Assembly (NCBI GenBank): GCA_037127795.1
Contig: JBAXXQ010000001.1
Coordinates: 144,252 to 208,251, forward strand
Direction of reading: 5' to 3'
DNA: 64,000 nucleotides
Origin: a bacterium
Lineage (GTDB): Bacteria > Patescibacteriota > Minisyncoccia > Phycocordibacterales > UBA9973
Part shown: one piece after another, positions 1 to 64,000 of the stretch
Position numbering within the stretch: the stretch's first letter is position 1
Layout of the letters: the number at the start of each line of letters is the position of its first letter
Program-made: the position numbers and the translations under genes
Notes under the pieces: model-generated
The model's input: only the letters and a program-made list of their open reading frames with translations
Told to the model about the DNA's origin: nothing
Databases searched by the model: none

Positions 1-52
1 GAGTTATCCAGCTCGCTGATGGGGTGATAGTCTCAGATAAGATGCGCAAATA

Positions 53-847
53 GTGATATACTATAGGTATATGACAGAACAACACAAAATGTATATCGTA
101 AAAACTATTATTGGAGTAGGGGTATTACTTGGTATTTTTCTTATAACAGAGTCTTTGTATACGTACAAGCAAATGCGTGATTTACAGGGAGTAAATACTA
201 TTACAGTAAATGGTACTGGTAAGGTAGAAAAAGCTCCTGATACTGCTCGTGTGTCATTTACTATCGAAGACACACAAAAAACTCTCGCACCAGCACAAGA
301 TATCGTAAGTAAAAAAATAGATGCCGTTACGACAAGTCTTTCTACTATCGGTATTGAAAAAAAAGACATAACAACAGATAGCTATAGCTCATACCCAGAA
401 TATACATACCCACAAGCAGTGTGTACTATCAGTGGTTGTACCAATCCAAGTCCTATTTTGAAAGGGTACCATGTTGCACATGCGGTAACTATCAAAGTAA
501 AAGATCTCACAAAAACAGATGATGTGCTCACTGCATTAGGGAAAATAGGAGTAACCAATATGTCTGGTCCAAATTTTGGTTTTGATGATGACAAGGCTAT
601 TGCACGTGAAGCTCGTGATCTCGCAATTACAGATGCGCAAACAGAAGCAAGTAAGCTCGCAAAAAGTCTCGGCGTACACCTTGTACGTGTTGTTTCGTTT
701 AACGAAGGGGGAAGTAATGTCCCAAGTCCTATGTACAATACAATGGCGGCATCTGCTGCTCCTATGGCAAAGTCTGATACTGTTTCTATTCCTACTGGTT
801 CTCAAAAGGTAGAAACAAACATCTCTATCACTTACGAAATACGATAA
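53..847 (+). CDS. SIMPL/DUF541-domain periplasmic protein (YggE-like)
   Basis: 264-aa ORF with N-terminal TM/signal segment and KVEKAPDTARVSFTIE-type SIMPL motif; real start probably the ATG at 71 or 89. Confidence 0.6.
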   Translation: MIYYRYMTEQHKMYIVKTIIGVGVLLGIFLITESLYTYKQMRDLQGVNTITVNGTGKVEKAPDTARVSFTIEDTQKTLAPAQDIVSKKIDAVTTSLSTIGIEKKDITTDSYSSYPEYTYPQAVCTISGCTNPSPILKGYHVAHAVTIKVKDLTKTDDVLTALGKIGVTNMSGPNFGFDDDKAIAREARDLAITDAQTEASKLAKSLGVHLVRVVSFNEGGSNVPSPMYNTMAASAAPMAKSDTVSIPTGSQKVETNISITYEIR

Positions 848-870
848 ATCAAATACACAGATAATGATAC

Positions 871-903
871 AAAAAAGCCTTACTAGAATAAGGCTTTTTT
901 GTA
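871..903 (+). terminator. Rho-independent terminator
   Basis: aaaaaagccttactagaataaggctttttt hairpin plus U-tract directly after the stop at 847. Confidence 0.7.
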
Positions 904-979
904 TATTGACATTTTTATATAAATATGCTAATATAATAAGTATAGGGTTCTTTAATTTTTTAAATCGGTGAGGTGCTTT

Positions 980-1657
980 ATGCATAGTAACCACAAAACA
1001 AAGCAAATGGAAAAAACTGCAACAAGCGGACAATTCCGTACACTAGTGGGCGGTTTGCTCACTACAAATGATGAAGCTATCAATACCATTGATGGTGAAT
1101 TAATTCAGAAGGCCATAAATGAAATGGGGAATGGATCAACGAGAGCCGAGTTTATCAAATGGATAAATAATGGCTGCCGACTTACGCCAGTACTTACAAA
1201 TACATTTACCGTTGGTGATGTGTTCAATAATAAAGTCAGTAAAGAGGGTACGTCTTTATTTTTTAGTGATAATTTTAAAGAATGGATTATTAATCCGTTT
1301 TATAAAAAAAATATTACTATTCCTTCATTTTCATGTAAAAAAGTGTTTGAATATCTTATACCAGAAAATATAAATGGTTCTGAGGTTGATGAAAGAAATT
1401 TTACTCCTGCATCAATGGAGATAGAAGATTTTTTATTGATTTTATACCTGTTTATTTTTCAACCAATACTGGGAAAAGAGTTATTTGGGTATGAATTAGA
1501 AAAAGAACAACATTATATGTTTCATGTTCTATTGAATGGTAAAAAAATCACTTGTTTTTTATCAAAATACGGTGGTGGTTATAATTTTAATGCTCGTATT
1601 TTTAATTTCAGTACATGGTATACTGGCCGCTTATTTCTTTGTTTAATTAATAAATAA
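980..1657 (+). CDS. hypothetical protein (AT-rich, N/K/F-rich orphan)
   Basis: Complete ORF with no recognisable motifs; composition more AT-rich than neighbours; its own terminator at 1672-1712; start uncertain (GTG 968, ATG 980 or ATG 1007). Confidence 0.4.
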   Translation: MHSNHKTKQMEKTATSGQFRTLVGGLLTTNDEAINTIDGELIQKAINEMGNGSTRAEFIKWINNGCRLTPVLTNTFTVGDVFNNKVSKEGTSLFFSDNFKEWIINPFYKKNITIPSFSCKKVFEYLIPENINGSEVDERNFTPASMEIEDFLLILYLFIFQPILGKELFGYELEKEQHYMFHVLLNGKKITCFLSKYGGGYNFNARIFNFSTWYTGRLFLCLINK

Positions 1658-1671
1658 GCATTTTATTTATT

Positions 1672-1712
1672 AAAAACACCCTAATATCTGTTGATATATA
1701 GGGTGTTTTTTC
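1672..1712 (+). terminator. Rho-independent terminator (AAAAACACCCT...AGGGTGTTTTT family)
   Basis: aaaaacaccctaatatctgttgatatatagggtgtttttt; one of five hairpins in the window with the same stem sequence. Confidence 0.7.
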
Positions 1713-1734
1713 TATTTGACTAAAAACCACTCTT
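1705..1734 (+). promoter_or_regulatory. sigma70-like promoter upstream of secE-nusG-rplK
   Basis: TTGACT, 17-nt spacer, TATTAT, about 65 nt upstream of secE. Confidence 0.45.
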
Positions 1735-1798
1735 TTGGTATTATACCAATATACAGCCTTTCGGGGCGGTTTTTAGTAAGGGCGAAATAATACACAAT

Positions 1799-1981
1799 AT
1801 GAACAAAATAATCACATTTTTAAGAGAAACAAAAGTTGAGATGGGTCGTGTCGAATGGCCAACAAAACACCGCGCTCTTATATATGCTGCTGTAGTGATC
1901 CTATTTTCACTCGGACTTGGATATGCACTCGGTGGATTCGATACTCTCTTGCAAGCTGGATTACAAAAGATTCTTTTTTAA
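1799..1981 (+). CDS. secE: preprotein translocase subunit SecE
   Basis: 60-aa single-TM protein (VEMGRVEWPTKHRALIYAAVVILFSLGLG...) immediately upstream of nusG in the conserved arrangement. Confidence 0.85.
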   Translation: MNKIITFLRETKVEMGRVEWPTKHRALIYAAVVILFSLGLGYALGGFDTLLQAGLQKILF

Positions 1982-2002
1982 TAGCTCATTACCTATATTT
2001 TT

Positions 2003-2554
2003 ATGTCATCAAAACAAGAACAAACAGGAGAACGACACTGGTACGCTATCCACACATACTCAGGATATGAGAATGCAGTGCTTCGTAATCTTCGCCAACG
2101 TATCGAAAGTCTTGCTATGCAAGATAAAATCTTTCGCGTAGTAGTACCTGTAGAAAAAAAGATTAAAATCAAAGCAGGGAAGCGTGTAGAAGTAGAAGAA
2201 AAAGTATATCCAGGATACGTACTCGTAGATATGATTGTTGATGATGAATCATGGTTCGTAGTTCGTAATACTCCTCGTGTGACAGGTTTCGTTGGTTCAG
2301 GTGTTACTCCGGTTCCTCTTACTCAAAAAGAAATTGATCAATTCCTTGGTCAAATGGAAGATCCAAGTCAAGCAAAACACACTATTGATCTCGAAGTTGA
2401 TGAAATTATTATCATCAATGATGGTCCATTCAAAGAACTCGAAGGTAAGGTTTCTGAAGTTGACCATGATCGAGGAAAGGTCAAGGTTATGGTTTCTCTC
2501 TTTGGTCGCGAGACTCCAGTAGAGCTCGACTTCTTGCAAGTGAAGAAATTATAA
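2003..2554 (+). CDS. nusG: transcription termination/antitermination factor NusG
   Basis: NGN domain (WYAIHTYSGYENAV) and C-terminal KOW (GPFKELEGKVSEVD); conserved position between secE and rplK. Confidence 0.95.
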   Translation: MSSKQEQTGERHWYAIHTYSGYENAVLRNLRQRIESLAMQDKIFRVVVPVEKKIKIKAGKRVEVEEKVYPGYVLVDMIVDDESWFVVRNTPRVTGFVGSGVTPVPLTQKEIDQFLGQMEDPSQAKHTIDLEVDEIIIINDGPFKELEGKVSEVDHDRGKVKVMVSLFGRETPVELDFLQVKKL

Positions 2555-2611
2555 GGTATAGTAGCGACTGTTACGCTAATGCTTCTACTTTAGCACTAAT
2601 ACAAAACATAT

Positions 2612-3037
2612 ATGGCAAAAAATATTACAAAGAAAATTAAATTAATGGCAATGGGAGGGATGGCAACTCCAGCCCCACCACTAGGTCCCGCACTTGGACA
2701 AGCAGGGGTAAATATCTCTGATTTCGTACAAAAATTCAATGCTGCAACACAAGAGCAAAAAGGGGAACGAGTTGGAGTAAAGATTACTGTATACGAAGAT
2801 CGTACATATGATTTTCGTGTTACTACTCCTCCAACAACAGATCTTCTTTTGAAGGCTGCTGGTATTACCAAAGGTTCAGCAAAACCTCGCACATCAAAAG
2901 CAGGGAAGGTGACTCGTGAGCAAGTTCGTGCAATTGCAGAACGCAAAATGCCAGACCTCAATGCAAACGATATCGAAGCTGCAATGAAGATTGTAGAAGG
3001 TTCAGCTCGAAGTTCAGGTATCGAAGTTATTGGATAA
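2612..3037 (+). CDS. rplK: 50S ribosomal protein L11
   Basis: PAPPLGPALGQAGVNI and ITVYEDRTYDFRVTTPP motifs are diagnostic of L11. Confidence 0.95.
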   Translation: MAKNITKKIKLMAMGGMATPAPPLGPALGQAGVNISDFVQKFNAATQEQKGERVGVKITVYEDRTYDFRVTTPPTTDLLLKAAGITKGSAKPRTSKAGKVTREQVRAIAERKMPDLNANDIEAAMKIVEGSARSSGIEVIG

Positions 3038-3057
3038 ATAATTTCTCATACAAAAAG

Positions 3058-3092
3058 AAAAAGCCAATCAGGAAACTGATTGGCTTTTTTGT
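3058..3092 (+). terminator. Rho-independent terminator after rplK
   Basis: aaagccaatcaggaaactgattggcttttttg hairpin; no rplA follows, only a convergent minus-strand gene. Confidence 0.75.
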
Positions 3093-3093
3093 T

Positions 3094-3540
3094 TTACATA
3101 TACCTGTGTACCATATTTTCTGGTGTGATTGTATTCACTACAAATATGTTTTGAAAGACGAAGTTGTTTTTCAAAATTTCATATTGACTAGGTGGTACTA
3201 TAAAGCATATTTCTTTGTTTGTATTATCATCAAGACGTAACAATCCTTCAAATATTTTTGAAAAATGTATAACATAGGGTATTTCTCTACTATCAGAAAA
3301 AACACTTCCATAAGATACTTGTTCATTTTTACCATAAATATTTAAATCCTCAGTAATAACCTTTTTAAAAGATTTATACAGGTTATATTCCCAGATAAGA
3401 TTTTTTTCTACAAAGAAGTCTTTAAGATTTTTACTATGTGATAATTCCGCCGTATTATTTATTGGGTAATCTTTATTACCACTTACACCTAAAACAATTA
3501 GTACTACAAATTTATTCATAATTATTAATTTTTCAAACAT
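3094..3540 (-). CDS. hypothetical secreted protein
   Basis: ORF with a signal-peptide-like N-terminus (MNKFVVLIVLGVSG) when started at ATG 3540 or 3519; AT-rich, no known motifs. Confidence 0.4.
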   Translation of the reverse strand: MFEKLIIMNKFVVLIVLGVSGNKDYPINNTAELSHSKNLKDFFVEKNLIWEYNLYKSFKKVITEDLNIYGKNEQVSYGSVFSDSREIPYVIHFSKIFEGLLRLDDNTNKEICFIVPPSQYEILKNNFVFQNIFVVNTITPENMVHRYM

Positions 3541-3567
3541 TACCACAATAGGGGTTTTAATACAAAT

Positions 3568-3607
3568 AAAAAAGCGTAATATATATTTTGTATATATTAC
3601 GCTTTTT
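3568..3607. terminator. bidirectional terminator (perfect inverted repeat)
   Basis: aaaaagcgtaatatatattttgtatatattacgcttttt lies between the 3' end of dcd and the downstream gene. Confidence 0.7.
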
Positions 3608-3613
3608 AAGTTC

Positions 3614-4153
3614 TTAGTTTTTGAAATTTTTAAACATAAAACTTTCTTTAGGAAGATTCCCTTGGTTCGAATATTTCGCCCCATTTTTTTGTCCGTATTT
3701 TTGCTCTACTTCACCATCAACAGGGAAGTAGATCAGTTGCCCTATAGGCATACCTGCATAAATGCGGACGGGCATTTTACAAGAAAGCTCTAATGTCCAA
3801 TATCCACAAAAGCCTACATCACCTTTTCCTGCAGTTGCGTGGATATCAATACCTAATCTGCCAGTAGATGACTTACCTTCCAAGAAGGGGACATGCTCAT
3901 GTGTTTCTGTGTATTCTAGAGTTGCTCCTAAATAGAAACTACTTGGTTGTAGCACATATCCATCTTTTGGAATTTTAAAATGTTCGATTATGTTGTGTTT
4001 CTTTGCGTCCAACTCATTTGCTACATACATAGCTAAGTTTTCTGAAAGATGCACATCGTAAGAATTACTTCCCAAACATTCCTGCATATAAGGCTTGATA
4101 ATTATAGAGCCTTGTTTTATAGACTCCCATATTTTTTTGTCAGATAGTATCAT
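3614..4153 (-). CDS. dcd: dCTP deaminase
   Basis: Aligns along its length with E. coli Dcd (MILSDKKIWESIKQGSIIIKP; SSTGRLGIDIHATAGKGDVGFCGYWTLEL; KYSNQ); start set at the MILSD methionine. Confidence 0.85.
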   Translation of the reverse strand: MILSDKKIWESIKQGSIIIKPYMQECLGSNSYDVHLSENLAMYVANELDAKKHNIIEHFKIPKDGYVLQPSSFYLGATLEYTETHEHVPFLEGKSSTGRLGIDIHATAGKGDVGFCGYWTLELSCKMPVRIYAGMPIGQLIYFPVDGEVEQKYGQKNGAKYSNQGNLPKESFMFKNFKN

Positions 4154-4242
4154 AGTACAAATTTTTATTTGTTTGTATACTACACCATTCTCAAATTTTG
4201 ACAAGTAGTACATTTTTATGTAGTATCAGAAAAATTGTAAAT

Positions 4243-4698
4243 ATGAGAAAGGTAAAAATTTATGTAGGGTGCGCGTTAACACATGCACCAAATAGTTTTA
4301 AGCAGGTAATAGAAGAACTTAAGACTGTATTACGCAAACATGAAGATGTTGAACTTTTAGATTTTATCGATGGATCTGTAGAACCAAAAAATGGTTTGAG
4401 TATTGAATCTCAGATCTATTTTCATGATATTCACAACTGTGTCGAGAGGGCAGACCTTTTGATTACAGATGTTACATATCCATCTATTGGTCTTGGTTGG
4501 GAGTTAGGAGCGGCTGTAGAAAGATGTGGTACGCCGACAATTATGTGTGTTCAGGGTAACACACTTCTTTCAAGACTTCCTCGAGGAGCTGCACAACTTA
4601 GAGACTATGTTACATTGTATAAGTACAATGAATCTATTGTTGAAAAAGAGTGTATTGAATACTTATTTCAAAGAATAAAAATTCTTACTGGTAAATAA
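4243..4698 (+). CDS. nucleoside 2-deoxyribosyltransferase-like (NDT/DNPH1 fold) protein
   Basis: KIYVGCALTHAP and ADLLITDVTYPSIGLGWELGAAVERCGTPTI resemble the NDT motifs KIYFAGPLF and DxGTxxEIG; sits inside the dNMP gene cluster. Confidence 0.5.
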   Translation: MRKVKIYVGCALTHAPNSFKQVIEELKTVLRKHEDVELLDFIDGSVEPKNGLSIESQIYFHDIHNCVERADLLITDVTYPSIGLGWELGAAVERCGTPTIMCVQGNTLLSRLPRGAAQLRDYVTLYKYNESIVEKECIEYLFQRIKILTGK

Positions 4699-4699
4699 G

Positions 4700-4736
4700 A
4701 AAAGCCCGATACTACAAATTGTAGTATCGGGCTTTA
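4700..4736 (+). terminator. Rho-independent terminator
   Basis: aaaagcccgatactacaaattgtagtatcgggcttt hairpin. Confidence 0.7.
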
Positions 4737-4741
4737 TTGTT

Positions 4742-5266
4742 TTAAGATCTCGTATATTCAAAAATCTTAAAACTGTGAGAATTTTTTCTGCCCTTTAGGC
4801 ACTCTCTAATCATTTTCTTTTTCTTCCATTTTTCTTCGTCTAAGGGAAGAAAGAATTTTGTTCCATGGAATAACTCATTTATTTCTACTATAATAATCTT
4901 ATCTAGTAGAACAAATTTTTCTTCAAGGAACTGATTAAAGATATTTTCTCCTCCAATAATAAAAACTTTATTATGACCTTTTTGCTCAACACAAGAAAGA
5001 AGTTTCATAATAGAATCTTTATAAAAAACCCTCGCTCCTGGATCAGGAGCTTTTTGTTTGTGTCTTAATACAAACAGGTCTCTATCGGTAGAGGCCATGA
5101 ATTTCTGATTAATAACCTTACTTGTGTTTTTACCTATTACACAGGCATTATTTTTGGTAAGCTCGTTAAAGAACTCCATCTCTTCCTCGAGATGTATTTT
5201 TTTGAGTAACCCATCATTATCTATGATGTAATTACTTCCTCGAATGACATACAGTATTATTTCCAT
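4742..5266 (-). CDS. folA: dihydrofolate reductase (copy 1)
   Basis: DHFR fold signatures: IGKNTSKV..., VFIIGGENIFNQFL, HSFKIFEYTR. Confidence 0.8.
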   Translation of the reverse strand: MEIILYVIRGSNYIIDNDGLLKKIHLEEEMEFFNELTKNNACVIGKNTSKVINQKFMASTDRDLFVLRHKQKAPDPGARVFYKDSIMKLLSCVEQKGHNKVFIIGGENIFNQFLEEKFVLLDKIIIVEINELFHGTKFFLPLDEEKWKKKKMIRECLKGRKNSHSFKIFEYTRS

Positions 5267-5356
5267 GATGTATTTATTTGTTTGTATACTACATCTTTTT
5301 TATTTTTTAGCAAATTAACAAATAAAGCCCTTGAAAAATATTCCAAGGGCTTTTTA

Positions 5357-5887
5357 TTATTTTGTATATCTCACGATTTCAAAATCATGAGAATCTTTTT
5401 CGCTCTTATGTGTAAAAAGAAGTATTTCACGGTTTCTCCAAACACTTCTGTCTATTACAGGAAAGAAAGTGTCTCCTTCAAATTCCGCAGAAATCTCTGT
5501 TGCAATTATTTCGTCTATAGTGACTTCTTTTTCAAGTATTGCTTCAGAGTAAATCTCGCCACCGCCAATAATGAAGCATTTTGTGTGACCGGACGCTTCA
5601 GCAGCTTCTACTCCTTCTTTAAGAGATTTTCTTGTAAAGACTCTCTCGTGAGGGTCAACATTTTTTACCGTTCTTGATAAGACAATATTGTCTCTTCCTG
5701 GAAGGGGACGAACAAAGCGGGGTAGGGACATATATGTCTTCTTCCCCATAATTAACGCATGGCCAGATCCTTCAGTTGTTAATTCTTTAAAATTTTCTAA
5801 ATCTGTAGGAAGTTTCCATCCTGCTAATTTGCCATCTTTTCCGATAACCCAATTTTGCCCATAGGCAACAACAATAATTTTTTTCAT
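5357..5887 (-). CDS. folA: dihydrofolate reductase (copy 2, divergent paralog)
   Basis: KIIVVAYGQNWVIGKDGKLAGWKLPTDL, IMGKKTYMSL, CFIIGGGEIYSEAI, HDFEIVRYTK; adjacent to thyA. Confidence 0.8.
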   Translation of the reverse strand: MKKIIVVAYGQNWVIGKDGKLAGWKLPTDLENFKELTTEGSGHALIMGKKTYMSLPRFVRPLPGRDNIVLSRTVKNVDPHERVFTRKSLKEGVEAAEASGHTKCFIIGGGEIYSEAILEKEVTIDEIIATEISAEFEGDTFFPVIDRSVWRNREILLFTHKSEKDSHDFEIVRYTK

Positions 5888-5987
5888 TTTATAAAGTTTT
5901 ATTTGTTTGTATATTACACGGTTTTACTTTTTTTACAAGAAAAATCCCCCTACAAGACAAAGCGAGTAAGGGGATGTGTTTTTACTT

Positions 5988-6836
5988 TTATACAGCAATA
6001 GGAGCCTTTATCCCTGGGTGACACTGATAATTTTCAAGTGTAAAGTCTTCATATTTAAAAGAGAAGATATCTTTCACTTCAGGATTGATCTTTATTGTAG
6101 GGAGTGCAAAAGGCTCTCTACTAAGTTGTAGGTCAACCTGTTCAAAATGATTATTGTATATGTGCACATCTCCAAAAGAATGTACAAAATCACCATATTT
6201 CAGATCGCAAACTTGCGCAATCATCATTGTCAGTAATGCATAAGATGCAATATTGAAAGGTACTCCAAGAAAAACATCAGCACTGCGCTGATATAGCTGG
6301 CAACTTAGTTTACCATTGGCAACATAAAACTGAAATAAGCAGTGACACGGCATAAGTGCCATATGGGGCAAATCAGCAACATTCCATGCAGATACAATAA
6401 GTCTTCTACTGTCTGGTGTTTTTTTAATCATGTTGATCAAATCTGTTATTTGGTCAATTGATTGTTTCTGATAGCTTTCTGGAACCCATTCTTCTTTTTC
6501 ACCTCTGTGGCCAGGAATAAAAACAATATTGTCCCAACTTCGCCATTGCTTTCCATATACAGGACCAAGATTGCCGTTTTCATCAGCCCACTCGTCCCAG
6601 ATTTTTACACCATTATCGGTTAAAAATTTTGTATTTGTGTCTCCCTGAAGAAACCACAATAACTCATAAATAATTGATTTTAGGTGCATTTTTTTAGTTG
6701 TAATTAATGGAAACCCTTGATTGAGATCAAATCTCATCTGGTGTCCAAAAATACTCCTTGTTCCTGTGCCTGTACGGTCAGTCTTATCTGTACCGTTGTC
6801 TCTAATGTGCTGTAAAAGCTCATGATAAAGTTTCAT
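5988..6836 (-). CDS. thyA: thymidylate synthase (ThyA type)
   Basis: Near-identical to the E. coli ThyA core ([19 protein letters not shown]...[26 protein letters not shown]...[19 protein letters not shown]). Confidence 0.95.
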
Positions 6837-6949
6837 ACTTGTATAATTTAGTTAAAGAAAAATTTACCTGTAGATTACGCTTTTTTGAGTGTTTGTCAAT
6901 AATTAGTATTTTGTGCACTTCTATGGTTAAATTGAGAAAATTATTTGTT

Positions 6950-7645
6950 ATGAAAAAAAAGAAAAGAAGAGGCAATTTTTTTGTCATCGAAGGGGGTGAT
7001 GGTTGTGGTAAAAAAACACAAACTAAAATCCTTGTTGATTGGTTTAATGAAAATGGTCAACCAACAGAAACTATAGATTTTCCTCAGAGGTATGCTTTTT
7101 TTGGAAAACTTATTTATGAAGGGCTTGAAGACAATCTCTATGGAGACTTTGTTTCTTTGCACCCCAAAATCGCGTCAGTACTTTGGGCTGCAGATAGAGC
7201 TATCGCTGGGCCTAAACTTGAAGAGTGGTTATCTTCTGGGAAAAACATTGTAGCCGACAGGTATGTATCAGCAAATCAAATTCATCAAGGAGGAAAAATC
7301 CACGATGAAAAAGAAAGAAGAGAATTTTTGGCATGGCTTGATGAAATGGAGTTTGGTCAGTTTAAGATACCAAGACCAGATAAGGTGTTGTATCTTGATG
7401 TACCGTACGAGATTAGTCAGCGACTCATGCGTGAACGTCTTAAAAAAGGAGAAGCAAATCCTTTAAAAGATAAGCCTGATCAATACGAATCAAACATTCA
7501 ACATCAAGCAGATGCTCGAAGAAGTGCCGCTGGAATGTTGATAGAGAGTGGTTGGATTAAAATTCAATGCTCAGATGATGGTATTAATATGCTTTCTGTA
7601 GAAGATATTCATTTAAAAATCCGCAAAGAGCTTGGGTTACTTTAG
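6950..7645 (+). CDS. tmk: thymidylate kinase
   Basis: P-loop FFVIEGGDGCGKKTQ at the N-terminus, typical of Tmk; start set at the MKKKKRRG methionine. Confidence 0.85.
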   Translation: MKKKKRRGNFFVIEGGDGCGKKTQTKILVDWFNENGQPTETIDFPQRYAFFGKLIYEGLEDNLYGDFVSLHPKIASVLWAADRAIAGPKLEEWLSSGKNIVADRYVSANQIHQGGKIHDEKERREFLAWLDEMEFGQFKIPRPDKVLYLDVPYEISQRLMRERLKKGEANPLKDKPDQYESNIQHQADARRSAAGMLIESGWIKIQCSDDGINMLSVEDIHLKIRKELGLL

Positions 7646-7653
7646 GTTTCTAT

Positions 7654-7690
7654 AAAAAGGCTTGTATATTATGCAAGCCTTTTTCTTTTT
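7654..7690 (+). terminator. Rho-independent terminator
   Basis: aaaaaggcttgtatattatgcaagcctttttcttttt. Confidence 0.7.
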
Positions 7691-7713
7691 CAAATTAATG
7701 CTAGTATTACTAT

Positions 7714-9411
7714 ATGCAAGAAATACTTACACAATTACTCAATCAGGCAATAGGGGAGCTTTTTGGTATACAGGATGTGGCTTTTTCTGTAGAACACCCA
7801 AAGGAGTTTGTACATGGTGATTTTGCTACCAATGCGGCACTTTTGATTTCAAAACAAATTGGCAAAAATCCTATAGAAGTTGCGCTCGCACTTGTTGCGT
7901 ATCTCGAAAATCACAAAGGAGAATATATTGAAAAAGTTTCTGTTGCTGGTCCTGGTTTTATAAACTTTGTGTGCAACAGGGAAGTATTTCTCCGTATCGT
8001 ACAAGGTATATTGGATGCGCCACAAGACTGGGGAAAAAATAATATGCATGAAGCAGAAAAAATTCTCCTCGAGCACTCAAGTCCAAATCTTTTTAAACCA
8101 TTTCATATAGGACATGTAATGAACAACACCATAGGAGAGGCGATCAAACGTCTTGCTGTGTATTCTGGTGCAGAGGTGTCTACTATCTCATATCCATCTG
8201 ATGTATCGCTCGGTATTGGCAAAGCTGTATGGTTTTTGCTTCATGACGAAGGAGTACAAAAAATTTCTGATGCGCCGTACCTTTCAAGTGAGCAGCTCAA
8301 CTATCTCGGAGATTGTTATGTGCAAGGGACACGCGCATATGAGTCTGATGAAAATATACAAAAAGAAGTGCGTGCAATTACTAAATGTATTTATGACAAA
8401 ACACCTGGCCCAGAATACGATGCATATCTTTTGGGAAGAGAAATTTCTCTCGCATATTTCAAAAATGTAGTCGCACGACTCGGCTCACAATTTGATGATT
8501 TTATTTTTGAAAGTGAAGCTGCAGTAGAAGGGGAAAAGCTAGTACGCCAACACACTGATATATTTACTCAAAGCGACGGTGCCTTTATTTATGCAGGAGA
8601 GCAAGACGGTCTACATACGAGAGTTTTTATAAACAAAGAAGGGTACCCAACATATGAAGCAAAAGATGTCGGGCTTTTGGCGCTCAAGTTTGCACGCTTT
8701 GTTCCTCAGATAAGTATCTTTATTACAGATCATGAGCAGACAGAATATTTTAAAGTAGTTGCAAGTGCTGCGGGGAAAATCCACAAGCAGTGGCAAGATA
8801 GTACTATCCATCGCACACATGGGCGAATGAGCTTCAAGGGGCAAAAAATGTCTTCACGACTTGGTGGGGTCCCTGTTGCACAAGAAGTACTCGATGCTAT
8901 CACCGAAGAGGTTCGCGAACGCGATAGTAGTTTGCCAAAACAAACACAAGATATGATTGCAATTGCAGCGCTCAAGTTTGTTATCTTGCGTACTATGGCA
9001 GGACGAAATATAAACTTTGATCCAGAGACATCGCTTTCTTTTGAAGGGGATAGTGGCCCATATCTGCAATACACTGCAGTCCGCGCGGGAGCGCTCATTG
9101 CAAAAGCGGGACATCAACACCTTGTACCAAAGCTTATGAAAACCCCACTCGAAGATACAGAGCTTTTGGAAAAAGTATTGGCACGATTTACCGAAGTTGT
9201 TGCGCATACTACAGAAGAATGGGCACCGCACTATATAGTGACCTATCTCCTCGAGCTCGCACAAGCATTCAATAGTTGGTATGGACAAACAAAGATTATT
9301 GATGAAGATGCAACACTCTCTATGCACCGCCTCGCTATCGCACAAGCAGTACAGATTACTATCATAAACGGCCTTTGGGTTCTCGGTATCGAAGTTCCAG
9401 AAAAGATGTAG
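7714..9411 (+). CDS. argS: arginine--tRNA ligase
   Basis: Arg_tRNA_synt_N-like N-terminus, HIGH motif PFHIGHVMN, C-terminal DALR-type anticodon-binding region. Confidence 0.9.
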   Translation: MQEILTQLLNQAIGELFGIQDVAFSVEHPKEFVHGDFATNAALLISKQIGKNPIEVALALVAYLENHKGEYIEKVSVAGPGFINFVCNREVFLRIVQGILDAPQDWGKNNMHEAEKILLEHSSPNLFKPFHIGHVMNNTIGEAIKRLAVYSGAEVSTISYPSDVSLGIGKAVWFLLHDEGVQKISDAPYLSSEQLNYLGDCYVQGTRAYESDENIQKEVRAITKCIYDKTPGPEYDAYLLGREISLAYFKNVVARLGSQFDDFIFESEAAVEGEKLVRQHTDIFTQSDGAFIYAGEQDGLHTRVFINKEGYPTYEAKDVGLLALKFARFVPQISIFITDHEQTEYFKVVASAAGKIHKQWQDSTIHRTHGRMSFKGQKMSSRLGGVPVAQEVLDAITEEVRERDSSLPKQTQDMIAIAALKFVILRTMAGRNINFDPETSLSFEGDSGPYLQYTAVRAGALIAKAGHQHLVPKLMKTPLEDTELLEKVLARFTEVVAHTTEEWAPHYIVTYLLELAQAFNSWYGQTKIIDEDATLSMHRLAIAQAVQITIINGLWVLGIEVPEKM

Positions 9412-9413
9412 AT

Positions 9414-9449
9414 AAAAACCGCACTTGTAAATAAGTTGCGGTTTTTTTA
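9414..9449 (+). terminator. Rho-independent terminator
   Basis: aaaaaccgcacttgtaaataagttgcggttttttt. Confidence 0.75.
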
Positions 9450-9472
9450 TTTTCTCTATACTATATCGATAT

Positions 9473-9949
9473 ATGATACACGAAAAAGAAGAGCAATCAC
9501 TTATTATTATTAAACCGGACGCAGTACAACGTAACTTGATAGGTAAGGTTATTACTCGTTTTGAAGAAAAAGGTCTCAAAATTATTGGGCTAAAAATGGT
9601 GTATTTGAAAGACGCTATTGTAGAAGAACACTATGCACACATTGCAGATAAACCATTTTTTCCTGGTATTAAGAAATTTATGCAATCAGCTCCTGTGGTA
9701 ATTATTGCTGTTGCCGGTATTCGTGCAGTAGATGCTATCCGTATTATCGTAGGTCCTACAAAAGGTTTTGATGCGACAGCGGGGACTATCCGAGGGGACT
9801 ATTCACTTTCTACACAATCAAATATCGTGCACGCATCTGATTCTACAGAAAGTGCAAAAATAGAGATTGCGCGCTTCTTTGATGACAAAGAATTGCTTGA
9901 CTACGACAAGGTAGATACAAAATTTATTTTCGCTGATGACTTGCTATAA
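9473..9949 (+). CDS. ndk: nucleoside diphosphate kinase
   Basis: LIIIKPDAVQRNLIGKVITRFEEKGLKIIGLKMV and the active-site segment NIVHASDS. Confidence 0.95.
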   Translation: MIHEKEEQSLIIIKPDAVQRNLIGKVITRFEEKGLKIIGLKMVYLKDAIVEEHYAHIADKPFFPGIKKFMQSAPVVIIAVAGIRAVDAIRIIVGPTKGFDATAGTIRGDYSLSTQSNIVHASDSTESAKIEIARFFDDKELLDYDKVDTKFIFADDLL

Positions 9950-10244
9950 AATAGGTGCCGTTCGACACTGAATTTTTGCACTGTCTATATTGTTTTAGGG
10001 GGTGAAATAGGTATACTGTAAGTACGGCTATTGTACATTATTACCGAGAACAAATTTGTTTTAGGGGAATCGCCGTGTTACATAAAATATTGAATTTTTT
10101 TATGAAATAAGATATGTGACCAGATACCCCACCTTAGCTTTCCGCTACGGTAATAGTGTATTAATAGCCGTAATAAAGAAATCCTTCCACAGCAATGTGG
10201 GGGATTTTTTTGTTTTAGTTACAAAACGCGGTACAATAAGAGTC

Positions 10245-11630
10245 ATGGATACATTGCATACACTCAAACTTACATTCGCAGGAGGGACAGGGTCAGTAAC
10301 AGGAGCAAACTTTTTGGTTGAAGCACCAGAGATCGATGGTGGATTAAAATTTTTGGTGGACTGTGGACTCGAGCAGGGGACAAAGATGGCAGATGACAAC
10401 AACTGGGCACCATTTACGTATGACCCAAGTACTATCGATATTCTTTTTATTACACATGCGCACATAGATCATATCGGGAGAATCCCAAAACTTATTCACG
10501 ATGGATTTAAGGGGCGAATTTATTCTACTATTCCTACAAAAACTATCACTGAATTGATGCTTGAAGATACTGCGAATATTCTCACACACAAATCAGATGA
10601 TGAAACGCTCAAGGCAATCTACAGTAAAGAAAATCTCAAAAAAGCAATGGAGATTTGGCATACACTTGATTACCATCAAGACCTCACCGAGGGGGCATTG
10701 GTATTCCGCTATCGTGATGCAGGGCACGTATTGGGCTCAGGTATGCTCGAAGTGATTTATAATAATAAAAAAATTGTTTTCACTGGAGACCTTGGGAATT
10801 CACCATCACCACTTTTGCGTGATACAGAAGTTTTGCAAAATGTTGATTATCTTATTATGGAAAGTGTGTACGGAGATCGTAATCACTTGCACCGTAGCGA
10901 AAGAAGAAAATTGCTCGAGCGTACTATCGAAGAAACATTTTCTCGTAAGTGTGTGCTCGTAGTACCGACATTCTCTCTCGAGCGTTCACAAGAATTACTT
11001 TTTGAAATTGACGAATTCGTAGAGCACGATCGTGTACCCAAGATGCCGGTATTTTTTGATTCACCACTCGGTATCCGTCTTACAAAAATTTATAAAGAAT
11101 TTTCTCGATACTTCAACGAAGAAGCACAACAAATGATCGGAGAAGGGGATGATATATTCAATTTCCCAGGACTCAAATCAACACTCCTTACTGAAGAATC
11201 AAAAGATATTTTGCATATTCCAAATCCCAAGATTGTTATTGCAGGAAGTGGTATGTCAAACGGAGGGAGAATCTTGCACCATGAAGCAAACTATCTTCCA
11301 GATGCAAACAATATTTTGTTGCTCACCGGATATCAGAGTCAGGGTACTATCGGAAGACATATTCAAGATGGCGCAAAGACAGTACATATAAATGGGGTAG
11401 ATATTCCTGTACGCGCAAAGGTGGTGTTTATTGATGGATATTCAGGACATAAAGACTCAGACCATTTGGTAGAGTTTGTAGCAGCAACTGCAGATAGTTT
11501 GAAAAAAGTATTCGTCGTGATGGGAGAGCCACAATCTGCACTCTTTTTGACACAAAGACTTCGTGATCATGTAGGGGTATACGCAGAAGCACCAGAAGGA
11601 GGTACGGTGACAATGCTTGATTGTAATTAA
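10245..11630 (+). CDS. beta-CASP family ribonuclease (RNase J-like MBL-fold RNA hydrolase)
   Basis: MBL motif HAHIDHIG, RNase J-like N-terminus (FAGGTGSVTGANFLVE...LVDCGLEQG), beta-CASP region; start set at the internal Met because a terminator-like hairpin overlaps the longer ORF. Confidence 0.7.
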   Translation: MDTLHTLKLTFAGGTGSVTGANFLVEAPEIDGGLKFLVDCGLEQGTKMADDNNWAPFTYDPSTIDILFITHAHIDHIGRIPKLIHDGFKGRIYSTIPTKTITELMLEDTANILTHKSDDETLKAIYSKENLKKAMEIWHTLDYHQDLTEGALVFRYRDAGHVLGSGMLEVIYNNKKIVFTGDLGNSPSPLLRDTEVLQNVDYLIMESVYGDRNHLHRSERRKLLERTIEETFSRKCVLVVPTFSLERSQELLFEIDEFVEHDRVPKMPVFFDSPLGIRLTKIYKEFSRYFNEEAQQMIGEGDDIFNFPGLKSTLLTEESKDILHIPNPKIVIAGSGMSNGGRILHHEANYLPDANNILLLTGYQSQGTIGRHIQDGAKTVHINGVDIPVRAKVVFIDGYSGHKDSDHLVEFVAATADSLKKVFVVMGEPQSALFLTQRLRDHVGVYAEAPEGGTVTMLDCN

Positions 11631-11650
11631 TAGTTTAGTAAATAATATAT

Positions 11651-12271
11651 ATGACAATAGGAGACAAGGATATTTTGGAAGTAGAAAAGCACGGACACAA
11701 TAAAATCAAGATCGGTGTATCTGGTGCCGCAGAAACAGGGCATTGCGGAGTAGATGCATTGGATAAGGCAAAAGCTCTTGGTGCAGAAATTGTAAAACAA
11801 GGTGCAGTGTTGGTGACTGGTGCAACAACAGGGTTTCCTTTGTGGTCATGTATGGGTGCAAAAGAAGCGCATGGTATTTCTATCGGGCTTTCTCCTGCAC
11901 AAAATGAACGCGACCATGTAGAGAACTGGCGTCTTCCTATTGATTATATGGATCTTATTATTTATACAGGGTTTGGTTTCCCGGGAAGAGATCTTTTGTT
12001 TACTCGTAGTTGTGATGCAGTACTTATCGGATGTGGCCGTATCGGGACATTTCATGAATTCACTATTGCATTCGAAGATGGTAAGCCGGTAGGGGTACTC
12101 GAAGGATCTTGGACAGCTGCTGATCAAATAAAAGAAATGATTGAAAAAAGTGGTAGACCAGGGGATAAGGTTATTTTTGATAATGACCCAGCAAAGCTCG
12201 TTGCTCGTATTTTGAAAATGGTAGAAGAAGACAAGCAAAAAATCAGAACCGAAGCGCCACAAGTAAAATAG
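11651..12271 (+). CDS. LOG / TIGR00725-family Rossmann-fold protein
   Basis: GCGRIGTFHEF matches the LOG PGGxGTxxE motif; about 200 aa. Confidence 0.55.
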   Translation: MTIGDKDILEVEKHGHNKIKIGVSGAAETGHCGVDALDKAKALGAEIVKQGAVLVTGATTGFPLWSCMGAKEAHGISIGLSPAQNERDHVENWRLPIDYMDLIIYTGFGFPGRDLLFTRSCDAVLIGCGRIGTFHEFTIAFEDGKPVGVLEGSWTAADQIKEMIEKSGRPGDKVIFDNDPAKLVARILKMVEEDKQKIRTEAPQVK

Positions 12272-12278
12272 TACTCAT

Positions 12279-14675
12279 ATGCAAGGACTTTCTTCTATAG
12301 AGGCAACAAAAAAACAAAAGCAATTTGGCAAGAATGAGTTTGTCCAAAGAGAGCACCAGTCAGCGGTACAAAGTTTTTTTGTTGAGTTTAAAAGTCCGCT
12401 CAACCTAGTCTTGCTTGCTGCCGCTGCTATTTCTTTTTTTACAGGAGCAACTACTGAAGCAATACTTATATTTTGTATTATTGTTGCAAGTTCAAGTTTG
12501 GATTTTATAATCTCATACAAATCTCAAAAAGCTGCAGAGCTTCTTGCAAAGCGAGTATTGTCGCAAACACGTGTATATCGAGATGGTGTCAGTGTCGTAC
12601 TTCCTATTACAGAAATAGTAGTAGGGGATATTGTAGTGCTTGCTGCTGGTGATGTCATACCTGCGGATGGGAAACTTATCTCGTCTAGTAGTTTGTATGT
12701 AAATGAGTCATCTCTTACTGGAGAATCTGTTCCGGTACAAAAAAATAGTATCGATCTCGTATTTATGGGGAGTGGAGTGGTGAGTGGTAGTGCTGAAGTA
12801 GAGATTGTTGCTATTGGGCAAGATACAAAATTTGGTGATACCGTGCACCTTCTTTCAAATAAAGAACAAAAAAATTCTTTTGAAAAAGGAATACAGCAAT
12901 TTAGTATGCTGATTACCAAGATTGCAATATTGCTCTGTGTGGTACTTTTTGTGGTTAATGCTGTATTGAAGCACTCTGTTGCAGATTCAGTATTGTTTTC
13001 TCTTGCGCTTGCAGTAGGAATTGTCCCAGAGCTTTTACCTATGATAGTCGCAGTGAATCTTTCACGTGCATCTATTCGCATGTCTAAAAAAGGAGTTATT
13101 GTAAAAAAACTTTCTGCCATAGAAAACTTTGGCAGTATGGATGTCCTCTGTACAGACAAGACTGGGACGCTCACCGAAGACAACATTGCTGTTGTGGAAT
13201 ATGTAGATATGCACAACAATTCTTCAGATGAAGTACTTCGCCTCGCATATATAAACAGTGCACTACATACAGCAACCAAGACACCGCTTGATGATGCGAT
13301 TATTGAAAAAGAATCTTTTGATATACAAAAATATTCTCTTATCACACAGCTCCCATTTGATTTTGATAGGAAACGGGATAGTCTCGTGGTGCAATCAGAG
13401 GGTGTTATAGAGTGTATTACCAAGGGTGCACCAGAGGCGGTATTTTCTGTATGTACCATGAGTGACGCAGACAAAGATACTGCACAAAAACTTTTTATAG
13501 ACCTCTCGACGCAAGGGTATCGTGTACTTGCTATTGCAACAAAAATATATGCAGGTCCACAAACAGAATATTCAACAGACGATGAAATAAATCTTACTTT
13601 TGTGGGGTTTGTCGCTTTTATTGATCCCGCAAAAAAAGACGTCTCTCACGTGCTCGAAGAAATGAAGCGTCGCTCTGTCGATGTAAAAATTATCAGTGGA
13701 GACAATCATCTTGTGGTAGAAAAAATCGCGCGCGACGTAGGGCTTATTTCTTTGGGTACACTACTTGGTACCGATATAGAAGATATGTCTGATGCAGACC
13801 TTGCTATAGCGATAGAAAAAACAACGCTGTTTTGTCGAGTAAATCCAGAACAAAAAAATCGTATTATTATTGCATTACAAAAAAACGGACACGTTGTCGG
13901 CTATATGGGAGATGGTATCAATGATGCACCGGCATTGCGTACCGCAGATATTGGTATCTCTGTAGAAAATGCTGTTGATGTTGCAAAAGAAAGTGCTGAT
14001 ATTGTATTGGTACAAAAAAGTCTTTCACAACTTATTGGGGGAGTAGTAGAAGGGCGTTCTACTTTTGTAAATACTATGAAATATATCAAAATGGCAATGA
14101 GTTCAAATTTTGGAAACATGCTATCAATGACGACTGCATCTATTGTGTTGCCGTTTTTACCTATGCTTCCGACACAGATTTTGCTCAACAATTTATTATA
14201 CGAAGTAACACAAGTACCTATCACACTCGACAGGGTAGATACTGAAGTACTTTTTACTCCGACACAGTGGGACATCAAAAAGTTGAAACATTTTATGATT
14301 GTGTTTGGTCTTGCTAGTTCTATTTTTGATTTCATTACGTTTTTTGTATTGTATAAAGTATTTCATTTGTATGGTGGTGGGTTCCAGACAGGGTGGTTCT
14401 TGGAATCATTCCTTACACAGACAATCGTTATATTCTTTATACGAAGTGAAAAGAGTATTTTCAAAGCAAGTCGTCCACACAAAGCACTTATATATACCTC
14501 GTTTAGTATCATTGTACTCGCATGGGCTATAGCTCTTTCACACATAGGGGGCTTGTTTGGATTTGCGCCACTACCAAAAGTAGTACTACTTACTATAGTT
14601 GCAATTTCTCTAGGATATTTTGTATTGGTTGAGTGTATAAAAAAGATACAAAGCTCTGCTATACTATCGAAATGA
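12279..14675 (+). CDS. cation-transporting P-type ATPase (MgtA/Ca-ATPase-like)
   Basis: Phosphorylation motif CTDKTGTLTEDN, hinge MGDGINDAPAL, TGES, about ten predicted TM helices. Confidence 0.85.
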   Translation: MQGLSSIEATKKQKQFGKNEFVQREHQSAVQSFFVEFKSPLNLVLLAAAAISFFTGATTEAILIFCIIVASSSLDFIISYKSQKAAELLAKRVLSQTRVYRDGVSVVLPITEIVVGDIVVLAAGDVIPADGKLISSSSLYVNESSLTGESVPVQKNSIDLVFMGSGVVSGSAEVEIVAIGQDTKFGDTVHLLSNKEQKNSFEKGIQQFSMLITKIAILLCVVLFVVNAVLKHSVADSVLFSLALAVGIVPELLPMIVAVNLSRASIRMSKKGVIVKKLSAIENFGSMDVLCTDKTGTLTEDNIAVVEYVDMHNNSSDEVLRLAYINSALHTATKTPLDDAIIEKESFDIQKYSLITQLPFDFDRKRDSLVVQSEGVIECITKGAPEAVFSVCTMSDADKDTAQKLFIDLSTQGYRVLAIATKIYAGPQTEYSTDDEINLTFVGFVAFIDPAKKDVSHVLEEMKRRSVDVKIISGDNHLVVEKIARDVGLISLGTLLGTDIEDMSDADLAIAIEKTTLFCRVNPEQKNRIIIALQKNGHVVGYMGDGINDAPALRTADIGISVENAVDVAKESADIVLVQKSLSQLIGGVVEGRSTFVNTMKYIKMAMSSNFGNMLSMTTASIVLPFLPMLPTQILLNNLLYEVTQVPITLDRVDTEVLFTPTQWDIKKLKHFMIVFGLASSIFDFITFFVLYKVFHLYGGGFQTGWFLESFLTQTIVIFFIRSEKSIFKASRPHKALIYTSFSIIVLAWAIALSHIGGLFGFAPLPKVVLLTIVAISLGYFVLVECIKKIQSSAILSK

Positions 14676-15493
14676 TTACCGTTATACAAGCAGCATTTTT
14701 AGGATTATTACAAGGTGTTTCTGAATTATTCCCAGTCTCAAGTTTGGGGCATAGTATATTGTTTCCAAAATTGTTCGGATGGAATATTTCTCTTGATGCT
14801 CCAAATTTTTTGAGCTTCATTGTATTAACCCACCTTGCAACAGCGCTCGTATTGCTCGGATTTTATTGGAAAGAGTGGTTTATGATTATTCGCGGAGTAT
14901 TACAGCGTGATGTATTGTATACAAAACTTTTGACATTACTTGTTATTGGGACAATCCCTGCGGGATTGTTGGGATTAATTTTTGAACACAAACTTCGCGC
15001 ATTATTTTCTACAACATGGATTGTGAGCGTGTGTCTTATTTTGAATGGAGTATTTTTGTTCGCCATAGAAAAATACAAAGGTACAAAAGTAGCGAATAAA
15101 AAAATAGAGACATTGAGTTTCTTGCAAGCATGCAAAATCGGAGTATTGCAATCATTTGCATTGATTCCTGGATTTTCTCGTTCAGGATTTTCTATGGGTG
15201 GGGGACTTATCGAAGGGCTCGACCATAGCCAAGCGGTACGATTTAGTTTTTTGCTTGCAACACCTATTATACTTGCAGCATCAGTACTTGAAATACCAAA
15301 ACTTTTTCATCAGCAAGATATTGCACAAAAGAGTATTTCAAGTGGAAGTCTTTTTGTAGGGGTTGTATGTGCGGCAGTAGGGGCATATGTTGCGGTACGA
15401 TTTTTGGAAAAATTTGTACAAACAAAAAACCTCAAACCATTTGCGTATTATTGTATTGGATTTGGATTTTTAGCCGTGTTTTTACTTAAATAA
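14672..15493 (+). CDS. uppP: undecaprenyl-diphosphatase
   Basis: LLQGVSELFPVSSLGHSILF and FSRSGFSMGGG are BacA/UppP signatures; overlaps the ATPase stop by 4 nt. Confidence 0.85.
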   Translation: MITVIQAAFLGLLQGVSELFPVSSLGHSILFPKLFGWNISLDAPNFLSFIVLTHLATALVLLGFYWKEWFMIIRGVLQRDVLYTKLLTLLVIGTIPAGLLGLIFEHKLRALFSTTWIVSVCLILNGVFLFAIEKYKGTKVANKKIETLSFLQACKIGVLQSFALIPGFSRSGFSMGGGLIEGLDHSQAVRFSFLLATPIILAASVLEIPKLFHQQDIAQKSISSGSLFVGVVCAAVGAYVAVRFLEKFVQTKNLKPFAYYCIGFGFLAVFLLK

Positions 15494-15496
15494 AAA

Positions 15497-15510
15497 TTGT
15501 GGTAGTATAG
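15497..15510 (+). promoter_or_regulatory. extended -10 promoter (TGG-TAGTAT) for the ileS leader
   Basis: ttgtggtagtat; the same TGGTA(G/A)TAT element recurs before rplJ, the surface-protein leader, S6, lemA and the uvrD-like gene. Confidence 0.5.
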
Positions 15511-15692
15511 GGTATAAGCGTTGAGGGAATATCACTCCTGAGCTTTGGGAAGAACACGAAAGTAAGTAGAACCCAACGGGTATGCTCGATATAGCTGTAA
15601 TAAGTCCAAGTAATTGGAGAACCAAGGTGGTACCACGAGAAAGCTCGTCCTTGCATTACATTGTAATGTAGCGACGAGCTTTTTATTTTTAT
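15510..15692 (+). ncRNA. T-box riboswitch leader (Ile specifier AUC)
   Basis: Specifier-loop-like gaatAUCAcuc; T-box sequence aattggagaaccaaGGTGGTACCACGag with UGGU bulge (discriminator A); terminator aaagctcgtc...gacgagcttttt directly before ileS. Confidence 0.7.
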
Positions 15693-15716
15693 AAGTATAA
15701 ATTTACATAACAACAT

Positions 15717-18700
15717 ATGTCAGAAAACACCAATAATCAAAAATCAGCAGCAGCACTTCGAGAAGAAAAAGTTCTCGAGTTTTGGAATAGTCAAAATATT
15801 TTTGAAAAATCTTTAGATAAAAATAAAGATGGCGCAGAGTTTGTATTTTATGAAGGACCACCGACAGCAAATGCAAAGCCAGCGCTTCACCACCTCGAAG
15901 CACGAGCATTCAAGGATACACTACCTCGCTACAAGACAATGCAAGGATTTCATGTGCGCCGCAAAGCTGGATGGGATACGCATGGTCTCCCGGTAGAATT
16001 GCAGATTGAGAAAAAACTTGGATTGCAATCTAAAAAAGATATTGAAACATTTGGTGTTGCAAAATTTAATGCAGAGTGTAAAGAAAGCGTGCACGAATAT
16101 ATTGGTACCTGGCAAAATTTTACAGAGCGCATGGGGTATTGGGTGGATTTTGAGGATGCGTACTATACGTACAATCCGCAATATATGGAGTCGCTTTGGA
16201 GTATTGTAAAAAAAATTTCTGACCGTGGGCTTTTGTACAAAGACTATCGTATTGTGCCGTGGTGTGCACGATGTGGTACTGGGCTTTCAAGTCATGAGCT
16301 TGCGCAAGGGTATGAAGATGTAAAAGATCTTTCTGTGACAGCTAAATTTAGATTGGTAGGAGAAGAAAATGTGTATATTCTTGCGTGGACAACAACACCA
16401 TGGACCCTTCCAGGAAATGTTGCACTTGCAGTGGGGGAAGATATTACGTATGTACAAATAAAAAAGGATACAGAATTTTTGATCCTTGCAAAAGAACGTC
16501 TCAGTATTATAGAAGGGGAATATGAAATAATAAAAGAAATTACAGGATCTGATCTTGCAGGACTTTCATATGAACCGTTGTATAAAATAGATAATATAGA
16601 GCATGCATACAAGATACAGGTTGCAGATTTTGTAACTACTACAGATGGTACCGGTATTGTGCATATTGCGCCTATGTATGGAGCAGACGACTTTGGTCTT
16701 GCAACAAAAAATAATTTACCAAAAGTACACACCGTGGATGATAGTGGTCACTTTATTGCAAGTATGACACCAGAATTTTTACAAGCGCGTTTTGTAAAAA
16801 CAGAAGATGTTGCAATTGATATTATCAAAGATCTTGCACATAGAGGATTACTTTTCAAAAAAGAAAAATACGAGCACTCATACCCACATTGTTGGCGTTG
16901 CAAAACTCCGCTTATTTATTACGCGCGTGATTCTTGGTATGTGCGTATGTCGAGTCTTCGTGATGATTTGATTAAAGCAAATGAAGGTATCAATTGGAAT
17001 CCAAACCATATCCAAGATGGTCGTTTTGGTGAATGGATTCGTGAAGTAAAAGACTGGGCATTTTCTCGAGAGCGATACTGGGGTACACCGCTTCCTGTAT
17101 GGACCAATGCAAACAATGAATTGCTTGTGGTGGATTCTATAGACACCCTCAAGTCATATACAAAAAAGTCTGGCAATGAATACTTCCTTATGCGACACGG
17201 AGAAACTATTCACAATGTTGCAGGAACATGGAATTGTAATATAGATAACCCAGATGCACTCACTGATGCAGGGGTACAAGGTATCGTGCAATCAATCAAA
17301 AATAGTGGACAATCATTTGATATGATCATTGCGTCACCATTTTTGCGCACACAAAAAACTGCACAAATAGTGGCGAGCGAGCTCGGTATGGCGCAAGACG
17401 TGATACTTTCTGATGCGCGTATTGCAGAGTGGAATGTAGGTGCAGAGTTTGATGGTATGCCTATGGAAGAATATTTTTCTATTCGCAATGCACACACAGA
17501 TAGATATGAATACAAAGTTGCAGACGGGGAATCATATGCTGATGTTGTAAGACGTACTGGAGAATTTTTGTATGAAATAGAACAAAAATACGCTGGTAAA
17601 AAAATCTTGATTGTATCTCATGGTGCACCACTTCGCGCATTGGAGCTTCACACTAAAGGAATTTCTTTTGAAAGTCTATTCAAAGACAGTCGTGAATATA
17701 GGAATTTTGATAATGCAGAAATTCGTCATATCGATTTTACTCCATTACCACACAGTGAAAAATATGAAATTGATTTGCACCGCCCATATATAGATAGTGT
17801 ATCTTTGATAAAAGATGGTGTGGAATACAATCGTGTCAAAGAGGTGATGGATGTGTGGTTTGATAGTGGTGCTATGCCGTTTGCACAAGAGCATTTTCCA
17901 TTCAATCAAAATATATTATATCCAGCTGATTTTATTTCAGAAGCTATCGACCAGACTCGAGGATGGTTTTATACATTGCTTGCGGTGGGGACACTCATGG
18001 AGCGGGGAAGCCCTTATAAAAATGTAATTTGTCTTGGGCACTTGCTCGACAAGGACGGCAAAAAAATGTCTAAGTCTATAGGTAATATCGTAGAACCGTT
18101 TGAGCAAATGGAAAAGTTTGGTGTAGATGCAGTACGATTTTGGATGTATAGTGTGAACCAGCCAGGAGAGAGTAAAAACTACGATGAAAAAAGTGTTGCA
18201 GAAATACAAAACAAAGTATTCTCTCTTACTTACAATGTACTTTCATTTTATGAAATGTATCGTGATCAAAATCTTGAAAAAGATCTCACTGTTGAAACAC
18301 TCAATACAGATAATGTGCTCGATGATTGGATTATTACCAAGCTCAATATACTCGTAAGTAGTATGACAGAGGATTTAGATAATTTTGAATTGTTCCGCCC
18401 AACGCGCGCTATAAAAGATTTTATCGATGATCTTTCTACATGGTATGTTCGTCGTTCACGAGACAGACTCAGAGATAATGATGTTGATGCAAAAAAGGCT
18501 TTGTATGTAGTTCTCAAAACACTCGCACAGCTCTTTGCACCATTTGCACCATTTACCGCAGAAGATCTTTGGCAAAAATTGAAAACTGAAAAAGACGAAC
18601 TATCTGTACATTTGTCTGTATGGCCAAAAGCGGGAAGTGTAGATATTGCTGTAATAGAAGAAATGGAAAAAGTCCGAACTGTATGTACAGAAGGAAATGC

Positions 18701-19070
18701 GCTACGTAAAAAAATAGGGATCGCTGTTAAGCAACCACTCGCAAGCTTCAGTATGTCGCATGATGGTTTGCAAAAGTATTACACACTTATACAAGATGAG
18801 CTCAATGTAAAAGCTATATTAGTTGGTGACTTTGCGCTTGATACAACTATTACTCCAGAGCTCAAGCGAGAAGGGGAATATCGCGAGCTTGTACGTAGTG
18901 TGCAAGATTTGCGTAAAGAAAAAGGACTTCTTCCAGGTGATATTATTTCACTCTCTATTACTCAGACTATGCACGACACTATTGCAGACATAGAGATATT
19001 CAAAAAAACTGTCCAAGCAGAGAGTGTTCTTGTGGGTGAGGAATTGAGCTTGGAGATAAAAGAGAAATAG
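15717..19070 (+). CDS. ileS: isoleucine--tRNA ligase (type-2-like) with an embedded histidine-phosphatase domain
   Basis: Class I motifs (degenerate HIGH region PPTANAKPALHHLE; KMSKS), CP1 editing, WFDSGAMPFAQ and an anticodon-binding C-terminus; an extra ~190-aa PGAM-family domain (LMRHGET...IVSHGAPLRAL) lies between RERYWGTPLPVW and DLHRPYID. Confidence 0.95.
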   Translation: MSENTNNQKSAAALREEKVLEFWNSQNIFEKSLDKNKDGAEFVFYEGPPTANAKPALHHLEARAFKDTLPRYKTMQGFHVRRKAGWDTHGLPVELQIEKKLGLQSKKDIETFGVAKFNAECKESVHEYIGTWQNFTERMGYWVDFEDAYYTYNPQYMESLWSIVKKISDRGLLYKDYRIVPWCARCGTGLSSHELAQGYEDVKDLSVTAKFRLVGEENVYILAWTTTPWTLPGNVALAVGEDITYVQIKKDTEFLILAKERLSIIEGEYEIIKEITGSDLAGLSYEPLYKIDNIEHAYKIQVADFVTTTDGTGIVHIAPMYGADDFGLATKNNLPKVHTVDDSGHFIASMTPEFLQARFVKTEDVAIDIIKDLAHRGLLFKKEKYEHSYPHCWRCKTPLIYYARDSWYVRMSSLRDDLIKANEGINWNPNHIQDGRFGEWIREVKDWAFSRERYWGTPLPVWTNANNELLVVDSIDTLKSYTKKSGNEYFLMRHGETIHNVAGTWNCNIDNPDALTDAGVQGIVQSIKNSGQSFDMIIASPFLRTQKTAQIVASELGMAQDVILSDARIAEWNVGAEFDGMPMEEYFSIRNAHTDRYEYKVADGESYADVVRRTGEFLYEIEQKYAGKKILIVSHGAPLRALELHTKGISFESLFKDSREYRNFDNAEIRHIDFTPLPHSEKYEIDLHRPYIDSVSLIKDGVEYNRVKEVMDVWFDSGAMPFAQEHFPFNQNILYPADFISEAIDQTRGWFYTLLAVGTLMERGSPYKNVICLGHLLDKDGKKMSKSIGNIVEPFEQMEKFGVDAVRFWMYSVNQPGESKNYDEKSVAEIQNKVFSLTYNVLSFYEMYRDQNLEKDLTVETLNTDNVLDDWIITKLNILVSSMTEDLDNFELFRPTRAIKDFIDDLSTWYVRRSRDRLRDNDVDAKKALYVVLKTLAQLFAPFAPFTAEDLWQKLKTEKDELSVHLSVWPKAGSVDIAVIEEMEKVRTVCTEGNALRKKIGIAVKQPLASFSMSHDGLQKYYTLIQDELNVKAILVGDFALDTTITPELKREGEYRELVRSVQDLRKEKGLLPGDIISLSITQTMHDTIADIEIFKKTVQAESVLVGEELSLEIKEK
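17184..17759 (+). other. in-frame histidine phosphatase (phosphoglycerate-mutase family) domain inserted in ileS
   Basis: RHGE motif with catalytic His (FLMRHGETIHNV) and second catalytic His in IVSHGAPLRAL; no stops or frame change; it sits where type-2 IleRS has its Cys4 zinc knuckle, and no cysteines remain here. Confidence 0.75.
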
Positions 19071-19112
19071 TACTCTGTAGATTATTAATTATAATACGAT
19101 ATACTTATATAT

Positions 19113-19571
19113 ATGAAAAATATTGAAGAACGAGATCCAATGATAGTAAATCAAGAAGAGATTGATGAAGAGCAACGCCTATATGGTAAAGACAAAGCGC
19201 ACGATTTTGTCACCTCAGAACAAGTACCAGATGAAAGTGCTCAAGAAAAAATAGAGAATTTTGATGGTATTGATTCTTCAGAAACTTTATATACAGAAGA
19301 ACAAAAGCAAGCACGTTTTGAAGAAGGTTTGCGTTTTGAAAGTCCTTATACTGAAGAGATGGAGAGTGGTACAGAAAAAGATTCTAAAAGAATAAAAGAA
19401 TTGCAAAAAGAAATTAAGTTTGCTCATTATGAAGGATCTGCTTCTGTTGGTCCTGATGTTGAAGAGCAACACGTTATCAATCCAGAAGAAGATGAAAAAG
19501 AACTTCTTCCTAAAATAAGTAAAAGAAAAACAAACTGGAAAGAATCAATAAAAAATTTCTTTCTTAGATAA
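19113..19571 (+). CDS. acidic hypothetical protein (tandem paralog 1)
   Basis: Highly acidic 152-aa ORF; shares the blocks MKNxEx.DP...KDKAHDFV..EQ.PD and AS.GPDVE with the next gene. Confidence 0.5.
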   Translation: MKNIEERDPMIVNQEEIDEEQRLYGKDKAHDFVTSEQVPDESAQEKIENFDGIDSSETLYTEEQKQARFEEGLRFESPYTEEMESGTEKDSKRIKELQKEIKFAHYEGSASVGPDVEEQHVINPEEDEKELLPKISKRKTNWKESIKNFFLR

Positions 19572-19574
19572 TAT

Positions 19575-20186
19575 ATGAAAAACGTAGAGGCTATTGATCC
19601 ATTGCACGGGGAAGATGCAGAAGAAGAAGCTTTTTTGTACAAAAATGATAAAGCACATAACTTTGTTCCTGTAGAGCAGATCCCAGATCCAGATGCGAAT
19701 AAAGAATTTTCTGATAAAGAAGATCCTTATAATGAGTCTGCTGAATATACAGAAAAAGAGGCTGATCGTATTACAAAATTACAAAACGAAATACAACTCA
19801 ACTTCTCTAAACAAGAAGGTGTTGCTTCGTATGGCCCTGACGTTGTACAAGATATGGAAACGTCTGGGGATACTGATCATTCTATATATGATGTTGATTT
19901 ACCCAAAACAGAAAAAATAAGCTCGCACACTATTCCTGATAAATTGTCTACAGACAGAAAGTACCAAAGAATGTATCGACGAGGTCACCAAAATACTGGT
20001 GCACGACATGAAAACCTCAAGACTATGAATGAATCAAAAAAACAGAGAACTTTTGGTGCAAGAATTAAGGCGTTTATTTTTGGGCAAAACAATACCGCAG
20101 AACGAACTATTGAGGAAAAAATTGAAGATCATATAGAAGAAGAAAATCAAAAATACAAAAAAAGATTTCCTGAATATTTTTCTTAA
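19575..20186 (+). CDS. acidic hypothetical protein (tandem paralog 2)
   Basis: Starts 4 nt after paralog 1; MKNVEAIDP...NDKAHNFVPVEQIPD...ASYGPDVVQD; basic C-terminal tail. Confidence 0.5.
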   Translation: MKNVEAIDPLHGEDAEEEAFLYKNDKAHNFVPVEQIPDPDANKEFSDKEDPYNESAEYTEKEADRITKLQNEIQLNFSKQEGVASYGPDVVQDMETSGDTDHSIYDVDLPKTEKISSHTIPDKLSTDRKYQRMYRRGHQNTGARHENLKTMNESKKQRTFGARIKAFIFGQNNTAERTIEEKIEDHIEEENQKYKKRFPEYFS

Positions 20187-20191
20187 TATAC

Positions 20192-20773
20192 ATGCACACC
20201 ATATATCATACTGAAGCATTTATTTTGAAACTCACTCCGAGTGGTGAGGCGAATGCTCGTGTGTGGCTTTTTACTCGTGATATGGGGCTTATTGTTGCGA
20301 GTGTGCAAGGGGTACGTAAGGCTGGTGCAAAGCTTATGAGCTCACTTATTGAATATGGTTTTGTACATGTTGATTTGGTCAAAGGGCGAGAAGTCTGGCG
20401 GCTTATTAGCGTGTCTATGTTGCAGCAAATAGTTGCAGATATACAAAACCCGATATACAGAAGGCCGTTTGTTCGCAGTATTTCTTTTGTGGAGCGTCTG
20501 GTGGTGGGGGAAGGTATGGAGCATACTGATCTATTTTCGCATCTAGGTATACTAGGAGATTTTTTATTACACGCAAAAGACATAAGTCCTGAGATTGTAG
20601 ATACGTTGTCTCTGTGGAAAATAGCTACCATGCTTGGCTATATTGCAGTCGAACCAGAAGATGAAAAGTTTTTTGATACACTGTTTGCGGAAGCAGTATA
20701 TCTTGTACAAGAAAGTACTATGAAGATGATGATACGAAAAGTACACGAGTCGCTTATTTCTGCACACTTATAA
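20192..20773 (+). CDS. recO: DNA repair protein RecO (short form)
   Basis: N-terminal OB-fold region EAFILKLTPSGEANARVWLFTRDMGLIVASVQGVRKAGAKL is typical of RecO; the protein is short and no C-terminal zinc motif is apparent. Confidence 0.6.
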   Translation: MHTIYHTEAFILKLTPSGEANARVWLFTRDMGLIVASVQGVRKAGAKLMSSLIEYGFVHVDLVKGREVWRLISVSMLQQIVADIQNPIYRRPFVRSISFVERLVVGEGMEHTDLFSHLGILGDFLLHAKDISPEIVDTLSLWKIATMLGYIAVEPEDEKFFDTLFAEAVYLVQESTMKMMIRKVHESLISAHL

Positions 20774-20801
20774 AAAGACCTTGACGTGATATACTAAAAC
20801 C

Positions 20802-22682
20802 ATGGCAGAAGAACATATTGATCATATAAAAGAATTGCAAAACAAATTGTATTCTCGTGATCCTAAACAAATACCACAAGACAAATATGGTATTTTGCGT
20901 CCATCACGACAGCGCATAGATTCTACCTGGGGGGAGACAAAGATCCCTCGTCAGGCTCGTAGAAAGCTCAGTGCAGGATACAAAACTTTTTTCATATTTT
21001 CAGTATGTTTCTTCTTGATTGCAGTAGGAGTTGCATATTTTTCTATTTATCGAGGTGCTATTACTATCTCAAGTAAAAACGTAGATGTACAAATTTTGGG
21101 GGACTCATTTGTAAGTGCTGGGTCAGCGCTCCCTATTTCTGTTTCTATCGCAAATAAAAATTCAAGCGATCTTTTAAATACCACTCTTACCATCACATAC
21201 CCAAAAGGAGCAGATGATGGGGCACAAGCAGAGCAGGTACGCAGTAGTGTATCTTTGGGGACTATTGGCTCATCAAAAACAAAGAGCCAATCATTTATGC
21301 CGGTACTTTATGGAGAGCAAGGTGCGACACGTACAATCACTGCAACATTACAATATCAGCTTCCTGGATCAACAGCACAATTTTTGAAAACAAATACTTT
21401 TGCAGTGGTTATCAATGCGTCACCGCTCAACCTCACTGTCGATATGCCGTCTGCGGTATCTTCAAATCAGCCAATTACTATTGCTTCGCATGTTGTATTT
21501 TCTGGTGATGAATCTTTGAAAAATGGTCTTGTTCGTATGGAGTATCCAAGTGGATTTGTATTTGAATCTGCAACACCAAAACCAATAGCGGGGAACAATA
21601 TCTGGGCATTGGGAGATTTGGTAAAAGGTTCTACTGCGGATGTGGTGGTATCTGGAAGATTGCTCGGAGAAAAAGGGGATGAAAAAGCATTTCGTATTTA
21701 TGCAGGAATTGCAAATACTGCAAATAGTAGTGATATATCAGTGTCATATAATTCTGTATTAAAAACAACTGTACTTGAAGATCCGTTTCTTACTGCAAGT
21801 ATTCATATTGGAGATAATGATCAAGATACTGTTGTGTTGGAAAAAGGGAAACCTGTTACTGGTACTATCTCTTGGCAAAATAATGCGTCTGTCGCATTGA
21901 CCAACCCAATGATTACTATGTCGCTCGACGGTATTGCTATAGATGCAAGTACGGTAGATATTCCCGATGGCTCATACGATGAAGTGTCTCGTACTATGGT
22001 ATGGAGCTCAGATAGTAATGCTGATTTTGGTGCGCTTGCACCTGGTGCGAGTGGAAGTTTTCCATTTACCTTTACTCCAAAAGATTCTGGCGATAGTAGT
22101 ACGCTTGGACTTTCTCTTTCTGTATCTGCAAACCCGACAAATTCTGATACGCCATTTACTGTAGGAACAATAGATAAAAAACTTATTTCTTTTGCAACCA
22201 ATATTCAATTTGCAGGGCAATCTTTGTATAGTATTGGTCCTATAAAAAACATTGGGCCATTTCCTCCAAAAGCAAACAAAACGACAACCTACACTATTAC
22301 CTGGACTATAAAGCCAGCAACACATCCATTATCAAATGTTGTCGCATCTGCAAAACTTCCTGATGGGGTTACTTGGGCAGGGGTGATAATCCCTCAGTCA
22401 GAACCTATAACATACGATCCAGAGTCTCGTACTGTGTCTTGGAATATAGGGAATATGTCAAAACAAAACAATCTTACTCAATTTAAAACAGTTTCATTCC
22501 AAATAAGTACACAGCCAACAAAAGCTCAAATAGGTAGTGCATTGCCATTACTTGGGCAAACTATCATTTCCGCTACAGATGTGGTCATAAATGCGCCTGT
22601 AACAGGCACTAGGCCGTCTCTTTCTACACGACTTGATACTGATCCTGTCTATTCTCAAGAGGCTGAAAAAGTGCTACCATAA
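20802..22682 (+). CDS. membrane-anchored protein with a large extracytoplasmic beta-rich domain
   Basis: About 70-aa cytoplasmic N-terminus, one TM (FFIFSVCFFLIAVGVAYFSIY), then about 540 aa rich in S/T/N/G with no recognised catalytic motif. Confidence 0.45.
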   Translation: MAEEHIDHIKELQNKLYSRDPKQIPQDKYGILRPSRQRIDSTWGETKIPRQARRKLSAGYKTFFIFSVCFFLIAVGVAYFSIYRGAITISSKNVDVQILGDSFVSAGSALPISVSIANKNSSDLLNTTLTITYPKGADDGAQAEQVRSSVSLGTIGSSKTKSQSFMPVLYGEQGATRTITATLQYQLPGSTAQFLKTNTFAVVINASPLNLTVDMPSAVSSNQPITIASHVVFSGDESLKNGLVRMEYPSGFVFESATPKPIAGNNIWALGDLVKGSTADVVVSGRLLGEKGDEKAFRIYAGIANTANSSDISVSYNSVLKTTVLEDPFLTASIHIGDNDQDTVVLEKGKPVTGTISWQNNASVALTNPMITMSLDGIAIDASTVDIPDGSYDEVSRTMVWSSDSNADFGALAPGASGSFPFTFTPKDSGDSSTLGLSLSVSANPTNSDTPFTVGTIDKKLISFATNIQFAGQSLYSIGPIKNIGPFPPKANKTTTYTITWTIKPATHPLSNVVASAKLPDGVTWAGVIIPQSEPITYDPESRTVSWNIGNMSKQNNLTQFKTVSFQISTQPTKAQIGSALPLLGQTIISATDVVINAPVTGTRPSLSTRLDTDPVYSQEAEKVLP

Positions 22683-22687
22683 GCCTT

Positions 22688-24088
22688 ATGGAAAACGTAT
22701 CAATGGAACAACTTATTTCGCTTTGTAAACGCAGAGGGTTTGTATACCCATCATCAGAAATATATGGTGGAATGGCTGGTATATATGATTATGGGCATTA
22801 TGGTGTTCTTTTGAAGGATAATATAAAGAACCTTTGGGTGACCCATATGGCTCAATATAGAGAAGATGTATACCTTCTTGACAGTGCAATTTTTATGCAT
22901 CCTAAGACTTGGGTTGCGTCTGGTCATGTTGATGGATTTAATGACCCTCAGGTAGATTGTAAAAATTGTAAGGCTCGTTTTAGAGCTGATCATATTTTAG
23001 AAGATTTTGGCATACAAGCAGATAAAGCAAGTATTGAATTTATTAATACTGAGCTTGATACGCTTCGTGATGCAAAAAAACTTGTTTGTCCAAATTGTAA
23101 TAAGGCGACTCTTACAGAGGCTCGCGTATTTTCTATGATGGTGAAATCAAATCTTGGTTCTCCAGTAGACACCCTTTCTGAAGAGAATGTTGTATATCTA
23201 CGCCCAGAAACATGTGGTGGTATTTATCTTGAATATAAAAACACGCTCGATAGTTTGCACCCTAAAATGCCATTTGGTATAGCGCAAGTAGGGAAGGCGT
23301 TTCGTAATGAAATTGCCGCACGCCAATTTATTTTTCGTACACGAGAATTTGAACAAATGGAAATGCAATATTTTCATCATAAAAATGATACACAAAGTAT
23401 TTTTGACATGTGGAAAGAAACACGTATGTCTTGGTATAAAAATTTAGGAATTGCTGATACGAAACTTCATTTTTATAAACATGAAAAGCTTGCGCACTAT
23501 GCGTCAGATGCATACGATATTGAGTATAATTTTGCATCTTTAGGTGGCTTCAAAGAGGTAGAAGGGATTCATGCTCGAGGTGATTGGGATTTGTCTCAAC
23601 ATAGCAAGCACTCAGGTGTTGCATTGGATTATTTTGATGAAGAAAAAAAGGAGCGATATATTCCTCATATTGTAGAAACTTCAGCAGGTCTTGCAAGACA
23701 GTTTCTTATGGTTCTTGATAATGCATATACAGAAGTTGTAGATGAAAAAGGGGAGACTCGCACTTTTTTGAAACTTCCATACGCTATAGCTCCAGTAAAA
23801 TGTGCAATATTCCCACTTCTTAAAAACAAACCTGAGCTTGTTGGAAAGGCTCGTGAAATATATTTGGAATTACGTAAAAGTGTATTTTGTGAATTTGATG
23901 ACAATGGTAATATCGGTAAAAGATATCGTCGCCAGGATGAGATCGGTACACCATGGTGTATTGTTGTAGACTTCGATACATTAGGGGAGAATCCAGAACT
24001 TCTCGATACTGTTACAATACGTCATCGTGATACAGGTGCCCAAGAGCGTGTTGCTATACAAGACATCGTAAACTACATACAAAAATAA
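22688..24088 (+). CDS. glyQS: glycine--tRNA ligase (dimeric class II type)
   Basis: Archaeal/eukaryotic-type GlyRS N-terminus (RRGFVYPSSEIYGGMAGIYDYGHYGV) and class II motifs; 466 aa. Confidence 0.9.
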   Translation: MENVSMEQLISLCKRRGFVYPSSEIYGGMAGIYDYGHYGVLLKDNIKNLWVTHMAQYREDVYLLDSAIFMHPKTWVASGHVDGFNDPQVDCKNCKARFRADHILEDFGIQADKASIEFINTELDTLRDAKKLVCPNCNKATLTEARVFSMMVKSNLGSPVDTLSEENVVYLRPETCGGIYLEYKNTLDSLHPKMPFGIAQVGKAFRNEIAARQFIFRTREFEQMEMQYFHHKNDTQSIFDMWKETRMSWYKNLGIADTKLHFYKHEKLAHYASDAYDIEYNFASLGGFKEVEGIHARGDWDLSQHSKHSGVALDYFDEEKKERYIPHIVETSAGLARQFLMVLDNAYTEVVDEKGETRTFLKLPYAIAPVKCAIFPLLKNKPELVGKAREIYLELRKSVFCEFDDNGNIGKRYRRQDEIGTPWCIVVDFDTLGENPELLDTVTIRHRDTGAQERVAIQDIVNYIQK

Positions 24089-24089
24089 A

Positions 24090-24536
24090 ATGAAAAATAA
24101 AAAGTTATTATTAACAGTTCTTGTAATAATTATTGTTATTTTTTTGATAAATATTTTTTATAGAGCATATAAAAAAAGACAAGAATCTGTGACTGAAAGT
24201 CAAAAAGTTGTTTCTGTTGAAAAAAATACCACAACAGAAAGTGATGTTAAAATAGGGCAGAGTGATGGATGGATTGATTCTTTATTAAAAAATTATATCG
24301 CATCTACAACCAATCCACTTGTTGTGATAAATAGAAAAAAAGAATCATATTATTTTGATAGTTATCAAATACGAGTTGGTGTGAGTTACGCAATGTATGA
24401 CGTAGGTCATACTGTTTCTGAGGGTGATGGTTCAGAACCACGAACTATTCATGATGTGTGGATTTTTCTAGATCTTAGTTCGCATAAGTTATATGAAGAA
24501 GATTTATCAACAGAAAAATTAATAGAGTTTAAATAA
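24090..24536 (+). CDS. hypothetical membrane-anchored protein
   Basis: N-terminal TM (LLLTVLVIIIVIFLINIFY) then a soluble domain; no known motifs. Confidence 0.4.
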   Translation: MKNKKLLLTVLVIIIVIFLINIFYRAYKKRQESVTESQKVVSVEKNTTTESDVKIGQSDGWIDSLLKNYIASTTNPLVVINRKKESYYFDSYQIRVGVSYAMYDVGHTVSEGDGSEPRTIHDVWIFLDLSSHKLYEEDLSTEKLIEFK

Positions 24537-24542
24537 TAAAAT

Positions 24543-25811
24543 ATGCAATTTACTCAGAAGAAATTTTCAAACGGTCTACAACTCGTAACAGTACCAATGA
24601 AAGACAATCAGACAGTGACTGTCATGATTTTGGTAAATGCTGGTTCAAAATATGAGACAAAAAAGAATAATGGAATCTCACACTTTTTGGAGCATATGTG
24701 TTTCAAGGGGACTGTCAGACGCCCAGATGCGCACACTATCGCAAGCGAGCTCGATGCATTGGGTGCGCAATACAATGCATTTACTGGACATGAAATAACA
24801 GGCTATCATGCAAAAGCACAAGCAAAAGATTTTGGAAAAATCTTTGATGTACTCGCAGATATATATTTACATTCTACGTTTCCAGAAACAGAAATGGAAA
24901 AAGAAAAAGGGGTTATTATTGAAGAAATAAATATGTACGAAGATATGCCACAGCGCCAAGTACAAGAAGTACTTATGCAAGTTCTCTATGGTAATCAGCC
25001 AGCAGGGTGGGGTGTTGCCGGTCCTCGAGAAAATATTACAAAAATGAAACGCGATGATTTTGTGCAATACAAAAAAGAGCACTACGTGCCTCGTGCAACA
25101 ACTATTGTAGTATCTGGAAATATTGATCAAAAACTTGTTGAAATAGAAGTTGCAAAAGTATTTGGTAGTATCAAAAAAGCTCCAAAGTCTGACAAGCTTG
25201 CTGTAATAGAAAAACAAAGTAAACCAGCACTCAAAGTACAGTATAAAAAAACAGATCAAACACATATTTCATTTGGGTTCCGTAGTTTTGATGTACAAGA
25301 CAAAAGAAATAATGCACTCAATGTGTTGACTACTATTTTAGGAGGAGGGATGAGTTCACGATTGTTTATGAAGCTTCGCGAAGAGCTCGGTGTTGCATAC
25401 TACGTACGTAGTGGGGCAGATACTTTTTCTGATCATGGCTATGTAGAAATTGCTGCAGGAGTAACCAATGCGCGTACACAAGAAGTAATACAAGAAATCT
25501 TGCATGCATGTACTACATTAAAAAATGAATTAGTAAGTGAAAAAGAATTAGAAAAAGCAAAAGAAATTATTGTTGGTAATTTGAAACTTGGTCTTGAGTC
25601 TTCTGATTCATGGGCTATGTATTTTGCAGGGGAGGTGATACAGCAGAAAAAAGTTCGTGATGTCTTAGAGATAGAAAAAACTATTCGAAAAATAAGTCCA
25701 AAAGATATTCAAAATATAGCACAAGAGGTTTTTGTGAAAAAACACCTCAACCTCGCAATAATTGGGCCATTTGAGCAAAAAGATATAGACCCTAAAATAC
25801 TTGTGGTATAA
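24543..25811 (+). CDS. M16-family zinc peptidase (pitrilysin/insulinase-like)
   Basis: Inverted zinc motif HFLEHMCFKGT (HxxEH) plus a downstream Glu-containing region; 422 aa is typical. Confidence 0.85.
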   Translation: MQFTQKKFSNGLQLVTVPMKDNQTVTVMILVNAGSKYETKKNNGISHFLEHMCFKGTVRRPDAHTIASELDALGAQYNAFTGHEITGYHAKAQAKDFGKIFDVLADIYLHSTFPETEMEKEKGVIIEEINMYEDMPQRQVQEVLMQVLYGNQPAGWGVAGPRENITKMKRDDFVQYKKEHYVPRATTIVVSGNIDQKLVEIEVAKVFGSIKKAPKSDKLAVIEKQSKPALKVQYKKTDQTHISFGFRSFDVQDKRNNALNVLTTILGGGMSSRLFMKLREELGVAYYVRSGADTFSDHGYVEIAAGVTNARTQEVIQEILHACTTLKNELVSEKELEKAKEIIVGNLKLGLESSDSWAMYFAGEVIQQKKVRDVLEIEKTIRKISPKDIQNIAQEVFVKKHLNLAIIGPFEQKDIDPKILVV

Positions 25812-25820
25812 TAGCCATAT

Positions 25821-26882
25821 ATGACTGAACAACAAAAAATAAATATAGGCAATAGCACGATTGTCCGCGTTATCTTATTTGTTGTTTTAACCCTTATTTT
25901 ATTGCAAATAAAAGATATTTTGATACTTATTTTGGTATCTATTGTGGTTGCCTCTTTTGTAGAATCTGGGGTATTTTTCTTCAAGCGATTCAAAATCCAG
26001 CGATCTCTTTCTGTACCGATAATTTTTGCTATAGGTATCTCTGTTATTATTGCAGTATTTTATGCATTCGTGCCTATTATTTTTAGAGAGCTCTCAGGAG
26101 TGATCAGTCTTATTTCTAGTTATTTACCATCAAGTGGTACTATTGATTCTCAATCTATAAAAGGTGCAACAAAGTTTGTGGTGAATCTTTCAAACAATGG
26201 CTCACTTACTGATGTGCTTTCAAATATAAAAACAGCAACAGCATCGCTTTCTGAAGGGGTGACTGCAGTGATTGGTAATGCATTTGGTGGGGTAGTGAAT
26301 GCGATATTGGTTACTATTTTGTCATTTTATTTTTCAATACAAGAGCGTGGTATTGTGACATTTCTCCGAATTATAACTCCTACAAAACATGAAAAATATG
26401 TGGTTGGTCTTTGGGCTCGCACACAACAAAAGATTGGGTTATGGTTCCAGGGGCAATTGATGCTTGGAGTAATTGTCGGATCTATTACATTTATTGGTAT
26501 GGCGATTATGGGATTGCAGTATTCATTTCTTATTGGTGTGGTGACAGGTATTGCTGAGATTGTGCCGTTTGGTGTTGTTTTTGCGACAATCCCTGCATTA
26601 CTCTTTGCACTTATTCAGGGCGGTACATTGTTCGCATTCAAAGTCTTGATATTCTATGTCGTACTTCATGAAATAGAAAGCTATGTTCTTAGTCCGCTTA
26701 TCATGCGTCGTGTCGTAGGTATCCCACCACTTGTTGTATTGCTTGCATTTCTTATTGGTATCACACTTGCTGGTTTCTGGGGTGCATTGCTCGCTATTCC
26801 TGTCGCAGTATTTGTCCTTGAATATATGAGTGATGTAGAAAAAAAGAAAAGCTTGCTTGAAATTAAGGAACAGAGTATATAG
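25821..26882 (+). CDS. AI-2E family transporter (PerM/YdiK-like)
   Basis: About eight TM helices, 353 aa, C-terminal region LIGITLAGFWGALLAIPVAVFV is typical of AI-2E/UPF0118. Confidence 0.7.
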   Translation: MTEQQKINIGNSTIVRVILFVVLTLILLQIKDILILILVSIVVASFVESGVFFFKRFKIQRSLSVPIIFAIGISVIIAVFYAFVPIIFRELSGVISLISSYLPSSGTIDSQSIKGATKFVVNLSNNGSLTDVLSNIKTATASLSEGVTAVIGNAFGGVVNAILVTILSFYFSIQERGIVTFLRIITPTKHEKYVVGLWARTQQKIGLWFQGQLMLGVIVGSITFIGMAIMGLQYSFLIGVVTGIAEIVPFGVVFATIPALLFALIQGGTLFAFKVLIFYVVLHEIESYVLSPLIMRRVVGIPPLVVLLAFLIGITLAGFWGALLAIPVAVFVLEYMSDVEKKKSLLEIKEQSI

Positions 26883-26887
26883 TAATT

Positions 26888-28357
26888 ATGGAACAAAAAT
26901 CTTTTTATATAACAACCACATTACCATACGTAAATGCACCATTACACATGGGGCATGCGCTCGAATTCGTCCGTGCCGATACATATGCGCGGTACAAAAA
27001 AAGTCTTGGTTTTGATGTGTATTTTAATACTGGTACTGATGAACATGGGGTAAAAATTTATACCAAAGCACTGGAAGGTGGGCTTGATCCGCAAGAATTT
27101 GTTGATAGAGGCTTTGCGACTTTTCAAGAACAGTTGCAGTCTTTTGGGGTAACAGATGATATTCATTTTATTCGTACTACTGATACAAAGCATATTCGTA
27201 TTGCACAAGATTTTTGGCGTCGCGTACGAGACAATGGATTTTTGTACAAAAAAACATACCATGCAAAATATTGTGTAGGGTGTGAAAGTGAAAAGACCGA
27301 CAGTGAGCTCGATGAGCAAGGATTTTGTCCATTGCATCCTGGTATAGAATTACAACTACTCAATGAAGAAAATTACTTTTTCAAATACAGCGCATTTGGA
27401 GAAAAGCTTTTAGATATGTATGCGCAAAATGCTTCTTTTATTATTCCTGATTTTCGTTATAACGAAATGAAAGAGTTTGTGAAAAGGGGATTGCAAGACT
27501 TTTCTGTATCACGTGTCGTAGAAAAAATGCCATGGGGGATCCCTGTACCAGAAGATGATACACAAGTAATGTATGTATGGTTTGATGCATTAACAAACTA
27601 TATCTCTACATTTGCAGACGATAGTGTACAAACTTTCGATGATTTAATTGCGAGTGAAAATTTTCAAAAATATTGGGTACATGGAAATCCTACACAGTAT
27701 TGTGGAAAGGATAATACGCGATTCCAAGGTATCATGTGGCAAGCAATGCTCTTTGCTGCTGGTATATCATGCTCAAAACAAGTTGTTACCAACGGTTTTG
27801 TTATGGGTGGTGGCGGTATTCGTATGTCAAAAACACTTGGTAATGTTGTGGATCCTCGAGATATCGTAAACGAGTTTGGTACCGATGCGTTGCGATACTT
27901 TTTGTTACGAGAGATTTCTTCTTTTGAAGATAGTCCTTTTACTAAAGAGCGTTTTTGTGATGCCTACAATGCAGGACTTGCAAACGGGCTTGGTAATCTC
28001 ACTGCGCGTATACTTACATTGAGTGAAAAATATCTAGATAAGATTGAAATAGAAAAAATAACTATCCCTGGTATGTATCACACACATATGGAACAATTTG
28101 ATTTGCAAAAAACTATGGAATTTATTTGGTCAGAAATTGGAGCTCTTGATAAATATATCAACGATGAAAAGCCGTTTAGTGTCATAAAGACTGATGAAGA
28201 AAAAGGAAAATTACTTATTCAGCACTGTGTGCAAAAACTTGATGCCATTACAACCATGCTCGTACCATTCCTCCCTGAGACTGCAGAAAAAATCTTATTC
28301 CATATTGCGCAAAATAAGAAACCAGAAATTTCTTTGTTTAATCGTATAGAAAAATAA
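26888..28357 (+). CDS. metG: methionine--tRNA ligase
   Basis: PYVNAPLHMGHALE (HIGH), KMSKTLGNVVDP (KMSKS), connective-peptide cysteines; no C-terminal EMAP domain. Confidence 0.9.
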   Translation: MEQKSFYITTTLPYVNAPLHMGHALEFVRADTYARYKKSLGFDVYFNTGTDEHGVKIYTKALEGGLDPQEFVDRGFATFQEQLQSFGVTDDIHFIRTTDTKHIRIAQDFWRRVRDNGFLYKKTYHAKYCVGCESEKTDSELDEQGFCPLHPGIELQLLNEENYFFKYSAFGEKLLDMYAQNASFIIPDFRYNEMKEFVKRGLQDFSVSRVVEKMPWGIPVPEDDTQVMYVWFDALTNYISTFADDSVQTFDDLIASENFQKYWVHGNPTQYCGKDNTRFQGIMWQAMLFAAGISCSKQVVTNGFVMGGGGIRMSKTLGNVVDPRDIVNEFGTDALRYFLLREISSFEDSPFTKERFCDAYNAGLANGLGNLTARILTLSEKYLDKIEIEKITIPGMYHTHMEQFDLQKTMEFIWSEIGALDKYINDEKPFSVIKTDEEKGKLLIQHCVQKLDAITTMLVPFLPETAEKILFHIAQNKKPEISLFNRIEK

Positions 28358-28358
28358 T

Positions 28359-29141
28359 ATGGAAGTTATTGATACACATTCGCATTTCAACTTGCACCAA
28401 TTTGAGCATGATCAAAGCGATGCGATTGCTCGCATGGTAGAGGGCAGGGTAGGGACATTTTGTGTAGGAGTAGATCTTGAAACAAGCGATATAGCTATGC
28501 GTCTCGCACAAAACTATGAATCTATTTGGAGTATTGTCGGGCAACATCCGACTGAGTGGGAAAAAGAATTCTCAGTTATTGATTTTAAAAAGCTTGCAAC
28601 TTCTCCTCGCGTGGTAGCAATAGGAGAGTGTGGTTTGGATTATTTTAGAGAGCATGATCGTACTGGTATAGAGAAACAAAAAGAATTATTTATTGCACAT
28701 ATTCGTCTTGCACAAGAATACGATTTACCGCTTATGCTACATATACGACCTAGTCCGGGTACGATGAATGCGTATGAGGATGCATTGAAGATACTGTCTA
28801 CATACAAAAAAGAATACCCCAATCTTCGAGGAACAGCACACTTTTTTATAGGTAATACTGATATCGCACAGCAATTTTTGGATTTAGGATTTTATATTTC
28901 TTTTTCTGGGGTCATTACTATTTTCCCTGAGTATGAAAACGTGGTTCGTTTTGTTCCTATAGATCGGATTCTTCCAGAGACTGATGCACCATTTGCTGCA
29001 CCTATACCATACAGAGGGAAGCGCAATGAGCCTGCCTATGTGATAGAGGTAGTACAAAAGATTGCCGAGCTAAAAAACCTCTCCATTGTAGAAACAAAAG
29101 CTATTTTATTACAAAACACAAAAACACTTTTTAATATTTGA
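28359..29141 (+). CDS. tatD: TatD-family metal-dependent DNase
   Basis: N-terminal IDTHSHFN and the typical TIM-barrel hydrolase His/Asp/Glu positions; stop/start overlap with metG. Confidence 0.85.
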   Translation: MEVIDTHSHFNLHQFEHDQSDAIARMVEGRVGTFCVGVDLETSDIAMRLAQNYESIWSIVGQHPTEWEKEFSVIDFKKLATSPRVVAIGECGLDYFREHDRTGIEKQKELFIAHIRLAQEYDLPLMLHIRPSPGTMNAYEDALKILSTYKKEYPNLRGTAHFFIGNTDIAQQFLDLGFYISFSGVITIFPEYENVVRFVPIDRILPETDAPFAAPIPYRGKRNEPAYVIEVVQKIAELKNLSIVETKAILLQNTKTLFNI

Positions 29142-29182
29142 CTTTTACCTCGTAAGGCATAGAATAAGTAAAATTTATTGTT

Positions 29183-29401
29183 ATGGATATATCATACGCA
29201 GTACAAGAGTTAACCTCTCAAGAATTAGCTCAAGAGATTAAAGATGCTATACCAGCTTTTTTGGATAAAATTTCAAATACCAAAGAAAAAGCTAATGCTA
29301 AGAATCTTTTGGAATTACTATCAGAGATTTATGAAAAAATACCTTCACAAAAAGACGATATTGTTGTTCAGGGAACACTTTCGTTTAAAGATGAAGTATA
29401 G
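29183..29401 (+). CDS. small acidic hypothetical protein
   Basis: 72-aa ORF between tatD and rpsF; no motifs; may not be expressed. Confidence 0.3.
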   Translation: MDISYAVQELTSQELAQEIKDAIPAFLDKISNTKEKANAKNLLELLSEIYEKIPSQKDDIVVQGTLSFKDEV

Positions 29402-29576
29402 GGTAATCCTATAAAAGTATTAAAAAGCGCAGTCTATATAGGCTACGCTTTTTTTGTTTACAAAATAAGCTTTTTGCTGTAGTATAGCCCCTGTAGCCCC
29501 CGTTTCCTGCAAAACTATATTTGTGGGACATTGGTCCGAAGCGGGCTCATTTAATAACAAAAAAACCTTTATTTAT

Positions 29577-30065
29577 ATGGAAGAAAATCGTATTTACGAG
29601 CTTGGATACTTGCTCGTACCGACAATCCCAGAAGCTTCTGTTGCAGATGCTGTTGTTGCTCTTACTAAAGTTGTTACAGACAATGGTGGGGTAGTACACA
29701 CACAATCAGACGCAGAATATATCGATCTTACATACACTATCACAGTGGATCACGTAGGAAAGAAAGCAAAATGGGACAGTGCATACTTTGGCTCATTCAA
29801 ATTTGAATTAGACCCAGAAGCTATTGCTGCTGTACAAAAAGCACTTGATGCTAATATGAATATTGTTCGTTACTTGCTTACAAAAACAAGTCTTGATAAC
29901 CAAATAGTGTTCAAAAAGGTAGCAAGTGTTCGTCGTGATGCTAAAAAAGATATCGAAGAAGACCCAATCCTTGCTGAAATTTTGGCAGATGATGCTGAAG
30001 TAGTAGAAGAAGAAGTTGCTCTCGAAGCACATGAACAGCTCCCAGCTCTTGAAATTACAGAGTAA
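29577..30065 (+). CDS. rpsF: 30S ribosomal protein S6 (acidic C-terminal extension)
   Basis: RIYELGYLLVP...VVALTKVVTDNGGVV follows the S6 pattern; lies in the conserved rpsF-ssb-rpsR operon; extended-10 element tgtagtatagcc upstream. Confidence 0.8.
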   Translation: MEENRIYELGYLLVPTIPEASVADAVVALTKVVTDNGGVVHTQSDAEYIDLTYTITVDHVGKKAKWDSAYFGSFKFELDPEAIAAVQKALDANMNIVRYLLTKTSLDNQIVFKKVASVRRDAKKDIEEDPILAEILADDAEVVEEEVALEAHEQLPALEITE

Positions 30066-30134
30066 AAAATCGTATAGACAGTATGGTCGTTCATAGTCTA
30101 TACTTGCAATATACAGACTAATTAAAAAATATAT

Positions 30135-30605
30135 ATGTATCTAAACAAAGTATTTCTTATCGGTAATCTTACTCGTGATCCTGAACTCAAAGCATTACCT
30201 ACTGGTAGCAAAGTTGTTACTATAGGTCTTGCGACAAATCGTACATGGAAAGATCTCAATGGTGCAAAACAAGAAGCTACTGAATATCATAATGTTATTG
30301 CATTTGGTAAGACAGCTGAAATCCTTGCCCAATACTGCAAAAAGGGAAGTTCTCTGTATGTAGAAGGACGAATTCAGACTCGCTCATGGGACGACAAAGA
30401 CGGAAAGAAAAATTACAAAACAGAAATTGTTATTGATAATTTCCAATTCGGTCCAAAGGCTGGTGGTGCTCCAATGGGGCAATCATCTCCAAGTCCTATG
30501 GCAAGTGTAAGTGATGCAGAGGCTCCTCAAAAAAGCGCTGCGGCAGATCTTGATACTGTAGAGTACCCAGAAGAAGAAATAAACTTAGAAGATATTCCAT
30601 TCTAA
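30135..30605 (+). CDS. ssb: single-stranded DNA-binding protein
   Basis: OB fold ([37 protein letters not shown]...[12 protein letters not shown]) and the C-terminal acidic DIPF tail. Confidence 0.9.
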
Positions 30606-30609
30606 ATAT

Positions 30610-30810
30610 ATGAAACAAGATTATTTTAACGCAAACAATATTCGCTTTATCGACTACAAAGATATTGAGAATTTGAAGCGATTCACCAATCCAAACGGTC
30701 GAATCCTTCCTCGTAAGCGTACAGGCCTCACTGCAAAGAACCAACGTTCTCTCGCAGAAGCTATTAAAAGAGCTCGCTTTATGGCATTGCTCCCATACGT
30801 AGCAAACTAA
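30610..30810 (+). CDS. rpsR: 30S ribosomal protein S18
   Basis: [51 protein letters not shown]. Confidence 0.9.
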
Positions 30811-30825
30811 TTGTATACGTAATAA

Positions 30826-30858
30826 AAAACCTCCGTCATTTGACGGAGGTTTTTTATT
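30826..30858. terminator. bidirectional terminator between rpsR and efp
   Basis: aaaaaacctccgtcatttgacggaggtttttta, with A/T tracts on both sides. Confidence 0.75.
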
Positions 30859-30865
30859 TTATTAC

Positions 30866-31461
30866 TTAGAAACTAGAACCAACACGTTCTGAGTATTCAC
30901 CAGTTTCGGTATTTACTCGGATAGTCTCACCGATATCGATGAAGAGGGGAACGTTTATGGTTGCACCTGTTTCAAGTGTTGCTACTTTGTTGCCACCTGT
31001 TGCGGTGTTACCTTTGATACTTGGTGGAGCATCAGTTACCTTGAGCTCTACTTTGATAGGTGTTTTTACACCGATAGCAATTTCTTCATCATCTTCATCT
31101 GTGAAGACAATAAGCTCTATCTCACTATTTGCTTTGATGAATCGCATTTTGTCTCCTGCGATTTCAGCTTTTATAGCAAAACGCTTACTAGGGTCTTTGA
31201 TTTCAGAGCACCATACTTCACCTTTTGCAGTATAAAGGTATTTGACCATCTTGTTTGAGATGTCTGCTTCTTCTACCTTTTCTGATGATCCGAATGAGAT
31301 TTCTGCAACACGTCCTGTAAGGAGGTTTTTGATCTTTGTTGCATTAACCGGTTTTCGTTGTTGTTTGCGGAACACATGTGAAGAAATAACTTCATATGGT
31401 GCACCATCATACATAATAATCTTTCTTTCGCGTACTTCGTTGTATTCTAACATTGCCATAG
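30866..31461 (-). CDS. efp: elongation factor P
   Basis: MAMLEYNEVRERKIIMYDGAPYEVISSHVFRKQQRKPVNATKIKNLLTGRV; start placed at the MAMLEY Met for a typical EF-P length. Confidence 0.9.
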
Positions 31462-31527
31462 GATTCGATTGTATATGATTTTTATAAAAAGTCCAAGGGT
31501 GGGGGAGCAGTGCATATTTTAGACAGA

Positions 31528-31902
31528 TTATTCTTCTATTTCTGTACCCCAACCGTCATACATTCCATTATACTGTTTTGCGATTTGTTGAAATTCCTGT
31601 CTAATATTTTGTAGTATTTGCAAATTAGGTTTCATTTCTATCACGATTTGACAGGTAATATATGGAGGCTGAGTTGTCTTTATTTCGATAATGCGACCTT
31701 CTTTTTGTAAGACTACTTTTGCTTTCTCAGCATCTTCTTGGGTAGTGAAATATAAAAAGAAGTCTATAGTATGAGGTTTTGTTATATTTGAACCTGCTTT
31801 TATTAAATGAGATAAAACCATTTCATCAGGGTCTTGAGTTTTTACTTCTTTTTTCTTAAATAGATTAAACATTTTATTAGTGATTGTGTTATTCTGCAGC
31901 AC
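31528..31902 (-). CDS. hypothetical protein (possible RraB-like regulator domain)
   Basis: 124 aa; [24 protein letters not shown]...DGWG resembles the RraB/YjgD family; weak. Confidence 0.35.
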
Positions 31903-33010
31903 TCTCCATAACTACCTCTTTCATACGCTTGCGTACATCTTTGAGGATTTGTTCACGGATTTTTGGATTCTCTCGCATAAATATACGTGATGCGTCATAG
32001 CCACGACCGAGTTTGATCTCCGATTCGTCTATGTCTGTACCATCTTCATTTTTTGCAGCTTTTGATTTTTTACCTTCAGCCCCTTCTTTTTCTTTTTTTG
32101 CGGCAGCAGAAGCAGGGAAGTATGAGTATGAGGTACCACTCTTTTTAATAACTTCGAGTTTTTCACCGAGGGCGAGGAGCTCTCCTTCGAGAGATATACC
32201 TTCTCCATATATGATATCAAACTCTGTTTGTTTGAATGGTGCGGCGACTTTGTTTTTGACGACTTTGACACGAGTACGACTTCCCACCACTTCTTCACCT
32301 TTTTTAATTTGTGCTATACGACGAATATCAAGACGGATAGAAGTATAGAATTTGAGCGCCTTACCACCTGGAGTAGTTTCAGGATTACCAAACATCACTC
32401 CGATTTGCATACGAATTTGGTTGATGAAGATAACAATAGTCTTTGATTTGTGTACGATAGCAGTGAGCTTACGGAGTGCTTGAGACATAAGACGTGCTTG
32501 CTTACCTACGTGCTGTGCACCCATATCTCCTTCGATTTCATCTTTTGGAGTAAGTGCTGCTACTGAGTCCACTACAATAACATCAATTTTTCCACTTCGT
32601 ACGAGTGACTCACAGATTTCAAGACCTTGTTCTCCAGTATCTGGTTGAGAAATAAGGAGTTCGTTTATCTTAACCCCGATATTCTTTGCATATTCAGGAT
32701 CCATAGCGTGTTCTGCGTCGATATACGCTGCGATACCGCCGAGCTTTTGTGCTTCTGCGACGATATGTAATGCGAGTGTTGTTTTACCAGATGATTCTGG
32801 GCCAAAGATTTCAATAATACGACCGCGAGGCATACCTCCGATACCAAGAGCAATATCGAGACCTATTGAGCCAGTAGGGACCACGCTGATATCTACTTTA
32901 GGTGATTCGCCGAGCTTCATGATTGCGCCTTCACCAAATTTTGTTTGAATACTTTTGATTGTGTCTTCGATTGATTGATTATTTTCTTTTGGTACTTTTA
33001 CTTTTGCCAT
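31889..33010 (-). CDS. recA: recombinase RecA
   Basis: Walker [14 protein letters not shown]1/L2 loops, conserved core throughout; a C-terminal K/E/A-rich low-complexity insert lies before the terminal helix. Confidence 0.95.
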
Positions 33011-33024
33011 ATATGTAATGTAAA

Positions 33025-33426
33025 TTAATTTTTCTGAATATCTCCGTTTGTACTTTTTTCTGGTATAGCTGCTACTTTGGTAGGGGGAGCATCCACCAAA
33101 TGATATTCTTTTGTAGTTTTTTTATTGAAAGAGTCGATAGTTGAAACTTCAATGATATTGTATCCAGGAGAAAGGAGTACTTCATCTTTGAAATGTCCTG
33201 CAGTATCTATAGCGACTGGGTGCTGGTTGATTGTTACTGATTTTACTTTTGGTGCGTAGCCTTCGATAGGGAGGGTGCTGTCTGTGATAGTACTACCATC
33301 TGGGGCGATAGTTACAGAGAGCTTTGCACCAAAGAGCGCGTCTTTACTGTTGTGATAAATAAACCCTATAGTCAAAACACCTAGTGTGATCCCGATTATT
33401 TTTTTATAGCAGAGTTGTTTTTTCAT
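33025..33426 (-). CDS. hypothetical secreted or membrane-anchored protein
   Basis: 133 aa with N-terminal hydrophobic segment [15 protein letters not shown]; no motifs. Confidence 0.4.
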
Positions 33427-33429
33427 ATA

Positions 33430-35634
33430 TTATAGCCCCATCTCTTCTGCTAATGCATCACTTGCGCTATGTTTCAACCCTGTTTCGAGGACTTCACGAG
33501 GTTTCGCACCATCAGAAGGTCCTATTACACCGCGTTCCTCAAGCATATCCATAAGACGTGCTGCACGAGCGTAGCCAACCTTTAGTTTGCGTTGAATATA
33601 TGAAGTACTTCCTTTTCCAGCTTCTATCACACATGCACGGGCGTCTTCATAGAGCTCGTCGTCATCGTCACTACCACCAGAGCCACCACCGAGATCTTCT
33701 GACCACATAGTCTTGTCTGCGGTGATATTACCAGTGAGCTCTATCATATCTCGGATGTCGTCACGATATTCTTCTTTGAGGTATGCAACAATATTTTTTA
33801 CTTCATCTTCAGAAATATATGCACTTTGGAGACGTTCTGGTTGTCCGTCGCCACCTACCACTGCAAGCATATCTCCTTGTCCAAGCAATTTTTCAGCACC
33901 TCCTGCATCCAAGATAGTACGAGAGTCGATTTGTGTAGGCACACGGAGCGCGATACGAGATGGTACGTTTGCCTTGATAAGACCAGTAATAACGTTCACC
34001 TCAGGGCGCTGTGTAGAAAGGATAAGGTGTATACCCACCGCTCGAGACATTTGGGCGAGGCGGACAATAGCAGCTTCGAGTTCTCGAGGGTATGCCTGCA
34101 TGATATCTGCGAGCTCATCAATAATGATCACGATATATGGCATACGTTCGAGTTGTTCTTCTTCAGACTTACCTTTATTTTTTTCAACAAGTTTGTGATA
34201 TGAAGTGATGTCACGTACTGAATGACCTTCGAGGATATCATATCGACGATTCATTTCACTTGCTGCCCATTTCAAAGAAAGAATAGCTTTCTTGGGTTCT
34301 GTAATAACAGGGGTGAGAAGGTGGGGGATGCCATTGTAGAGGGTAAGCTCAACACGTTTTGGATCGACAAAAATAAATCGCAATTCGTCTGGTCCGTGTT
34401 TGTACAAGAGAGATGCGATGATTGCGTGGATGGTTACAGACTTACCAGAGCCGGTGGTACCAGCGATAAGCAAGTGAGGCATTTTTGCAATACTCTTGAA
34501 TGATCCTTTTCCAGAAATATTTCGTCCAACAGCAGCAAGGAGAGGGATAGGGCTGTCGTGGAAATTGGGGTCAGAAAGAAGGTTTGCAAGACCGACAGTA
34601 GACTTGGTCTTGTTTGGGATTTCGATACCTACAAGACTCTTGCCTGGGATAGGTGCTTCGATACGGATAGGGTGTGCGGCGAGGGCCAAAGCGAGGTCGC
34701 TTTGGAGTCCCACGATACGAGAAAGTTTGACCCCTTGTGCAGGTTTGAGGGCGTATCGGGTCACTGTAGGGCCGATGGTTACTTCGTCCATTTCTACCTC
34801 AATACCGAAGTTCAAAAGAGTGCGTCTGATGATGTTCGCATTGGCTTTTACATCACCCACATTGGCCTTACCTTTATCCTTTTCGAGGAGGGTAAGAGGG
34901 GGTGGTGTATAGGCTTCATCTCCAGAAGAATTTTTCTTTTTAAAGAGGCTTATATTGAGGAGAGAATCGGCGTTGTTTGAGTCGTTGATAACCATCTCTT
35001 TTTTGACCTCTTTTTTAGGTGGTACAGGTGCTTCGTCGAGGGCGAGTTCTGCTGCAGAAATTGTCTGTGCTTGTTCCTCTTCTTCAACCTCTTCCTCGTC
35101 CTCTTTTTTGAACTCAGGAAGAGTTATTTTTGTACCTCGAATCTTCTCCCAAAGGGCTATCAGATTTGGGCTGCGATCAAAGAAGAAAATGAATGAGGTG
35201 ATAGATAATACTCCGAGTACAAGGAAGGCGAATGTAGTATCAAAAAACATACTTGCCCCTGTTGCTATGCCACTACCAATAAGACCGCCCCAGCTCGCAC
35301 TATAGAGTGCAGAGAGTCCTAATATAGAGATCATACCGAGCGATAGGGATACCCATTCTTTTACACTAGCCTCAATACGACGCTTTCTCATAACCAAGAT
35401 ACCTCCAGTAATAAGCCCGATAGGGACGATAATACTCTCTACACCCAGGAGCCCCCAGAGGGCTTGTTTACAAGTAAATCCTACAACACCAGCTCCACCA
35501 AAAAGGCCCCCTAGAGATACTGCCCCTACAAGAGTAAGTCCCAATCCTGCTACTACATGATTGGTTTCTCTGGTAGGAGGAAGCTCTTTTTGTGCGTTTT
35601 GTTTACTTTGTTTTATTTCAGGTTTTTTAGCCAT
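33430..35634 (-). CDS. ftsK: DNA translocase FtsK/SpoIIIE
   Basis: N-terminal TM domain, acidic linker, motor domain with Walker A LIAGTTGSGKSV and a C-terminal gamma-domain-like wHTH. Confidence 0.9.
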   Translation of the reverse strand: MAKKPEIKQSKQNAQKELPPTRETNHVVAGLGLTLVGAVSLGGLFGGAGVVGFTCKQALWGLLGVESIIVPIGLITGGILVMRKRRIEASVKEWVSLSLGMISILGLSALYSASWGGLIGSGIATGASMFFDTTFAFLVLGVLSITSFIFFFDRSPNLIALWEKIRGTKITLPEFKKEDEEEVEEEEQAQTISAAELALDEAPVPPKKEVKKEMVINDSNNADSLLNISLFKKKNSSGDEAYTPPPLTLLEKDKGKANVGDVKANANIIRRTLLNFGIEVEMDEVTIGPTVTRYALKPAQGVKLSRIVGLQSDLALALAAHPIRIEAPIPGKSLVGIEIPNKTKSTVGLANLLSDPNFHDSPIPLLAAVGRNISGKGSFKSIAKMPHLLIAGTTGSGKSVTIHAIIASLLYKHGPDELRFIFVDPKRVELTLYNGIPHLLTPVITEPKKAILSLKWAASEMNRRYDILEGHSVRDITSYHKLVEKNKGKSEEEQLERMPYIVIIIDELADIMQAYPRELEAAIVRLAQMSRAVGIHLILSTQRPEVNVITGLIKANVPSRIALRVPTQIDSRTILDAGGAEKLLGQGDMLAVVGGDGQPERLQSAYISEDEVKNIVAYLKEEYRDDIRDMIELTGNITADKTMWSEDLGGGSGGSDDDDELYEDARACVIEAGKGSTSYIQRKLKVGYARAARLMDMLEERGVIGPSDGAKPREVLETGLKHSASDALAEEMGL

Positions 35635-35721
35635 ATTGTGTGTAAATACAGTATCTAGTATATCACGAAGAAAATCTAAAAACCATTATAAATAAAGACT
35701 TATTTGAACACGGGACACTCT

Positions 35722-35752
35722 CTTGTGGCAAACGACAAAGTCGTTTATACTC
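35722..35752 (+). promoter_or_regulatory. promoter with an embedded 17-bp perfect palindrome (putative operator)
   Basis: TTGTGG-caAAACGACAAAGTCGTTT-ATACT: the palindrome AAACGACAAAGTCGTTT fills the spacer; a second half-site taAAACGACAAt lies at 35792-35803, just before the ATG at 35810. Confidence 0.5.
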
Positions 35753-35809
35753 ACCCCAGAAGTTTTCTCTCGTAAAGGACATTATTAGAATATAAACGAC
35801 AATATCAAG

Positions 35810-36511
35810 ATGTACTCATACTCAAATAAAACAAAGAAAGAAGGCGTTTTTATAACCGACACAAAAGGACATAAACTTGTGGCGGCTATTCATATGGTGA
35901 CAAATCATATTCCAGATACTGCGCCACTCAAGCATCATGTACGTGAGCTTGCTATTCTTTGTGTCCGAGAGAGAGATACTGATATCAAGATTCACCACTG
36001 CCGCTCACTCATAACCCTCCTTGAAGCTGCCTCATTTATGAAGCAGATATCTCATAAAAATGTTTCTGTTATTGTGTATGAACTTCGTCGCTTTGTGTCT
36101 CCTGAGACAGAAGAGATAGACTCTGTATCTGGTATGTTTACAGAGGATCAGTCTGGTCCTGTGCTCATGTCTCCATACAAAAAGACCACACCAAAAATGT
36201 CGGTTAATACCCCTAAGGTCCAAGATAACAAGATTCATCAAAATAGCCCATTCGTACAGAAGCTGCTCGAGCGCAAAGATGTCGTTTCTGAAAGTGCTTA
36301 TTTAGATGATGTTTCAGATAAAAAAGATAAGAGAAAAGATGACATAATGTCGTTTATAAATAGCCGCCAAGAAACCAGTCTAAAAGACATCCAGGGGCTC
36401 TATCCGACACTATCAGAAAAGACCATTCAACGCGATCTTTTGGCACTCCTCGCAGAGGACAAAATTGCTAAGCAGGGGAGCAAAAGATGGAGTCTGTATC
36501 TCCCTCGGTAA
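35810..36511 (+). CDS. hypothetical protein with C-terminal winged-helix DNA-binding domain (putative transcriptional regulator)
   Basis: C-terminal SLKDIQGLYPTLSEKTIQRDLLALLAEDKIAKQGSKRWSLY resembles DeoR/MarR-like wHTH; N-terminal domain unassigned. Confidence 0.45.
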   Translation: MYSYSNKTKKEGVFITDTKGHKLVAAIHMVTNHIPDTAPLKHHVRELAILCVRERDTDIKIHHCRSLITLLEAASFMKQISHKNVSVIVYELRRFVSPETEEIDSVSGMFTEDQSGPVLMSPYKKTTPKMSVNTPKVQDNKIHQNSPFVQKLLERKDVVSESAYLDDVSDKKDKRKDDIMSFINSRQETSLKDIQGLYPTLSEKTIQRDLLALLAEDKIAKQGSKRWSLYLPR

Positions 36512-36612
36512 TACCTACTAAATTGTAATAAAACCCATACTAGCTCGTCTTCTTTTATAGGTGGCTTTCCACACATTCTTTATGAGCATTTGCTATGCAC
36601 TATGCAAAGTTT

Positions 36613-36628
36613 ATGGTAGTATAGAAAG
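36613..36628 (+). promoter_or_regulatory. extended -10 promoter (tatGGTAGTATag) starting a long leader
   Basis: Same TGGTAGTAT element as other promoters here; lies about 400 nt upstream of the 37031 ATG. Confidence 0.4.
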
Positions 36629-37030
36629 TATCTTTCCGTCGATTTTTTTAGCAATAAAAAAGTAGACGAAAGATCGTGTGGCGTAAGTCACAAAAACAGA
36701 GGAATGATCATTGAAAATATAATATAGCTTTGACTGGTAGAAATACCGGTTTTCCGCGAAAAAGTATTTTCGATATTGTTCCGTGCGGGGTCATCATTGT
36801 AGCTACGATGATGGTTTCGTTATCGGCCCTGTCGACATGGCAGATTATCTTTTTGTTCTCCGTAAGTAGAATGCTAAGTAAACTGTCTAGTACTTAAAAA
36901 ACAAAGATCTTAAACCGTTTCTTTTCGAGTGTGATAAAGACACTTTACTAGAGACACACTACGCACATATTTAGTGTTGTCGACACTTCACAAATAAACA
37001 TGTCGCGTCTTATAAAAATTTAAACACATT

Positions 37031-40000
37031 ATGAATATCAAAAAATTCGCAGGAGTTTCTTTGGTGGCAATGTTTGCAATTGCTTCAGTAGCAGGTGCAA
37101 CTACATACACATTTACAAAGACTCTCAAGCAAGGTTCAAAAGGTGCAGACGTTAAGAATCTCCAAAAGTTTCTTAATGAATGCCCTGACACAAAGGTAAC
37201 AGCAGCTGGAAAGGAAACAACTTCTTTCGGTGCTGGTACAAAGAAAGCAGTAATTGCTTTCCAAAAGAAGAATGGTCTTCCTACAACAGGAACATTCGGA
37301 CCAGCTTCAGCAGCAGCAGCTGTTAAAGCACAAGCCGCAAAAGATGTTTGTGCTCCTATCGTAGCTTCAACTACAACAGGTTCAACAACTTCTACAGGAA
37401 CAACAACTACAGTAACTGGTCCTATCTCAGTTGCATTGTCTTCAGACAATCCAGCAGCAGGAACAGTTGTTGCAGGTCAAGCAACTGCAGATTTGATGCA
37501 TGTTACATTCACAGGAACAGGTACAGTTAACTCTGTAACTCTTTCACGTGGTGGCATCTCAGATTCAAGTACACTCTCAGCAGTATACTTGTACGATGGA
37601 GTAACTCGTCTTACAGACGGATACTCATTCAACACAGCAGGAACACTTACAATCAACAACCTCAACATTGCAGTAAATGGTTCAAAGACTATTTCTGTAA
37701 AGGCTGATGTTTACGGTAGTACAACTTCATATGATATCTACACAACTCTTACAGGGTTCTCAGTAGGTACATCTGCAAGTACCGTAGCAATCAAGGGTAA
37801 TGATTTTTACGTTGCTTCTGGTACAGGAACTCTTGCTTCAATCAGTCTTTCTGGTACACAGCAAGTTTCAACAAATGCTTCTGTAAATGCAGGTCAAACA
37901 AACTATGCAGTTTGGAGACAAGCTTTCCAAGTTAATACACGTGCTTTGAGTCTCAAAGCAGCAAACTTCCGTATTTCAGGCTCAGCACCAGCTGATGCTC
38001 TTGCAAATGTAGGTTTGTACATCGATGGTGTTAAGACTGGAAACAATGCTTCAATGACATCAATGAATGGTTCAAACTACCTTTCATTCGATATGTCAGC
38101 AATGCCAGTTTCACTTTCAACAGGAACACACACAGTTGAAGTTCGTGCAGACGTTGTAAAGGGATCAAGTTTCTCATTTACAGTTTCTCTACAACAAGCT
38201 TCTGACTTGATGGTTATGGATCCACAAGTTGGTGTTAACCTTACAATCTCATCATTTACAGCAAGTACAGCTGGCACAATCACAATTGGTGCTGGTTCAT
38301 ACACTGTAAACAATGATGTTAAATTCAATTCATTAACAAATATTACAGCAGGTGTTTCAAATGCCGTTATTGCTAAATATACTGTTCATGGGTATGGAGA
38401 AAATGTAAAAGTTACATCAATTAATGTAACTCCAGTTCTTGCTGGTACAGTTCTTCCAGGTGGTGCAGCAGGTCTCCAAAACGTAGCATTGTTCTTCAAT
38501 GGCTCACAAATTGGTGCTAATACTGCAAACTGGACATCAGGTGCAATTACATTTACACCTGGTTCACAATTGATGATCCCTGCAAATGCAGATAGTACAA
38601 TCGAAGTTCACGCAGATCTCCGAAATACATCAGGTGTTTCATACACAGGTGGTATCGTTTCTGCAAACCTCGGTTCTATTGTTTCAGAAGGATTTAACTC
38701 ACACTCAAATGTGACAGCTCCTTCTCTACCATCAGGACACACACTTACTATGCAAGCAGGAGCTCTAACAGTTGCAAAGAATGGAAACTATTCTAACCAA
38801 ACTGTTAGTTCAAATGCTATCGATCAAAAGATTGGTTCATTTGTATTCCAAAATACAAGTTCTTCAGACTCTGTACGTGTAACTTCACTCTTGGTAAACC
38901 CAATTGGTACTGGTTCAGCTCTTACTACAGATCTTTCAGGACTTAAAGTTGCTGGAACATTTTCAGATGGTACAGTTGCATTCGCACCTACATCTCCACA
39001 ACAACCAGCAAGTTCAAACACATTCTCAGTTGACTTCACTTTGACACCTGGTCAAACAGCAACTATCGATGTGCTTGCAAGTACAAACTCAAATAACAAT
39101 ATCAATGTAATTCCTACATTGGTAGCTACAGCAATTAGTTCAAACATTGGTGTAAGTCAAAATGGAAATGGTACAGCAGTAATAGGTCAAACAATCACAA
39201 TTAATTCTGGTTCTTTGACAAACTCAGCTACAACACCTTCATTCCTAGCTTCAAACTCAACACCTACTTCATACCTCGCATCACCTGCAGGTAAAGTAGA
39301 TGCTACAAAAGCTACTTACTCATTCAGTGCTACTGGTGGTGCAGCAACAATCTCAGAACTCAAGTTCCAAGTAACTGGTTCTGATGCTTCACCTTCATAC
39401 ACTGTAACAAGTGTTAAGGTTGGTACAGTTTCAGCTCCTGTAGTAGGTGGCGTTGCATGGTTGCAAAACCTTAGTATCCCTGTTGCAAACGGTGGTACAG
39501 GTACAAACATTGATGCATACGTATCTTACTCAACAGTTGGACAAGCTGGTACAGCTAGTGTAACTTCAGGTGTAACTTCATCTATAGCTCTCTATATGGT
39601 GAAATACACAAGTGGTGGAGTAACAACAACTCTTGGAAATGGTGGTACAGCCTTTACAAACGGCTCACTTTCTTCAAACACAGTTACTCTTGCAGCTGCA
39701 ACTCCTACAGTTAAGAAGACATCTTCACCAACTTCAGTTGGTGTAGGTACAACTACAAACTTGAAGGTTGGTACAATTGCTGTTACAGCAAATGACGGAG
39801 ATATTACAATTGGAGTAATTCCAGTAAACTTCTCAAGTCTTGGTACAAACGCAAACTGGACTGTTAAAGTTAACGGTACAGTTCCAACAGGTGTTGTTGT
39901 AACTCAAAACAATACTTCAGCTCTTACATTCGCAAATGGATACCAAATTTCAAAAGGAAATACAGTTTCATTTGACTTGTATGCTGATGTAACAAACAGT

Positions 40001-40135
40001 GGAACATCTTCAGGAAACGTTGACGTTTCTCTTGGAGCAAATGCTTCATTCAAATGGTCAGATATCATTGATGGTACAACAACAAGTGCTTCAATGACAA
40101 AGACTGGTACAAACCTTACAACATACAACCAATAA
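37031..40135 (+). CDS. large secreted cell-surface protein with N-terminal peptidoglycan-binding domain and Ser/Thr/Gly-rich beta-rich body
   Basis: Signal peptide (MNIKKFAGVSLVAMFAIASVAGA); PG_binding_1-like segment (GSKGADVKNLQKFLN...AVIAFQKKNGLPTTGTFGP); then about 900 aa of low-complexity T/S/G/A/N/V-rich sequence; no Cys. Confidence 0.7.
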   Translation: MNIKKFAGVSLVAMFAIASVAGATTYTFTKTLKQGSKGADVKNLQKFLNECPDTKVTAAGKETTSFGAGTKKAVIAFQKKNGLPTTGTFGPASAAAAVKAQAAKDVCAPIVASTTTGSTTSTGTTTTVTGPISVALSSDNPAAGTVVAGQATADLMHVTFTGTGTVNSVTLSRGGISDSSTLSAVYLYDGVTRLTDGYSFNTAGTLTINNLNIAVNGSKTISVKADVYGSTTSYDIYTTLTGFSVGTSASTVAIKGNDFYVASGTGTLASISLSGTQQVSTNASVNAGQTNYAVWRQAFQVNTRALSLKAANFRISGSAPADALANVGLYIDGVKTGNNASMTSMNGSNYLSFDMSAMPVSLSTGTHTVEVRADVVKGSSFSFTVSLQQASDLMVMDPQVGVNLTISSFTASTAGTITIGAGSYTVNNDVKFNSLTNITAGVSNAVIAKYTVHGYGENVKVTSINVTPVLAGTVLPGGAAGLQNVALFFNGSQIGANTANWTSGAITFTPGSQLMIPANADSTIEVHADLRNTSGVSYTGGIVSANLGSIVSEGFNSHSNVTAPSLPSGHTLTMQAGALTVAKNGNYSNQTVSSNAIDQKIGSFVFQNTSSSDSVRVTSLLVNPIGTGSALTTDLSGLKVAGTFSDGTVAFAPTSPQQPASSNTFSVDFTLTPGQTATIDVLASTNSNNNINVIPTLVATAISSNIGVSQNGNGTAVIGQTITINSGSLTNSATTPSFLASNSTPTSYLASPAGKVDATKATYSFSATGGAATISELKFQVTGSDASPSYTVTSVKVGTVSAPVVGGVAWLQNLSIPVANGGTGTNIDAYVSYSTVGQAGTASVTSGVTSSIALYMVKYTSGGVTTTLGNGGTAFTNGSLSSNTVTLAAATPTVKKTSSPTSVGVGTTTNLKVGTIAVTANDGDITIGVIPVNFSSLGTNANWTVKVNGTVPTGVVVTQNNTSALTFANGYQISKGNTVSFDLYADVTNSGTSSGNVDVSLGANASFKWSDIIDGTTTSASMTKTGTNLTTYNQ

Positions 40136-40188
40136 TCTTTAGATTATAATTGTACGTAGTGAGAATGTTTCTCGAAACATAAAATCGA

Positions 40189-40222
40189 AACAAAAAACCA
40201 CTCCGCAAGGGGTGGTTTTTTG
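40189..40222 (+). terminator. Rho-independent terminator
   Basis: aaaaaaccactccgcaaggggtggttttttg after the surface-protein gene; a 7-bp inverted repeat atgtttctcgaaacat lies just upstream. Confidence 0.75.
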
Positions 40223-40269
40223 TTTTTGAAACCTTTTGACTTTTTAGTACGTATATATATTATATAGAT

Positions 40270-41283
40270 ATGAAAAAGAATTCTAATTCCTCTCGTGGGG
40301 TAGCCCAAATAATACTGTTATGTTTAGTAATAGGGGTTATAATAGGAATTCTTATTGGATATTTTATTAAAAAACCATCTGTTAATACTACGTATGCTGT
40401 TCGCGAAAAAACAAATGAATTTAAATTTATAAAGCCATTATTGGTGGTAGAAAATACCAATACCGCACCAAGCCCACAGTATCAATCTTTGTATGATACG
40501 ATCCAAAGCTATATAAAAACACATAGTGATACTGTTGATAAAACTTCTGTGTATCTTATCGACTATGGACAAGATGGGGGAAGATTTATTATTAATGGAA
40601 GTGATCAGTATTATCCTTCTAGTTTGATGAAGGTGGTAGTTATGATTGCGTATTTCAAAAAGACAGAAACAGACCCAAATATTTTGAATACCCAATTGGT
40701 ATACCAGAGTGCTATCGAGCAAACATTACAAGAAAATACTTTTAACTCTCCAACAACACTAGAAGTAGGGAGGTCTTATACTGTCTCAGAGCTTATTGAT
40801 AATATGATTACCAATTCTGATAATGGCGCAATGAATCTTTTGATTGATAATCTTGGGTATAAACAATTAAATACTATATATAGCGATCTTGGACTTTCTG
40901 CTCCTAGTCCTGATGGAAATGATTATACTATTTCTGTAAAAGATTATTCTTTATTCTTTAGAATTTTGTATAACGCAACATATCTTTCTCCTGAAATGTC
41001 AGAGAGGGCTCTTTCTATACTTAGTAAGGCAACATTTACTGATGGACTTGTAACAGGAATTCCAAAAGATACTCTTACTGCACATAAGTTTGGAGAGCAT
41101 GTATTTAGTACTGATGGAAAAAATATCGATGCAGTAGAGCTTCATGATTGCGGTATTGTATACACATCAAATCATCCATACTTTTTGTGTATCATGACTC
41201 ATGGAGATTCATTAGACGCTCTCAAGAAGATTATTGGTGATATATCGAAAATGGTATATGTAGGAGTTGTAAAGGATAAGTAA
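40270..41283 (+). CDS. membrane-anchored serine hydrolase, class A beta-lactamase-like
   Basis: N-terminal TM; SxxK (SSLMKV), SDN loop (NSDNGAMNLL) and KTG-like (HKFGEH) elements in the correct order. Confidence 0.55.
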   Translation: MKKNSNSSRGVAQIILLCLVIGVIIGILIGYFIKKPSVNTTYAVREKTNEFKFIKPLLVVENTNTAPSPQYQSLYDTIQSYIKTHSDTVDKTSVYLIDYGQDGGRFIINGSDQYYPSSLMKVVVMIAYFKKTETDPNILNTQLVYQSAIEQTLQENTFNSPTTLEVGRSYTVSELIDNMITNSDNGAMNLLIDNLGYKQLNTIYSDLGLSAPSPDGNDYTISVKDYSLFFRILYNATYLSPEMSERALSILSKATFTDGLVTGIPKDTLTAHKFGEHVFSTDGKNIDAVELHDCGIVYTSNHPYFLCIMTHGDSLDALKKIIGDISKMVYVGVVKDK

Positions 41284-41321
41284 TATTGTGCGCTCCTATA
41301 TATCTCTGCTACACTATAGAA

Positions 41322-41828
41322 ATGAAGAAATATCTGATTATTGGAATTATAGTACTTGTAGGAATATGTGTTGGGGTATTTTTGTATGTAGAAAAAAATA
41401 GCCCTATTATATCTTTTATACAAGCACCAAAAACAACAGATACTGCAACTCAAGTAGGCACTGATAAAAAAGCGGTACTCATAGATGATAGTGGAGACTC
41501 AAAAGCCCGTCTTGCATCGCCACTTGATTTATTAATACGGTCAAATCAAACACGACTCAGCTATGATCAAGCAGTAGATTTATATAAAGAGAAAACAGTT
41601 ACTTTTGGAGCTGATTGTCAGATTGCAAAAGGGAGTACTACGTCGTTTGTATATAACAATGAAATAATGCTTGATAATAAAGATATTCATCCAATATTTG
41701 TTCAAATTGGAGATCTTCCGTTTGCGCTTGGTCCTCGAGATTTTGCATTTCTTATACTCAAACAAAAAGGTCCTATTTCTGTAGATTGTAATGATAAAAA
41801 GAATGTCATGATGTTACAGGTACAGTAG
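41322..41828 (+). CDS. hypothetical membrane-anchored protein (tandem paralog A)
   Basis: N-terminal TM, 180-aa ORF; C-terminal block ...VDCNDKKNVMMLQVQ matches ...VDCNNQQNVTTIVVQK of the next gene. Confidence 0.45.
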   Translation: MKKYLIIGIIVLVGICVGVFLYVEKNSPIISFIQAPKTTDTATQVGTDKKAVLIDDSGDSKARLASPLDLLIRSNQTRLSYDQAVDLYKEKTVTFGADCQIAKGSTTSFVYNNEIMLDNKDIHPIFVQIGDLPFALGPRDFAFLILKQKGPISVDCNDKKNVMMLQVQ

Positions 41829-41834
41829 TCTCTT

Positions 41835-42377
41835 TTGCAAAATAATGGTTTTATGGTAATGTATAGTCCTATGAAATCATTAATACAGAAATTGAAAAAC
41901 GTTCCAAAGAATATATGGTTGCTTATCGGCGCGGTAGCAGCAGTAGTAATTGTGGTATTGGTAGTACGTGCTTTTATGCACCGTCGCCCCGAAGCACCTG
42001 TTGCTGATGTAGTACCAGATGTACAAATCCAAAACCCAGACCAACAAACAGCACCAGTAGTAATGCACGGACGTCGTCGCCGTCATGCAGATGCTGTAGC
42101 TATGGCTGCATACACTCCTACAGTAGAGCAATACTTCAACAATCGTATTCAATTTGGTAATGCTTGCCAAGCAATGCCTACAACTTCTACATACAAAGTA
42201 GGAACAGATATTTTGCTTGATAACAGATCAGCAGATGCTGCTACTATCGTAATTGGTGGACAAACATACAAACTCGGTAGTTATGGATTCCAAGTTGCAC
42301 ACCTTACCACAGAAGGAACTTTCCTTGTTGATTGTAATAACCAACAAAACGTAACAACAATCGTTGTACAAAAATAA
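41835..42377 (+). CDS. hypothetical membrane-anchored protein (tandem paralog B)
   Basis: Same length and architecture as 41322-41828, with conserved Cys pair and DN/LLDN blocks. Confidence 0.45.
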   Translation: MQNNGFMVMYSPMKSLIQKLKNVPKNIWLLIGAVAAVVIVVLVVRAFMHRRPEAPVADVVPDVQIQNPDQQTAPVVMHGRRRRHADAVAMAAYTPTVEQYFNNRIQFGNACQAMPTTSTYKVGTDILLDNRSADAATIVIGGQTYKLGSYGFQVAHLTTEGTFLVDCNNQQNVTTIVVQK

Positions 42378-42392
42378 TAGACCATAATATAA

Positions 42393-42424
42393 AAACACCC
42401 TTGTTTATACAAGGGTGTTTTTAT
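42393..42424 (+). terminator. terminator hairpin (AAAAACACCCT family)
   Basis: aaaaacacccttgtttatacaagggtgtttttatata. Confidence 0.7.
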
Positions 42425-42436
42425 ATACTAAACAGT

Positions 42437-42868
42437 ATGAATCATGAAATACATGCAGCAGTACAGGAGTATTTTGTACTTGCGTATGGCGATTTAATTC
42501 CAAATCATACAGAATTATTATCGTTGTTTATTGTACAAAGTATACGACATGAAAATCACCCACATCATGCATATACTGTTTGTATATCAAGAAGGTCTTT
42601 GAAACATTTTATTGAAAGCAGAAAAAGAGATTTAGGAAAAAATCATACAGAAAAAGACATGCTCGATATGATACTTTTTGCTGTTGATTCTATACCTGAA
42701 GTTATTACAAATTTTGATTATTATGAATATGAACCACCGATAAAACATTTCTATACCAAAGAATACTCTCATTTTGGTAAGCCGTCTGTTCGAATACTGG
42801 TGCATATAAAAAATGACGTATTAGAAATAGTTTCTATTCACTTTAAAAAGACAAAAAAGAAAATATAA
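42437..42868 (+). CDS. hypothetical protein (orphan bracketed by two near-identical hairpins)
   Basis: About 143 aa from the MNHEIH start; His-rich and basic, no motifs; flanked by hairpins at 42393 and 42868. Confidence 0.4.
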   Translation: MNHEIHAAVQEYFVLAYGDLIPNHTELLSLFIVQSIRHENHPHHAYTVCISRRSLKHFIESRKRDLGKNHTEKDMLDMILFAVDSIPEVITNFDYYEYEPPIKHFYTKEYSHFGKPSVRILVHIKNDVLEIVSIHFKKTKKKI

Positions 42869-42900
42869 AAACACCAGCTTTTGATGGCTGGTGTTTTTAT
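42868..42900 (+). terminator. terminator hairpin (AAAAACACC family)
   Basis: aaaaacaccagcttttgatggctggtgtttttatata; shares stem start and the tttttatata tail with 42393. Confidence 0.7.
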
Positions 42901-43049
42901 ATAGCTCGAGGTGACGGCAGATACAATAAAGCATCATTTCACCTATGAGTACAATTTACATTGTCCGCAGCAAGCCGATAAATTTTCTGTCGTCAAGCTA
43001 TGTACATATACTATAATGTTGCGATTTTTTTTGCAAGTAGATATACTCT

Positions 43050-44648
43050 TTGTATATGCATAAAAAGAATGTTGGTATTTCTTTTATTAGTGTACTCATT
43101 TTTATTTTTTGTTTTTTCTCCTCCTCAAAAGTATACGCAGTAAGTCTCACGAGTGATTTTGTAGTTACTGGTGGAGCTGATGTGAGTACTGGTACTGCGG
43201 CGATTTTTACCAATAATGGTCCCAAAAGTGATATTGTAAAACTTGACGCTATAGATAATACACGTATTCAAAGTAATGCAGTAAGCTGGCCAGCAGGGGA
43301 GTCTTATGAAGAAGATAAATATATTGAGTTTCTTTTTTCTCCAAATATTCCAAGTACAGCGACAATAGAGCGGGTAACTCTTTCACACAAATTTAGACGG
43401 TCAGGGTCTCTCGGTGGGGCAAAGCTCGAAGTCTGGGACGGAGCACAATTTACCGATATGCCGCTTACCACAGGTACAGAAAATATAGATCACACAGATA
43501 CGCTTGATGTGACTTCTTTTATACATACTCCAGAAAAAGTGAATGCGCTCAAAGCGCGTTTTTTGGCATATAGGGGAGACGGGCACACCAAGACAAGTCA
43601 TGATTTTATAGGGGTGCATGTACTATATACTATGCCAGATATAGCTCCTGTTGTTGTCGATGTATCTGTAAACCTCGCTCCAACGGTACAAGATCAAAGT
43701 GTTGTTACGGGTATTGATACGCCTGTAACAATATCTTTACAAACAAGTGATCCAGAAAATGATCCACTTTCTTATTATATTGTCGATACTCCAACAAAAG
43801 GAAGTTTGGGGAATGCGCAAGATAGAAATGTTTTTATATATACACCAAATGGCACTCTCGGAACAGATATGTTTTCTTTTAAGGTGAGTGATGGTTTGAA
43901 TTATAGTAATGTAGGGTATGTAACCATTACCAATACACCTGGAAATGTCTCATTATTATCTATAGATGCAGATACGACAAATCTTTCAACAAAAAATACA
44001 AGTACCATTACCATATATGGACAAGATAATTTTGGAAATGTAAGTACGACAAGTAGTATTCCTATAACAATATCTGCAACAGGGGATGCAGTAGTATCAC
44101 AAACAAATACTAATTTAAGTAACGGCATACAAACTATAACAGTTACAAAACCGACGTCGGGCACTACTACAGTACAAGCAGTATCTGATGGATTTGCTCC
44201 AGTAAGTATTGATTTGGTATTCACTGCACCGATAGAAATTCCGCCTGTAGTAGTTCCTAATATTCCAGATCCAACACCTTCAAGTCCTGAACCTGTAATA
44301 CTACCTGTAGTTGTACATACAAATGGTGGTCATCCGCCAATAGAAACTACCACTACTACACAAACTCAAATAGTAGAAAACACACCAGCACCAGTAATTA
44401 CTCCAAATCAAGTAACACAAGATATTCTGGCACCTCAAAAACCTGTGGCAGTACGTACTATTTCTCATACAAAGCCTACCCCCCAAGTGCAAAGTATTGA
44501 AAATACAATACCAGAACAAAATACTACAGAGCTCACTGCGACAGCAGAAACAGGAAAAAAGATTTCATATAAAATAGGGGTATTTGCAGGGTTTTTGATA
44601 GGTATTGTAGGTATTAGTATATGGCGCCTCTATAAAAAGGCTTCTTAA
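43050..44648 (+). CDS. cell-surface protein with Ig/cadherin-like domains, Pro/Thr-rich stalk and C-terminal TM anchor
   Basis: Signal peptide, cadherin-like block (VNLAPTVQDQSVVTGIDTPVTISLQTSDPENDPLSYYIVDTPTKGSLG), P/T-rich linker, C-terminal TM IGVFAGFLIGIVGISIWRLYKK. Confidence 0.6.
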   Translation: MYMHKKNVGISFISVLIFIFCFFSSSKVYAVSLTSDFVVTGGADVSTGTAAIFTNNGPKSDIVKLDAIDNTRIQSNAVSWPAGESYEEDKYIEFLFSPNIPSTATIERVTLSHKFRRSGSLGGAKLEVWDGAQFTDMPLTTGTENIDHTDTLDVTSFIHTPEKVNALKARFLAYRGDGHTKTSHDFIGVHVLYTMPDIAPVVVDVSVNLAPTVQDQSVVTGIDTPVTISLQTSDPENDPLSYYIVDTPTKGSLGNAQDRNVFIYTPNGTLGTDMFSFKVSDGLNYSNVGYVTITNTPGNVSLLSIDADTTNLSTKNTSTITIYGQDNFGNVSTTSSIPITISATGDAVVSQTNTNLSNGIQTITVTKPTSGTTTVQAVSDGFAPVSIDLVFTAPIEIPPVVVPNIPDPTPSSPEPVILPVVVHTNGGHPPIETTTTTQTQIVENTPAPVITPNQVTQDILAPQKPVAVRTISHTKPTPQVQSIENTIPEQNTTELTATAETGKKISYKIGVFAGFLIGIVGISIWRLYKKAS

Positions 44649-44655
44649 TTGCAAA

Positions 44656-44682
44656 AACAAGGTTTTGTGGTAGTATGTGTCT
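44656..44682 (+). promoter_or_regulatory. promoter for rplJ-rplL (TTGCAA, 16-17 nt spacer, TGG-TAGTAT)
   Basis: ttgcaaaaacaaggttttgtggtagtatg about 95 nt upstream of rplJ; the intervening leader could be an L10 autoregulatory leader. Confidence 0.5.
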
Positions 44683-44774
44683 TGTAGATTAGAGACAGTA
44701 GGGAGCACCTAGGTGCGTAATATAAATGTCCTACCGAAATCATTTCTACATATTATCAGTACCTTATAAAAATT

Positions 44775-45257
44775 ATGGCAATTACAAAAGAGAAAAAACA
44801 ATCTATTGTTGCCGAATTCAAAGATTTGCTCGACGGTGCAGAATCAGTAGTATTTGTGAATTTTCACAAAATGACTGTGGCACAAAGTGGTGCATTCCGC
44901 CGCGCACTTCGCGCAGAGGGTGTAGACTTCAAAGTTGGTAAAAAGACCTTGCTCAAGCGTGTACTTGATACCAAAGGAATCACTGGAGAACTTCCAGCTC
45001 TCGATGGTGAGATCGGTATCGCTGTAGCAAAAGATTTGCTCGCACCAGCACGTGCAGTATATACATTCCAAAAAGCTACAAAATCTGTAGATATCGTTGG
45101 TGGTATTTTTGAAGGAAGTTACAAAAACAAACAAGAGATGCTCGCGATTGCAACAATTCCTTCACGTGAAGTATTGCTTTCACAAATCGCATACTTGCTC
45201 AAGAGTCCAATTCAGCGACTTGCGATCGCAGTTAGTGAAGTTGCAAAGACAAAATAA
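44775..45257 (+). CDS. rplJ: 50S ribosomal protein L10
   Basis: MAITKEKKQSIVAEFKDLLDGAESVVFVNFHKMTVAQSGAFRRALRAEGVDFKVGKKTL is a typical L10 N-terminus. Confidence 0.9.
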   Translation: MAITKEKKQSIVAEFKDLLDGAESVVFVNFHKMTVAQSGAFRRALRAEGVDFKVGKKTLLKRVLDTKGITGELPALDGEIGIAVAKDLLAPARAVYTFQKATKSVDIVGGIFEGSYKNKQEMLAIATIPSREVLLSQIAYLLKSPIQRLAIAVSEVAKTK

Positions 45258-45282
45258 TTAATAAATTAATATAAAAAATAGT

Positions 45283-45648
45283 ATGGCAAAATTTGATTCA
45301 TTTCTAACTGAGCTCGAAGGGGCATCAGTACTCGAACTCAACGAGCTTGTAAAAGCAATTGAGGAAAAATTTGGTGTATCTGCAGCAGCAGTTGCAGCAG
45401 CACCAGCAGCAGGCGCAGGAGAAGCGGCAGAAGTTAAAGATAGCTTCACTGTAGTTCTCGCATCAGCTGGCGAACAAAAGATCGCAGTTATGAAAGTTGT
45501 TAAGGAAGCTCTCGGTCTTGGTCTCAAAGAGGCTAAAGATATCGTTGATGGCGCACCAGCAACTCTTAAAGATGGTATGAAGAAAGAAGAAGCAGAAGCC
45601 CTCAAAAAAGCTGTTGAGGAAGCAGGCGGAAAGGTAGAATTGAAATAA
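45283..45648 (+). CDS. rplL: 50S ribosomal protein L7/L12
   Basis: Ala-rich hinge plus a conserved CTD ([27 protein letters not shown]...[19 protein letters not shown]). Confidence 0.95.
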
Positions 45649-45679
45649 TTCAATAAAAACCAATTTTCTTTATGAAATA

Positions 45680-45715
45680 CGGGCCCCCTTGTTGGCAAGG
45701 GGGCCCGTTTCGTAT
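45680..45715 (+). terminator. GC-rich terminator hairpin after rplL
   Basis: acgggcccccttgttggcaagggggcccgtttcgtat; unusually GC-rich for this genome. Confidence 0.7.
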
Positions 45716-45724
45716 AATAGGGGT

Positions 45725-46357
45725 ATGGATATTTTATCAAAATTATTGGGAGGGGTACCACGGGTCAAGATTATGCGCCTCTTTTTACTCAACCCAGAGC
45801 AGGCATTTTGCCTTGAGGATATTACAGATCGATCTCGTATGCAGGGTGCGCTTGCACGTCGGACACTTACACAGCTTGTTGGCATGTCTTTGGTAAAAAA
45901 GAAAAGCTTTATAAAGGAGGTTACAGATGCGCGTAATGGCAAGATAAAAAAGAAGCGCGTACAAGGGTGGATACTAAATACAGATTTCCCGTATATTAGT
46001 GAACTCAAACAATTACTCGTAGAGGGAGAGTTCTTCAAAAACGAAGACGTTGTTCGTCGATTCAAACCAGCAGGAAGAATTCAATTTCTCGTAGTGTCAG
46101 GACTTTTTATCCAACATAGTGGTAGTCGCCTTGATTTGCTTATAGTAGGGGACAATCTTCGTCGCAGTTATATTCAAAAGACTGTTTCTGTACTTGAAAG
46201 CGAGCTTGGTAAAGAGCTTACCTATGTGGTTTTTGAGGTTGCAGATTTCAAATACCGCGTGTCTATGTATGACAAACTTCTTCGGGATATGTTTGACTTC
46301 CCACATGAGCGACTTATCGCTGGAAAAGACTTTGTGCACTTTTCATTCCCAAATTAA
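45725..46357 (+). CDS. hypothetical protein with N-terminal winged-helix-like segment
   Basis: VPRVKIMRLFLLNPEQAFCLEDITDRS resembles an ArsR/PadR-type wHTH; C-terminal domain unassigned. Confidence 0.4.
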   Translation: MDILSKLLGGVPRVKIMRLFLLNPEQAFCLEDITDRSRMQGALARRTLTQLVGMSLVKKKSFIKEVTDARNGKIKKKRVQGWILNTDFPYISELKQLLVEGEFFKNEDVVRRFKPAGRIQFLVVSGLFIQHSGSRLDLLIVGDNLRRSYIQKTVSVLESELGKELTYVVFEVADFKYRVSMYDKLLRDMFDFPHERLIAGKDFVHFSFPN

Positions 46358-46450
46358 AGGTGGTATACTTATATCATGTCCTGTAAGGGGTACCCTTAGG
46401 GTCATTTAATAGTAAATTTTTATAATTACGCGCACAGGCGCATTCACAAT

Positions 46451-47134
46451 ATGCTTATTCAAACATGGAGCCAAGTATTCCAAGTATCACTCTTGAATCT
46501 TTGGTATGGATTTATCGGAACATTTCCAAAAATCGTCTTCATAATCGTTCTCTTTATTGTAGGATGGATTGTTGCAAAGACTATTGCTACTCTCGTAACA
46601 AAGGGTATCGATGCTCTTAAGATTGATTCTCTTTTCAAAAGTGCTGGCACAGAAGAAATTCTCGCACGTGCTGGATGGAAGCTTCACATCGGAGGACTTA
46701 TTGGATGGGTTGTTAAATGGCTTATCATATTAGGTTTCCTTGTTACTTCTGCAGATCTTCTTGGTCTTAGTGGGGTAACAGCATTCCTTAGTGTGATCTG
46801 GTTCTATATCCCACAAGTACTTCTTGCTGCTCTTATCCTTATCGCTGGTACAGTACTTGCAGACTTTGTTCGCAAGCTCATTACTGGTGGTGCTGCTATT
46901 GCACAAGTTCGTGCTTCAAAAATGATTGGAACAGTTGCATACTATGCAATCTGGGTTCTCTCAATCGTAACAGCTCTTGATAAGCTTGGTATTCTCGGAT
47001 ACTTTGGACAAGTATTGTTCACAGGTATTATTATCATGCTTGCACTTGCTTTTGGTCTCGCATTTGGTTTGGGTGGAAAGGATGCTGCTGCTCGATTCAT
47101 CAATCGAACCGCTGATGATCTTTCATCAAAATAA
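46451..47134 (+). CDS. integral membrane protein with duplicated conserved-TM-helix repeats (MscS N-terminal-like)
   Basis: Two internally similar halves (IIVLFIVGWIVAKTIATLV / LILIAGTVLADFVRKLITG), about six TM segments. Confidence 0.45.
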   Translation: MLIQTWSQVFQVSLLNLWYGFIGTFPKIVFIIVLFIVGWIVAKTIATLVTKGIDALKIDSLFKSAGTEEILARAGWKLHIGGLIGWVVKWLIILGFLVTSADLLGLSGVTAFLSVIWFYIPQVLLAALILIAGTVLADFVRKLITGGAAIAQVRASKMIGTVAYYAIWVLSIVTALDKLGILGYFGQVLFTGIIIMLALAFGLAFGLGGKDAAARFINRTADDLSSK

Positions 47135-47152
47135 ACAAACTAACGTTGCCTA

Positions 47153-47183
47153 TAAAAAACCACCTATTTTAGGTGGTTTTTTG
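47153..47183 (+). terminator. Rho-independent terminator
   Basis: aaaaaaccacctattttaggtggtttttt. Confidence 0.75.
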
Positions 47184-47211
47184 GTACTTTGGGGTGTGGA
47201 TAGGGAAATGC

Positions 47212-47240
47212 TTGACATTATTTCTCGCTTCGGCTAGAAT
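47212..47240 (+). promoter_or_regulatory. rRNA operon promoter (TTGACA, 17 nt spacer, TAGAAT)
   Basis: Consensus -35 and near-consensus -10 with 17-nt spacer about 260 nt upstream of 23S; boxA-like ctctttaataa at about 47388-47400. Confidence 0.6.
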
Positions 47241-47997
47241 AGTCCCACTTATGAGTAATACGAAAAACAAGCGTTCAAAACAGGGGTAACCCCGCAAGAG
47301 AATCTTGTGGCCGCCCCCAAAAAGGGCGGTTTTCGTATCACAATTAAGAATATGTCTTTTGACAAAAAAATCCTGTCACTTAGTGGAAACTCTTTAATAA
47401 GGGGGACTGCAGGTAATAAGTAGACAGACCTTCTGAAAACACTCCAAGTGGTTGGAGAAGTAGGAAGTAAAATTGATTTCTAGATTTCCTAATAGGAAAT
47501 AAGAGCATATGGTGGATGCCTAGGTTCTACATGGCGATGAAAGACGCAGTACGGCGAGCGATACGCTTCGGGGAGGTGCCTAACAACCTTTGATCCGGAG
47601 ATTTCTGAATGAGGAAACTCTATCAAGTAAACCTTGATAACTACTCTGCATAAGACAGACTAGAGCGCACCCAGGGAAGTGAAACATCTCAGTACCTGGA
47701 GGAAAAGAAAAAAATGTGGTGTATACCACAACATTCCCCGAGTAGCGGCGAGCGAAAAGGGAGGAGCCCAAACCTCTATCTTCGGATAGGGGGGTTGTAG
47801 GATAGAAACGTCGTTTTACGGAAAGAGTGAAAAAATTTGTGTATAGAAAAAGTTGTTGGAAACCAACGTCATAGCAGGTGATAGCCCTGTATTCGAAATG
47901 CACTTATCTCTTTTGTTTCTATTCCTGAGTACTTCAAGACATGAATAGCTTGAAGGAATCCGCCAGAACTAACTGGTAAGGCTAAATACATTGTAGA

Positions 47998-48037
<40 letters not shown>

Positions 48038-49491
48038 AACTCCGAGAGGAGGGTGAAATAGTACTGAAACCATATGCTTACAAGGAGTCGGAGCGGTTGC
48101 TTGCAACCGTCACGGCGTGCCTATTGAAGAATGAGCCAACGAGTTTATATATGTTGCAAGGCTAAGTGCAAAATGCATGGAGCCGAAGCGAAAGCGAGTG
48201 TGAAAAGCGCGTCCACTTAAGTGTGGGAAGTATCATGTATAAGACCCGAAGCCAGGTGAGCTACCCATGAGCAGGGTGAAGTGATTCGAAAGAATCATGG
48301 AGGCCCGAACCGGTTTGTCGTACAACGCATTCGGATGACTTGTGGGTTGGAGTGAAAAGCTTATCGAACCTGGTAATAGCTGGTTCTCTCCGAAATAGCT
48401 TTAGGGTTAGCGTCATGTGTTCCCCTTGGGGGTAGAGCACTGGAAAGTTTCGACAGGGAGCAATCTCGCGAAATTTATCAAACTCCGAATACCAAGGATT
48501 AAAAACATGGCAGTTAGACTACGGGGGCTAAGCTCCGTCAGTCAAAAGGGAAACAGCCCAGATCTCTAGTTAAGGTCCCTAAATATAGACTAAGTGCAAA
48601 CGAAGGATGTGAGATTTCTTCGACAATGAGGAAGTTGGCTTAGAAGCAGCCATCTTTTAAAGAAAGCGTAACAGCTCACTCATCAAGAGATCTTGCGCCG
48701 TAGATAATCGGGGCTAAGTCTATTACCGAAACTGAGGGCCCGACTAGAAGAAGAGCGGTAAGCAATAGCTTGCCACCCTCCTTCTGGTCGGGCGGTAGGA
48801 GAGTATTCGTATCTGCTGTGAAGGCGAAGGCGTGAGCCGTGCTGGAGCGTTACGAAGTAAGAATGTTGGCACAAGTAACCACAAGGAAGGTGAGATCCCT
48901 TCCCGCCGAAAAACCAAGGTTTCCAAAGCAACGATGATCGTCTTTGGGTTAGTCGGGTCCTAAGCTGATAGCGAATGCTGCAGGCGATGGACATAAGGTT
49001 AATATTCCTTAACTTCTTTCATATTCGATGGAGGGACGGAGTGTAGTACATACTGCAGATAATTGGATTTCTGTTTGTATACCGCGTATGGAGGATAGGT
49101 AAATCCGTTCTCCTGACTTTAATGTCACTATCAGGTATGCATCGTCATCTGGTACGCCAGATTAAGAGTATGGAGCACGCTTCCAAGAAAAGCTTCTAAG
49201 ATTAGTATGAGAGAACCCGTACCGCAAACCGACACAGGTGGTTAGGTCGAGAAGACCAAGGCGAACGAGTGAGAGATCCCCAAGGAACTCGGCAAAAAAG
49301 CAGCCGTAACTTCGGGATAAGGCTTGCCGGCAGAAATGTCGGCCGCAGCGAAAGTATTCCTGGCAACTGTTTATCAAAAACACAGCTCCCTGCGAACACG
49401 AAAGTGGATGTATAGGGGGTGACACCTGACCAATGCCAGAAGGTTAATTACGGATGGTGCGATTATATCAAGCTGATCTGTACAAGCCCTG

Positions 49492-49526
<35 letters not shown>

Positions 49527-49734
49527 TCTGTTTTTCAATTTCGATTGGAAGGCAGAACGGACTAGGACCGCGTATAGAAAACGATAAACAATTTAAAAGA
49601 ATAATCATTACATTTCAAGCTACCTAACATGTCGTAATACATGTTTAGTCCATTGTGATTAACGAGAGACCAACGTCACAGACCCGAACTCGCAAGAGAG
49701 GGTTAAGAGAGAGTCCAACTGAGAGGAATAGTTG
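49527..49734 (+). ncRNA. intervening sequence in 23S at E. coli position L1931 (putative small group I intron, no ORF)
   Basis: Exon reads ...ggtcctaaggU | insert | AGCGAAATTCCTTGTCGGGTAAGTTCCGAC...; the 5' exon ends in U and the insert ends in G (ttG), as expected for group I splicing; L1931 is a known intron homing site. Confidence 0.55.
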
Positions 49735-50395
49735 AGCGAAATTCCTTGTCGGGTAAGTTCCGACGCGCACGAATGGTGTAATGACTGGGAAACTGTCTCG
49801 GGGATTTGCTCGGTGAAAATACAGTACCGGTGAAGATGCCGGTTACCTGCAGTTAGACGAAAAGACCCCGGAAGCTTTACTACAGTTTGGTATTGGGTAT
49901 ATTTGTTTGTTACGTAGCATAGGAGGGAGACTTTGAAGCGCGCATTTCGGTCCGCGTGGAGTCGTCAGTGAAATACCTCTTTTCAAATGGATATATCCTA
50001 ACCACTACGGAAAAAACGCAGTGGGACAGTGCCTGATGGGTAGTTTTACTGGGGCGGTATCCTCCAAAAGAGTAACGGAGGAGTTCAAAGGTTAGCTAGG
50101 CGCGAATGGAAACCGTGCCGATAGTGCAATGGCATAAGCTAGCTTGACTGTAAGTCGGCCATGACGAGCAGGTGCGAAAGCAGAACATAGTGAACCGACA
50201 ATTCGCATTAGATGCGGTTGAAGATTAACGGATAGAAGCTACTCCGGGGATAACAGGCTAGTTCCGCCTAAGCGTCCATAGCGACGGCGGAGTTCGGCAC
50301 CTCGATGTCGGCTCACCTTATCCTGGGGCTGGAGAAGGTCCCAAAGGTTTGGCTGTTCGCCAATTAAAAAGGTACGCGAGCTGGGTTCAGACCGT

Positions 50396-50770
50396 CTAGG
50401 AATTAGAAAAGTGTGCAATTTTATTGTACTTCAAATCTGATTTCTAGATCGTCTGAATCCCGAGGAGAGTGAAAAAGAAAGAAAATTACAAAGATTTATT
50501 AAACATTATGTTTTAGTCTTTTCGTCTAATATAAGTAAAGTTCATATACAGGAGTATATGAAAGAAAGATAGAATAAAGAGAACCATCTTAATACGGCGG
50601 TCGTCTATGGTGACATAGAATGACATGCTCGACTGATATCGGTGAAACCCCCACAGGGGGGTAATACCGAGGGAACTATAGCAATATAGACCCGTAGAGA
50701 CTACACGTTGAGGTGCTTAGAAATAAGTACAAGATATAGTCCGATCCATACAGTAATGTGTGAAAAGATG
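50396..50770 (+). ncRNA. intervening sequence in 23S at E. coli position L2593 (putative group I intron, no ORF)
   Basis: Exon ...gagctgggttcagaccgU | 375-nt insert ending ...aaagatG | CGTAAGACAGGTTGG...; the AT-rich 5' half and GC-richer 3' half contain no ORF. Confidence 0.55.
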
Positions 50771-51147
50771 CGTAAGACAGGTTGGTCTCCTATCTACTGC
50801 AGGCGTTGATGATTGAGGAAGTTCGTTCCTAGTACGAGAGGACCGGAATGAACGAACCTCTGGTGTATGGGCTCTACCGCCAGGTGGATTGCCCAGTAGC
50901 TATGTTCGGAATGGATAACCTCTGAAAGCATCTAAGAGGGAAGCCAGTTCCAAGATTAGTCATCGTTGAGGGCCGTGAGAGATGATCACGTTGATAGGCA
51001 CTATGTGGAAGCGCAGTAATGTGTTAAGCAGAGGTGTACTAATTGCCCAATTCCTATTAGGAAATCTGGAAATCAACCCATTCGCAAGAATGGTTCAGAA
51101 AATTAGATTGTAGTGTATACTACAATCGCAAACACATTTGAGTGCTT

Positions 51148-51260
<113 letters not shown>

Positions 51261-51274
51261 AAAGTACTTAAAAT

Positions 51275-51305
51275 AAAAAAGCCAGTCGCAAGACTGGCTT
51301 TTTTG
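51275..51305 (+). terminator. rRNA operon terminator
   Basis: aaaaaagccagtcgcaagactggctttttt. Confidence 0.8.
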
Positions 51306-51322
51306 CTGTATGATATAGAGAT

Positions 51323-52102
51323 ATGACATGGGCAGGAGAAAGACGATTGCAATATATAGGTGGGGTGATGATTTTTGCTGCACTTATATCTGGTGCAGTG
51401 TATTGGAAGTATTTTAAAAAAGCTCCTATGTGTACCGATGGTATACAAAACGGTACAGAGACCGGTATAGACTGTGGTGGTATTTGTTCAAATTATTGTA
51501 AAAATGATATTGCGGATCCAAAGATTATTTGGCGACAATCGTTTACTGTCACCCCAACAGCTAGTACTGCTGTTGCATATATTGCGCATGGCTATGCGGG
51601 TGCAAGTACTCGTAATATGAAGTATCGCTTTGAATTATTTGATGCAAATGAAAACGTACTTGCAACTCGTGATGGAAATACGTTTGTCGGTACAGTCGGT
51701 AATACTGCAATAGTAGAGCCGCTTATACAAGTTGCAGGTGCACAAGTTGCTCGAGTAAAGTTTTCTATTTTAGGAAATATTTTATGGGAAAAAACAGATC
51801 CTACTATTTCAACATTGGTTATTAAAACAGATATCAATACTATAGAACCATTTTCTGCGGGGACTCGTGTGCGATCACTTTTGGAAAATAAAACAGATAC
51901 TAGTTTTAGTAATATCCCTGTTGCTATTATTTTGTACGACAAAGATGATAATGCAATAGCTAGTTCTATTGCGACAGTTCCTAGTATTCCTGCAAATCAA
52001 AATAAAGAAATAGTGTTTACCTGGCCAGACACAAATCTTGCAAAACAGATTGCACATATAGAAGTACTTCCTCGTATTAATCCATTTACTGTACAAAAAT
52101 AA
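51323..52102 (+). CDS. hypothetical membrane-anchored extracytoplasmic protein (Cys-rich N-terminal module)
   Basis: TM (VMIFAALISGAVYW) then CTDGIQNGTETGIDCGGICSNYC; stop overlaps the ftsW/rodA start. Confidence 0.45.
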   Translation: MTWAGERRLQYIGGVMIFAALISGAVYWKYFKKAPMCTDGIQNGTETGIDCGGICSNYCKNDIADPKIIWRQSFTVTPTASTAVAYIAHGYAGASTRNMKYRFELFDANENVLATRDGNTFVGTVGNTAIVEPLIQVAGAQVARVKFSILGNILWEKTDPTISTLVIKTDINTIEPFSAGTRVRSLLENKTDTSFSNIPVAIILYDKDDNAIASSIATVPSIPANQNKEIVFTWPDTNLAKQIAHIEVLPRINPFTVQK

Positions 52103-53223
52103 TGCGTCGCTTTTTTCAAAATATTGATATAGTGTTATTGCTTAGTGTTGTCCCTCTCGCACTTGGAGGTATTGTGACGATGATGTCTTTTACAGGGGAT
52201 TCAAAAAATGCACTGCACCAAGGTTTGTGGTTTGTCATTGGAGTAGGGTTTATTTTGCTCCTATCGCGAATAAATGTACGTAGCCTTCGAGAATCAAGGT
52301 ATATTAGTATTGCATTTATCGCATCGCTTTTTTTATTGGTATTTGTATTGGCGACACACAAGATTAATGGTGCAAAAAGTTGGTTTTCTTTGGGAGGGTT
52401 TGCGTTTCAGCCTGTAGACTTGGTTAAGTTGTTGGTTATTTTGATGCTGGCAAAATATTTTTCACGACGCCATGTTGAGATAAAAAATATTAAACACATT
52501 GTTGTTTCTTCAATATATGCACTAGTACCTATGTTTCTTATTATGTTACAACCAGACTTTGGATCTGCTATGATTATTGGTCTTTTGTGGTTTGGTATTG
52601 CGCTTGTTGCTGGTATATCAAAAAAACACTTATTTATACTGCTTGGAATAGTTGTTGTAGTATTTTCTTGTTCATGGATGTTTTTGTTTAAACCATATCA
52701 AAAGGATCGTATTATAAACTTTGTAAATCCAGGGCATGATATTCGTAAAAGTGGATACAATGTGTATCAGTCTACTATTGCAGTAGGATCTGGTGGTTTT
52801 TTGGGTAAGGGGCTTGGGTACGGAACGCAGTCTCGACTTAATTATCTACCCGAATACAAGACAGATTTTATGTTTGCAGCGTTTACAGAAGAATGGGGAT
52901 TTATTGGGGGACTTATTGTAGTAGTTTCTTTGATTATATTTTTGTGGCGTATTTTGCAACACGCAGAACACGCTGCTTCAAATTTTGAAACTTTATTTTG
53001 TGTAGGGTATGCACTACTTATCATAGGACATGCTATTATTAATATAGGAATGAATATTGGTATTATGCCGGTGACCGGGGTACCATTACCATTTATGAGT
53101 TATGGTGGGTCGCACATTTTTGCAGAGTGTGTAGGACTTGGAATTATTATTTCTATGAGTCGCTATGAACGATCAATACATAGAGATGATTTGCAAAAAG
53201 AATTTTATGGATACAATACATAG
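52102..53223 (+). CDS. SEDS-family peptidoglycan glycosyltransferase (FtsW/RodA)
   Basis: Ten TMs and the conserved C-terminal MPVTGVPLPFMSYGGSHIF motif. Confidence 0.85.
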   Translation: MRRFFQNIDIVLLLSVVPLALGGIVTMMSFTGDSKNALHQGLWFVIGVGFILLLSRINVRSLRESRYISIAFIASLFLLVFVLATHKINGAKSWFSLGGFAFQPVDLVKLLVILMLAKYFSRRHVEIKNIKHIVVSSIYALVPMFLIMLQPDFGSAMIIGLLWFGIALVAGISKKHLFILLGIVVVVFSCSWMFLFKPYQKDRIINFVNPGHDIRKSGYNVYQSTIAVGSGGFLGKGLGYGTQSRLNYLPEYKTDFMFAAFTEEWGFIGGLIVVVSLIIFLWRILQHAEHAASNFETLFCVGYALLIIGHAIINIGMNIGIMPVTGVPLPFMSYGGSHIFAECVGLGIIISMSRYERSIHRDDLQKEFYGYNT

Positions 53224-53758
53224 TTTACAAATAGATTTATTTAGTCATATTGCAACCTTTGGTGAAAAAACTCCATGGGCTGATCCTTTTTTTGTAGCAC
53301 TCTCATACTGGTTTTTTTATCTCGTACTAGGTGTTGTTGTGGTGCGATTGTTGTATAAAATAATACAGGCAAAATCTATACAAGAAAAAAAGCAATCTTT
53401 CAAAGAAGCATTTGTACTACTTTTCTCACTAGTGCTTACATGGATGGTTGTGACATTGATAAAAGTTCTAACTGCAGAGCCACGCCCGTTTGAGGTTATA
53501 GACAATGTTCGATTGTTATCTCCCTATATTGGAGGAGGGGATTCATTTCCTTCAGGGCATACTGCTATTGCAGCAGCTCTAGCTGGAGCTATACGGCCAT
53601 ATCATCACCGTGCCGGGGCTTTGTTGATACTATTTGCGTTATTGGTAGGAATTTCTCGTGTATACCTCGGATTACATTTTCCAATAGATGTTTTTGTGGG
53701 ATTTCTCGTAGGGCTTTTGATTGCTGATATCGTACGCCGTTTGGCAGATATGTTGTAA
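53207..53758 (+). CDS. PAP2-family phosphatase (possibly an undecaprenyl-pyrophosphate phosphatase)
   Basis: PAP2 motifs KxxxxxxRP (KVLTAEPRP), PSGH (FPSGHTAIA) and SRxxxxxHxxxD (SRVYLGLHFPIDV). Confidence 0.75.
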   Translation: MDTIHSLQIDLFSHIATFGEKTPWADPFFVALSYWFFYLVLGVVVVRLLYKIIQAKSIQEKKQSFKEAFVLLFSLVLTWMVVTLIKVLTAEPRPFEVIDNVRLLSPYIGGGDSFPSGHTAIAAALAGAIRPYHHRAGALLILFALLVGISRVYLGLHFPIDVFVGFLVGLLIADIVRRLADML

Positions 53759-53810
53759 TATAAAACCCCCTTGCGTAGGTGGTCACAATGTTCTAGAATC
53801 TACGTATTAT

Positions 53811-55163
53811 ATGAAATACCGCGTTTTAAAACAAAGACTTTTGGCCGTAGTAGTAGTGATTGTTGCCGTATTGTGCGCATTGCTTCTCGTTGGACAAAAG
53901 CCTTTTTCAAATAATTTTTTTACCAATAAACACCCATTTCGTCTTGGATTAGATCTTTCAGGAGGAACACATTTATTATATAAGGCAGATACTAGCTCTC
54001 TTGGTGGTAGTGATCCTGCGCAAGCTATGGAGGTTCTTCGTAACTTGATTGAAAAAAGGGTTAACCCTACAGGTTCTCGTGAGATGGTTGTAGAAACAAA
54101 TACAAGTATAGTTTCTGGTAATTTAAAAGAGTATCGTCTTTCTGTTGACCTTCCTGGTGTTACAGATGTAACAGAGGCTATAAACATTATAGGAAAAACA
54201 CCATTTTTAGAATTCAAGGTGCAATCTGATGCTCCACAAAAAGTAACTGTTGGAAAAGATGGTACTGTAAATCTTAATCAAGATGATAATTTTGTATCAA
54301 CAGGGCTTACAGGAAAATATCTTACAAGTGCAAATTTAGAGTTTAATCAAAATACAGGTGCACCATATATATCTTTAACGTTTGATGATCAGGGTGCAAA
54401 ACTTTTTGAAAATATTACTAAAAATAATATTGGTAAGGTTGTCGCTATTTATCTTGACGGTAAAGTGATTCAGGCTCCTGTAGTCAGAGATGTTATAAGT
54501 AGTGGTAAAGCAGAAATAACAGGTTCTTATACACCTAAAGAAGCTAAAGATGTTGCTGATGAGTTAAAATTTGGTGCGCTTCCTGTACCAATCTCACTTA
54601 TCTCTACAGAAACAGTAGGGGCAACATTGGGAGGAAAAGCGGTTTCTGCTGGTGCATATGCTGCACTTATCGGATTTATCCTTATCTCTTTGTTCTTGAT
54701 CGTGTGGTACCGTATTCCTGGTATTATTGCAACTATCTCTCTTGGTATGTATGTAGTAATCACATTGCTCTTGTACAGACTTATTCCTGTGACTCTTACT
54801 GCTGCAGGTATCGCTGGATTTATTATCTCTATTGGTATGGCAGTTGATGCGACAATTCTTATCTTTGAGCGTGCTCGTGAAGAACGCAAAAGAGGAAGTG
54901 GTGTACGAGAAGCGCTTGAATCAGGATTTGGTCGCGCATGGACATCTATTCGTGATGCAAACATTTCAAGTTTGATTATTGGGGTGATTTTGTATTCTGT
55001 AGGAACATCTCTTATGAAAGGTTTCGCAGTAACATTTATTGTCGGTGTGCTTATCAGTATGTTCACTGCAGTGACAATTACTCGCTTGTTGCTCCGTGCT
55101 ATGCCAGTACCCAAAAAAGGAAAAGTCGGAAAATTCTTATTCAGTAGTGGGTTCACAAAATAA
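53811..55163 (+). CDS. secD: protein translocase subunit SecD
   Basis: N-terminal TM, periplasmic domain, C-terminal six-TM RND-like bundle (LIGFILISLFLIVWYRIPG...); followed by secF. Confidence 0.9.
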   Translation: MKYRVLKQRLLAVVVVIVAVLCALLLVGQKPFSNNFFTNKHPFRLGLDLSGGTHLLYKADTSSLGGSDPAQAMEVLRNLIEKRVNPTGSREMVVETNTSIVSGNLKEYRLSVDLPGVTDVTEAINIIGKTPFLEFKVQSDAPQKVTVGKDGTVNLNQDDNFVSTGLTGKYLTSANLEFNQNTGAPYISLTFDDQGAKLFENITKNNIGKVVAIYLDGKVIQAPVVRDVISSGKAEITGSYTPKEAKDVADELKFGALPVPISLISTETVGATLGGKAVSAGAYAALIGFILISLFLIVWYRIPGIIATISLGMYVVITLLLYRLIPVTLTAAGIAGFIISIGMAVDATILIFERAREERKRGSGVREALESGFGRAWTSIRDANISSLIIGVILYSVGTSLMKGFAVTFIVGVLISMFTAVTITRLLLRAMPVPKKGKVGKFLFSSGFTK

Positions 55164-55164
55164 T

Positions 55165-56067
55165 ATGTTTGTCATTAAATTTAAAAAATTCTTTATAGGA
55201 CTTTCAGCATTCTTTGTACTTGCTGCACTTGTATGTACTATCGTATTTGGTCTTAAAATGGGAATCGACTTCAAGGGTGGTTCTGAATTGACTGTACAAT
55301 ATACTACTCGTCCTACAATCCAAGATATCCAAAATTTGCTTGCACAAAATGGATTCAATAATGTATTGGTACAACCAGTAAATACGCTTGGTGTTGATAT
55401 CAAAACAAAGACTCTTACTGATGCAGATCGTGCTCGTATGTTGAGTGTTATTTCTTTCAACAATACAAAACCAGCTGAACAATTGAGTTTTACCACTATC
55501 GGTCCGACAGTAGGAAGCGAGCTTGCTCGTAAGGCAATCATGTCTATTACATTTGTACTTATTGCAATTATTTGTTTCGTTGCATATGCATTCAGAAAAG
55601 TGTCTCGTCCAGTTTCTTCTTGGAAATTTGGTCTCGCGGTGATCATTGCTTTGTTCCATGATATTATGATCCCTGTAGGGGTAATGGCATTGTTTGGTCA
55701 CTTTATGGGTGGGGAAGTAGATACACTCTTTGTGATAGCATTGCTTACTACACTCGGACTTTCTGTTGCAGATACTATTGTGGTATTTGACCGTATTCGT
55801 GAACACTTGCAATACAACAAAGCAGATACTAGTGAAAAATTTGAGACACTCGTTGGTGAAAGTCTTGGAGAAACATTTGCTCGTTCTATCAATACTTCTC
55901 TTGTGGTGTTGATCATGGTTGTTACTCTTGCAATTGTTGGTCCACAAAGTACTAAACTTTTTGCTACAATCCTTGCTATTGGTATGTTCTTCGGTACATA
56001 TTCATCTATATTCCTCGCAAGTCCGTTGCTTGTAGTTATGGAAAAAATGCAAAAGAAAAGTAAATAA
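55165..56067 (+). CDS. secF: protein translocase subunit SecF
   Basis: Conserved SecF TM core (AIICFVAYAFRKVSRPVSSWKFGLAVIIALFHDIMIPVG). Confidence 0.9.
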   Translation: MFVIKFKKFFIGLSAFFVLAALVCTIVFGLKMGIDFKGGSELTVQYTTRPTIQDIQNLLAQNGFNNVLVQPVNTLGVDIKTKTLTDADRARMLSVISFNNTKPAEQLSFTTIGPTVGSELARKAIMSITFVLIAIICFVAYAFRKVSRPVSSWKFGLAVIIALFHDIMIPVGVMALFGHFMGGEVDTLFVIALLTTLGLSVADTIVVFDRIREHLQYNKADTSEKFETLVGESLGETFARSINTSLVVLIMVVTLAIVGPQSTKLFATILAIGMFFGTYSSIFLASPLLVVMEKMQKKSK

Positions 56068-56084
56068 TAATACAATTTCTTATA

Positions 56085-56115
56085 CAAAAACACCCTACTT
56101 CTAGGGTGTTTTTGT
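56085..56115 (+). terminator. terminator hairpin (AAAAACACCCT...AGGGTGTTTTT family)
   Basis: aaaaacaccctacttctagggtgtttttgtat. Confidence 0.75.
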
Positions 56116-56121
56116 ATAAGG

Positions 56122-57747
56122 GTGTATAATACATATATGAAAAATTTTTTTAGGGTGAGTATCTCAATTTTTATTTTATTAGGAGTATTTTTTATTAATT
56201 CACAATATAGTTTTGCTACAACTACAGTACTAGGTAGTATTGGTACTTCTGCTAGTGGAGGTGAAGGTATTGCTATTGATTCTGTTGGTAATATTTATGT
56301 TGCCAATTACAATGATACTAATGTAATGAAAATTACACCGTCTGGTGTTTCAAGTGTCTTTTTTACCGCAGCAAGTCACCTTTTTTCTGTAGCTGTTGAT
56401 GCTAGCGATAATGTATATGTAGCAAATTTTAACACACAAAATATCACAAAATTAAGCTCTTCTGGTGTTGTTTTAGGAAATCCGTTTGCATCTGCGGGTA
56501 TTTTACCAATTAATATCAAATTAGATAGTGCAGGTAATATATATGTAGTAAATCGTGATGGAAACAATGTTACAAAAATTACTCCCGCTGGTGTTTCTAG
56601 TGTGTTTGGAACAACTGGGAATCAGCCTTATGCGCTTGTTTTAGACCCTGCTGGTAATGCGTATGTTGCGAACTATAATGATGGTACTGTCACCAAGATT
56701 ACTCCCGCTGGTGTTTCTAGTGTATTTGGAACAACAGGGAACCAACCTCACGATATTGCTATAGACTCAGTAGGGAATATTTATACTGCAAACTATAATG
56801 ATAATACTGTTACCAAGATTACTCCCGCTGGTGTTTCTAGTGTGTTTGGAACAACTGGTACTCACCCATATAGTATTGTCGTTGATAAGAATAATAATGT
56901 ATATACAACAGATAATGGTGGTGGCACCGTTACAAAAATTACTCCCGCTGGTGTTTCGAGTGTTTTTGAAAGTACACTAACACATCCTAGTGGTATTACA
57001 ATAGATACTGCTGGTACTATATATGTCGTAAATGTTGGAGGAGGTAATGTTAAAAAAATTACTCAAACATTTTCATCACCAAATACTATTTCTGCACTTA
57101 TTGGAACTCCTGCAGATACACAAATAAGTCTTTCTTGGACAGCTCCTGTTGTTTCGGATCTTTATACCCCTGTCACTGATTATAGTATTCAGTATAAAAA
57201 ACACACAGATAATTCATGGATGGACTTTTCACATAGTGCAAGTACTGCAACAACTGCGACCCTTTTAGGGCTTAGTTCTGGTACTGCGTATGATATACAA
57301 ATTGCTGCAATAAATAGTGCGGGTACTGGTTCGTATGTATCAGTTCAAGCTACCACTACTACACCAATTATTCACCATGGAGGTGGTATGTCTTTTGCAA
57401 AACCAAATCTTCCTAAAATTGTTGCGCCAAAAGTAACAACTAACGGAACTATTGATTTGTCTTTGGTAGGAGATGATATTGTCATGATGGCGTTTTCTGA
57501 TCATGCAGATTTTGCAAATGTTCCTCAGCAAATATTTACCCCAAAGGCCAAGTTGCAAGTATGTGACGTAACAAAGCTCTGTACTGCCGGAGTACATACT
57601 ATATATGCTCGTTTTTATAATAAAAACGGTATGTATGTAGAGACTACTATTCCAGTATCTTATACAGGAAAGGTTGTTAAAAAAGAGCCAGTAAAGAAGG
57701 TTATAGTAAAAAAGGTTGTTAAAAAGATAGCTAAAAAAAGTAATTAA
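56122..57747 (+). CDS. secreted NHL/beta-propeller repeat protein with FN3-like domain and Lys-rich C-terminal tail
   Basis: Signal peptide; at least six copies of an about 40-aa unit (ITPAGVSSVFGTTGNQPYALVLDPAGNAYVANYNDGTVTK); FN3-like SLSWTAP region; tail KKEPVKKVIVKKVVKKIAKK. Confidence 0.7.
   Translation: MYNTYMKNFFRVSISIFILLGVFFINSQYSFATTTVLGSIGTSASGGEGIAIDSVGNIYVANYNDTNVMKITPSGVSSVFFTAASHLFSVAVDASDNVYVANFNTQNITKLSSSGVVLGNPFASAGILPINIKLDSAGNIYVVNRDGNNVTKITPAGVSSVFGTTGNQPYALVLDPAGNAYVANYNDGTVTKITPAGVSSVFGTTGNQPHDIAIDSVGNIYTANYNDNTVTKITPAGVSSVFGTTGTHPYSIVVDKNNNVYTTDNGGGTVTKITPAGVSSVFESTLTHPSGITIDTAGTIYVVNVGGGNVKKITQTFSSPNTISALIGTPADTQISLSWTAPVVSDLYTPVTDYSIQYKKHTDNSWMDFSHSASTATTATLLGLSSGTAYDIQIAAINSAGTGSYVSVQATTTTPIIHHGGGMSFAKPNLPKIVAPKVTTNGTIDLSLVGDDIVMMAFSDHADFANVPQQIFTPKAKLQVCDVTKLCTAGVHTIYARFYNKNGMYVETTIPVSYTGKVVKKEPVKKVIVKKVVKKIAKKSN
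56581..57060 (+). repeat. 120-bp-period tandem DNA repeats (four near-identical units) inside the NHL-repeat gene
   Basis: attactcccgctggtgtttctagtgtgtttggaacaactgg... recurs at 56581, 56701, 56821 and 56941, more than 85% identical. Confidence 0.8.
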
Positions 57748-57764
57748 TACTTATATATAAAATA

Positions 57765-57795
57765 CAAAAACACTCTATACATAGGGTGTTTTTGT
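57765..57795 (+). terminator. terminator hairpin (AAAAACAC(C/T)CT family)
   Basis: aaaaacactctatacatagggtgtttttgtat. Confidence 0.7.
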
Positions 57796-57859
57796 ATTTT
57801 CAAAATAAGGTTTTTGTGGTATATTATTGACATACAAGTTATTAATTTATAGATATTTT

Positions 57860-58477
57860 ATGAGCATACTTTTTCCTATTATTATCGTATTGTTGTTAGT
57901 TTCTGGACTATTTAGCCTTATTCAGTGGAAGTTCAATATTATAGCAATTGCTATTTTAGTAGTTATTTGGTTTGTTACAAAATATAATAGTTTTGTAACA
58001 GGAAAAACTCGTGCACAAGAAGCACTTGCTGATATTGATGTACAACTCAAGCGTCGTTATGATCTTATTCCAAACCTGGTAAATACTGTAAAGGGGTATG
58101 CAACACATGAAAGTACTGCATTTGAAAAAGTAACTGCTGCTCGTACACTCGCTATGCAAGGAGGAAGTCTTGCTGATAAATCAAAAGCAGAAGGGGAGCT
58201 CAGTGGTACTCTCAAATCTCTTTTTGCAATTACAGAAGCCTACCCAGATCTCAAGGCAAATACTAATTTTATTGCATTGCAAAACGAACTCTCAGATACA
58301 GAAAACAAAATTCAAGCCGCTCGTCGTTTCTATAATGGTACCGTGCGTGATTTCAATGAAAGTGTTGCAATGTTCCCTGGTAATGTAATCGCTGCAATGT
58401 TTCATTTTTCTGCAATGGAATACTTCAATCTTCCAGAAGGTGATGTTGCTCAAAATCCTGTAGAAGTAAAGTTTTAA
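57860..58477 (+). CDS. lemA: LemA family protein
   Basis: N-terminal TM then LKRRYDLIPNLVNTVKGYATHE and FALQNELSDTENKIQAARRFYN, characteristic of LemA. Confidence 0.85.
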   Translation: MSILFPIIIVLLLVSGLFSLIQWKFNIIAIAILVVIWFVTKYNSFVTGKTRAQEALADIDVQLKRRYDLIPNLVNTVKGYATHESTAFEKVTAARTLAMQGGSLADKSKAEGELSGTLKSLFAITEAYPDLKANTNFIALQNELSDTENKIQAARRFYNGTVRDFNESVAMFPGNVIAAMFHFSAMEYFNLPEGDVAQNPVEVKF

Positions 58478-58503
58478 TAAAATATTTAATTAAGTATAAA
58501 AAT

Positions 58504-58851
58504 ATGTCATTCGAATCATTTCCACAACCTGTAAGTCAAGAACAAAATCCTGCAACAGAGATGTTGTTACAAAATGTAGAAAATCTTATCACCAATGCAG
58601 AAGATACTGATGTTATATATGGCACTATAAAAGGAAGAATAAAGACAGTTCCTACTACATATTTTGAAGAGTCTTTTGATGCAACAAAAGCTGATATCAA
58701 TACTGTGTTGGAAGCTATTATGGCAAAAATTCCTGCAGATGCAGAAATGGAAACACTTAATAGGGAATTGTTTATTGCTGATGCTGGTGAAAAAGAAAAA
58801 GCTATCGATGAAAGAATTGTAAAAAATGGAGGGTACGGTGTTATTATTTAA
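58504..58851 (+). CDS. hypothetical protein
   Basis: 115-aa acidic ORF between lemA and the SPFH gene; no motifs. Confidence 0.4.
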   Translation: MSFESFPQPVSQEQNPATEMLLQNVENLITNAEDTDVIYGTIKGRIKTVPTTYFEESFDATKADINTVLEAIMAKIPADAEMETLNRELFIADAGEKEKAIDERIVKNGGYGVII

Positions 58852-58872
58852 AAACTAATTAAGAGTTATTGT

Positions 58873-59628
58873 ATGTTATTTCCAATTGTAATTTTTGTTG
58901 TTGCGGTATTGTTTGCTTCATTGAAAGTAGTCAAAGAGTATGAGCGAGGGGTTATATTTTTTCTAGGAAAAGCAAGAGGGGTGCGTGGTCCTGGTCTTAT
59001 TTTTGTTATTCCAATTTTTGAAACAATGACACGAACACAGCTTCGTACGGTGACTATGAATATCCCTGCGCAAAAGATTATTACTCGCGACAATGTGTCT
59101 ATAGATATTGCAGCTGTTGCATATTATAAAATCGTTGACCCTATGAAGTCAGTGATTTCTATTGAAAATGTATATAATGCAGTAAATCAAATCAGTCAAA
59201 CAACAGTCCGAAATATCGTAGGGCAATTCCAGCTTGACCAGCTTCTTTCTCAAACAGGTGCTATCAATGAACAGATCAAAAATGTTATAGATACTCACAC
59301 AGAGCCTTGGGGTGCAGTAGTGACAGCAGTAGAGATCAAAGATATTGTACTGCCTGATAATATGCAGCGCGCAATGGCAAAAGAAGCTGAGGCAGAGCGT
59401 GAACGTCGCGCAAAGATTGTTGCTGCAGAAGGAGAAATGCAAGCCTCAGCAAAACTCGCAGAAGCGGCAGATATTATGGCTGCACACCCTGTGGCATTAC
59501 AGCTTCGCACATTACAAACAATGGCAGAAATTTCTGTAGAAAAAAATTCAACAATTATTTTCCCTGCACAATTTATGACTACTGTACAAGAAGCATTCAA
59601 AATGATCCAAAAAGATAATTCAAAATAA
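58873..59628 (+). CDS. SPFH/band-7 (stomatin/prohibitin-like) protein
   Basis: N-terminal TM, VKEYERGVIFFLGK, coiled-coil AKEAEAERERRAKIVAAEGE; typical stomatin-like layout. Confidence 0.85.
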   Translation: MLFPIVIFVVAVLFASLKVVKEYERGVIFFLGKARGVRGPGLIFVIPIFETMTRTQLRTVTMNIPAQKIITRDNVSIDIAAVAYYKIVDPMKSVISIENVYNAVNQISQTTVRNIVGQFQLDQLLSQTGAINEQIKNVIDTHTEPWGAVVTAVEIKDIVLPDNMQRAMAKEAEAERERRAKIVAAEGEMQASAKLAEAADIMAAHPVALQLRTLQTMAEISVEKNSTIIFPAQFMTTVQEAFKMIQKDNSK

Positions 59629-59629
59629 T

Positions 59630-60193
59630 ATGAATTTCAATATCAAATTTATTTATGCCGCATTGATAATTACTATCGTAGGTGGTCTTGTTGCGCATAG
59701 TTTGGTACAACACGCACAAGATTTGGGGGATAGGTTGGATAATGCAAATCAAGATAGTTCATTTGTAAAACCAGAGTATAAAAAAGGGAATCTAGATATG
59801 ATGATTGATTATCGTATTTGTAATATAGGCTGTATTACAAAAGAGCAATATCAATCAATACAAGGAAATAAAAATGATCTAAAAAGATTTTCTATATATC
59901 CTGGTCAAAAAATTTCTGGAGAAGTTTTTGTACAAGGAGAAATTTCTGGTGGATATTTTTTTGAAGGAAATATACTAATTAATATTCTTGATATAAATAA
60001 AAAAATACTTAAAGCTGGACACATATCAGCTACATCAGATTGGATGACCTCAGGGGTAGTTTCGTTTGAAGGAAAGGTTGATACAACCGATATTGTAGAT
60101 GGTTCTGTGTATATAGAAATCCATAATGATAACGCTTCTGATGATCCCAAAAATGAAAAAAGTATTCTTATACCGGTAATAATTGAAAATTAA
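59630..60193 (+). CDS. hypothetical membrane-anchored protein
   Basis: N-terminal TM (IYAALIITIVGGLVA) plus a beta-rich domain; no motifs. Confidence 0.4.
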   Translation: MNFNIKFIYAALIITIVGGLVAHSLVQHAQDLGDRLDNANQDSSFVKPEYKKGNLDMMIDYRICNIGCITKEQYQSIQGNKNDLKRFSIYPGQKISGEVFVQGEISGGYFFEGNILINILDINKKILKAGHISATSDWMTSGVVSFEGKVDTTDIVDGSVYIEIHNDNASDDPKNEKSILIPVIIEN

Positions 60194-60194
60194 T

Positions 60195-61103
60195 ATGTCT
60201 ACACTATACACACACAAAGATGAAAATATACAGAAAACTTGGGTGCTTATTGGGGTATTCTTGGTAGTAGTTGTTGGTCTGGGGTACACACTTTCTGTGG
60301 TGTATAACAATCAATTTATTCTTACTGTTGCAATTATTTTTGCCATCGTAATGAATATCACTAGTTTTTGGTATTCAGATAAAATTGCATTATCTATGGC
60401 ACATGCCGAGCTTGCAGATGAAAATGAATACAAAGATTTGCACAATATTGTAGAAAATCTTTCTATTACTGCAGGACTTCCAAAGCCACAAGTATGGATT
60501 ATTCCTGAAGAGGCACCAAATGCATTTGCTACGGGGCGCGATGCAAAACATGCAAGTGTTGCGGTGACTATTGGATTACTTCGTATATTGAATAAAACAG
60601 AGCTTGAAGGTGTTATAGCGCATGAATTAAGTCATGTAGGGAATAGAGATATTCTTTTGCAAAGTATGGTTGCAGTGCTTGTAGGGTTTGTGTCACTTGT
60701 TGCACAATTTGTCACCCGAAGTTTGTTTTGGGGTGGTATGAGAAGTCGTGATGATAGAAGTGGTGACGGAGGAATTATTGCTATTATGGGAATTATTTTT
60801 ATTATACTTTCGCCAATTATTGCGACTCTTATACAGCTTGCTATTTCGCGTAAGCGTGAGTTTCTCGCGGATGCGTCTGGAGCACTGCTCACACGATACC
60901 CTGAAGGACTTGCGTCTGCATTGCAAAAAATTAATGCATATAGTGGTGCTCCTATGCAAAATGCAAATACCGCAACAGCGCATATGTATATAGCAAATCC
61001 TTTTGCTAGTGGGGCAAGTATGGGGAAAAAAATATCAAACTTGTTTGCGACTCATCCACCAGTAGAGGAGCGTATCAAAGCGCTTACCGATATGAATATA
61101 TAA
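60195..61103 (+). CDS. htpX: zinc metalloprotease HtpX (M48 family)
   Basis: HEXXH in GVIAHELSHVGNRD, four TM segments, downstream Glu in SRKREFLAD. Confidence 0.85.
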   Translation: MSTLYTHKDENIQKTWVLIGVFLVVVVGLGYTLSVVYNNQFILTVAIIFAIVMNITSFWYSDKIALSMAHAELADENEYKDLHNIVENLSITAGLPKPQVWIIPEEAPNAFATGRDAKHASVAVTIGLLRILNKTELEGVIAHELSHVGNRDILLQSMVAVLVGFVSLVAQFVTRSLFWGGMRSRDDRSGDGGIIAIMGIIFIILSPIIATLIQLAISRKREFLADASGALLTRYPEGLASALQKINAYSGAPMQNANTATAHMYIANPFASGASMGKKISNLFATHPPVEERIKALTDMNI

Positions 61104-61107
61104 AATA

Positions 61108-61141
61108 AAAAAACCTCCGATTGTTCGGAGATTTTTTTATT
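61108..61141. terminator. bidirectional terminator
   Basis: aaaaaaacctccgattgttcggagatttttttat between the convergent htpX and the metallophosphoesterase gene. Confidence 0.75.
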
Positions 61142-62243
61142 ACTTAGTTTTTATTGTTACTACTACAATCTCTGGATTATTGAATAATCGCAATGGTGGT
61201 CCTGCAGTACCGACACCTTTTGAAGTGATAACGAACATATTCTCATATTTCTGTAATCCATAACTATATATGCCGTATATCATTCGCACGATATAGGTAT
61301 TTGGCCAAAATTGCCCATTATGTGTATGTCCTGAAACCATCAAATCAGTACCTGCGTGTTGTGCTTCAGATATAAAAACTGGCTGGTGGTTGATCAATAT
61401 ATGAGGTACCCCAGGGGTAAAATCTACGAGACTAATATCGTGGAGCGCTTTATCTACTTGGGTTTTTTCATGAAAAAGCATACCACCAATTTCTACTCCT
61501 TCATATGATACTTTTTTATCTTCGAGTACTGTTATACCTGCAGCATCTATTGATTTTATAAAGCCTGCATAGTCCCCATAGAGCTCGTGGTTTCCTGGTG
61601 CATAAAATACAGGTACCACAGCAGTAAGCTTTTTCCATGATTCTGAAATAGGGGTAGTATCAAGACTTGGCCCATCATAAAAATCTCCGCCATGTAAAAC
61701 AAAATCTGGATGTTGTGCAAGTATTGTATTAACAATTTTGTCTGAATATTGTTTTTGTAAAATAATACCGAAGTGGGTATCTGTCACAAGTACAAAACGT
61801 TTTCCATCCCAAGAGTTAGGGAAGTTGGGCAGAGTGATAGTGTAGTTTGTAATCTGTATTTGTTTTGCTTGTATAAATCCTACAGTAGTGAGCACTAATG
61901 GTGCTATAACAAATATAGATACTATCCAATACGGGGGAGTGACTCCTTTGGTGTAGAGTAATATTGCGCCTATTGTACCGAGGGCGAGCGCAGAAAGAAA
62001 AAGATAATACCCAAATCCTGCGAGATAGTCTGAAACAAAATATATCCAACGAGGAAGGTGGGGGTTTTTTGCTCGCGAGCTAAGTATGGTCAATAAGAAA
62101 AATACTGGGACACATAACGCGATCACCAATAACCAATGAGTAAGGATCGGACTTGTTTTTAGAAAAAAAGTATATATTTTCCAGGTGAATAGTGTCATTC
62201 CACAAAGAAGCGATATACCAAAAATACTTATTATTGCAATCAT
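61140..62243 (-). CDS. membrane-bound metallophosphoesterase (calcineurin-like)
   Basis: N-terminal TMs plus the motifs VTDTHFG, GGDFYDG, GNHE and GHTHNG. Confidence 0.8.
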   Translation of the reverse strand: MIAIISIFGISLLCGMTLFTWKIYTFFLKTSPILTHWLLVIALCVPVFFLLTILSSRAKNPHLPRWIYFVSDYLAGFGYYLFLSALALGTIGAILLYTKGVTPPYWIVSIFVIAPLVLTTVGFIQAKQIQITNYTITLPNFPNSWDGKRFVLVTDTHFGIILQKQYSDKIVNTILAQHPDFVLHGGDFYDGPSLDTTPISESWKKLTAVVPVFYAPGNHELYGDYAGFIKSIDAAGITVLEDKKVSYEGVEIGGMLFHEKTQVDKALHDISLVDFTPGVPHILINHQPVFISEAQHAGTDLMVSGHTHNGQFWPNTYIVRMIYGIYSYGLQKYENMFVITSKGVGTAGPPLRLFNNPEIVVVTIKTK

Positions 62244-62277
62244 GTAGATACTATATCATATATGGTAGAATAGGTTT

Positions 62278-64000
62278 ATGGAGACAATTTTTCAGACAAA
62301 GTATAAAGCACTCAATATCGAGCAAAAAGCTGCAGTAGATGCGCTCGATGGTCCTGTTATGGTGATAGCTGGTCCTGGTACTGGTAAGACCGAAGTACTT
62401 GCAATTCGTATTGCAAATATTTTGGATAAAACAGATACTCCGGCTCATGCCGTACTTTGTCTGACATTTACTCGCTCTGGAGTGTTTGCTATGAAAAAGC
62501 GTCTCGAAAGCTATATCGGACTTCGAGCACGTGAAGTAGAAATAAATACCTTCCACAGCTTTGCGCAAAATCTTGTACAAAAACATTACGAACTTGTCGG
62601 CTTTGCGAGTATGCCAGAGCTTATTGATGAAAAAGATTCTGTGCTTTTGTGTGATGAAGTTTTACACAATACCGATTGGCAATATTTGCGCCCTCGATCA
62701 AACCCTGCATTATATTTTAGAGATATCAAATCACTTATCTCTCTTTTGAAGCGAGAGCGAATACAGCCACAATACTTTCTTGAAACTATAGAAAAAGAAA
62801 TTAATTTTTTGGAGCAAGATCCAGATAGTATTTCTAGTCGAGGAGAAAGTAAGGGAAAATTAAAAAAAGAAATCATTACTCGTATCGAAGCACTTTCTCG
62901 CACCAAAGAAGTGGTCGCATTTTATGAAGTGTATGAGTCACTCAAAAAAGAACGAGGACTTATGGATTATGATGATGTGTTGAGCTATGCGGTAACACTG
63001 GTAGAAAATTTTGATGATGTACGCGCTGATATATATGAGCAGTATTTGTACGTGTTGGTAGATGAACACCAAGATTCGAGTGGTGTACAAAATGCATTCT
63101 TGCGAGCAGTCTGGGGAGAAATAGAAATGCCAAATATTTTTGTGGTAGGGGATGATAGACAGCTTATTTATGGATTTGGTGGTGCATCACTTTCTTATTT
63201 TGAAGAATTCAAACACGCTTTTGGTAAAGCTAAGTGTATTACCTTGGTACAAAATTATCGTTCAACAAAACCGATTCTCGCACTTGCAGACACTCTTCTT
63301 GCAAGCTCACTTGCTGCAGAAAAATTACAAAGCAATAAAAAAGGTGATCTTATTACCAATCTTTTTGAATACCAATATCCTCGTGATGAAATTATTGCAG
63401 CAGGGATATATTTTAAAGATCTTATTGCACAAGGAATACATCCGAGCGAAATGGCGATCTTGGTACCAAAAAATTTCTCTGTACGAAACGCACTTACTAT
63501 ATTGAGAGATATGGATCTACCTGTTACAAGCGGGGGAGCAATATCTTTATTTAGCACCAAAGAGTACGATATTTTTATGCGAGTATTAGGGATAGTGCTC
63601 GATCCGTATAATGCAAAATTACTTGCAGAGTCGTTGTTTGATAGTACGACAGGTATACTACCACTTGCGGCGCATCAATTTTTACACAATACACAAACAC
63701 GCAATCTCTCGCTCGATGTCCTACTTGCAAGTGGTAATGATATGACTATTTTTGATAGTCACAATCCTATATATAGTTGGGGGCAAAAATTACAAGAATG
63801 GATTACTTTTGCACAAGATGCCCAGCTAGAGCAATTGGTACAAAAAATTGGTACTGAGCTTTTTATAGATACTGCAAAAGACCATGTATCGCTTACTCGA
63901 GCGGTAGAAGTAGTACGTAGTCTTACGCATCTTGCTATTGCGCGCACTACTATTCGCACACTCAAAGATTTTGTCGCATATATACAACGCCTCGAAAAGT
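62278..64000 (+). CDS. UvrD/PcrA/Rep-family DNA helicase (3' partial; runs off the window)
   Basis: Open frame with no stop from ATG 62278 to 64000 and not in the ORF track; Walker A AGPGTGKT, motif III VVGDDRQLIYGFGGAS, motif IV VQNYRSTKPIL; TGG-TAGAAT extended -10 ends 8 nt before the ATG. Confidence 0.8.
   Translation, partial: METIFQTKYKALNIEQKAAVDALDGPVMVIAGPGTGKTEVLAIRIANILDKTDTPAHAVLCLTFTRSGVFAMKKRLESYIGLRAREVEINTFHSFAQNLVQKHYELVGFASMPELIDEKDSVLLCDEVLHNTDWQYLRPRSNPALYFRDIKSLISLLKRERIQPQYFLETIEKEINFLEQDPDSISSRGESKGKLKKEIITRIEALSRTKEVVAFYEVYESLKKERGLMDYDDVLSYAVTLVENFDDVRADIYEQYLYVLVDEHQDSSGVQNAFLRAVWGEIEMPNIFVVGDDRQLIYGFGGASLSYFEEFKHAFGKAKCITLVQNYRSTKPILALADTLLASSLAAEKLQSNKKGDLITNLFEYQYPRDEIIAAGIYFKDLIAQGIHPSEMAILVPKNFSVRNALTILRDMDLPVTSGGAISLFSTKEYDIFMRVLGIVLDPYNAKLLAESLFDSTTGILPLAAHQFLHNTQTRNLSLDVLLASGNDMTIFDSHNPIYSWGQKLQEWITFAQDAQLEQLVQKIGTELFIDTAKDHVSLTRAVEVVRSLTHLAIARTTIRTLKDFVAYIQRLEK

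Follow-up and report, generated by a model that had tools for sequence, protein, structure and literature searches.

Why should a cluster of thymidylate synthesis genes in the Patescibacteria-type genome of a small bacterium of symbiotic type contain two dihydrofolate reductase (DHFR) genes, together with a gene that GenBank labels a hypothetical protein? In the window (the whole 64-kb stretch of DNA analysed), dcd, this DNPH1-like gene, the two DHFR genes, thyA and tmk all lie within positions 3614-7645, with ndk 1.83 kb beyond tmk and argS between them. A first-pass annotation had listed the same genes, with ndk 1.8 kb downstream, and had read in them a route from dCTP to dTTP; all are present at or near the positions it gave, and the route agrees with the homology of the pathway genes. 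The joint explanation that best fits the locus, which we consider moderately probable, is a thymidylate island accompanied by a DNPH1-type dNMP-binding accessory and a strain-specific, remodelled extra DHFR allele.

Pathway genes of the island

The dCTP deaminase gene dcd (3614..4153, minus strand; Pfam DCD 123.7 bits; TIGR02274 112.7 bits, cutoff 92.8) starts at an ATG at 4153, in agreement with the 177-residue call in the closest relative, L033. Its best solved relatives are 2qxx, 4a6a and 2qlp (79.5 bits), which we take to be M. tuberculosis Dcd:Dut entries, followed by the dUMP-forming M. jannaschii enzyme 1ogh (63.7 bits) and then by 1xs1 (52 bits), presumably the E. coli monofunctional enzyme. 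The Dcd of the island is probably, on this similarity, of the dUMP-forming bifunctional type. The canonical thymidylate synthase gene thyA (5988..6836, minus strand; PF00303 418 bits; NF002497 472.8 bits, cutoff 327) encodes the catalytic Cys in PCH, the uracil-specificity Asn in PFNIASY and the C-terminal motif. The dTMP kinase gene tmk (6950..7645, plus strand) scores 57.9 bits with PF02223 (cutoff 27) and falls below threshold with the NCBIfam equivalogs (96 vs 193 bits; 61 vs 83 bits). Its true start is probably 6950 rather than 6839, yielding a product of 231 residues, as in L033, whose Tmk is 91% identical; a terminator follows at 7654-7684. The nucleoside-diphosphate kinase gene ndk (9473..9949, plus strand; PF00334 167 bits; NF001908 177.4 bits, cutoff 155) supplies the last step to dTTP.

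By homology, Dcd would convert dCTP to dUMP or dUTP, ThyA would methylate dUMP to dTMP, the canonical DHFR would recycle dihydrofolate, and Tmk and Ndk would carry dTMP on to dTTP. The first-pass annotation had proposed a check for dut and thyX; within the 64-kb window neither was found, nor were glyA, tdk or a dCMP deaminase gene. Many Patescibacteria loci have the same thymidylate island downstream of secE-nusG-rplK; its clustering is not due to chance. In this setting the island would be built of independent promoter-gene-terminator cassettes. Its pathway genes are ordinary and the pathway is known; the conserved accessory enzyme is uncharacterised.

The DHFR slot and its divergent allele

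The two DHFRs, which share 35% identity, differ sharply in their match to PF00186: 134.4 bits for the canonical folA product (5357..5887, minus strand; 176 residues, MEI6022390.1) and 65.2 bits for the divergent protein (4742..5266, minus strand; 174 residues, MEI6022389.1). The canonical enzyme, which shares 57% identity with the syntenic DHFR of the relative L035, retains A7, G15, W22, D27, F31, G43, T46, R57, G95-G97, Y100 and T113, and its key residues are the consensus or a common variant with the sole exception of Ala at position 21 (consensus Pro). In the divergent protein, 8-10 pocket residues that vary little or not at all among 133 homologues are replaced (A7, G15, P21, W22, M42, R52, L54, S63 and T113), which bears out the earlier description of this copy as clearly different. 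The changes I5Y, A7I, P21K, W22I, M42I, R52M, L54S and T113V are each seen in none of the 133. E27 (the catalytic acid), F31, T35, G43, T46, R57, I94, G95 and G96 are retained. The first-pass annotation had allowed for a pseudo-paralog lacking catalytic and NADPH-binding residues; the protein does not answer to that description, because it still has its catalytic Glu and its core NADPH glycine motifs. Its AF2 model is confident (pLDDT 90), and the top Foldseek matches are all DHFRs, with TM scores of about 0.8.

Comparison with L033, identical to the window in NusG and 99% identical in RplK, places both genes in a variable slot. DNA homology is lost at the edges of the slot, 4744 and 5877, and resumes at 5877. 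L033 encodes a single DHFR, with only 48% and 41% identity to the pair in the window, and synonymous sites are saturated between the genomes in the DHFRs only. In a neighbour-joining tree, the canonical protein groups with the DHFR of another relative (93% bootstrap) and the divergent one, weakly, with that of L033 (63%). A simple tandem duplication of folA is out, the two copies grouping with DHFRs of different relatives. Thus the duplicated folA reported beside thyA is real in that both copies are present, but by these comparisons the second is strain-specific and the duplication is not a lineage feature, the closest relative having a single, different allele. The divergent gene would represent an extra allele, peculiar to this strain, in a slot undergoing allele replacement.

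Each copy has its own signals. The slot promoter and leader (5888..5951, minus strand) are kept in L033 despite the different coding sequence there. The divergent gene has a promoter and leader of its own (5267..5330, minus strand), by alignment a copy of the slot promoter; about 50 nt align with the upstream regions of the canonical gene, dcd and the L033 DHFR gene. A 16-nt motif, TATACAAACAAATAAA, found at 4164-4179 (minus strand), recurs exactly at 5273-5288, and also occurs at 5898-5913 and in L033 at 7042-7056. The first of these sites lies between the divergently transcribed dcd and DNPH1-like genes, in a promoter region (4154..4242) with promoter-like sites on both strands: TTGACA-17-TAGTAT (plus, 4198-4226, 10/12 matches) and TTGTCA-16-TAGTAT (minus, 4204-4177). 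An intrinsic terminator of the canonical gene (5324..5353, minus strand; a 13-bp stem and then a T-run, 4 nt past the stop codon) splits the DHFRs into separate transcription units, and a bidirectional one (4701..4735; a 16-bp stem with T-runs on both strands) is common to the convergent DNPH1-like and divergent DHFR genes. Because a copy of the slot promoter lies upstream of it, the divergent DHFR appears to be expressed.

Similar promoter sequences upstream of both copies, a slot that is polymorphic among relatives and a metagenome-assembled source genome could together suggest that two strain alleles were joined in series during assembly. Such an artefact is very improbable: the promoters are only partly alike beyond a short core, the terminators differ, and the locus has no long exact repeat at which a mis-join could occur. 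Moreover, the divergent protein is recorded in NCBI, ENA and Logan, on two contigs, and L005, a contig from another sample, pairs the divergent type with the same downstream terminator (4701..4735 in the window).

L005 holds the single close relative of the divergent protein among 1.84 billion representatives. It is a 520-bp contig in which the gene is without its N-terminal 46 codons, as expected if the gene is decaying in that lineage or if the contig is chimeric. This truncation, the many invariant residues gone, a terminal branch 3.7 times that of the nearest relative and the lack of a second copy in the closest relative genome would all suit a redundant copy heading for loss, or a pseudo-enzyme, dispensable once the canonical allele had arrived. 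We regard this as unlikely, since dN/dS is 0.14 (over 128 codons only), the reading frame is unbroken over its 174 codons, the fold is predicted with confidence and the gene has a complete promoter copy and terminator; by the dN/dS estimate, the divergent DHFR is under purifying selection.

A gene so maintained might encode a working dihydrofolate reductase isozyme whose odd pocket confers antifolate insensitivity, in which case the variability of the slot would reflect selection by natural or synthetic antifolates. F31, R57 and the NADPH motifs are retained and the catalytic acid is kept as Glu, D27E being typical of many plasmid Dfr enzymes. The best Foldseek match, 8f09, is a trimethoprim-resistant soil DHFR, and one slot holds three deeply divergent DHFR alleles among close relatives. 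CPR folA genes are also able to complement E. coli ΔfolA (PMC11974145). Against this, at I5, A7, W22, R52, L54 and T113, which contact the pterin and the p-aminobenzoyl-glutamate tail, the protein has substitutions that none of the 133 homologues shows, the NCBIfam Dfr resistance models reach at most 54 bits against cutoffs of at least 300, and the top Foldseek E-values barely separate resistant from sensitive DHFRs. The isozyme is consequently a somewhat unlikely reading, and a reductase with a remodelled folate-side pocket and altered or much reduced dihydrofolate activity, rather than a redundant folA, is preferred. It is fairly probable that this protein retains catalytic activity towards a pterin or folate of some kind.

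The DNPH1-like family and its genomic linkage

The gene at 4243..4698 (plus strand) encodes a protein of 151 residues, MEI6022388.1, a putative 2'-deoxynucleoside 5'-monophosphate N-glycosidase by sequence, profile and predicted fold, all of which agree that it is nearest to DNPH1/Rcl, an enzyme of that activity which in humans cleans the nucleotide pool. It matches rat Rcl (4fyh) at an E-value of 2.4e-8 in a PDB phmmer search, and its family profile scores Rcl at 42.7 bits against 21 bits for the NDT 1f8x. Its AF2 model (pLDDT 91.5) retrieves DNPH1/Rcl structures as the top 35 Foldseek matches, then BcmB and MilB; a designed phosphodeoxyribosyltransferase, 4hx9, is also among the fold matches. 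The first-pass assignment to an NDT/DNPH1 fold is upheld at the level of the fold but not by the NDT HMM, PF05014 scoring 20.1 bits where the cutoff is 28.8. The classical NDT-type exchange of nucleoside bases that it had suggested is unlikely, because the protein is specifically DNPH1-like and has phosphate-binding serines, with best matches to DNPH1, BcmB and MilB.

Y7, D62, S81, G83, G85 and E87 are invariant in the family and align with Y24, D80, S98, G100, G102 and E104 of human DNPH1, whose residue roles are taken from PMC10603095; the island protein retains the catalytic triad as well as the two phosphate-binding serines. The substrate should, on these residues, be a dNMP. Position 40, aligned with DNPH1 E55, is Asp or Glu in 43/56 family members, and F41 is invariant. 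The dN/dS of the gene against L033 is 0.13.

This family is unannotated and comprises at least 612 clusters, mostly from Patescibacteria. Its loci were retrieved by the motif YVGC[AS]LTHA, the conservation of which in them is thus circular. Of the 59 distinct loci, about 27 have a gene for ThyA/ThyX, DHFR, Dcd/dCMP deaminase, Tmk or SHMT within 3 kb, and at least eight different gene orders occur among them; this suggests that the DNPH1-like gene is functionally tied to thymidylate synthesis. In a collection of one genome per GTDB species, ThyA or ThyX is found within 7 kb in 13 of 22 loci. The partners are interchangeable, ThyA with DHFR or ThyX in one role and dcd or dCMP deaminase in another. 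In about half of the family loci a thymidylate neighbour is missing, in many cases on a short contig but in several despite 6-7 kb of flanking sequence.

Synteny inherited within Patescibacteria may account for some of the linkage. Indeed, the rplK context is common to many linked loci and about half of the members lie in unrelated contexts, as if the protein were a general catabolic dNMP nucleosidase, releasing bases and deoxyribose-5-phosphate for salvage or energy, whose position is simply inherited order downstream of nusG-rplK. Rcl was itself reportedly first described, by Ghiorghi and co-workers in 2007, as a broad dNMP N-glycosidase. Such a role is nonetheless quite improbable, for the linkage holds outside the rplK context (L023, L024, L025, L029 and L030) and survives gene-order shuffling and non-orthologous replacement of neighbours. 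Outside that context the DNPH1-like gene also overlaps or nearly abuts its partners, as in ThyX-DNPH1L (L029, L030) and in ThyA-DNPH1L-DHFR (L025), where it overlaps both ThyA and DHFR.

Proposed chemistry and comparison with known enzymes

As a conserved accessory of the island, the DNPH1-like enzyme would bind a 2'-deoxynucleoside 5'-monophosphate, with Tyr7 keeping ribonucleotides out, a role described for the DNPH1-type Tyr (PMC12884076), and with Ser81 and, from the partner subunit, Ser110 holding the phosphate. Attack by Glu87 on C1' would release the base and leave a covalent deoxyribose-5-phosphate-enzyme intermediate. Chemistry of the dNMP N-glycosidase type is likely. Asp40 aligns with DNPH1 Glu55, the water activator for the second step in DNPH1, and this acidic residue makes the protein most likely a hydrolase. 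It would then clear unwanted dNMP from the pool feeding ThyA/ThyX and Tmk, the possible targets being 5-modified dUMP or dCMP, derived from salvaged DNA or side reactions, or surplus dNMP. This sanitation or trimming of the pool is proposed tentatively.

Alternatively, a free base rather than water might resolve the Glu87-dR5P intermediate, making the protein a natural deoxyribose-5-phosphate transferase like phage DmtZ, a DNPH1-like NDT-family enzyme that hydrolyses dAMP and transfers dR5P to a base (PMC12884076). Base exchange at the dNMP level, for instance of uracil or thymine with surplus dNMP, would yield dUMP or dTMP for ThyA/ThyX and Tmk and would suit an organism living on salvaged DNA. 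Besides the precedent of DmtZ, the match to 4hx9 and the adjacency to genes for dUMP- or dTMP-consuming enzymes are in keeping with this, as is the invariant bulky Phe41, which by alignment would occupy the DNPH1 H56 position beside the water-excluding Pro site of the transferases. The acid aligned with water-activating E55 in 43 of the 56 members favours hydrolysis, however, the island already has a dUMP route via dcd or dCMP deaminase, and an acceptor-base site cannot be inferred; a transferase is accordingly an unlikely alternative to the hydrolase.

The putative hydrolase resembles DNPH1 in its catalytic and phosphate-binding residues and differs from it in base recognition, where DNPH1 R30 is replaced by T13/H14 and H56 by the invariant Phe. 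Specificity of the hmdUMP type consequently has no sequence support, and the missing leaving-group His speaks, if anything, against a uracil-type substrate. We infer from these replacements that the base specificity of the island enzyme is unlike that of DNPH1.

Gene series and expression cassettes

The thymidylate gene series that the first-pass annotation had read from the sequence is borne out by ORF listing and HMM scans. It begins with dcd (3614-4153, minus strand; Pfam DCD 123.7 bits, and TIGR02274 at 112.7 bits over a cutoff of 92.8) and a gene of DNPH1/NDT fold, assigned by HMM, PDB and fold evidence (4243-4698, plus strand). These are followed by a divergent DHFR (4742-5266, minus; PF00186 65.2 bits, cutoff 25), a canonical DHFR (5357-5887, minus; PF00186 134.4 bits), thyA (5988-6836, minus; NF002497 472.8, cutoff 327) and tmk (6950-7645, plus; PF02223 57.9 bits, cutoff 27), with ndk (9473-9949, plus; NF001908 177.4, cutoff 155) located after argS. 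The tmk start was taken at 6950, as a TTG at 6839 lies too far upstream; the Tmk sequence falls below the NCBIfam equivalog cutoffs (96 against 193 and 61 against 83) and carries P-loop and DRY motifs. The ThyA translation contains both the PCH motif with the catalytic Cys and the PFNIASY motif with the uracil-specifying Asn. By its scores against solved enzymes, the window Dcd is more similar to the bifunctional M. tuberculosis and M. jannaschii enzymes than to 1xs1, the monofunctional E. coli Dcd, and it may itself be a bifunctional dCTP deaminase:dUTPase. The suggested check for dut and thyX found neither in the 64-kb window, and glyA, tdk and a dCMP deaminase gene were likewise not found there.

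The logic of dcd-thyA-folA-tmk-ndk is textbook; thyA-folA synteny has been published, as has the functionality of folA genes from CPR bacteria (PMC11974145). The surroundings, which include secE-nusG-rplK, numerous aaRS genes, recA, ftsK and secDF, have the typical look of a patescibacterial housekeeping region and belong to a GenBank record that is a MAG and names the DNPH1-like gene a hypothetical protein. Elsewhere in the region, an IleRS-like class I aminoacyl-tRNA synthetase of 1117 aa (15717-19070, plus strand) carries a histidine-phosphatase domain (PF00300, residues 490-675, 97 bits) between the halves of its catalytic domain. The 23S rRNA (47489-51062, plus strand) is 3574 nt long where the model has 2925 nt, and so holds insertions of ~650 nt in all; a 5S rRNA is located downstream (51151-51259), and no 16S rRNA lies upstream of the 23S within the window.

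Each gene of the island sits in its own cassette. A terminator with a 13-bp stem (5353-5324) follows the canonical DHFR and a bidirectional terminator (4701-4735) follows the divergent one, while a common promoter and leader of ~50 nt stands ahead of both DHFRs and of dcd. The 16-nt core of this element, TATACAAACAAATAAA, is found at exactly three places in the window, where 0.04 copies would be expected: 4164-4179, 5273-5288 and 5898-5913 on the minus strand. These copies precede dcd, the divergent DHFR and the canonical DHFR, respectively, at 11-12 nt from the gene start. It recurs at 7042-7056 of L033, the closest relative locus, upstream of a single DHFR. The similarity around the core extends for ~50 nt and spans the entire promoter. 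The shared core suggests co-regulation of both DHFRs and dcd, and such short homologies could also be points at which cassettes recombine. Repetition of this kind raises the question of an assembly artefact behind the tandem DHFRs, a very remote prospect, as the sequences at the junctions do not repeat exactly. The core seems to have no convincing match to the NrdR box. No recognisable Shine-Dalgarno sequence is present in the 25 nt upstream of any island gene (3000-8000), where the leaders are A/T/C-rich. Between the rplK terminator and dcd lies a 527-bp insertion (3092-3618, 25 % GC) that is absent from L033; the ORFan that it holds (within ORF 3094-3684, minus strand) has no Pfam, NCBIfam or PHROG match.

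Two divergent DHFRs in a polymorphic slot

Pairwise comparison agrees with the earlier description of the two DHFRs as clearly divergent, the copies being 35 % identical. The canonical protein contains A7, G15, W22, D27, F31, G43, T46, R57, G95-97, Y100 and T113, and has the consensus residue or a common variant at each key position examined, with the exception of Ala at 21. The concern that one copy might be a pseudo-paralog without catalytic and NADPH-binding residues does not apply to the divergent protein, which keeps the catalytic acid (E27) and the NADPH motifs (G43, T46, G95 and G96), together with F31, T35, R57 and I94. Eight of its substitutions (I5Y, A7I, P21K, W22I, M42I, R52M, L54S and T113V) each occur in none of 133 homologues, and G15D and S63R each occur in 0.8 % of the same set. 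Five of them replace the near-invariant pterin/pABA-Glu pocket residues I5, A7, W22, L54 and T113 with Y, I, I, S and V; the changes, as read from the sequence, concentrate on the pterin and p-aminobenzoyl-glutamate side. The predicted structure (pLDDT 90) retrieves only DHFRs as its top Foldseek hits. Neither copy comes near the trimethoprim-resistant Dfr families of NCBIfam, whose cutoffs are 325-360: at best, the divergent one reaches 53.7 bits and the canonical one 100.3 bits.

An exhaustive search of 1.84 billion representatives yielded one close relative of the divergent DHFR, 84 % identical, on a 520-bp contig (L005, 1-520). There, the first 46 DHFR codons have given way to an unrelated, AT-rich stretch that has stop codons in every frame and no homologue among the sequences compared; the copy is either a truncated gene or part of a chimeric short contig. 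Across the 128 codons shared with this relative, the divergent DHFR shows a dN/dS of 0.14. Its designation as a pseudogene was rejected given this ratio, the intact frame and its own promoter and terminator. Orthology to a DHFR_1/RibD_C gene at another family locus (L001) was also rejected, with only 22 % identity between the two; the latter gene has RibD_C features and lies beside F420-ligase and ATP-grasp genes.

The location of both DHFRs is a slot in which near-identical genomes differ. Proteins of L033 match those of the window at 100 % (NusG), 99 % (RplK), 96 % (ArgS), 91 % (Tmk and the DNPH1-like protein) and 87 % (ThyA), whereas its single DHFR is only 48 % identical to the canonical and 41 % to the divergent copy. 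DNA homology between the two loci stops at 4744 and resumes at 5877, and synonymous sites of the DHFRs are saturated (pS 0.74-0.81), as opposed to dS values of 0.14-0.69 in neighbouring genes. In L035, a more distant relative (NusG 93 %), the DHFR is 57 % identical to the canonical copy. Neighbor-joining with 500 bootstraps groups the canonical copy with the L035 protein (P0019) at 93 % and the divergent copy with that of L033 at 63 %, and joins the two window copies at just 1 %; the divergent branch is 3.7 times as long as the L033 branch. An earlier NJ tree of 136 sequences, in which the divergent copy was placed by long-branch attraction, was discarded. No protein among the 1.84 billion representatives matches the divergent DHFR better than its canonical neighbour does (96.8 bits; the top external hit reaches 80.3). 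A simple, recent tandem duplication of folA is nonetheless rejected, because the two copies group together in only 1 % of bootstraps when the L033 DHFR is included and because their synonymous sites are saturated. Taken with the DHFR identities of L033 and L035 and the breaks in homology, these results lead to the conclusion that the slot carries deeply divergent alleles exchanged among close relatives, two of which are held by the window genome.

Other genes of the island also vary. ThyA of L035 (3-941) is only 39 % identical to that of the window (5988-6836), even though NusG and RplK are 93 % and 88 % identical, and thymidylate synthase alleles are therefore exchanged within the clade as DHFR alleles are. 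For dcd, the comparison of the window with L033 gives a dS of 1.65, clearly higher than for the genes beside it.

A DNPH1-like family linked to thymidylate synthases

The protein encoded at 4243-4698 had been called NDT-like and tentatively connected with deoxynucleoside or dNMP salvage. The Pfam part of that call fails, as the PF05014 score of 20.1 bits is below the gathering cutoff of 28.8; residues and fold point instead to dNMP chemistry of the DNPH1 type, the part of the proposal that survives. Seven of 16 relatives have weak PF05014 matches at E < 0.01. The protein has no NCBIfam match, and a phage origin was dismissed for want of a PHROG match. Among solved structures it matches only DNPH1/Rcl (E 2.4e-8), and a profile of the 16-sequence family scores 42.7 bits against Rcl, 21 bits against a classical NDT (1f8x) and 20 bits against BcmB. 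Foldseek searches with the AF2 model (pLDDT 91.5) likewise place DNPH1/Rcl first, with all of the best 35 PDB chains belonging to it (E down to 2e-7, TM 0.6-0.8), followed by BcmB, MilB and a designed phosphodeoxyribosyltransferase. Identity to DNPH1/Rcl is ~21-25 %. Compared with its counterpart in the closest relative, the gene has a dN/dS of 0.13. Clustered at 90 % identity, the family yields at least 612 clusters, the majority without a Pfam hit; those with a named source are labelled "hypothetical protein" and come mostly from Patescibacteria. A second gene of the SLOG superfamily (11651-12271, plus strand; SLOG cluster4/TIGR00725, LOG-like) lies 7 kb away.

In DNPH1, Y24, D80 and E104 form the catalytic triad, S98 and S128' of the partner subunit bind the 5'-phosphate, E55 activates water for step 2, R30 recognises the base and H56 stabilises the leaving group (PMC10603095). 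The triad maps onto Y7, D62 and E87, which are invariant in the 16 relatives; among 56 sequences from loci retrieved by the family's own N-terminal motif, Y7 and D62 are again invariant and E87 is present in 55. The phosphate-binding serines correspond to S81 (51/56) and S/T110 (52/56), the latter within a conserved (S/T)RLxxG stretch aligned with LSAMIRG of DNPH1. The counterpart of E55, aligned by MAFFT and predicted secondary structure only, is D or E at position 40 in 43 of the 56 and D in the window protein. On the base side, neither residue is kept: R30 corresponds to T13/H14, in an N-terminal loop of sequence GC(A/S)LTHA with an invariant Cys, and H56 to an invariant F41. Because the family invariants map onto the DNPH1 triad, the phosphate-binding Ser and the Tyr cited as excluding ribo-substrates (PMC12884076), the enzyme very probably cleaves 2'-deoxynucleoside 5'-monophosphates via a covalent Glu-dR5P intermediate. 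Its base specificity, judged by these residues, differs from that of DNPH1.

The genomic neighbourhood was surveyed in 22 loci from a genome collection (one genome per GTDB species), 37 metagenomic loci and a few from exact-protein look-ups, with neighbours annotated by phmmer against proteins of the window and its relatives. In this sample, much of it phylogenetically related and retrieved through the N-terminal motif of the family itself, a thymidylate-pathway gene lies within 3 kb in about 27 of 59 distinct loci; ThyA or ThyX lies within 7 kb in 13 of the 22 genome-collection loci. With X denoting the DNPH1-like gene, the arrangements include rplK-dcd-X-DHFR-ThyA-Tmk (window and L033), rplK-X-DHFR-dcd-ThyA-SHMT (L012 and L014), X-dCMP deaminase-DHFR-ThyA with deaminase and DHFR in variable order (L001, L017, L021 and L027), rplK-X-ThyX-dcd-Tmk-SHMT (L007), an X-ThyX pair (L034, L037 and L038, and also L007), overlapping ThyA-X-DHFR genes in a MAG labelled Limnocylindrales (L025), dcd-ThyX-X (L029 and L030) and DHFR-F420-ligase-X-ThyA-Tmk-SHMT (L024); further arrangements are also present. 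Outside the species, the nearest homologue (P0004, 56 % identical) adjoins ThyX. Partners are thus swapped for non-orthologous equivalents (ThyA and DHFR for ThyX, dcd for dCMP deaminase) while X stays constant, a pattern that speaks for a functional connection with the nucleotides of thymidylate synthesis (dUMP, dTMP and dCMP) and not with folate. About half of the loci lack such a neighbour, and active-site residues do not differ between linked and unlinked family members; that the protein is a general catabolic nucleosidase with purely syntenic linkage is, in our estimate, improbable.

Two further observations concern individual loci. In L019, a locus with no adjacent thymidylate synthase and with ThyX 5.4 kb away, the family gene is preceded at a distance of 0.8 kb by a thymidine-kinase-like ORF (5750-6169), called by eye from an N-terminal P-loop. 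In L001 (2137-5821) and L024 (5373-6955), a RibD_C-type DHFR-family reductase and a CofE-like F420-ligase separate rplK from the DNPH1-like gene, joined in L001 by an ATP-grasp gene and two unknown ORFs; the reductase and ligase could form a module modifying pterin or the folate tail.

As to function, we tentatively place a pool-trimming or sanitising hydrolase at somewhat less than an even chance. Residues for both catalytic steps would be at hand, and the gene is co-located with those for enzymes from which aberrant pyrimidine dNMPs would arise or be handed on. One source might be deaminases working on modified dC nucleotides; another could be hydroxymethyl-dUMP, a side product of thymidylate synthases. 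Specificity for hydroxymethyl-dUMP is not claimed because His56 is lost, a loss that would, if anything, speak against a uracil-type leaving group. A dR5P transferase has a precedent in phage DmtZ, a DNPH1-like enzyme for which both dAMP hydrolysis and transfer of dR5P onto a base were described in 2026 (PMC12884076). DmtZ resembles the window family in its DNPH1-like fold, its setting beside dNTP-pool enzymes, its Tyr/(Asp or Asn)/Glu triad and, by analogy, a dNMP substrate, but by its description (PMC12884076) has a triad Asn and a transferase-type Pro57, whereas the window family has Asp62 and Phe41; we regard transferase activity as unlikely. A broader proposal, doubtful at present, is that the family acts as a natural dR5P transferase or selective dNMP nucleosidase which, with cytosine deaminase and thymidylate synthase, forms a pool-rebalancing module. 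Patescibacteria would live on dNMPs salvaged from foreign DNA, often GC-richer or modified, and the module would convert or discard the surplus or modified dNMPs to match their own AT-rich genome: deaminase and thymidylate synthase would turn dC into dT, and on other dNMPs the exchange or removal of the base would fall to the DNPH1-like enzyme. If so, DmtZ would have its first cellular counterpart in this enzyme.

Significance and relation to known systems

With most nucleotide biosynthesis missing, Patescibacteria presumably depend on salvage, and little is known of how they keep a clean, balanced dNTP pool. An unannotated, conserved DNPH1-like enzyme tied to ThyA or ThyX is a concrete candidate for this upkeep and widens the range of a human family of nucleotide-pool sanitisers to bacteria. 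The literature searched contained no description of the family or its thymidylate synthase link, and relative to that literature it is new that bacteria have a DNPH1-like family in which base-side residues are altered and this link is conserved. The polymorphic DHFR slot with a strain-specific, remodelled second DHFR is also new. Swapping or doubling of folA between near-identical genomes via conserved promoter and terminator cassettes is relevant to the movement of antifolate-target genes.

Compared with known FolA/Dfr systems, the canonical copy is an ordinary FolA beside thyA. The divergent copy shares the DHFR fold but differs in pocket substitutions absent from 133 homologues, in belonging to no Dfr resistance family and in its restriction to one lineage.

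The window protein shares with NDTs (PF05014) a superfamily and the GLGxELG nucleophile motif, but scores under the Pfam cutoff and has Ser81 at the position where NDTs carry an Asp binding the 5'-OH. The CMP and hydroxymethyl-CMP N-glycosidases MilB and BcmB are predicted to share its fold (Foldseek E 1e-4 to 5e-4), and their genes lie beside those of ThyA-like pyrimidine hydroxymethylases. They are ribo-specific enzymes of antibiotic pathways with Phe in place of the Tyr that is invariant here, whereas the neighbour of the window family is a canonical dUMP-methylating ThyA, or ThyX. A MilA/MilB-like hydroxymethyl-pyrimidine pathway was ruled out, as ThyA is canonical and the link holds also with ThyX. 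The best match in sequence, profile and fold is DNPH1/Rcl, the eukaryotic 2'-deoxynucleoside 5'-phosphate N-hydrolase (5-hydroxymethyl-dUMP N-hydrolase), with which the family has in common the Tyr/Asp/Glu triad, the PS-x-G-x-G-x-E-x-G motif, both phosphate-binding Ser, the (S/T)R(L)xxG motif of the helical extension and, in most members, an acidic residue at the putative E55 position. It departs from DNPH1 in the GC(A/S)LTHA loop with its invariant Cys, which replaces GSIRGG, in the loss of R30 and the change of H56 to Phe, and in being a bacterial gene genomically tied to thymidylate synthase.

Follow-up and report, generated by a model that had tools for sequence, protein, structure and literature searches.

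A predicted ultrashort-Stem-I T-box coupled to an intrinsic terminator in the ileS leader of Patescibacteria

Ultrashort T-boxes and the ileS leader

Ultrashort (US) ileS T-boxes were reportedly described by Sherwood, Grundy and Henkin in 2015 in Mycobacterium smegmatis, M. tuberculosis, and Nocardia farcinica, and the structures 6UFG and 6UFM are said to represent them. As at the locus considered here, the gene regulated by the actinobacterial US ileS T-boxes encodes a type-2 IleRS. The class is marked by a much shortened helical element whose terminal loop carries the Specifier, always precedes ileS, and always responds to tRNA-Ile (10.1101/2023.02.28.530422). Both this class and T-boxes with a short Stem I in general are described as translational and mostly actinobacterial (PMC7583486; PMC11297988; 10.1101/2023.02.28.530422). 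Transcriptional T-boxes, according to two of these texts, generally need a long Stem I, and docking of the tRNA elbow speeds tRNA binding ahead of polymerase (PMC7583486; PMC11297988). A terminator-type platform behind an ultrashort Stem I that has no elbow platform is therefore unusual.

The window analysed here, by which we mean the whole 64-kb stretch of DNA, carries an ileS gene whose leader occupies the gap between the stop of uppP (a BacA/UppP ORF) at 15493 and the ileS ATG at 15717. Judged from the published class descriptions, this leader resembles the actinobacterial US ileS T-boxes in its short Stem I with a terminal-loop Specifier, in having no double-T-loop elbow platform, and in its position before ileS with an Ile specifier. 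Both also have a Stem II with an S-turn, followed by Stem IIA (in the leader with a possible IIB), Stem III, and the UGGN bulge. The leader differs from them in that a predicted intrinsic terminator ending in a U-tract takes the place of the Shine-Dalgarno (SD) sequestrator, that the host belongs to Patescibacteria/CPR and has an SD-less genome, and that about one-third of the CPR relatives have dropped Stem IIA/B and Stem III. Like the canonical members of RF00230 (e.g., Bacillus subtilis tyrS and Staphylococcus aureus ileS), the leader stands ahead of an aaRS gene and has a K-turn at the foot of Stem I, a Specifier followed by a purine, the Stem II S-turn, Stems IIA and III, an antiterminator whose 7-nt bulge holds the T-box sequence, and a terminator with a U-tract that competes with this antiterminator; unlike them, it lacks ~71 nt of the distal part of Stem I, where the AG bulge and the distal loop would be, and holds its Specifier in a terminal, not an internal, loop. 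The glyQS T-box, the minimal one among the well-studied transcriptional T-boxes, is likewise a compact element with a terminator/antiterminator switch, but its composition is the opposite, with a long Stem I and an elbow platform and no Stem II or IIA/B according to the reviews.

The locus has the core features of a T-box. The distal platform and a score above the Rfam cut-off are the canonical-family features that we did not find, and the sequestrator platform and the host phylum are those by which the locus departs from the ultrashort class. On its sequence, the element is best filed as an ultrashort-Stem-I T-box coupled to a predicted intrinsic terminator in Patescibacteria. We found no earlier report of a T-box in CPR/Patescibacteria in a literature coverage that was incomplete and included few subscription journals, and an earlier description is possible.

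Architecture of the leader and its family

In a permissive Rfam search of positions 15400-15760, RF00230, the model to which the first-pass annotation had pointed, matched 15512-15655 of the plus strand over model positions 1-219 with 57.0 bits. The E-value was 5.2e-12 on this 361-nt region and 9.1e-10 for the 64-kb window searched on both strands with all 4227 families; the match is accordingly significant, but its score lies below the curated gathering score of 93 bits. Held against the refuting outcome named in the first-pass annotation, the lack of a significant RF00230 match, the result is formally ambiguous, with an E-value of 1e-9 to 1e-11 for a score under the cut-off. No T-box was reported by the default search of the whole window at the curated Rfam thresholds, which returned only 23S and 5S rRNA, and the gathering score of RF00230 was reached by none of 20 relatives. 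The low score is explained by the missing distal Stem I module: in the alignment, 76 Stem I consensus positions are reduced to 5 nt, with ~71 nt of distal Stem I gone, and the other modules (the base of Stem I, Stem II with GAA/AGUA, Stem IIA, Stem III, and an antiterminator with GGUGGUACC) all align. Because of this loss, the silence of Rfam at the gathering threshold, in the window as well as in the 20 relatives, is not evidence of absence. A permissive Rfam search of the whole window detected no second T-box besides that of the ileS leader.

Elsewhere in the window, the 23S rRNA gene (47489-51062) is 3574 nt long as compared with 2925 nt for the model, a group I intron-like match lies within it at 50578-50763 (49.6 bits, just below the gathering score of 50), and the 5S rRNA gene follows the 23S gene at 51151-51259. 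No 16S rRNA gene was found in the 64 kb, nor any tRNA gene in the 64-kb window or in the 60 loci scanned, and with neither a 16S nor a tRNA gene in 64 kb the rRNA genes appear to be unlinked. A weak match at 30778-30872 to the Rfam family BSnc120, a Brucella sRNA (36.3 bits against a gathering score of 114; E 6.6e-05), is probably due to chance.

The features assigned to the leader are collected in Table 1. A string check located every sequence quoted in the first-pass annotation: aattggagaaccaaGGTGGTACCACG at 15612-15637, with UGGU at 15628-15631; aatATCAc at 15528-15535, in which AUC covers 15531-15533 and the following A is 15534; and aaagctcgtc...gacgagcttttt at 15640-15684.

Table 1. Positions of features in and around the ileS leader (numbering of the 64-kb window unless a related locus is named).
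Feature	Position	Strand	Basis or remark
Probable extended -10 promoter, TGgTAGTAT	15500-15508	+	TGnTAnnnT motif
Ultrashort Stem I	15516-15545	+	Rfam alignment, RNAalifold, covariation
Stem I C-stem, 3 bp	15517-15519 with 15542-15544	+	RNAalifold, covariation
K-turn	3-nt GUU bulge 15520-15522; tandem G.A/A.G pairs 15523-15524 with 15540-15541	+	
Stem I 4-bp helix	15525-15528 with 15536-15539	+	RNAalifold, covariation
7-nt terminal loop, AUAUCAC	15529-15535	+	
Specifier AUC with 3' purine A15534	15531-15534	+	Ile codon; would pair with anticodon GAU
Stem II	15545-15576	+	Lower helix 15545-15549 with 15572-15576
Stem II S-turn	GAA 15552-15554 opposite AGUA 15565-15568	+	Matches RF00230 Stem II positions
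Stem IIA(/B) region	15577-15596	+	IIA hairpin 15577-15580 with 15585-15588
Stem III, 5 bp with GUAA tetraloop	15605-15618	+	Folds alone at -4.6 kcal/mol, z -4.2; RF00230 Stem III position
Antiterminator	15623-15653	+	A1 15623-15627 with 15649-15653; A2 15635-15639 with 15644-15648
T-box bulge UGGUACC, 7 nt	15628-15634	+	UGGU complementary to tRNA 3' ACCA end
Predicted intrinsic terminator	15640-15690	+	19-bp hairpin 15640-15682, one C.C mismatch
U-tract, UUUUUAUUUUU	15680-15690	+	Ends 26 nt before ATG
ileS, type-2 IleRS, 1117 aa	15717-19070	+	Pfam tRNA-synt_1, Anticodon_1, His_Phos_1
Reduced T-boxes of relatives	L036:1248-1358; L041:1252-1362; L042:1338-1451; L066:1217-1329; L004:1344-1456		111-114 nt, Stem I to antiterminator end

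The K-turn (GA motif) at the base of Stem I fits by sequence, and UGA...GA is conserved in the alignment. Compensatory changes were seen at all seven pairs of the C-stem and the 4-bp helix, with 92-96% of the cells paired among 60 sequences. AUC occupies positions 3-5 of the loop and is followed by A, the same layout as that of an anticodon in its own loop. The loop reads NNAUC[A/G] directly in ~43 of the 60 leaders, and in most of the others AUC comes after a small inserted hairpin. Throughout the 60 leaders AUC and its purine are near-invariant, whereas the two 5' loop bases vary, which is the pattern expected of a Specifier. The AUC-purine specifier of the first-pass annotation is thus retained and conserved, but the loop that carries it is the terminal one of a short hairpin and not an internal Specifier loop. 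The distal Stem I platform (an AG bulge and a distal loop whose interdigitated T-loops dock the tRNA elbow) is absent from the leader in the RF00230 alignment.

Stem II ends in a 2-bp helix closed by a GAAA loop; its AAGAA...AGUAGA is nearly invariant in the relatives, and its lower helix shows compensatory changes at five of five pairs (95.4% paired in the 60-sequence alignment). Stem IIA is paired in 96.7% with compensatory changes at three of four pairs. Two candidate pairs of a IIB pseudoknot, G15584-C15595 and C15585-G15594, are both nearly invariant with one compensatory change each, and at the third candidate pair, which 24 of 39 sequences can form, the window has U.U. Stem III is variable or absent among the relatives.

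Folded singly, Stem I, Stem II, and Stem IIA were thermodynamically no better than shuffles. The minimum free energy (MFE) fold of the whole leader recovered the terminator, but it paired the 5' end with the T-box region and missed the 5' domains, and was dropped in favor of the covariation-supported fold. Since the 5' domains were missed in this way, it is covariation that supports the helices of Stems I, II, and IIA.

Relatives were retrieved with the IleRS protein; all 384 are labelled as Patescibacteria/CPR MAGs (Nomurabacteria, Paceibacterota, Minisyncoccia and similar), and 80 of them, with identities of 54-80%, were kept. In 57 of the 80 loci, ileS is preceded by the core motif GGTGGTACC[AG]CG. 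RNAalifold, applied unguided to 15 leaders, returned Stem I, lower Stem II, Stem IIA, and the bulged antiterminator, with compensatory changes in 13 of the 24 pairs of the consensus. A covariance model (R1) built from this 15-leader alignment gave 60 matches, one at 15516-15654 of the window (112 bits) and one each in 59 of the 80 loci, all of them upstream of ileS and on the ileS strand. In the resulting 60-sequence alignment, which was fitted to the model and so leans towards the structure, standard pairs fill 95.2% of the cells as compared with 29-55% when the partners are slid by 1-3 columns; compensatory changes occur in 19 of 25 pairs, and the observed values were reached on no measure by any of 500 shuffles. 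The independence of RNAalifold and the slid controls argue that the covariation signal is real despite the model-fitted alignment. A MAFFT alignment of 31 compact leaders, in which Stem I elements with 6-nt and 7-nt loops were out of register and the variable middle was scrambled, was discarded and replaced by the covariance-model alignment.

We have hardly any doubt that the ileS leader is an Ile-specific T-box: the significant full-length RF00230 match, the independent RNAalifold consensus, and the covariation across 60 leaders all bear out this proposal of the first-pass annotation. As far as these sequences tell, Paceibacteria-like CPR genomes carry the T-box element as a family-wide trait. 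A minus-strand ORF at 15486-15716 (76 aa) was rejected as a real gene and treated as mechanical, since the compensatory changes point to selection acting on the structure of the RNA.

The downstream gene was confirmed as ileS by the Pfam domains tRNA-synt_1 and Anticodon_1, and the best solved relatives of its product are 8c8w and 1ile. It had also been called domain-inserted, in agreement with the His_Phos_1 domain that Pfam finds within the product: this histidine-phosphatase domain (PF00300; E 1e-27) covers aa ~490-675 and divides the catalytic domain in two. All 80 related loci have the inserted segment (32-68% identity), which is therefore a lineage-wide feature. As the window and the 60 loci scanned hold no tRNA gene, the cognate tRNA-Ile is assumed here to have the anticodon GAU and the discriminator A73, as bacterial tRNA-Ile generally does.

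Promoter, expression platform, and competing readings

The TGnTAnnnT motif recurs at one and the same distance from the model start (-17/-18) in 35 of the 60 homologous leaders, and in the window it ends 6-8 nt before the ATG in eight of 50 long ORFs as against ~0.85 by chance. It is probably the promoter signal of this genome, and the leader transcript would then probably start at ~15515-15517, with the first base of Stem I. A start at Stem I leaves no room upstream for a hidden distal element or a substitute for it. The placement of the motif near ATGs also suggests that many mRNAs of this genome may be leaderless.

On its own, the antiterminator folds into A1, the bulge, and A2 with -8.8 kcal/mol, and the A1/A2 pairs show compensatory changes (e.g., at the base of A2, AU in 41 and GC in 18). 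The T-box sequence with its UGGU bulge was correctly recognized by the first-pass annotation, as UGGUACC lies between A1 and A2 and is invariant in 59 of the 60 leaders. The terminator hairpin (-23.5 kcal/mol; z -7.7) prevails when both folds are allowed. Its 5' arm (15640-15659) holds the whole 3' strand of the antiterminator (15644-15653), which upholds the mutual exclusion of the two structures that had been proposed. The energies of both structures are within the ranges given by TBDB for transcriptional T-boxes (-7.4 +/- 4.2 and -19.5 +/- 7.9 kcal/mol). A hairpin with a U-tract was found in 58 of the 60 leaders (median -24.4 kcal/mol), in each case starting in the 3' strand of the antiterminator and ending at most 2 nt from the U-tract; the U-tract rule used here is satisfied by chance at ~1% of positions in the related loci. 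In the first 20 kb of the window, intrinsic terminators of the AAAGC...GCTTTTT style number 36 against 11.5 +/- 2.8 in shuffles, a three-fold enrichment. A standard terminator scan of the window did not call the 15640-15682 hairpin because of its internal C.C mismatch.

No SD sequence was found in or after the hairpin, and GGAG or GAGG occurs upstream (-20 to -4) of only one of 50 long ORFs in the window. In a genome almost without SD sequences, an SD-sequestering platform has no target. It is likely, judging from the leader sequences, that this T-box works by transcription termination, and termination may be the sole platform open to an SD-less, largely leaderless genome.

A translational T-box, as in the actinobacterial ultrashort ileS class, with the 15640-15682 hairpin acting as a sequestrator that blocks ribosome loading, is improbable. 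Its Stem I architecture is that of a class described as translational, and in ~20 relatives the AUG lies 8-19 nt past the start of the U-tract, where the hairpin could also hinder 30S binding. Against this, the hairpin contains neither an SD sequence nor the start codon, a U-tract follows it directly in 58 of the 60 leaders, and the genome is essentially SD-less and enriched in intrinsic terminators of the same style. The window ATG is 34 nt past the last pair (15682), which also bears on the terminator that had been annotated immediately before the ATG: the hairpin and its U-tract are there, but not directly adjacent to the start codon.

Taken together, positions 15500-15716 very likely form a complete transcription-attenuation unit for ileS, as predicted from their sequence. 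The steps proposed below follow the established T-box mechanism (PMC7583486), from which we infer tRNA binding, charge sensing, the start, and termination. [quoted passage not shown] This module would capture the GAU anticodon of tRNA-Ile without elbow contact, and the codon-anticodon helix would be propped up by the Stem II S-turn. If the tRNA is uncharged, its 3' ACCA end would pair with UGGU and stabilize the weak antiterminator, so that polymerase could read on into ileS. With a charged tRNA, or with none, the much more stable 15640-15682 hairpin would seize the 3' strand of the antiterminator and, together with the U-tract, would stop transcription before the ATG.

The leader might instead be a decayed T-box remnant that has become a constitutive partial terminator or a spacer after the loss of distal Stem I. 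A module reported to be essential in the studied transcriptional T-boxes is indeed missing, and the score is below the Rfam cut-off. However, the same truncated architecture recurs in 59 loci whose IleRS proteins are no more than 54-80% identical, every helix is preserved through compensatory changes, and AUC and UGGUACC hardly vary; such a conserved truncated architecture with covariation points to purifying selection and not to decay. A constitutive terminator of -23 kcal/mol would, moreover, be harmful if this is the sole ileS of the genome. We consider decay very doubtful and retain the attenuation unit as the preferred reading.

UppP is encoded upstream of ileS in none of the 80 relatives, and the T-box is assigned to ileS for this reason. 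That the hairpin, ~150-200 nt past the uppP stop in an A/T-rich region, is merely the uppP terminator and the T-box-like motifs are coincidental has next to no probability, and is effectively refuted by the covariation, the family distribution (59 loci with the element, none with UppP upstream), and the absence of UppP, besides the whole-window E-value of 9.1e-10 and the promoter motif between uppP and the element.

Variation within the family and its meaning

About one-third of the leaders are without Stem IIA/B and Stem III. In these reduced T-boxes, the ultrashort Stem I and Stem II are joined to the antiterminator by a linker of ~15-19 nt, and the terminator follows (Table 1). No natural T-box shorter than ~111 nt is known to us. 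Deletion of the IIA/B pseudoknot from an actinobacterial T-box reportedly lowered tRNA binding ~1200-fold, according to a review. No T-box match at E <= 0.01 was obtained in 15 of the ~74 loci with usable upstream sequence. The T-box-less loci (e.g., L002, L010, L018, L055, L064, and L074) keep the domain-inserted ileS and include both loci labelled as Zambryskibacteria.

In four leaders (L053, L060, L061, and L070), a small hairpin is inserted 5' of AUC, so that the terminal loop becomes an internal Specifier loop. GC-rich mini hairpins (...CGUCCG-loop-CGGRC...) were observed in the Stem I region of these four and of L013, L046, and L001. The points of insertion of the mini hairpins vary among the Specifier loop, the Stem I/II junction, the Stem II loop, and the antiterminator loop. 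L001, the closest relative (80% IleRS identity), has two of them that the window lacks (Stem I region at L001:1235-1290). Stem IIA/B, Stem III, and a mini distal hairpin are each present in some leaders of the family and missing from others, and this graded set of naturally minimal T-boxes could serve structural studies and the engineering of small tRNA sensors.

On balance, we slightly favor the view that Paceibacteria-like CPR harbor an undescribed T-box lineage that uses transcription attenuation without elbow contact and, in about one-third of cases, also without IIA/B and III. If these elements are functional, the need for an elbow platform for fast tRNA binding in transcriptional T-boxes would not be general, and it would be actinobacterial biology, not a mechanistic rule, that ties an ultrashort Stem I to translational control. 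A short Stem I and translational control, which have been treated as linked, appear here separated, and the family would provide a natural test of the kinetic role of elbow docking. The locus points to riboswitch sensing of tRNA charge in a CPR/Patescibacteria genome, in a group of which the curated Rfam thresholds miss every member tested. With one T-box in 64 kb, it suggests that ileS, possibly alone, keeps amino-acid-responsive control in a very reduced genome.

Follow-up and report, generated by a model that had tools for sequence, protein, structure and literature searches.

A compact ORF-less insert at L1931 of a Patescibacteria 23S rRNA gene, a probable group-I-derived intron with a rewired architecture

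Introduction

The two-domain core of group I introns, composed of P4-P6 plus P3-P9, is regarded as universal, and in the group I ribozymes studied P4-P6 is needed for efficient catalysis. A U·G pair at the 5' splice site is near-universal in these introns, and the Tetrahymena and Azoarcus structures identify J4/5 as the receptor of this pair in canonical members. The introns of Azoarcus tRNA-Ile (205 nt) and Anabaena tRNA-Leu (249 nt), which belong to subgroup IC3, are ORF-less and combine a compact core with peripheral GNRA tetraloops. Engineered P3-P9 ribozymes devoid of P4-P6, attributed to Ikawa, Shiraishi and Inoue (2000), are said to be weakly active and to need high ionic strength.

In 23S rRNA genes, L1931 is a known homing site of group I introns, as the original prediction for the locus studied here had stated, and the introns described at this position in Simkania, Thermotoga, Synechococcus and organelles are 654-700 nt long, carry a LAGLIDADG gene and are IC1-like with a complex P5 (PMC1995217). 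In CPR bacteria, insertions are present in 82% of the 23S genes, with hot spots at L1917, L1931 and L1952 that hold LAGLIDADG_1 genes (PMC11270868). No Rfam intron match was obtained for 535 of 968 CPR 23S insertions, so that more than half of the 968 stayed unclassified in a survey that relied on the Rfam model, and the short ORF-less ones were called 'uncharacterized' or likened to the intervening sequences (IVSs) of bacterial 23S genes, including 64 of 66 in Saccharibacteria (PMC11270868). Removal of CPR rRNA insertions from transcripts has been reported (Brown et al. 2015, as cited in PMC11270868). Our full-text search, covering an incomplete part of the literature, found no description of the compact architecture presented below, and an earlier description may exist elsewhere.

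Results

The window, that is, the whole stretch of 64,000 nucleotides that was analysed, contains a 23S rRNA gene at 47489..51062 of the + strand (RF02541, the bacterial LSU model, 2331 bits), followed by a 5S gene; all features given below lie on the same strand. The 23S gene is 3574 nt long against the 2925 positions of the RF02541 model, and its alignment to E. coli rrlH reveals two large inserts, one of 208 nt after E. coli position 1931, i.e. between U1931 and A1932 (49527..49734), and one of 375 nt after position 2593 (50396-50770). The RF02541 alignment places a single gap of ~211 nt between GGUCCUA and AGCGAAAUUCC, and the L1931 insert, which reads TCTG...AGTTG, is flanked by cggtcctaaggt and agcgaaattcct. 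U is the last nucleotide of the 5' exon and G that of the insert, and the boundaries cannot be slid without breaking conserved exon sequence; position n of the insert is window position 49526 + n. No ORF of more than 46 aa overlaps the insert. An exact, ORF-less insertion at L1931, behind an exon-terminal U and closed by a G, is thus what the alignment returned, as originally predicted. The group I model RF00028, whose gathering score is 50 bits, gave no match to the insert even at E<=10 (301-nt query), consistent with the earlier impression that a standard core could not be seen by eye, and no Rfam group II match was obtained at E<=10. As context, the L2593 insert of the same gene matches RF00028 at 49.6 bits and is a canonical group I intron.

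A comparison with related 23S genes, already envisaged when the insert was first noticed, yielded at least 148 distinct homologues at L1931, almost all from CPR/Patescibacteria. GTDB was scanned, one genome per species, with the pattern GGTCCTAAGGT-N(190-220)-AGCGAAATTCC, and 72 species representatives were found to carry a 190-220-nt insert at exactly the L1931 junction, nearly all of them CPR/Patescibacteria (Paceibacteria, Nomurabacteria, Saccharibacteria and Gracilibacteria among others). About 64 of these loci are homologous to the window insert, 5 are canonical-looking group I introns of Omnitrophota/Planctomycetes and 2 are unrelated. A metagenome scan, for which two conserved blocks of the family served as search pattern, returned at least 120 loci; among the 120 matches listed, 109 have both exon junctions recognisable, all 109 at L1931, and 5 are chance matches, the members being without an ORF and mostly 187-294 nt long, with two of ~350-370 nt. 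The family as a whole is compact and ORF-less, with an intron size of ~170-290 nt. A profile HMM was built from 142 members, leaving out the window, its five closest relatives and the exon sequence, and its sole match in the 64-kb window (nhmmer) was 49542-49734, with 132 bits and an E of 3.8e-40. In fact, the window insert can form every helix of the family, namely hp1, A, E5, P1/P10, P2, P3, P7, P8, P9.0 and E3. Its nearest relative, L025 (Paceibacterota), has a 94% identical insert, and L087 (JACCDG010080934.1), whose 23S is 95% identical, carries both the L1931 and the L2593 introns. By these relatives, the window derives from a CPR bacterium of Paceibacteria type.

In the data examined, the same compact architecture was found at L1931 and at no other rRNA site. 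Inserts at the neighbouring L1951 and L1917 positions were rejected as further examples, being canonical endonuclease-encoding group I introns. Likewise, CPR introns encoding I-ShaI homologues (query from PMC11270868 Fig. S7) are canonical group I introns at L1923 (AACUGU/UCUAAGG) and therefore uninformative on the compact L1931 family. Searches of viral contigs with the R/S pattern gave no matches.

An alignment of the 148 distinct members, in which 16 nt of exon were kept on either side, was scored against a model with pseudoknots that comprises 13 helices and 66 pairs. Standard pairs fill 94.9% of the cells, against 77.9% in shuffles (0 of 500 reaching the observed value) and 35-42% in slid controls, the covariation score is 0.476 for the model against 0.155 for shuffles, and 45 of the 66 pairs change on both sides; counts on the 3' side of hp1 are slightly lowered, as MAFFT shifts the window clade by one column there. 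An all-against-all covariation scan of column pairs found no further helix or tertiary pair. Folding of the single sequence gives a weak signal (z = -1.6), with an MFE structure that recovers hp1 but mis-pairs GGACU with the S element.

The 3' 80 nt of the insert are recognised by this comparative analysis as the catalytic half of a group I intron: P3 and P7 form a pseudoknot, P8, J8/7 and P9.0 are present, and the terminal G is invariant. The 5' strand of P3, UGUGAUU (insert 128-134, 49654..49660), pairs with AACGUCACA (insert 147-154, 49673..49680), in which C148 is invariant and unpaired; all 7 pairs change on both sides, pairing reaches 94.9%, and one of the pairs is found as GC in 72 sequences, AU in 48, UA in 19 and CG in 9. 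The 5' strand of P7, the nearly invariant R-like element GAGAGACC (49666..49671), consists of G140, a bulged A141 and G142-C145, of which G140 and G142-C145 pair with G185 and G187-C190. The pattern G140-a141-G142-A143-C144 / G187-U188-C189-C190 matches the canonical C-a-GAC / GUC-G, and L017, L050 and L058 display the canonical GACUAUA / UAUAGUC in P7. Since P7 is almost invariant and co-changes in only 3 sequences, its pairing is argued from this analogy and from the three variants, and by the same analogy G142-C189 is presumed to be the guanosine-binding pair. P8 is a hairpin with a GCAA loop (insert 155-178, 49681..49704), 96.2% paired, in which 4 of the 5 outer pairs change on both sides. 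It is followed by J8/7 (AAGAGA) and the 3' strand of P7 (GAGUCC), together the classical S element (49705..49716), with AAGAKAGAGUCC as the family sequence. Invariance of the R and S blocks is imposed by the search pattern in the metagenome subset; only the 64 GTDB sequences, which were not chosen by that motif, are unbiased in this respect, and they too conserve AAGAKAGAGUCC. RF00028 aligns member L050 from end to end (17 bits, E 0.03), bridging P4-P6 by a local end and placing the S element of L050 on its own AAGAUAUAGUC; it does not match member L138. GAGAGACC and AAGAKAGAGUCC are thus the counterparts of the classical group I R and S elements. The P9.0 hairpin AACU...AGUU (stem 191-194 / 204-207, 49717..49733), all 4 stem pairs of which change on both sides, precedes the terminal G (omegaG, insert 208, 49734..49734), present in 148/148 sequences, after which the 3' splice site is placed.

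The original prediction had found no convincing P1 or guide pairing, and here it has to be corrected. The sequence GCUACCU (insert 93-99, 49619..49625) is the exact reverse complement of the ligated junction AGGU/AGC and lies ~92 nt into the intron, not near its 5' end. Its ACCU pairs with the 5' exon strand AGGU (P1; E. coli 1928-1931, 49523..49526), the 5' splice site following 49526, and its GCU with the 3' exon strand AGC (P10; E. coli 1932-1934, 49735..49737). P1 and P10 are short, at 4 and 3 bp, with 99.5% and 99.8% of the cells paired, respectively; the exon positions of both never vary, so that compensatory change is not observable there, and in the GTDB subset exon invariance is imposed by the search pattern. 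Among the 148 sequences the guide reads GCUACCU in 117, GUUACCU in 18 and GCUAUCU in 9, the C to U changes keeping a G·U pair, and a rare mismatch at the P1 end (GCUACCC) occurs in two.

Two further pairings hold the exons, and in these the exon and intron strands co-vary. In E5, the 5' exon strand AACGGUCC (E. coli 1918-1925, the 3' strand of H69; 49513..49520) is bound by the family block GGACyGUU (insert 39-46), which in the window provides GGACCG (insert 39-44, 49565..49570) as partner of the exon CGGUCC. The 8 pairs of E5 are formed in 96.2% of the cells and 4 of them change on both sides. In metagenomic hosts with a variant H69 the exon and intron strands co-change as AAUCGUUC/GAACGAUU, AACUGUCC/GGACAGUU, AACGAUCC/GGAUUGUU and AACCGUCC/GGACGG, and also as AAUCGUCC with GGACGAUC / GGACGGUU. 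The H69 3' strand (49513-49520) is thereby held 3-10 nt upstream of the 5' splice site. In E3, the loop of P9.0, GGAAU (insert 199-203, 49725..49729), pairs with the 3' exon strand AUUCC (E. coli 1938-1942, 49741..49745) and thus holds nucleotides 7-11 nt downstream of the 3' splice site; its pairs include AU 127/UA 18 and UA 129/CG 6/AU 2, and loop and exon co-change as GGUAU/AUACC and GGUAC/GUACC.

The 5' part of the insert opens with hp1, a UUCG-capped hairpin of 13 bp (insert 1-30, 49527..49556), and changes on both sides are seen in all 12 of its modelled pairs. It begins with the first nucleotide of the intron, which is always paired (UA 97, AU 32, CG 9, GC 6), and it behaves like a distal extension of P1, stacking on it across the 5' splice site. 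Helix A is formed by GGACU (insert 33-37, 49559..49563) and AGUCC (insert 121-125, 49647..49651), with pairs changing as GC 120/UA 18 and CG 123/UA 7, and ties this module to the core. A P2-like hairpin (insert 100-119, 49626..49645), in which 8 of the 8 modelled pairs change on both sides, is capped in the window by GUAA and in 147/148 sequences by a GNRA loop. The linkers between these elements are short: 1-2 nt from hp1 to helix A, 1 nt from helix A to E5 (148/148), 2 nt of exon strand from E5 to P1, 0 nt from guide to P2 (138/148) and one alignment position from P2 to helix A (148/148; a bulged U120 in the window). Therefore P1, P2, helix A and E5 close a four-helix junction. Between E5 and the guide lies a variable region (49573..49617 in the window), whose length ranges from 22 to 124 nt in the family; UAUAG, GAUAAAC and AUUACA are semi-conserved blocks within it, and no consistent covariation was found there. 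A kissing interaction of the P2 loop (GUAAU) with the AUUAC block was rejected, as the loop varies between GUAA, GAAA, GCAA, GGAA and GUGA without matching changes. GAUAAAC may imitate the exon strand from within the intron and compete for the E5 strand, as hinted at by L090, L050 and L013, a pattern that is inconsistent across subfamilies.

As for the place of the family among known introns, it possesses the P3-P7 pseudoknot with P8 and the R and S elements (a AAGAUAUAGUC-like J8/7), a guide that pairs with both the 5' exon (P1) and the 3' exon (P10), and an omegaG preceded by P9.0. P4-P5-P6 is absent between the 5' strand of P3 and P7, since the partner of P3 is local and lies 5 nt upstream of P7, and the all-pairs scan offered no helix in its stead. 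At the 5' splice site U1931 faces A96 in 148/148 sequences, rather than forming a U·G pair; the loss of U·G would go together with the loss of J4/5. Two alternative registers that would restore U·G were rejected, one through an E5 extended to G33, which is contradicted by the covariation of helix A (G33:C125 to U:A), and the other through G93, which leaves only 3 weak pairs. With two textbook features (P4-P6 and U·G) and the RF00028 match lacking, the family is not filed as a plain member of group I. It fits neither the IVSs nor group II: the ends of the insert lie in hp1 and P9.0, separate hairpins of which each pairs with an exon, and the site is L1931, whereas the ends of RNase III-type IVSs are paired in one hairpin at H25/H45, and neither the length of 208 nt nor the termini UCUG...UUG are those of a group II intron, which exceeds 400 nt and has GUGYG...AY termini. 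Of the earlier wording, 'degenerate or unusual intron', the second adjective is upheld by the lack of P4-P6 in its canonical place and the failure of RF00028, and the first is not, the insert belonging to a conserved, covarying family.

Discussion

On balance, we consider it probable that the insert is an intron spliced from pre-23S rRNA, and that it belongs to a widespread family of compact, ORF-less introns at L1931 of CPR/Patescibacteria, derived from group I introns and rewired. The canonical L1931 introns of Simkania negevensis, Thermotoga spp. and Synechococcus C1/C9 occupy the same site in the same exon context, and share with the family the R and S core motifs, P8 and a P9.0 hairpin ending at omegaG. 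They differ in having a distal 5' strand of P3, a full P4-P5-P6, a U·G pair and a guide within ~20 nt of the 5' end, and RF00028-type features are evident in them, unlike in the window family, where P3 is local, P4-P6 is missing from that place, the splice-site pair is U-A, the covarying clamps E5 and E3 bind the exons, and ~90 nt (hp1, helix A, E5 and the variable region) are inserted before the guide. The ORF-less L1931 introns of ~194-204 nt from Omnitrophota/Planctomycetes (L022, L055, L056, L057, L072) are also of the canonical type; the guide of the canonical Omnitrophota introns, AAAGCUAGCCU, is the same sequence with a wobble G, in a context that resembles the AAAGCUA-CCU of the family. 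The Azoarcus and Anabaena introns are similar in size to the window family, but they keep P4-P6 and U·G, and Rfam detects them. The engineered ribozymes deleted of P4-P6 have the same P3-P7-P8-P9 core, a half that alone carries weak group I chemistry, whereas the window family is natural, abundant and equipped with a replacement module. Group II introns also combine a bipartite pairing with the 5' exon and a separate pairing with the 3' exon (EBS1/EBS2-IBS1/IBS2, EBS3/delta-delta'), in a functional analogy only, as their fold and chemistry are unrelated and the 208-nt window element has no domain V or VI.

The chemistry of splicing we infer from this architecture. We propose, tentatively and with somewhat less than even confidence, that the family is a natural and abundant class of self-splicing RNA without P4-P6, which relies on a substrate-assisted scaffold and a U-A splice-site pair. 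The proposed scaffold consists of the junction of helix A, P2, P1 and the 8-bp helix with the 5' exon, plus the 3' pseudoknot between loop and exon. Beside the P3-P8 stack, helix A, E5, P1 and P2 meet in a junction that probably stands in for P4-P6 as scaffold, and as exon strands form part of it, folding would be partly substrate-dependent. During transcription, the nascent intron would capture the 3' strand of H69 in E5 and AGGU in P1, stacked on hp1. A guanosine at the G142-C189 site of P7 would then attack the bond after U1931, and G208, placed by P9.0 and E3, would next occupy the same guanosine site; P10 would align the 3' exon for ligation, and release of the exons would allow H69 and the next segment of domain IV, towards H71, to fold.

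With P4-P6 missing, the serious rival is dependence on a cofactor, namely that the element is derived from group I but non-autonomous and spliced only with a host scaffold protein (such as CYT-18 or the maturases) or another RNA. The lack of P4-P6 in its canonical place, the U-A splice site and the failure of RF00028 speak for it; in a sparse survey, 22 of the 23 loci with a locatable 3' landmark have extra downstream 23S sequence, other introns often coexist, and the window gene itself has the canonical L2593 intron. Nevertheless, at least one locus has no extra downstream 23S sequence, the ORF-less family lives in very reduced genomes and no candidate protein is linked to it, and structural selection is strong over the whole RNA, with exon clamps and three GNRA-capped helices, as expected of a self-folding RNA. 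We regard dependence on a cofactor as unlikely, at perhaps one chance in several.

That the insert is excised without ligation, as a processing signal similar to the IVSs that RNase III cuts in helices 25 and 45, leaving a fragmented 23S rRNA, is improbable. IVSs are common in bacterial 23S genes, and, like the window element, they are short, ORF-less and sporadic among lineages; moreover, short CPR insertions lacking intron matches have been provisionally grouped with them (PMC11270868). They are, however, simple extended hairpins at helix tips, removed without ligation, whereas the window element is pseudoknotted and pairs with both exons. Its ends are not paired together in a long hairpin, and it sits not at a helix tip but at the subunit interface, in the single-stranded stretch that joins H69 to the following helix of domain IV. 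The R and S elements, the invariant terminal G and a guide to the ligated junction play no part in endonucleolytic removal, and clamps that prevent H69 from folding would be of no use to it either.

Retention in the mature ribosome as an unspliced expansion, the other possibility raised in the original prediction, has a precedent in the apparently unspliced L1931 intron of Simkania (Everett et al. 1999, as cited in PMC11270868 and PMC1995217), and yet we hold it to be very improbable at this locus. The insert pairs with the 3' strand of H69, the junction and nucleotides 1938-1942, and its retention would therefore keep H69 unfolded: E5 takes the whole 3' strand and would compete with H69, which forms bridge B2a. 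E5 and E3 co-vary with the exons and P1 also pairs with the end of the 5' exon, and retention leaves the conservation of omegaG and P10 unexplained. Finally, the least credible reading is that the insert is an ordinary member of group I, from a subgroup for which models are poor, with a canonical P4-P6 that went unrecognised. RF00028 does have a known lack of sensitivity for some subgroups, and insert 33-125 contains helices (helix A and P2) open to renaming. Against this, the 3' strand of P3 has an unambiguous, local partner, with 7 covarying pairs, the 5 nt between the 5' strand of P3 and P7 leave no room for a domain, and no other covarying helix emerged from the all-pairs scan.

If the family is indeed one of group-I-derived, self-splicing introns, a natural lineage that keeps only the P3-P9 half, and uses helices clamping the exons to restore its hold on the substrate, would show that P4-P6 is dispensable in nature, and would represent a new structural class of group I-type ribozyme, among the smallest autonomous splicing architectures. 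Structural studies and RNA engineering, for instance trans-splicing or RNA circularisation, would also gain a compact scaffold of natural origin. A dedicated covariance model would reclassify many CPR insertions as introns, to the benefit of rRNA annotation and 23S phylogenetics in these bacteria. For the hosts, such an intron would have to keep H69 unfolded until ligation, and splicing would thus be linked to the assembly of an intersubunit bridge.

Discussion

The compact L1931 intron, an ORF-less insert of 208 nt at positions 49527-49734, is not the only intervening sequence of its 23S rRNA gene, as a second ORF-less intron of 375 nt occupies positions 50396-50770, at L2593, the I-CreI site. 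This intron scores 49.6 bits against the Rfam group I model RF00028, whose gathering score is 50, with a match that spans 50578-50763, leaves out the first ~180 nt of the intron and aligns canonical P3-P4-P5-P6-P7-P8-P9 elements. The 23S alignments of most relatives end at L2593, so that in these the intron is either missing or of another kind. Both introns are found together in the 23S gene of the close relative L087. The 23S-5S pair lies between an upstream MS-channel-like gene and a downstream FtsW/RodA gene and is unlinked from the 16S gene; a scan of the whole 64 kb found neither a 16S rRNA gene nor tRNA genes in the window. Elsewhere in the window, a class I aminoacyl-tRNA synthetase resembling IleRS (15717-19070, + strand, 1117 aa, domains tRNA-synt_1 and Anticodon_1) has its catalytic domain split into two halves by a histidine-phosphatase insertion (PF00300 His_Phos_1, E 1e-27, residues 490-675).

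Canonical group I introns also accompany the compact L1931 intron in other 23S genes. In loci L044 and L077, a LAGLIDADG-encoding canonical intron is located upstream at L1917, leaving an exon of only 14 nt, ACGGUCCUAAGGU, between the two. The L1917 intron ends in ..CAA, and in the unspliced precursor its two final nucleotides recreate the target AACGGUCC of helix E5, the pairing of the compact intron with its 5' exon. Likewise, eight 23S genes that carry the compact intron harbor canonical group I introns at ~L1951, after GGUAA, of about 460-775 nt in L007, L010, L017, L047, L094, L159 and L178 and of 241 nt in L070. Most encode a LAGLIDADG gene, which is truncated in L047. All eight end in ...GAA, not in G, and therefore have no canonical omegaG, like the L1951 intron of Coxiella, from which it is reportedly also missing. 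I-ShaI, a CPR homing endonuclease that has been characterised by experiment, and its relatives (homologue loci L194-L197) are encoded within introns at L1923 (AACUGU|UCUAAGG) rather than L1931, and the R element of the intron, CAGAGACUACACG, falls within the 3' end of the I-ShaI-type ORF.

Within the compact family, L120 (367 nt) and L089 (353 nt) carry ORF-less insertions of ~150 nt, located respectively in the variable region, with a long inverted repeat at the borders (GAGACCUCUCACACAC...GUGUGCGAGAGGUCU), and in the loop of the P9.0 hairpin, while introns of the L086 group (246-267 nt) have an extended, structured P9 region. A few members occur in bins without a CPR label, namely L035 (Segetibacter sp. 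MAG, Bacteroidota), L019, L027 and other "uncultured bacterium" MAGs, either because these bins may be contaminated or because the family may truly have spread beyond Patescibacteria. The variable region also contains a GAUAAAC block (49583-49589), conserved family-wide as GAUAAAC(A) and similar to the exon sequence CUAUAAC(G), which precedes and enters the E5 target. In some members, such as L090 (CAGUU-UUAU-AACUG), L050 and L013, this block can pair with the E5 strand and so compete for it from within the intron. It may act as a switch for exon release, but the pairing does not hold consistently across subfamilies.

Follow-up and report, generated by a model that had tools for sequence, protein, structure and literature searches.

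What is the 375-nt segment that interrupts the 23S rRNA gene of this bacterium? The site concerned, L2593, is part of helix 93, next to the peptidyl-transferase centre; an insert of 375 nt or a break at this point would be hard to tolerate. An Rfam search of the whole window (the 64,000-nt stretch of DNA analysed here) placed the 23S rRNA gene at 47489-51062 and the 5S rRNA gene at 51151-51259; the 23S gene is 3574 nt long, against 2925 positions in the Rfam model. In the Rfam LSU alignment, an insertion of about 378 nt follows directly after ...GGGUUCAGACCGUC(U), and the insert itself occupies 50396-50770 (375 nt), between the flanks ...GACCGU and CGUAAGACAG, which correspond to E. coli U2593/C2594. 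The junctions read ...GAGCTGGGTTCAGACCGT / CTAGGAATT ... GAAAAGATG / CGTAAGACAGGTTGG (slashes mark the borders of the insert; the 3′ flank is also written CGTAAGACAGG), the junction sequence of the ligated exons would be GGGUUCAGACCGU-CGUAAGACAGG, and the pattern of an uninterrupted junction is GGGTTCAGACCGTCGTAAGACAGGTTGG. Because of a repeated C, the junction is ambiguous by 1 nt; this ambiguity is settled by homologues whose intron starts with T, A or G, all of which have the exon arrangement ...CCGT / ... G / CGTRAGACAG. In Thermosynechococcus (locus L024), an intron of 744 nt interrupts exactly this junction, and the T. elongatus L2593 intron is listed as 745 nt (Haugen 2007, PMC1995217); therefore, we assigned the insertion site in the window to L2593.

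No ORF of at least 60 aa in the ORF list overlaps 50396-50770, and the longest ORF lying wholly within the insert, on the minus strand, has 37 aa. The GC content is 28.4% in the first 190 nt (50396-50585) versus 43.8% in the last 185 nt (50586-50770), with 24% in 50466-50592. The alignment, the junctions and the homologues thus bear out the original prediction of a 375-nt, ORF-less insert between U2593 and C2594, with a 5′ exon ending in U, a terminal G, an AT-rich first ~190 nt and a GC-richer last ~185 nt. Its statement that this insert and a second element at L1931 together account for a ~650-nt excess in the 23S gene holds for the larger part only: the second insert measures 208 nt (49527-49734, after ...CCUAAGGU), which brings the sum to 583 nt of an excess of 649 nt over the 2925-position model, and what is left over is spread over small expansions in other parts of the gene, whose exons alone amount to 2991 nt. 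Searched alone against Rfam, the L1931 element gave no match. The host 23S exons are 92-95% identical to those of Paceibacterota, Nomurabacteria and Minisyncoccia MAGs.

To which class of intervening sequence does the insert belong? In a 601-nt slice, the Rfam model Intron_gpI (RF00028) matched over its full length at 50578-50763 with 49.6 bits (E = 1.3e-11), which is 0.4 bits below the gathering threshold of 50 bits, and the whole-window Rfam scan at the gathering threshold reported no intron family. Several homologues at the same site score above the threshold (L061, 52.2 bits; L066, 50.4; L097, 53.0; L070, 56.5; L033, 60.3). Therefore, the shortfall is marginal, and the intron in the window belongs to group I because it is homologous to introns that pass; the covariance search that had been proposed as a check found the full-length core and stopped just short of the cut-off. 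No group II family (six-domain structure with domain V) matched the slice, even at E values up to 10. Nor does the insert resemble a bacterial 23S intervening sequence, which is excised by RNase III without ligation and forms an extended stem in place of a helix tip, at sites of the helix 9, 25 or 45 type, with no ribozyme core: its position in helix 93 is a known intron site, and its group I core is complete.

ORF-less group I introns at CPR 23S position 2593 were reportedly first noted by Brown et al. in 2015. We scanned one genome per species for AAGATATAGTCC followed, after a gap of 10-40 nt, by CGTRAGACAGKT. At least 119 loci were recovered, mostly from Patescibacteria/CPR MAGs, the others from MAGs labelled Omnitrophota, Gammaproteobacteria or Planctomycetia and one from Thermosynechococcus. 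At least 109 of them were parsed as L2593 introns of 233-809 nt lying exactly at the junction of the window, with an exon ending in ...CGT and, in nearly all, an insert ending in G. Two classes were distinguished among the loci listed. The 36 class A introns have the host exon GAACGU, a short P1 (GAACGU/AAAUUACAUU GCGUUC, the slash marking the 5′ splice site) and an extension between P7 and P3′ that corresponds to the P7.1/P7.2 described by Haugen et al. (PMC1995217). The 73 class B introns, the window included, have the host exon RACCGU, are without the P7-P3′ extension, and share a 5′ order of 5′ splice site, hairpin, 3-4-nt linker, GUCUGAAUCC, CCGAGG, variable region, YACG-GCGG and P2. Among the matches listed, the most similar introns are L078 (79% over the core), then L066, L061, L074, L099 and L044, and the MAGs closest by their 23S exons also hold the most similar introns, which suggests that the intron was inherited vertically. 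Without an endonuclease gene, it would not be mobile by DNA homing.

The catalytic core was modelled by hand (P2-P9) on the window sequence, and the model was tested on a MAFFT alignment of 35 class B cores (alignment A2). Its elements are as follows.

50605-50618, plus strand: P2 hairpin with a GUGA tetraloop; 5 of 5 pairs change on both sides, 95% paired.
50628-50633, plus strand: 5′ strand of P3, CUCGAC, with its partner at 50707-50712; 6 of 6 pairs change on both sides, 89.5% paired.
50639-50670, plus strand: P4 (UCGGU/ACCGA), J4/5 GAAA, P5 (CCCCC/GGGGG) and J5/4; P4 is 98.9% paired and nearly invariant, and 5 of 5 P5 pairs covary.
50671-50693, plus strand: P6/P6a hairpin of 23 nt with a GCAA loop, the site of LAGLIDADG genes in relatives, empty here; 6 of 8 pairs change on both sides.
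50694-50712, plus strand: J6/7 GUAGA, 5′ strand of P7 GACUA, CAC and 3′ strand of P3 GUUGAG; P7 is invariant and 100% paired in the 35 sequences and matches the Rfam consensus AGACUAAACG.
50713-50730, plus strand: P8 hairpin with a GAAA tetraloop; 7 of 7 pairs change on both sides.
50731-50741, plus strand: J8/7 AAGAUA and 3′ strand of P7 UAGUC; the invariant AAGATATAGTCC, which is also the scan pattern, matches the Rfam consensus.
50747-50762, plus strand: P9 hairpin with a GUAA tetraloop; 5 of 6 pairs change on both sides, 93.6% paired.

Over the 35 homologues, 90.1% of the cells in this model are paired, versus 36-41% after a shift of the 3′ partners by 1-3 columns; 35 of the 47 pairs change on both sides, and none of 500 shuffles reached the observed values. 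P4 and P7 are essentially invariant, P2, P3, P5, P6a, P8 and P9 covary, and GNRA tetraloops close P2, P6a, P8 and P9 (GUGA, GCAA, GAAA and GUAA, respectively). The 47 modelled pairs comprise both the P3/P7 pseudoknot and the P4-P6 domain of a P3-P9 core. J6/7-P7 (GUAGAGACUA) and J8/7-P7′ (AAGAUAUAGUCC) are invariant in the 35 sequences and match the Rfam group I consensus, consistent with a guanosine-binding P7, the invariance of AAGATATAGTCC being partly by construction. The Rfam match and the covarying pairs thus place P2-P9 within 50593-50770, and the GC-richer half is, as had been supposed, the catalytic core of a group I intron.

How are the exons recognized? The splice sites and the guide are given here.

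50395-50396, plus strand: 5′ splice site, U2593 followed by C as the first intron base; from the junction reading and Rfam, with the same junction in at least 109 homologous introns.
50593-50602, plus strand: internal guide, UACG (P10, with the 3′ exon CGUA) and then GCGGUC (P1, with the 5′ exon GACCGU and a G.U pair at U2593); from covariation and position.
50770-50774, plus strand: omega G (50770), 3′ splice site and the guide-paired 3′ exon CGUA; G precedes CGTRAGACAG in nearly all parsed homologues, and P10 covaries.

YACGGCGG is found directly 5′ of P2 in all class B introns, and the guide in the window is homologous in position, relative to P2, to the canonical class A guide CAUU-GCGUUC. 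Its sequence, UACG-GCGGUC, is complementary to the ligated exons GACCGU.CGUA, so that a P1 and a P10 can be predicted from it, and the intron ends in G. All 12 introns with A at position +4 of the 3′ exon have U in the guide; of the 54 with G at this position, 48 have C in the guide, 5 have A and 1 has U. Because the guide base 5′ of ACG tracks the host 3′ exon in this way, we regard the guide as identified and selection as having acted on exon alignment. Expansion of the P1 loop places the guide ~200 nt 3′ of the 5′ splice site. Judging from this conservation, from which splicing is deduced, 50396-50770 is very probably an endonuclease-less group I intron inserted after 23S U2593 of a CPR/Patescibacteria (Paceibacteria-type) bacterium.

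Between the 5′ splice site and the distant guide, we noted a second segment that could pair with the 5′ exon.

50383-50392, plus strand: 5′ exon segment GGGUUCAGAC, positions -13 to -4 (about E. coli 2581-2590), the predicted partner of S2; MFE pairing with 50451-50460, with the -8/-6 variants matched.
50396-50447, plus strand: hairpin P1a, from the first intron base (CUAGGAAUUAGA ... UCUGAUUUCUAG; inner stem GUGCAAU/AUUGUAC); fold, z = -5.4.
50448-50450, plus strand: linker AUC, with A opposite U-1 and U opposite G-2 (both paired) and C opposite C-3 (mismatch), giving a local helix through the splice site; MFE fold.
50451-50460, plus strand: S2, the predicted second 5′-exon-binding segment, GUCUGAAUCC, 10 nt; complementary to exon positions -13 to -4, with covariation.

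Four exon haplotypes at positions -8/-6 (CA, CG, UA and UG) are matched by GU, GC, AU and AC, respectively, in S2 in 63 of the 66 class B introns parsed; in the three exceptions, the regular expression had matched the preceding hairpin, and by eye these introns have AUCUAAA, as expected. As read from the sequences, the helix between exon and S2 contains G.U wobbles (S2 U opposite G-11, and S2 G opposite U-10 in the GUUUGAG variants), which favours pairing at the RNA level over an inverted repeat at the DNA level. As read from the list, most class B linkers open with A and then C or U, bases that pair with U-1 and G-2, while the next base is mismatched to C-3. The MFE fold is a single long helix of 24 bp with one mismatch, running from exon position -13 through the splice site into the first hairpin. 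In this predicted fold, the U at the splice site pairs with A rather than with the guide G, and P1 would need a rearrangement; the exon/S2 helix would cross P1 topologically, so that the two would either alternate or form a pseudoknot. It is plausible that S2 holds the 5′ exon, with the unpaired C-3 (C-4 in some members) letting GCGG invade to form P1.

Our search of open-access full text found no description of such a 5′ architecture. We tentatively propose, at somewhat less than even confidence, that the L2593 introns of class B (the Paceibacteria type), and apparently the L1931 elements of 206-296 nt in those genomes as well, represent an undescribed group I 5′ architecture, in which a hairpin at the first base and a predicted ~10-nt exon clamp in an expanded P1 loop are combined with a distant guide, and P1 forms through a pseudoknot or by switching out of a helix that sequesters the splice site. 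In the window intron, the core would fold after transcription, S2 would clamp the upstream exon, and GCGGUC would form the reactive P1, for which the local helix (U-1 with A, G-2 with U) would have to open or coexist as a pseudoknot. An external guanosine would then attack at U2593, UACG/CGUA (P10) and the terminal G would align the 3′ exon, and ligation would restore helix 93 by the peptidyl-transferase centre.

Might the long local hairpin instead be the real P1? On that account, exon positions -13 to -1 would pair with S2 and the linker, into P1a, with U-A at the splice site, and YACGGCGG would serve only as the P10 guide or in another role. The local hairpin is the MFE structure, it has a conserved A and C/U opposite U-1 and G-2, and it covaries with the exon; however, GCGG provides the canonical G.U wobble in every class B intron and borders directly on the P10 guide and on P2, in the same way as the guide of class A, and the mismatch opposite C-3 in most members means that local pairing at the reactive site is poorly conserved. 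To our knowledge, a G.U pair is near-universal at the group I cleavage site, and a U-A pair would be contrary to this. We therefore consider this reading improbable and retain GCGGUC as the predicted 5′-exon guide.

We likewise think it unlikely, to much the same degree, that the insert is a group I descendant that no longer self-splices and is either kept in the rRNA or cut out by host RNases without ligation, leaving a fragmented 23S rRNA. An unspliced 23S group I intron has reportedly been found in Simkania, the Intron_gpI score is under the Rfam threshold, and the 24-bp exon-intron duplex, with its one mismatch, could be a substrate for RNase III; CPR rRNA genes also carry RNase III-type intervening sequences (PMC11270868). 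Against this, first, the elements of the catalytic core are all intact and invariant, and the helices covary. Second, when the host exons change, on one side of the junction or the other, the guide changes with them, as would be understandable only if the alignment of exons for ligation is under selection. Third, an insert or a break at the helix 93 site would be poorly tolerated. Splicing by the predicted group I ribozyme thus remains our preferred reading.

As a separate observation on the second insert of this gene, the same design with a second exon-binding segment apparently recurs in the neighbouring L1931 mini-element.

What, then, is the AT-rich half? Besides P1a and S2, it contains the following elements.

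50459-50466, plus strand: conserved CCCGAGGA motif; shared by almost every class B intron, the 233-nt minimal form among them.
50467-50508, plus strand: A-rich, apparently unstructured stretch; MFE -0.2 kcal/mol, z = +1.3, where relatives have two AU-rich hairpins.
50509-50529, plus strand: conserved U-rich block UGUUUUAGUCUUUUCGUCUAA; nearly invariant in 10 relatives.
50541-50562, plus strand: hairpin Hb (UUCAUAUAC AGGA GUAUAUGAA); z = -5.0, with a perfect hairpin in 10 of 10 relatives.
50565-50588, plus strand: conserved blocks AAAGAUAG ... GAACCAUC before the guide; invariant columns in alignment A1.

The segment 50383-50612 folds at -63.8 kcal/mol, versus -40.7 ± 4.1 in shuffles (z = -5.65), and the MFE fold of the AT-rich half reproduces the exon/S2 helix, the first hairpin and Hb. 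Ten relatives share the invariant blocks CGUCUGAAUCC, UGUU..AGUCUUUUCGU, AAAGAUA, AACCA and UACGGCGG, and all have a hairpin at the splice site and a perfect hairpin of unrelated sequence at the position of Hb (z from -3.3 to -6.6). The stem pairs of P1a change on both sides among relatives (CUAG/CUAG, CGAG/CUCG, CCUG/CAGG and CCAG/CUGG). Most relatives with a correctly parsed counterpart of 50467-50508 fold better there (z from -2.8 to -5.4), the exceptions being L066 and L074, and the Hb loop of the window intron is without the CUGCAA motif that its relatives conserve. With two hairpins lost in 50467-50508 and CUGCAA gone, this copy may be in the course of losing some of its peripheral contacts. 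More distant introns have a shorter version of this 5′ module, and the 233-nt minimal intron L033 is without it while keeping the hairpin, S2, CCGAGG and the guide.

The pairing of the conserved blocks was less readily assigned. The MFE fold predicts a helix CGAGGAGA/UCUUUUCG ('Px'), which we rejected as the main pairing, because relatives without CGAGG keep a hairpin of the CUUUUC/GAAAAG type, which distant relatives have at the position of the U-rich block, and because RNAalifold prefers to pair GUCUUUU of the U-rich block with AAAGAU at 50566-50571. Both strands of Px are nearly invariant, and covariation favours neither pairing. For the conserved CCCGAGGA motif (CCGAGG), we found no covarying partner: the 5′ strand of P4 (as an alternative P4), the 5′ strand of P3 and J2/3 do not covary with it, and the 23S sequence CCUCGAUGUC, which is complementary to CGAGG plus the GACAUC of the minimal introns, was rejected on the grounds of no covariation, an implausible strand topology and the absence of GACAUC from the window. 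The idea that the 5′ half is a duplicate or remnant of a second intron (a twintron) was also rejected: it had been suggested by look-alikes of UAGUC and AAAGAU(A)G, whose resemblance does not go beyond short motifs. A metagenome scan with GAACCANCN{2,12}ACGGCGG yielded 120 chance matches and no intron.

The original prediction had suggested that the AT-rich half is a decayed homing-endonuclease ORF, and this suggestion is not supported. Among the L2593 introns, those of about 670-810 nt have a gene for a single-motif LAGLIDADG protein (Pfam LAGLIDADG_1; relatives that bear it are L113, L100, L051, L042, L015 and L009), and the class B ORFs open directly behind ACCGAGGGAAG and stop short of CCCGUAGAGACUA, which puts them in the P6 loop instead of the 5′ region. 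L2593 is also the site of the Chlamydomonas chloroplast intron Cr.LSU, which encodes I-CreI; the window intron has no L6 LAGLIDADG ORF of the kind expected of a mobile I-CreI-type intron, its P6 being a 23-nt GCAA hairpin. When the endonucleases of 25 relatives were compared with the window intron by tblastn, the best hit (E ~0.09) fell in the core and none fell in the AT-rich half; the same tblastn detected, as a positive control, a frameshifted endonuclease pseudogene in L104 with E = 2e-48. The endonuclease-profile search that had been recommended, carried out with Pfam on six stop-free fragments of the intron, returned nothing relevant. Thus, it is very unlikely that the AT-rich 5′ half is a decayed homing-endonuclease gene (LAGLIDADG, GIY-YIG or other) and only the 3′ half a functional RNA: the low GC content (28% over the half, 24% in 50466-50592), the coexistence of ORF-less and ORF-bearing versions at L2593 and the one unstructured stretch of 42 nt speak for it, but the class B gene sits in L6, the tblastn search was empty in the AT-rich half although its control succeeded, Pfam was empty too, and the half carries invariant RNA motifs, covarying hairpins and an exon-pairing segment in a layout that is the same in the 233-nt minimal intron L033. 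On this comparative evidence, what looked like a gene remnant in the AT-rich half is a conserved RNA domain in a P1 loop that has expanded.

How does this intron compare with known systems? With the cyanobacterial L2593 introns (Synechococcus C9, S. lividus C1 and Thermosynechococcus elongatus; PMC1995217), it shares the insertion point, a homologous core (J6/7, J8/7 and P7) and a guide directly 5′ of P2. Class A introns, which are of the cyanobacterial type, have a short canonical P1, ~65 nt of P7.1/P7.2 and usually a LAGLIDADG gene, whereas the class B intron of the window has neither P7.1/P7.2 nor a gene, and its expanded P1 loop contains S2 and its guide fits the host GACCGU. According to Tsurumaki et al. 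2024 (PMC11270868), 82% of CPR 23S genes have insertions, group I introns cluster at 23S positions 1917, 1931, 1952, 2593, 2604 and 2657, 211 of the 23S group I introns have an ORF and 222 do not, ORF-bearing and ORF-less versions at one site are highly similar outside the ORF, and Brown et al. are cited for the removal of CPR rRNA insertions from transcripts. The window intron agrees with the position-2593 introns of that study in clade, gene, site and absence of an ORF, and LAGLIDADG_1-bearing versions coexist with them there. The study appears to classify insertions by Rfam model without describing RNA architecture, and by this approach the window copy, 0.4 bits under the threshold, would probably have been filed as an uncharacterised insertion.

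The predicted recognition of the 5′ exon by two intron segments may be likened to other systems. Group II introns recognize exons in a bipartite manner (EBS1/EBS2-IBS1/IBS2), the Tetrahymena pre-rRNA has an alternative 5′-exon hairpin, P(-1), and engineered trans-splicing group I ribozymes have extended guide sequences. The likeness would consist in two intron segments acting on adjacent parts of the 5′ exon and in a competing helix over the splice site; unlike those systems, the window element combines a group I core with an S2 that would lie inside the P1 loop, and the likeness is one of analogy only.

That CPR bacteria commonly carry group I introns at 23S position 2593, some with an endonuclease gene and some lacking one, has already been documented, and the intron in the window is one more case of those catalogued at L2593. 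Because copies such as this one fall just under the Rfam threshold, pipelines that apply the gathering cut-off call such rRNA genes over-long or broken and under-count their introns. The modestly novel feature is the predicted two-part recognition of the exon. If the class B architecture is as we propose, it could serve to keep hold of the 5′ exon or to set the timing of splicing with respect to the folding of the rRNA; and if S2 has the role predicted for it, these introns would be an instructive natural variant of how group I introns hold their substrate, one that could guide the design of trans-splicing ribozymes.

Besides its group I intron at position L2593, the 23S gene of the window carries a second insert, the L1931 element, in the following setting.

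Features of the 23S locus in the window
46451-47134: flanking ORF, MscS-like TM-helix protein
49527-49734: L1931 element, 208 nt; exon ...CCUAAGGU / UCUG ... AGUUG / exon AGCGAAAUUCC
52102-53223: flanking ORF, FtsW/RodA

No 16S gene lies upstream of the 23S-5S pair within the region 45000-53300, and no tRNA genes were found in the entire 64-kb window.

What might the L1931 element be? Neither the element nor a 223-nt slice containing it matched Rfam. Among the homologous L2593 intron loci listed (L-numbers), L078, L061, L099, L074, L093 and L030 hold L1931 homologues of 206-296 nt, that of L078 being 91% identical to the window element. By our reading of the alignment, the element has a probable splice-site hairpin, a putative exon-pairing segment (AGGACC) and a putative distal guide (AUUUC..GCU|ACCUA), and its P2, P3 and P9-like helices appear to covary. 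The place expected for P4-P6 spans only ~8 nt in the window, whereas it spans ~110 nt in L030. On these features, the L1931 element looks like a miniature group-I-like intron that lacks the P4-P6 domain.

The L2593 intron occurs beside an empty L1931 site in the 23S genes of L027, L029, L034, L036, L045, L079, L109, L112 and L114; the 23S of L029 is 93% identical to that of the window. Such loci argue that the two elements are gained or lost independently of each other. In L031, the L2593 intron is followed after ~75 nt by a second Rfam Intron_gpI match (1190-1460, 70.7 bits), which indicates that an additional 23S intron site is occupied there.

The L2593 introns also vary internally. In L085 and L106, which belong to class A (host exon GAACGU), the LAGLIDADG gene is replaced by a 120-aa ORF; that of L085, the one scanned, matches Pfam 23S_rRNA_IVP (E = 3.7e-28), and that of L106 is near-identical to it. 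In class B (host exon RACCGU), to which the window intron belongs, the P6 loops of L096, L090 and L073 hold small ORFs (67-83 aa) at the usual endonuclease-gene site; none of the three matches Pfam, and one, in L096, has a hydrophobic, membrane-helix-like stretch. In the window intron, two AU-rich hairpins of its relatives are missing at the A-rich stretch 50467-50508, which may be a decaying peripheral element.

We also observed that some class B introns (L018, L084 and L033) duplicate exon sequence internally (ACUCAAAC, UUCAAGAC), ~15 nt past S2, the segment complementary to the upstream 5′ exon, in L018 and L084. Such a copy can pair with the S2 of the same intron, which suggests a possible sequestration of S2 in the absence of the exon.
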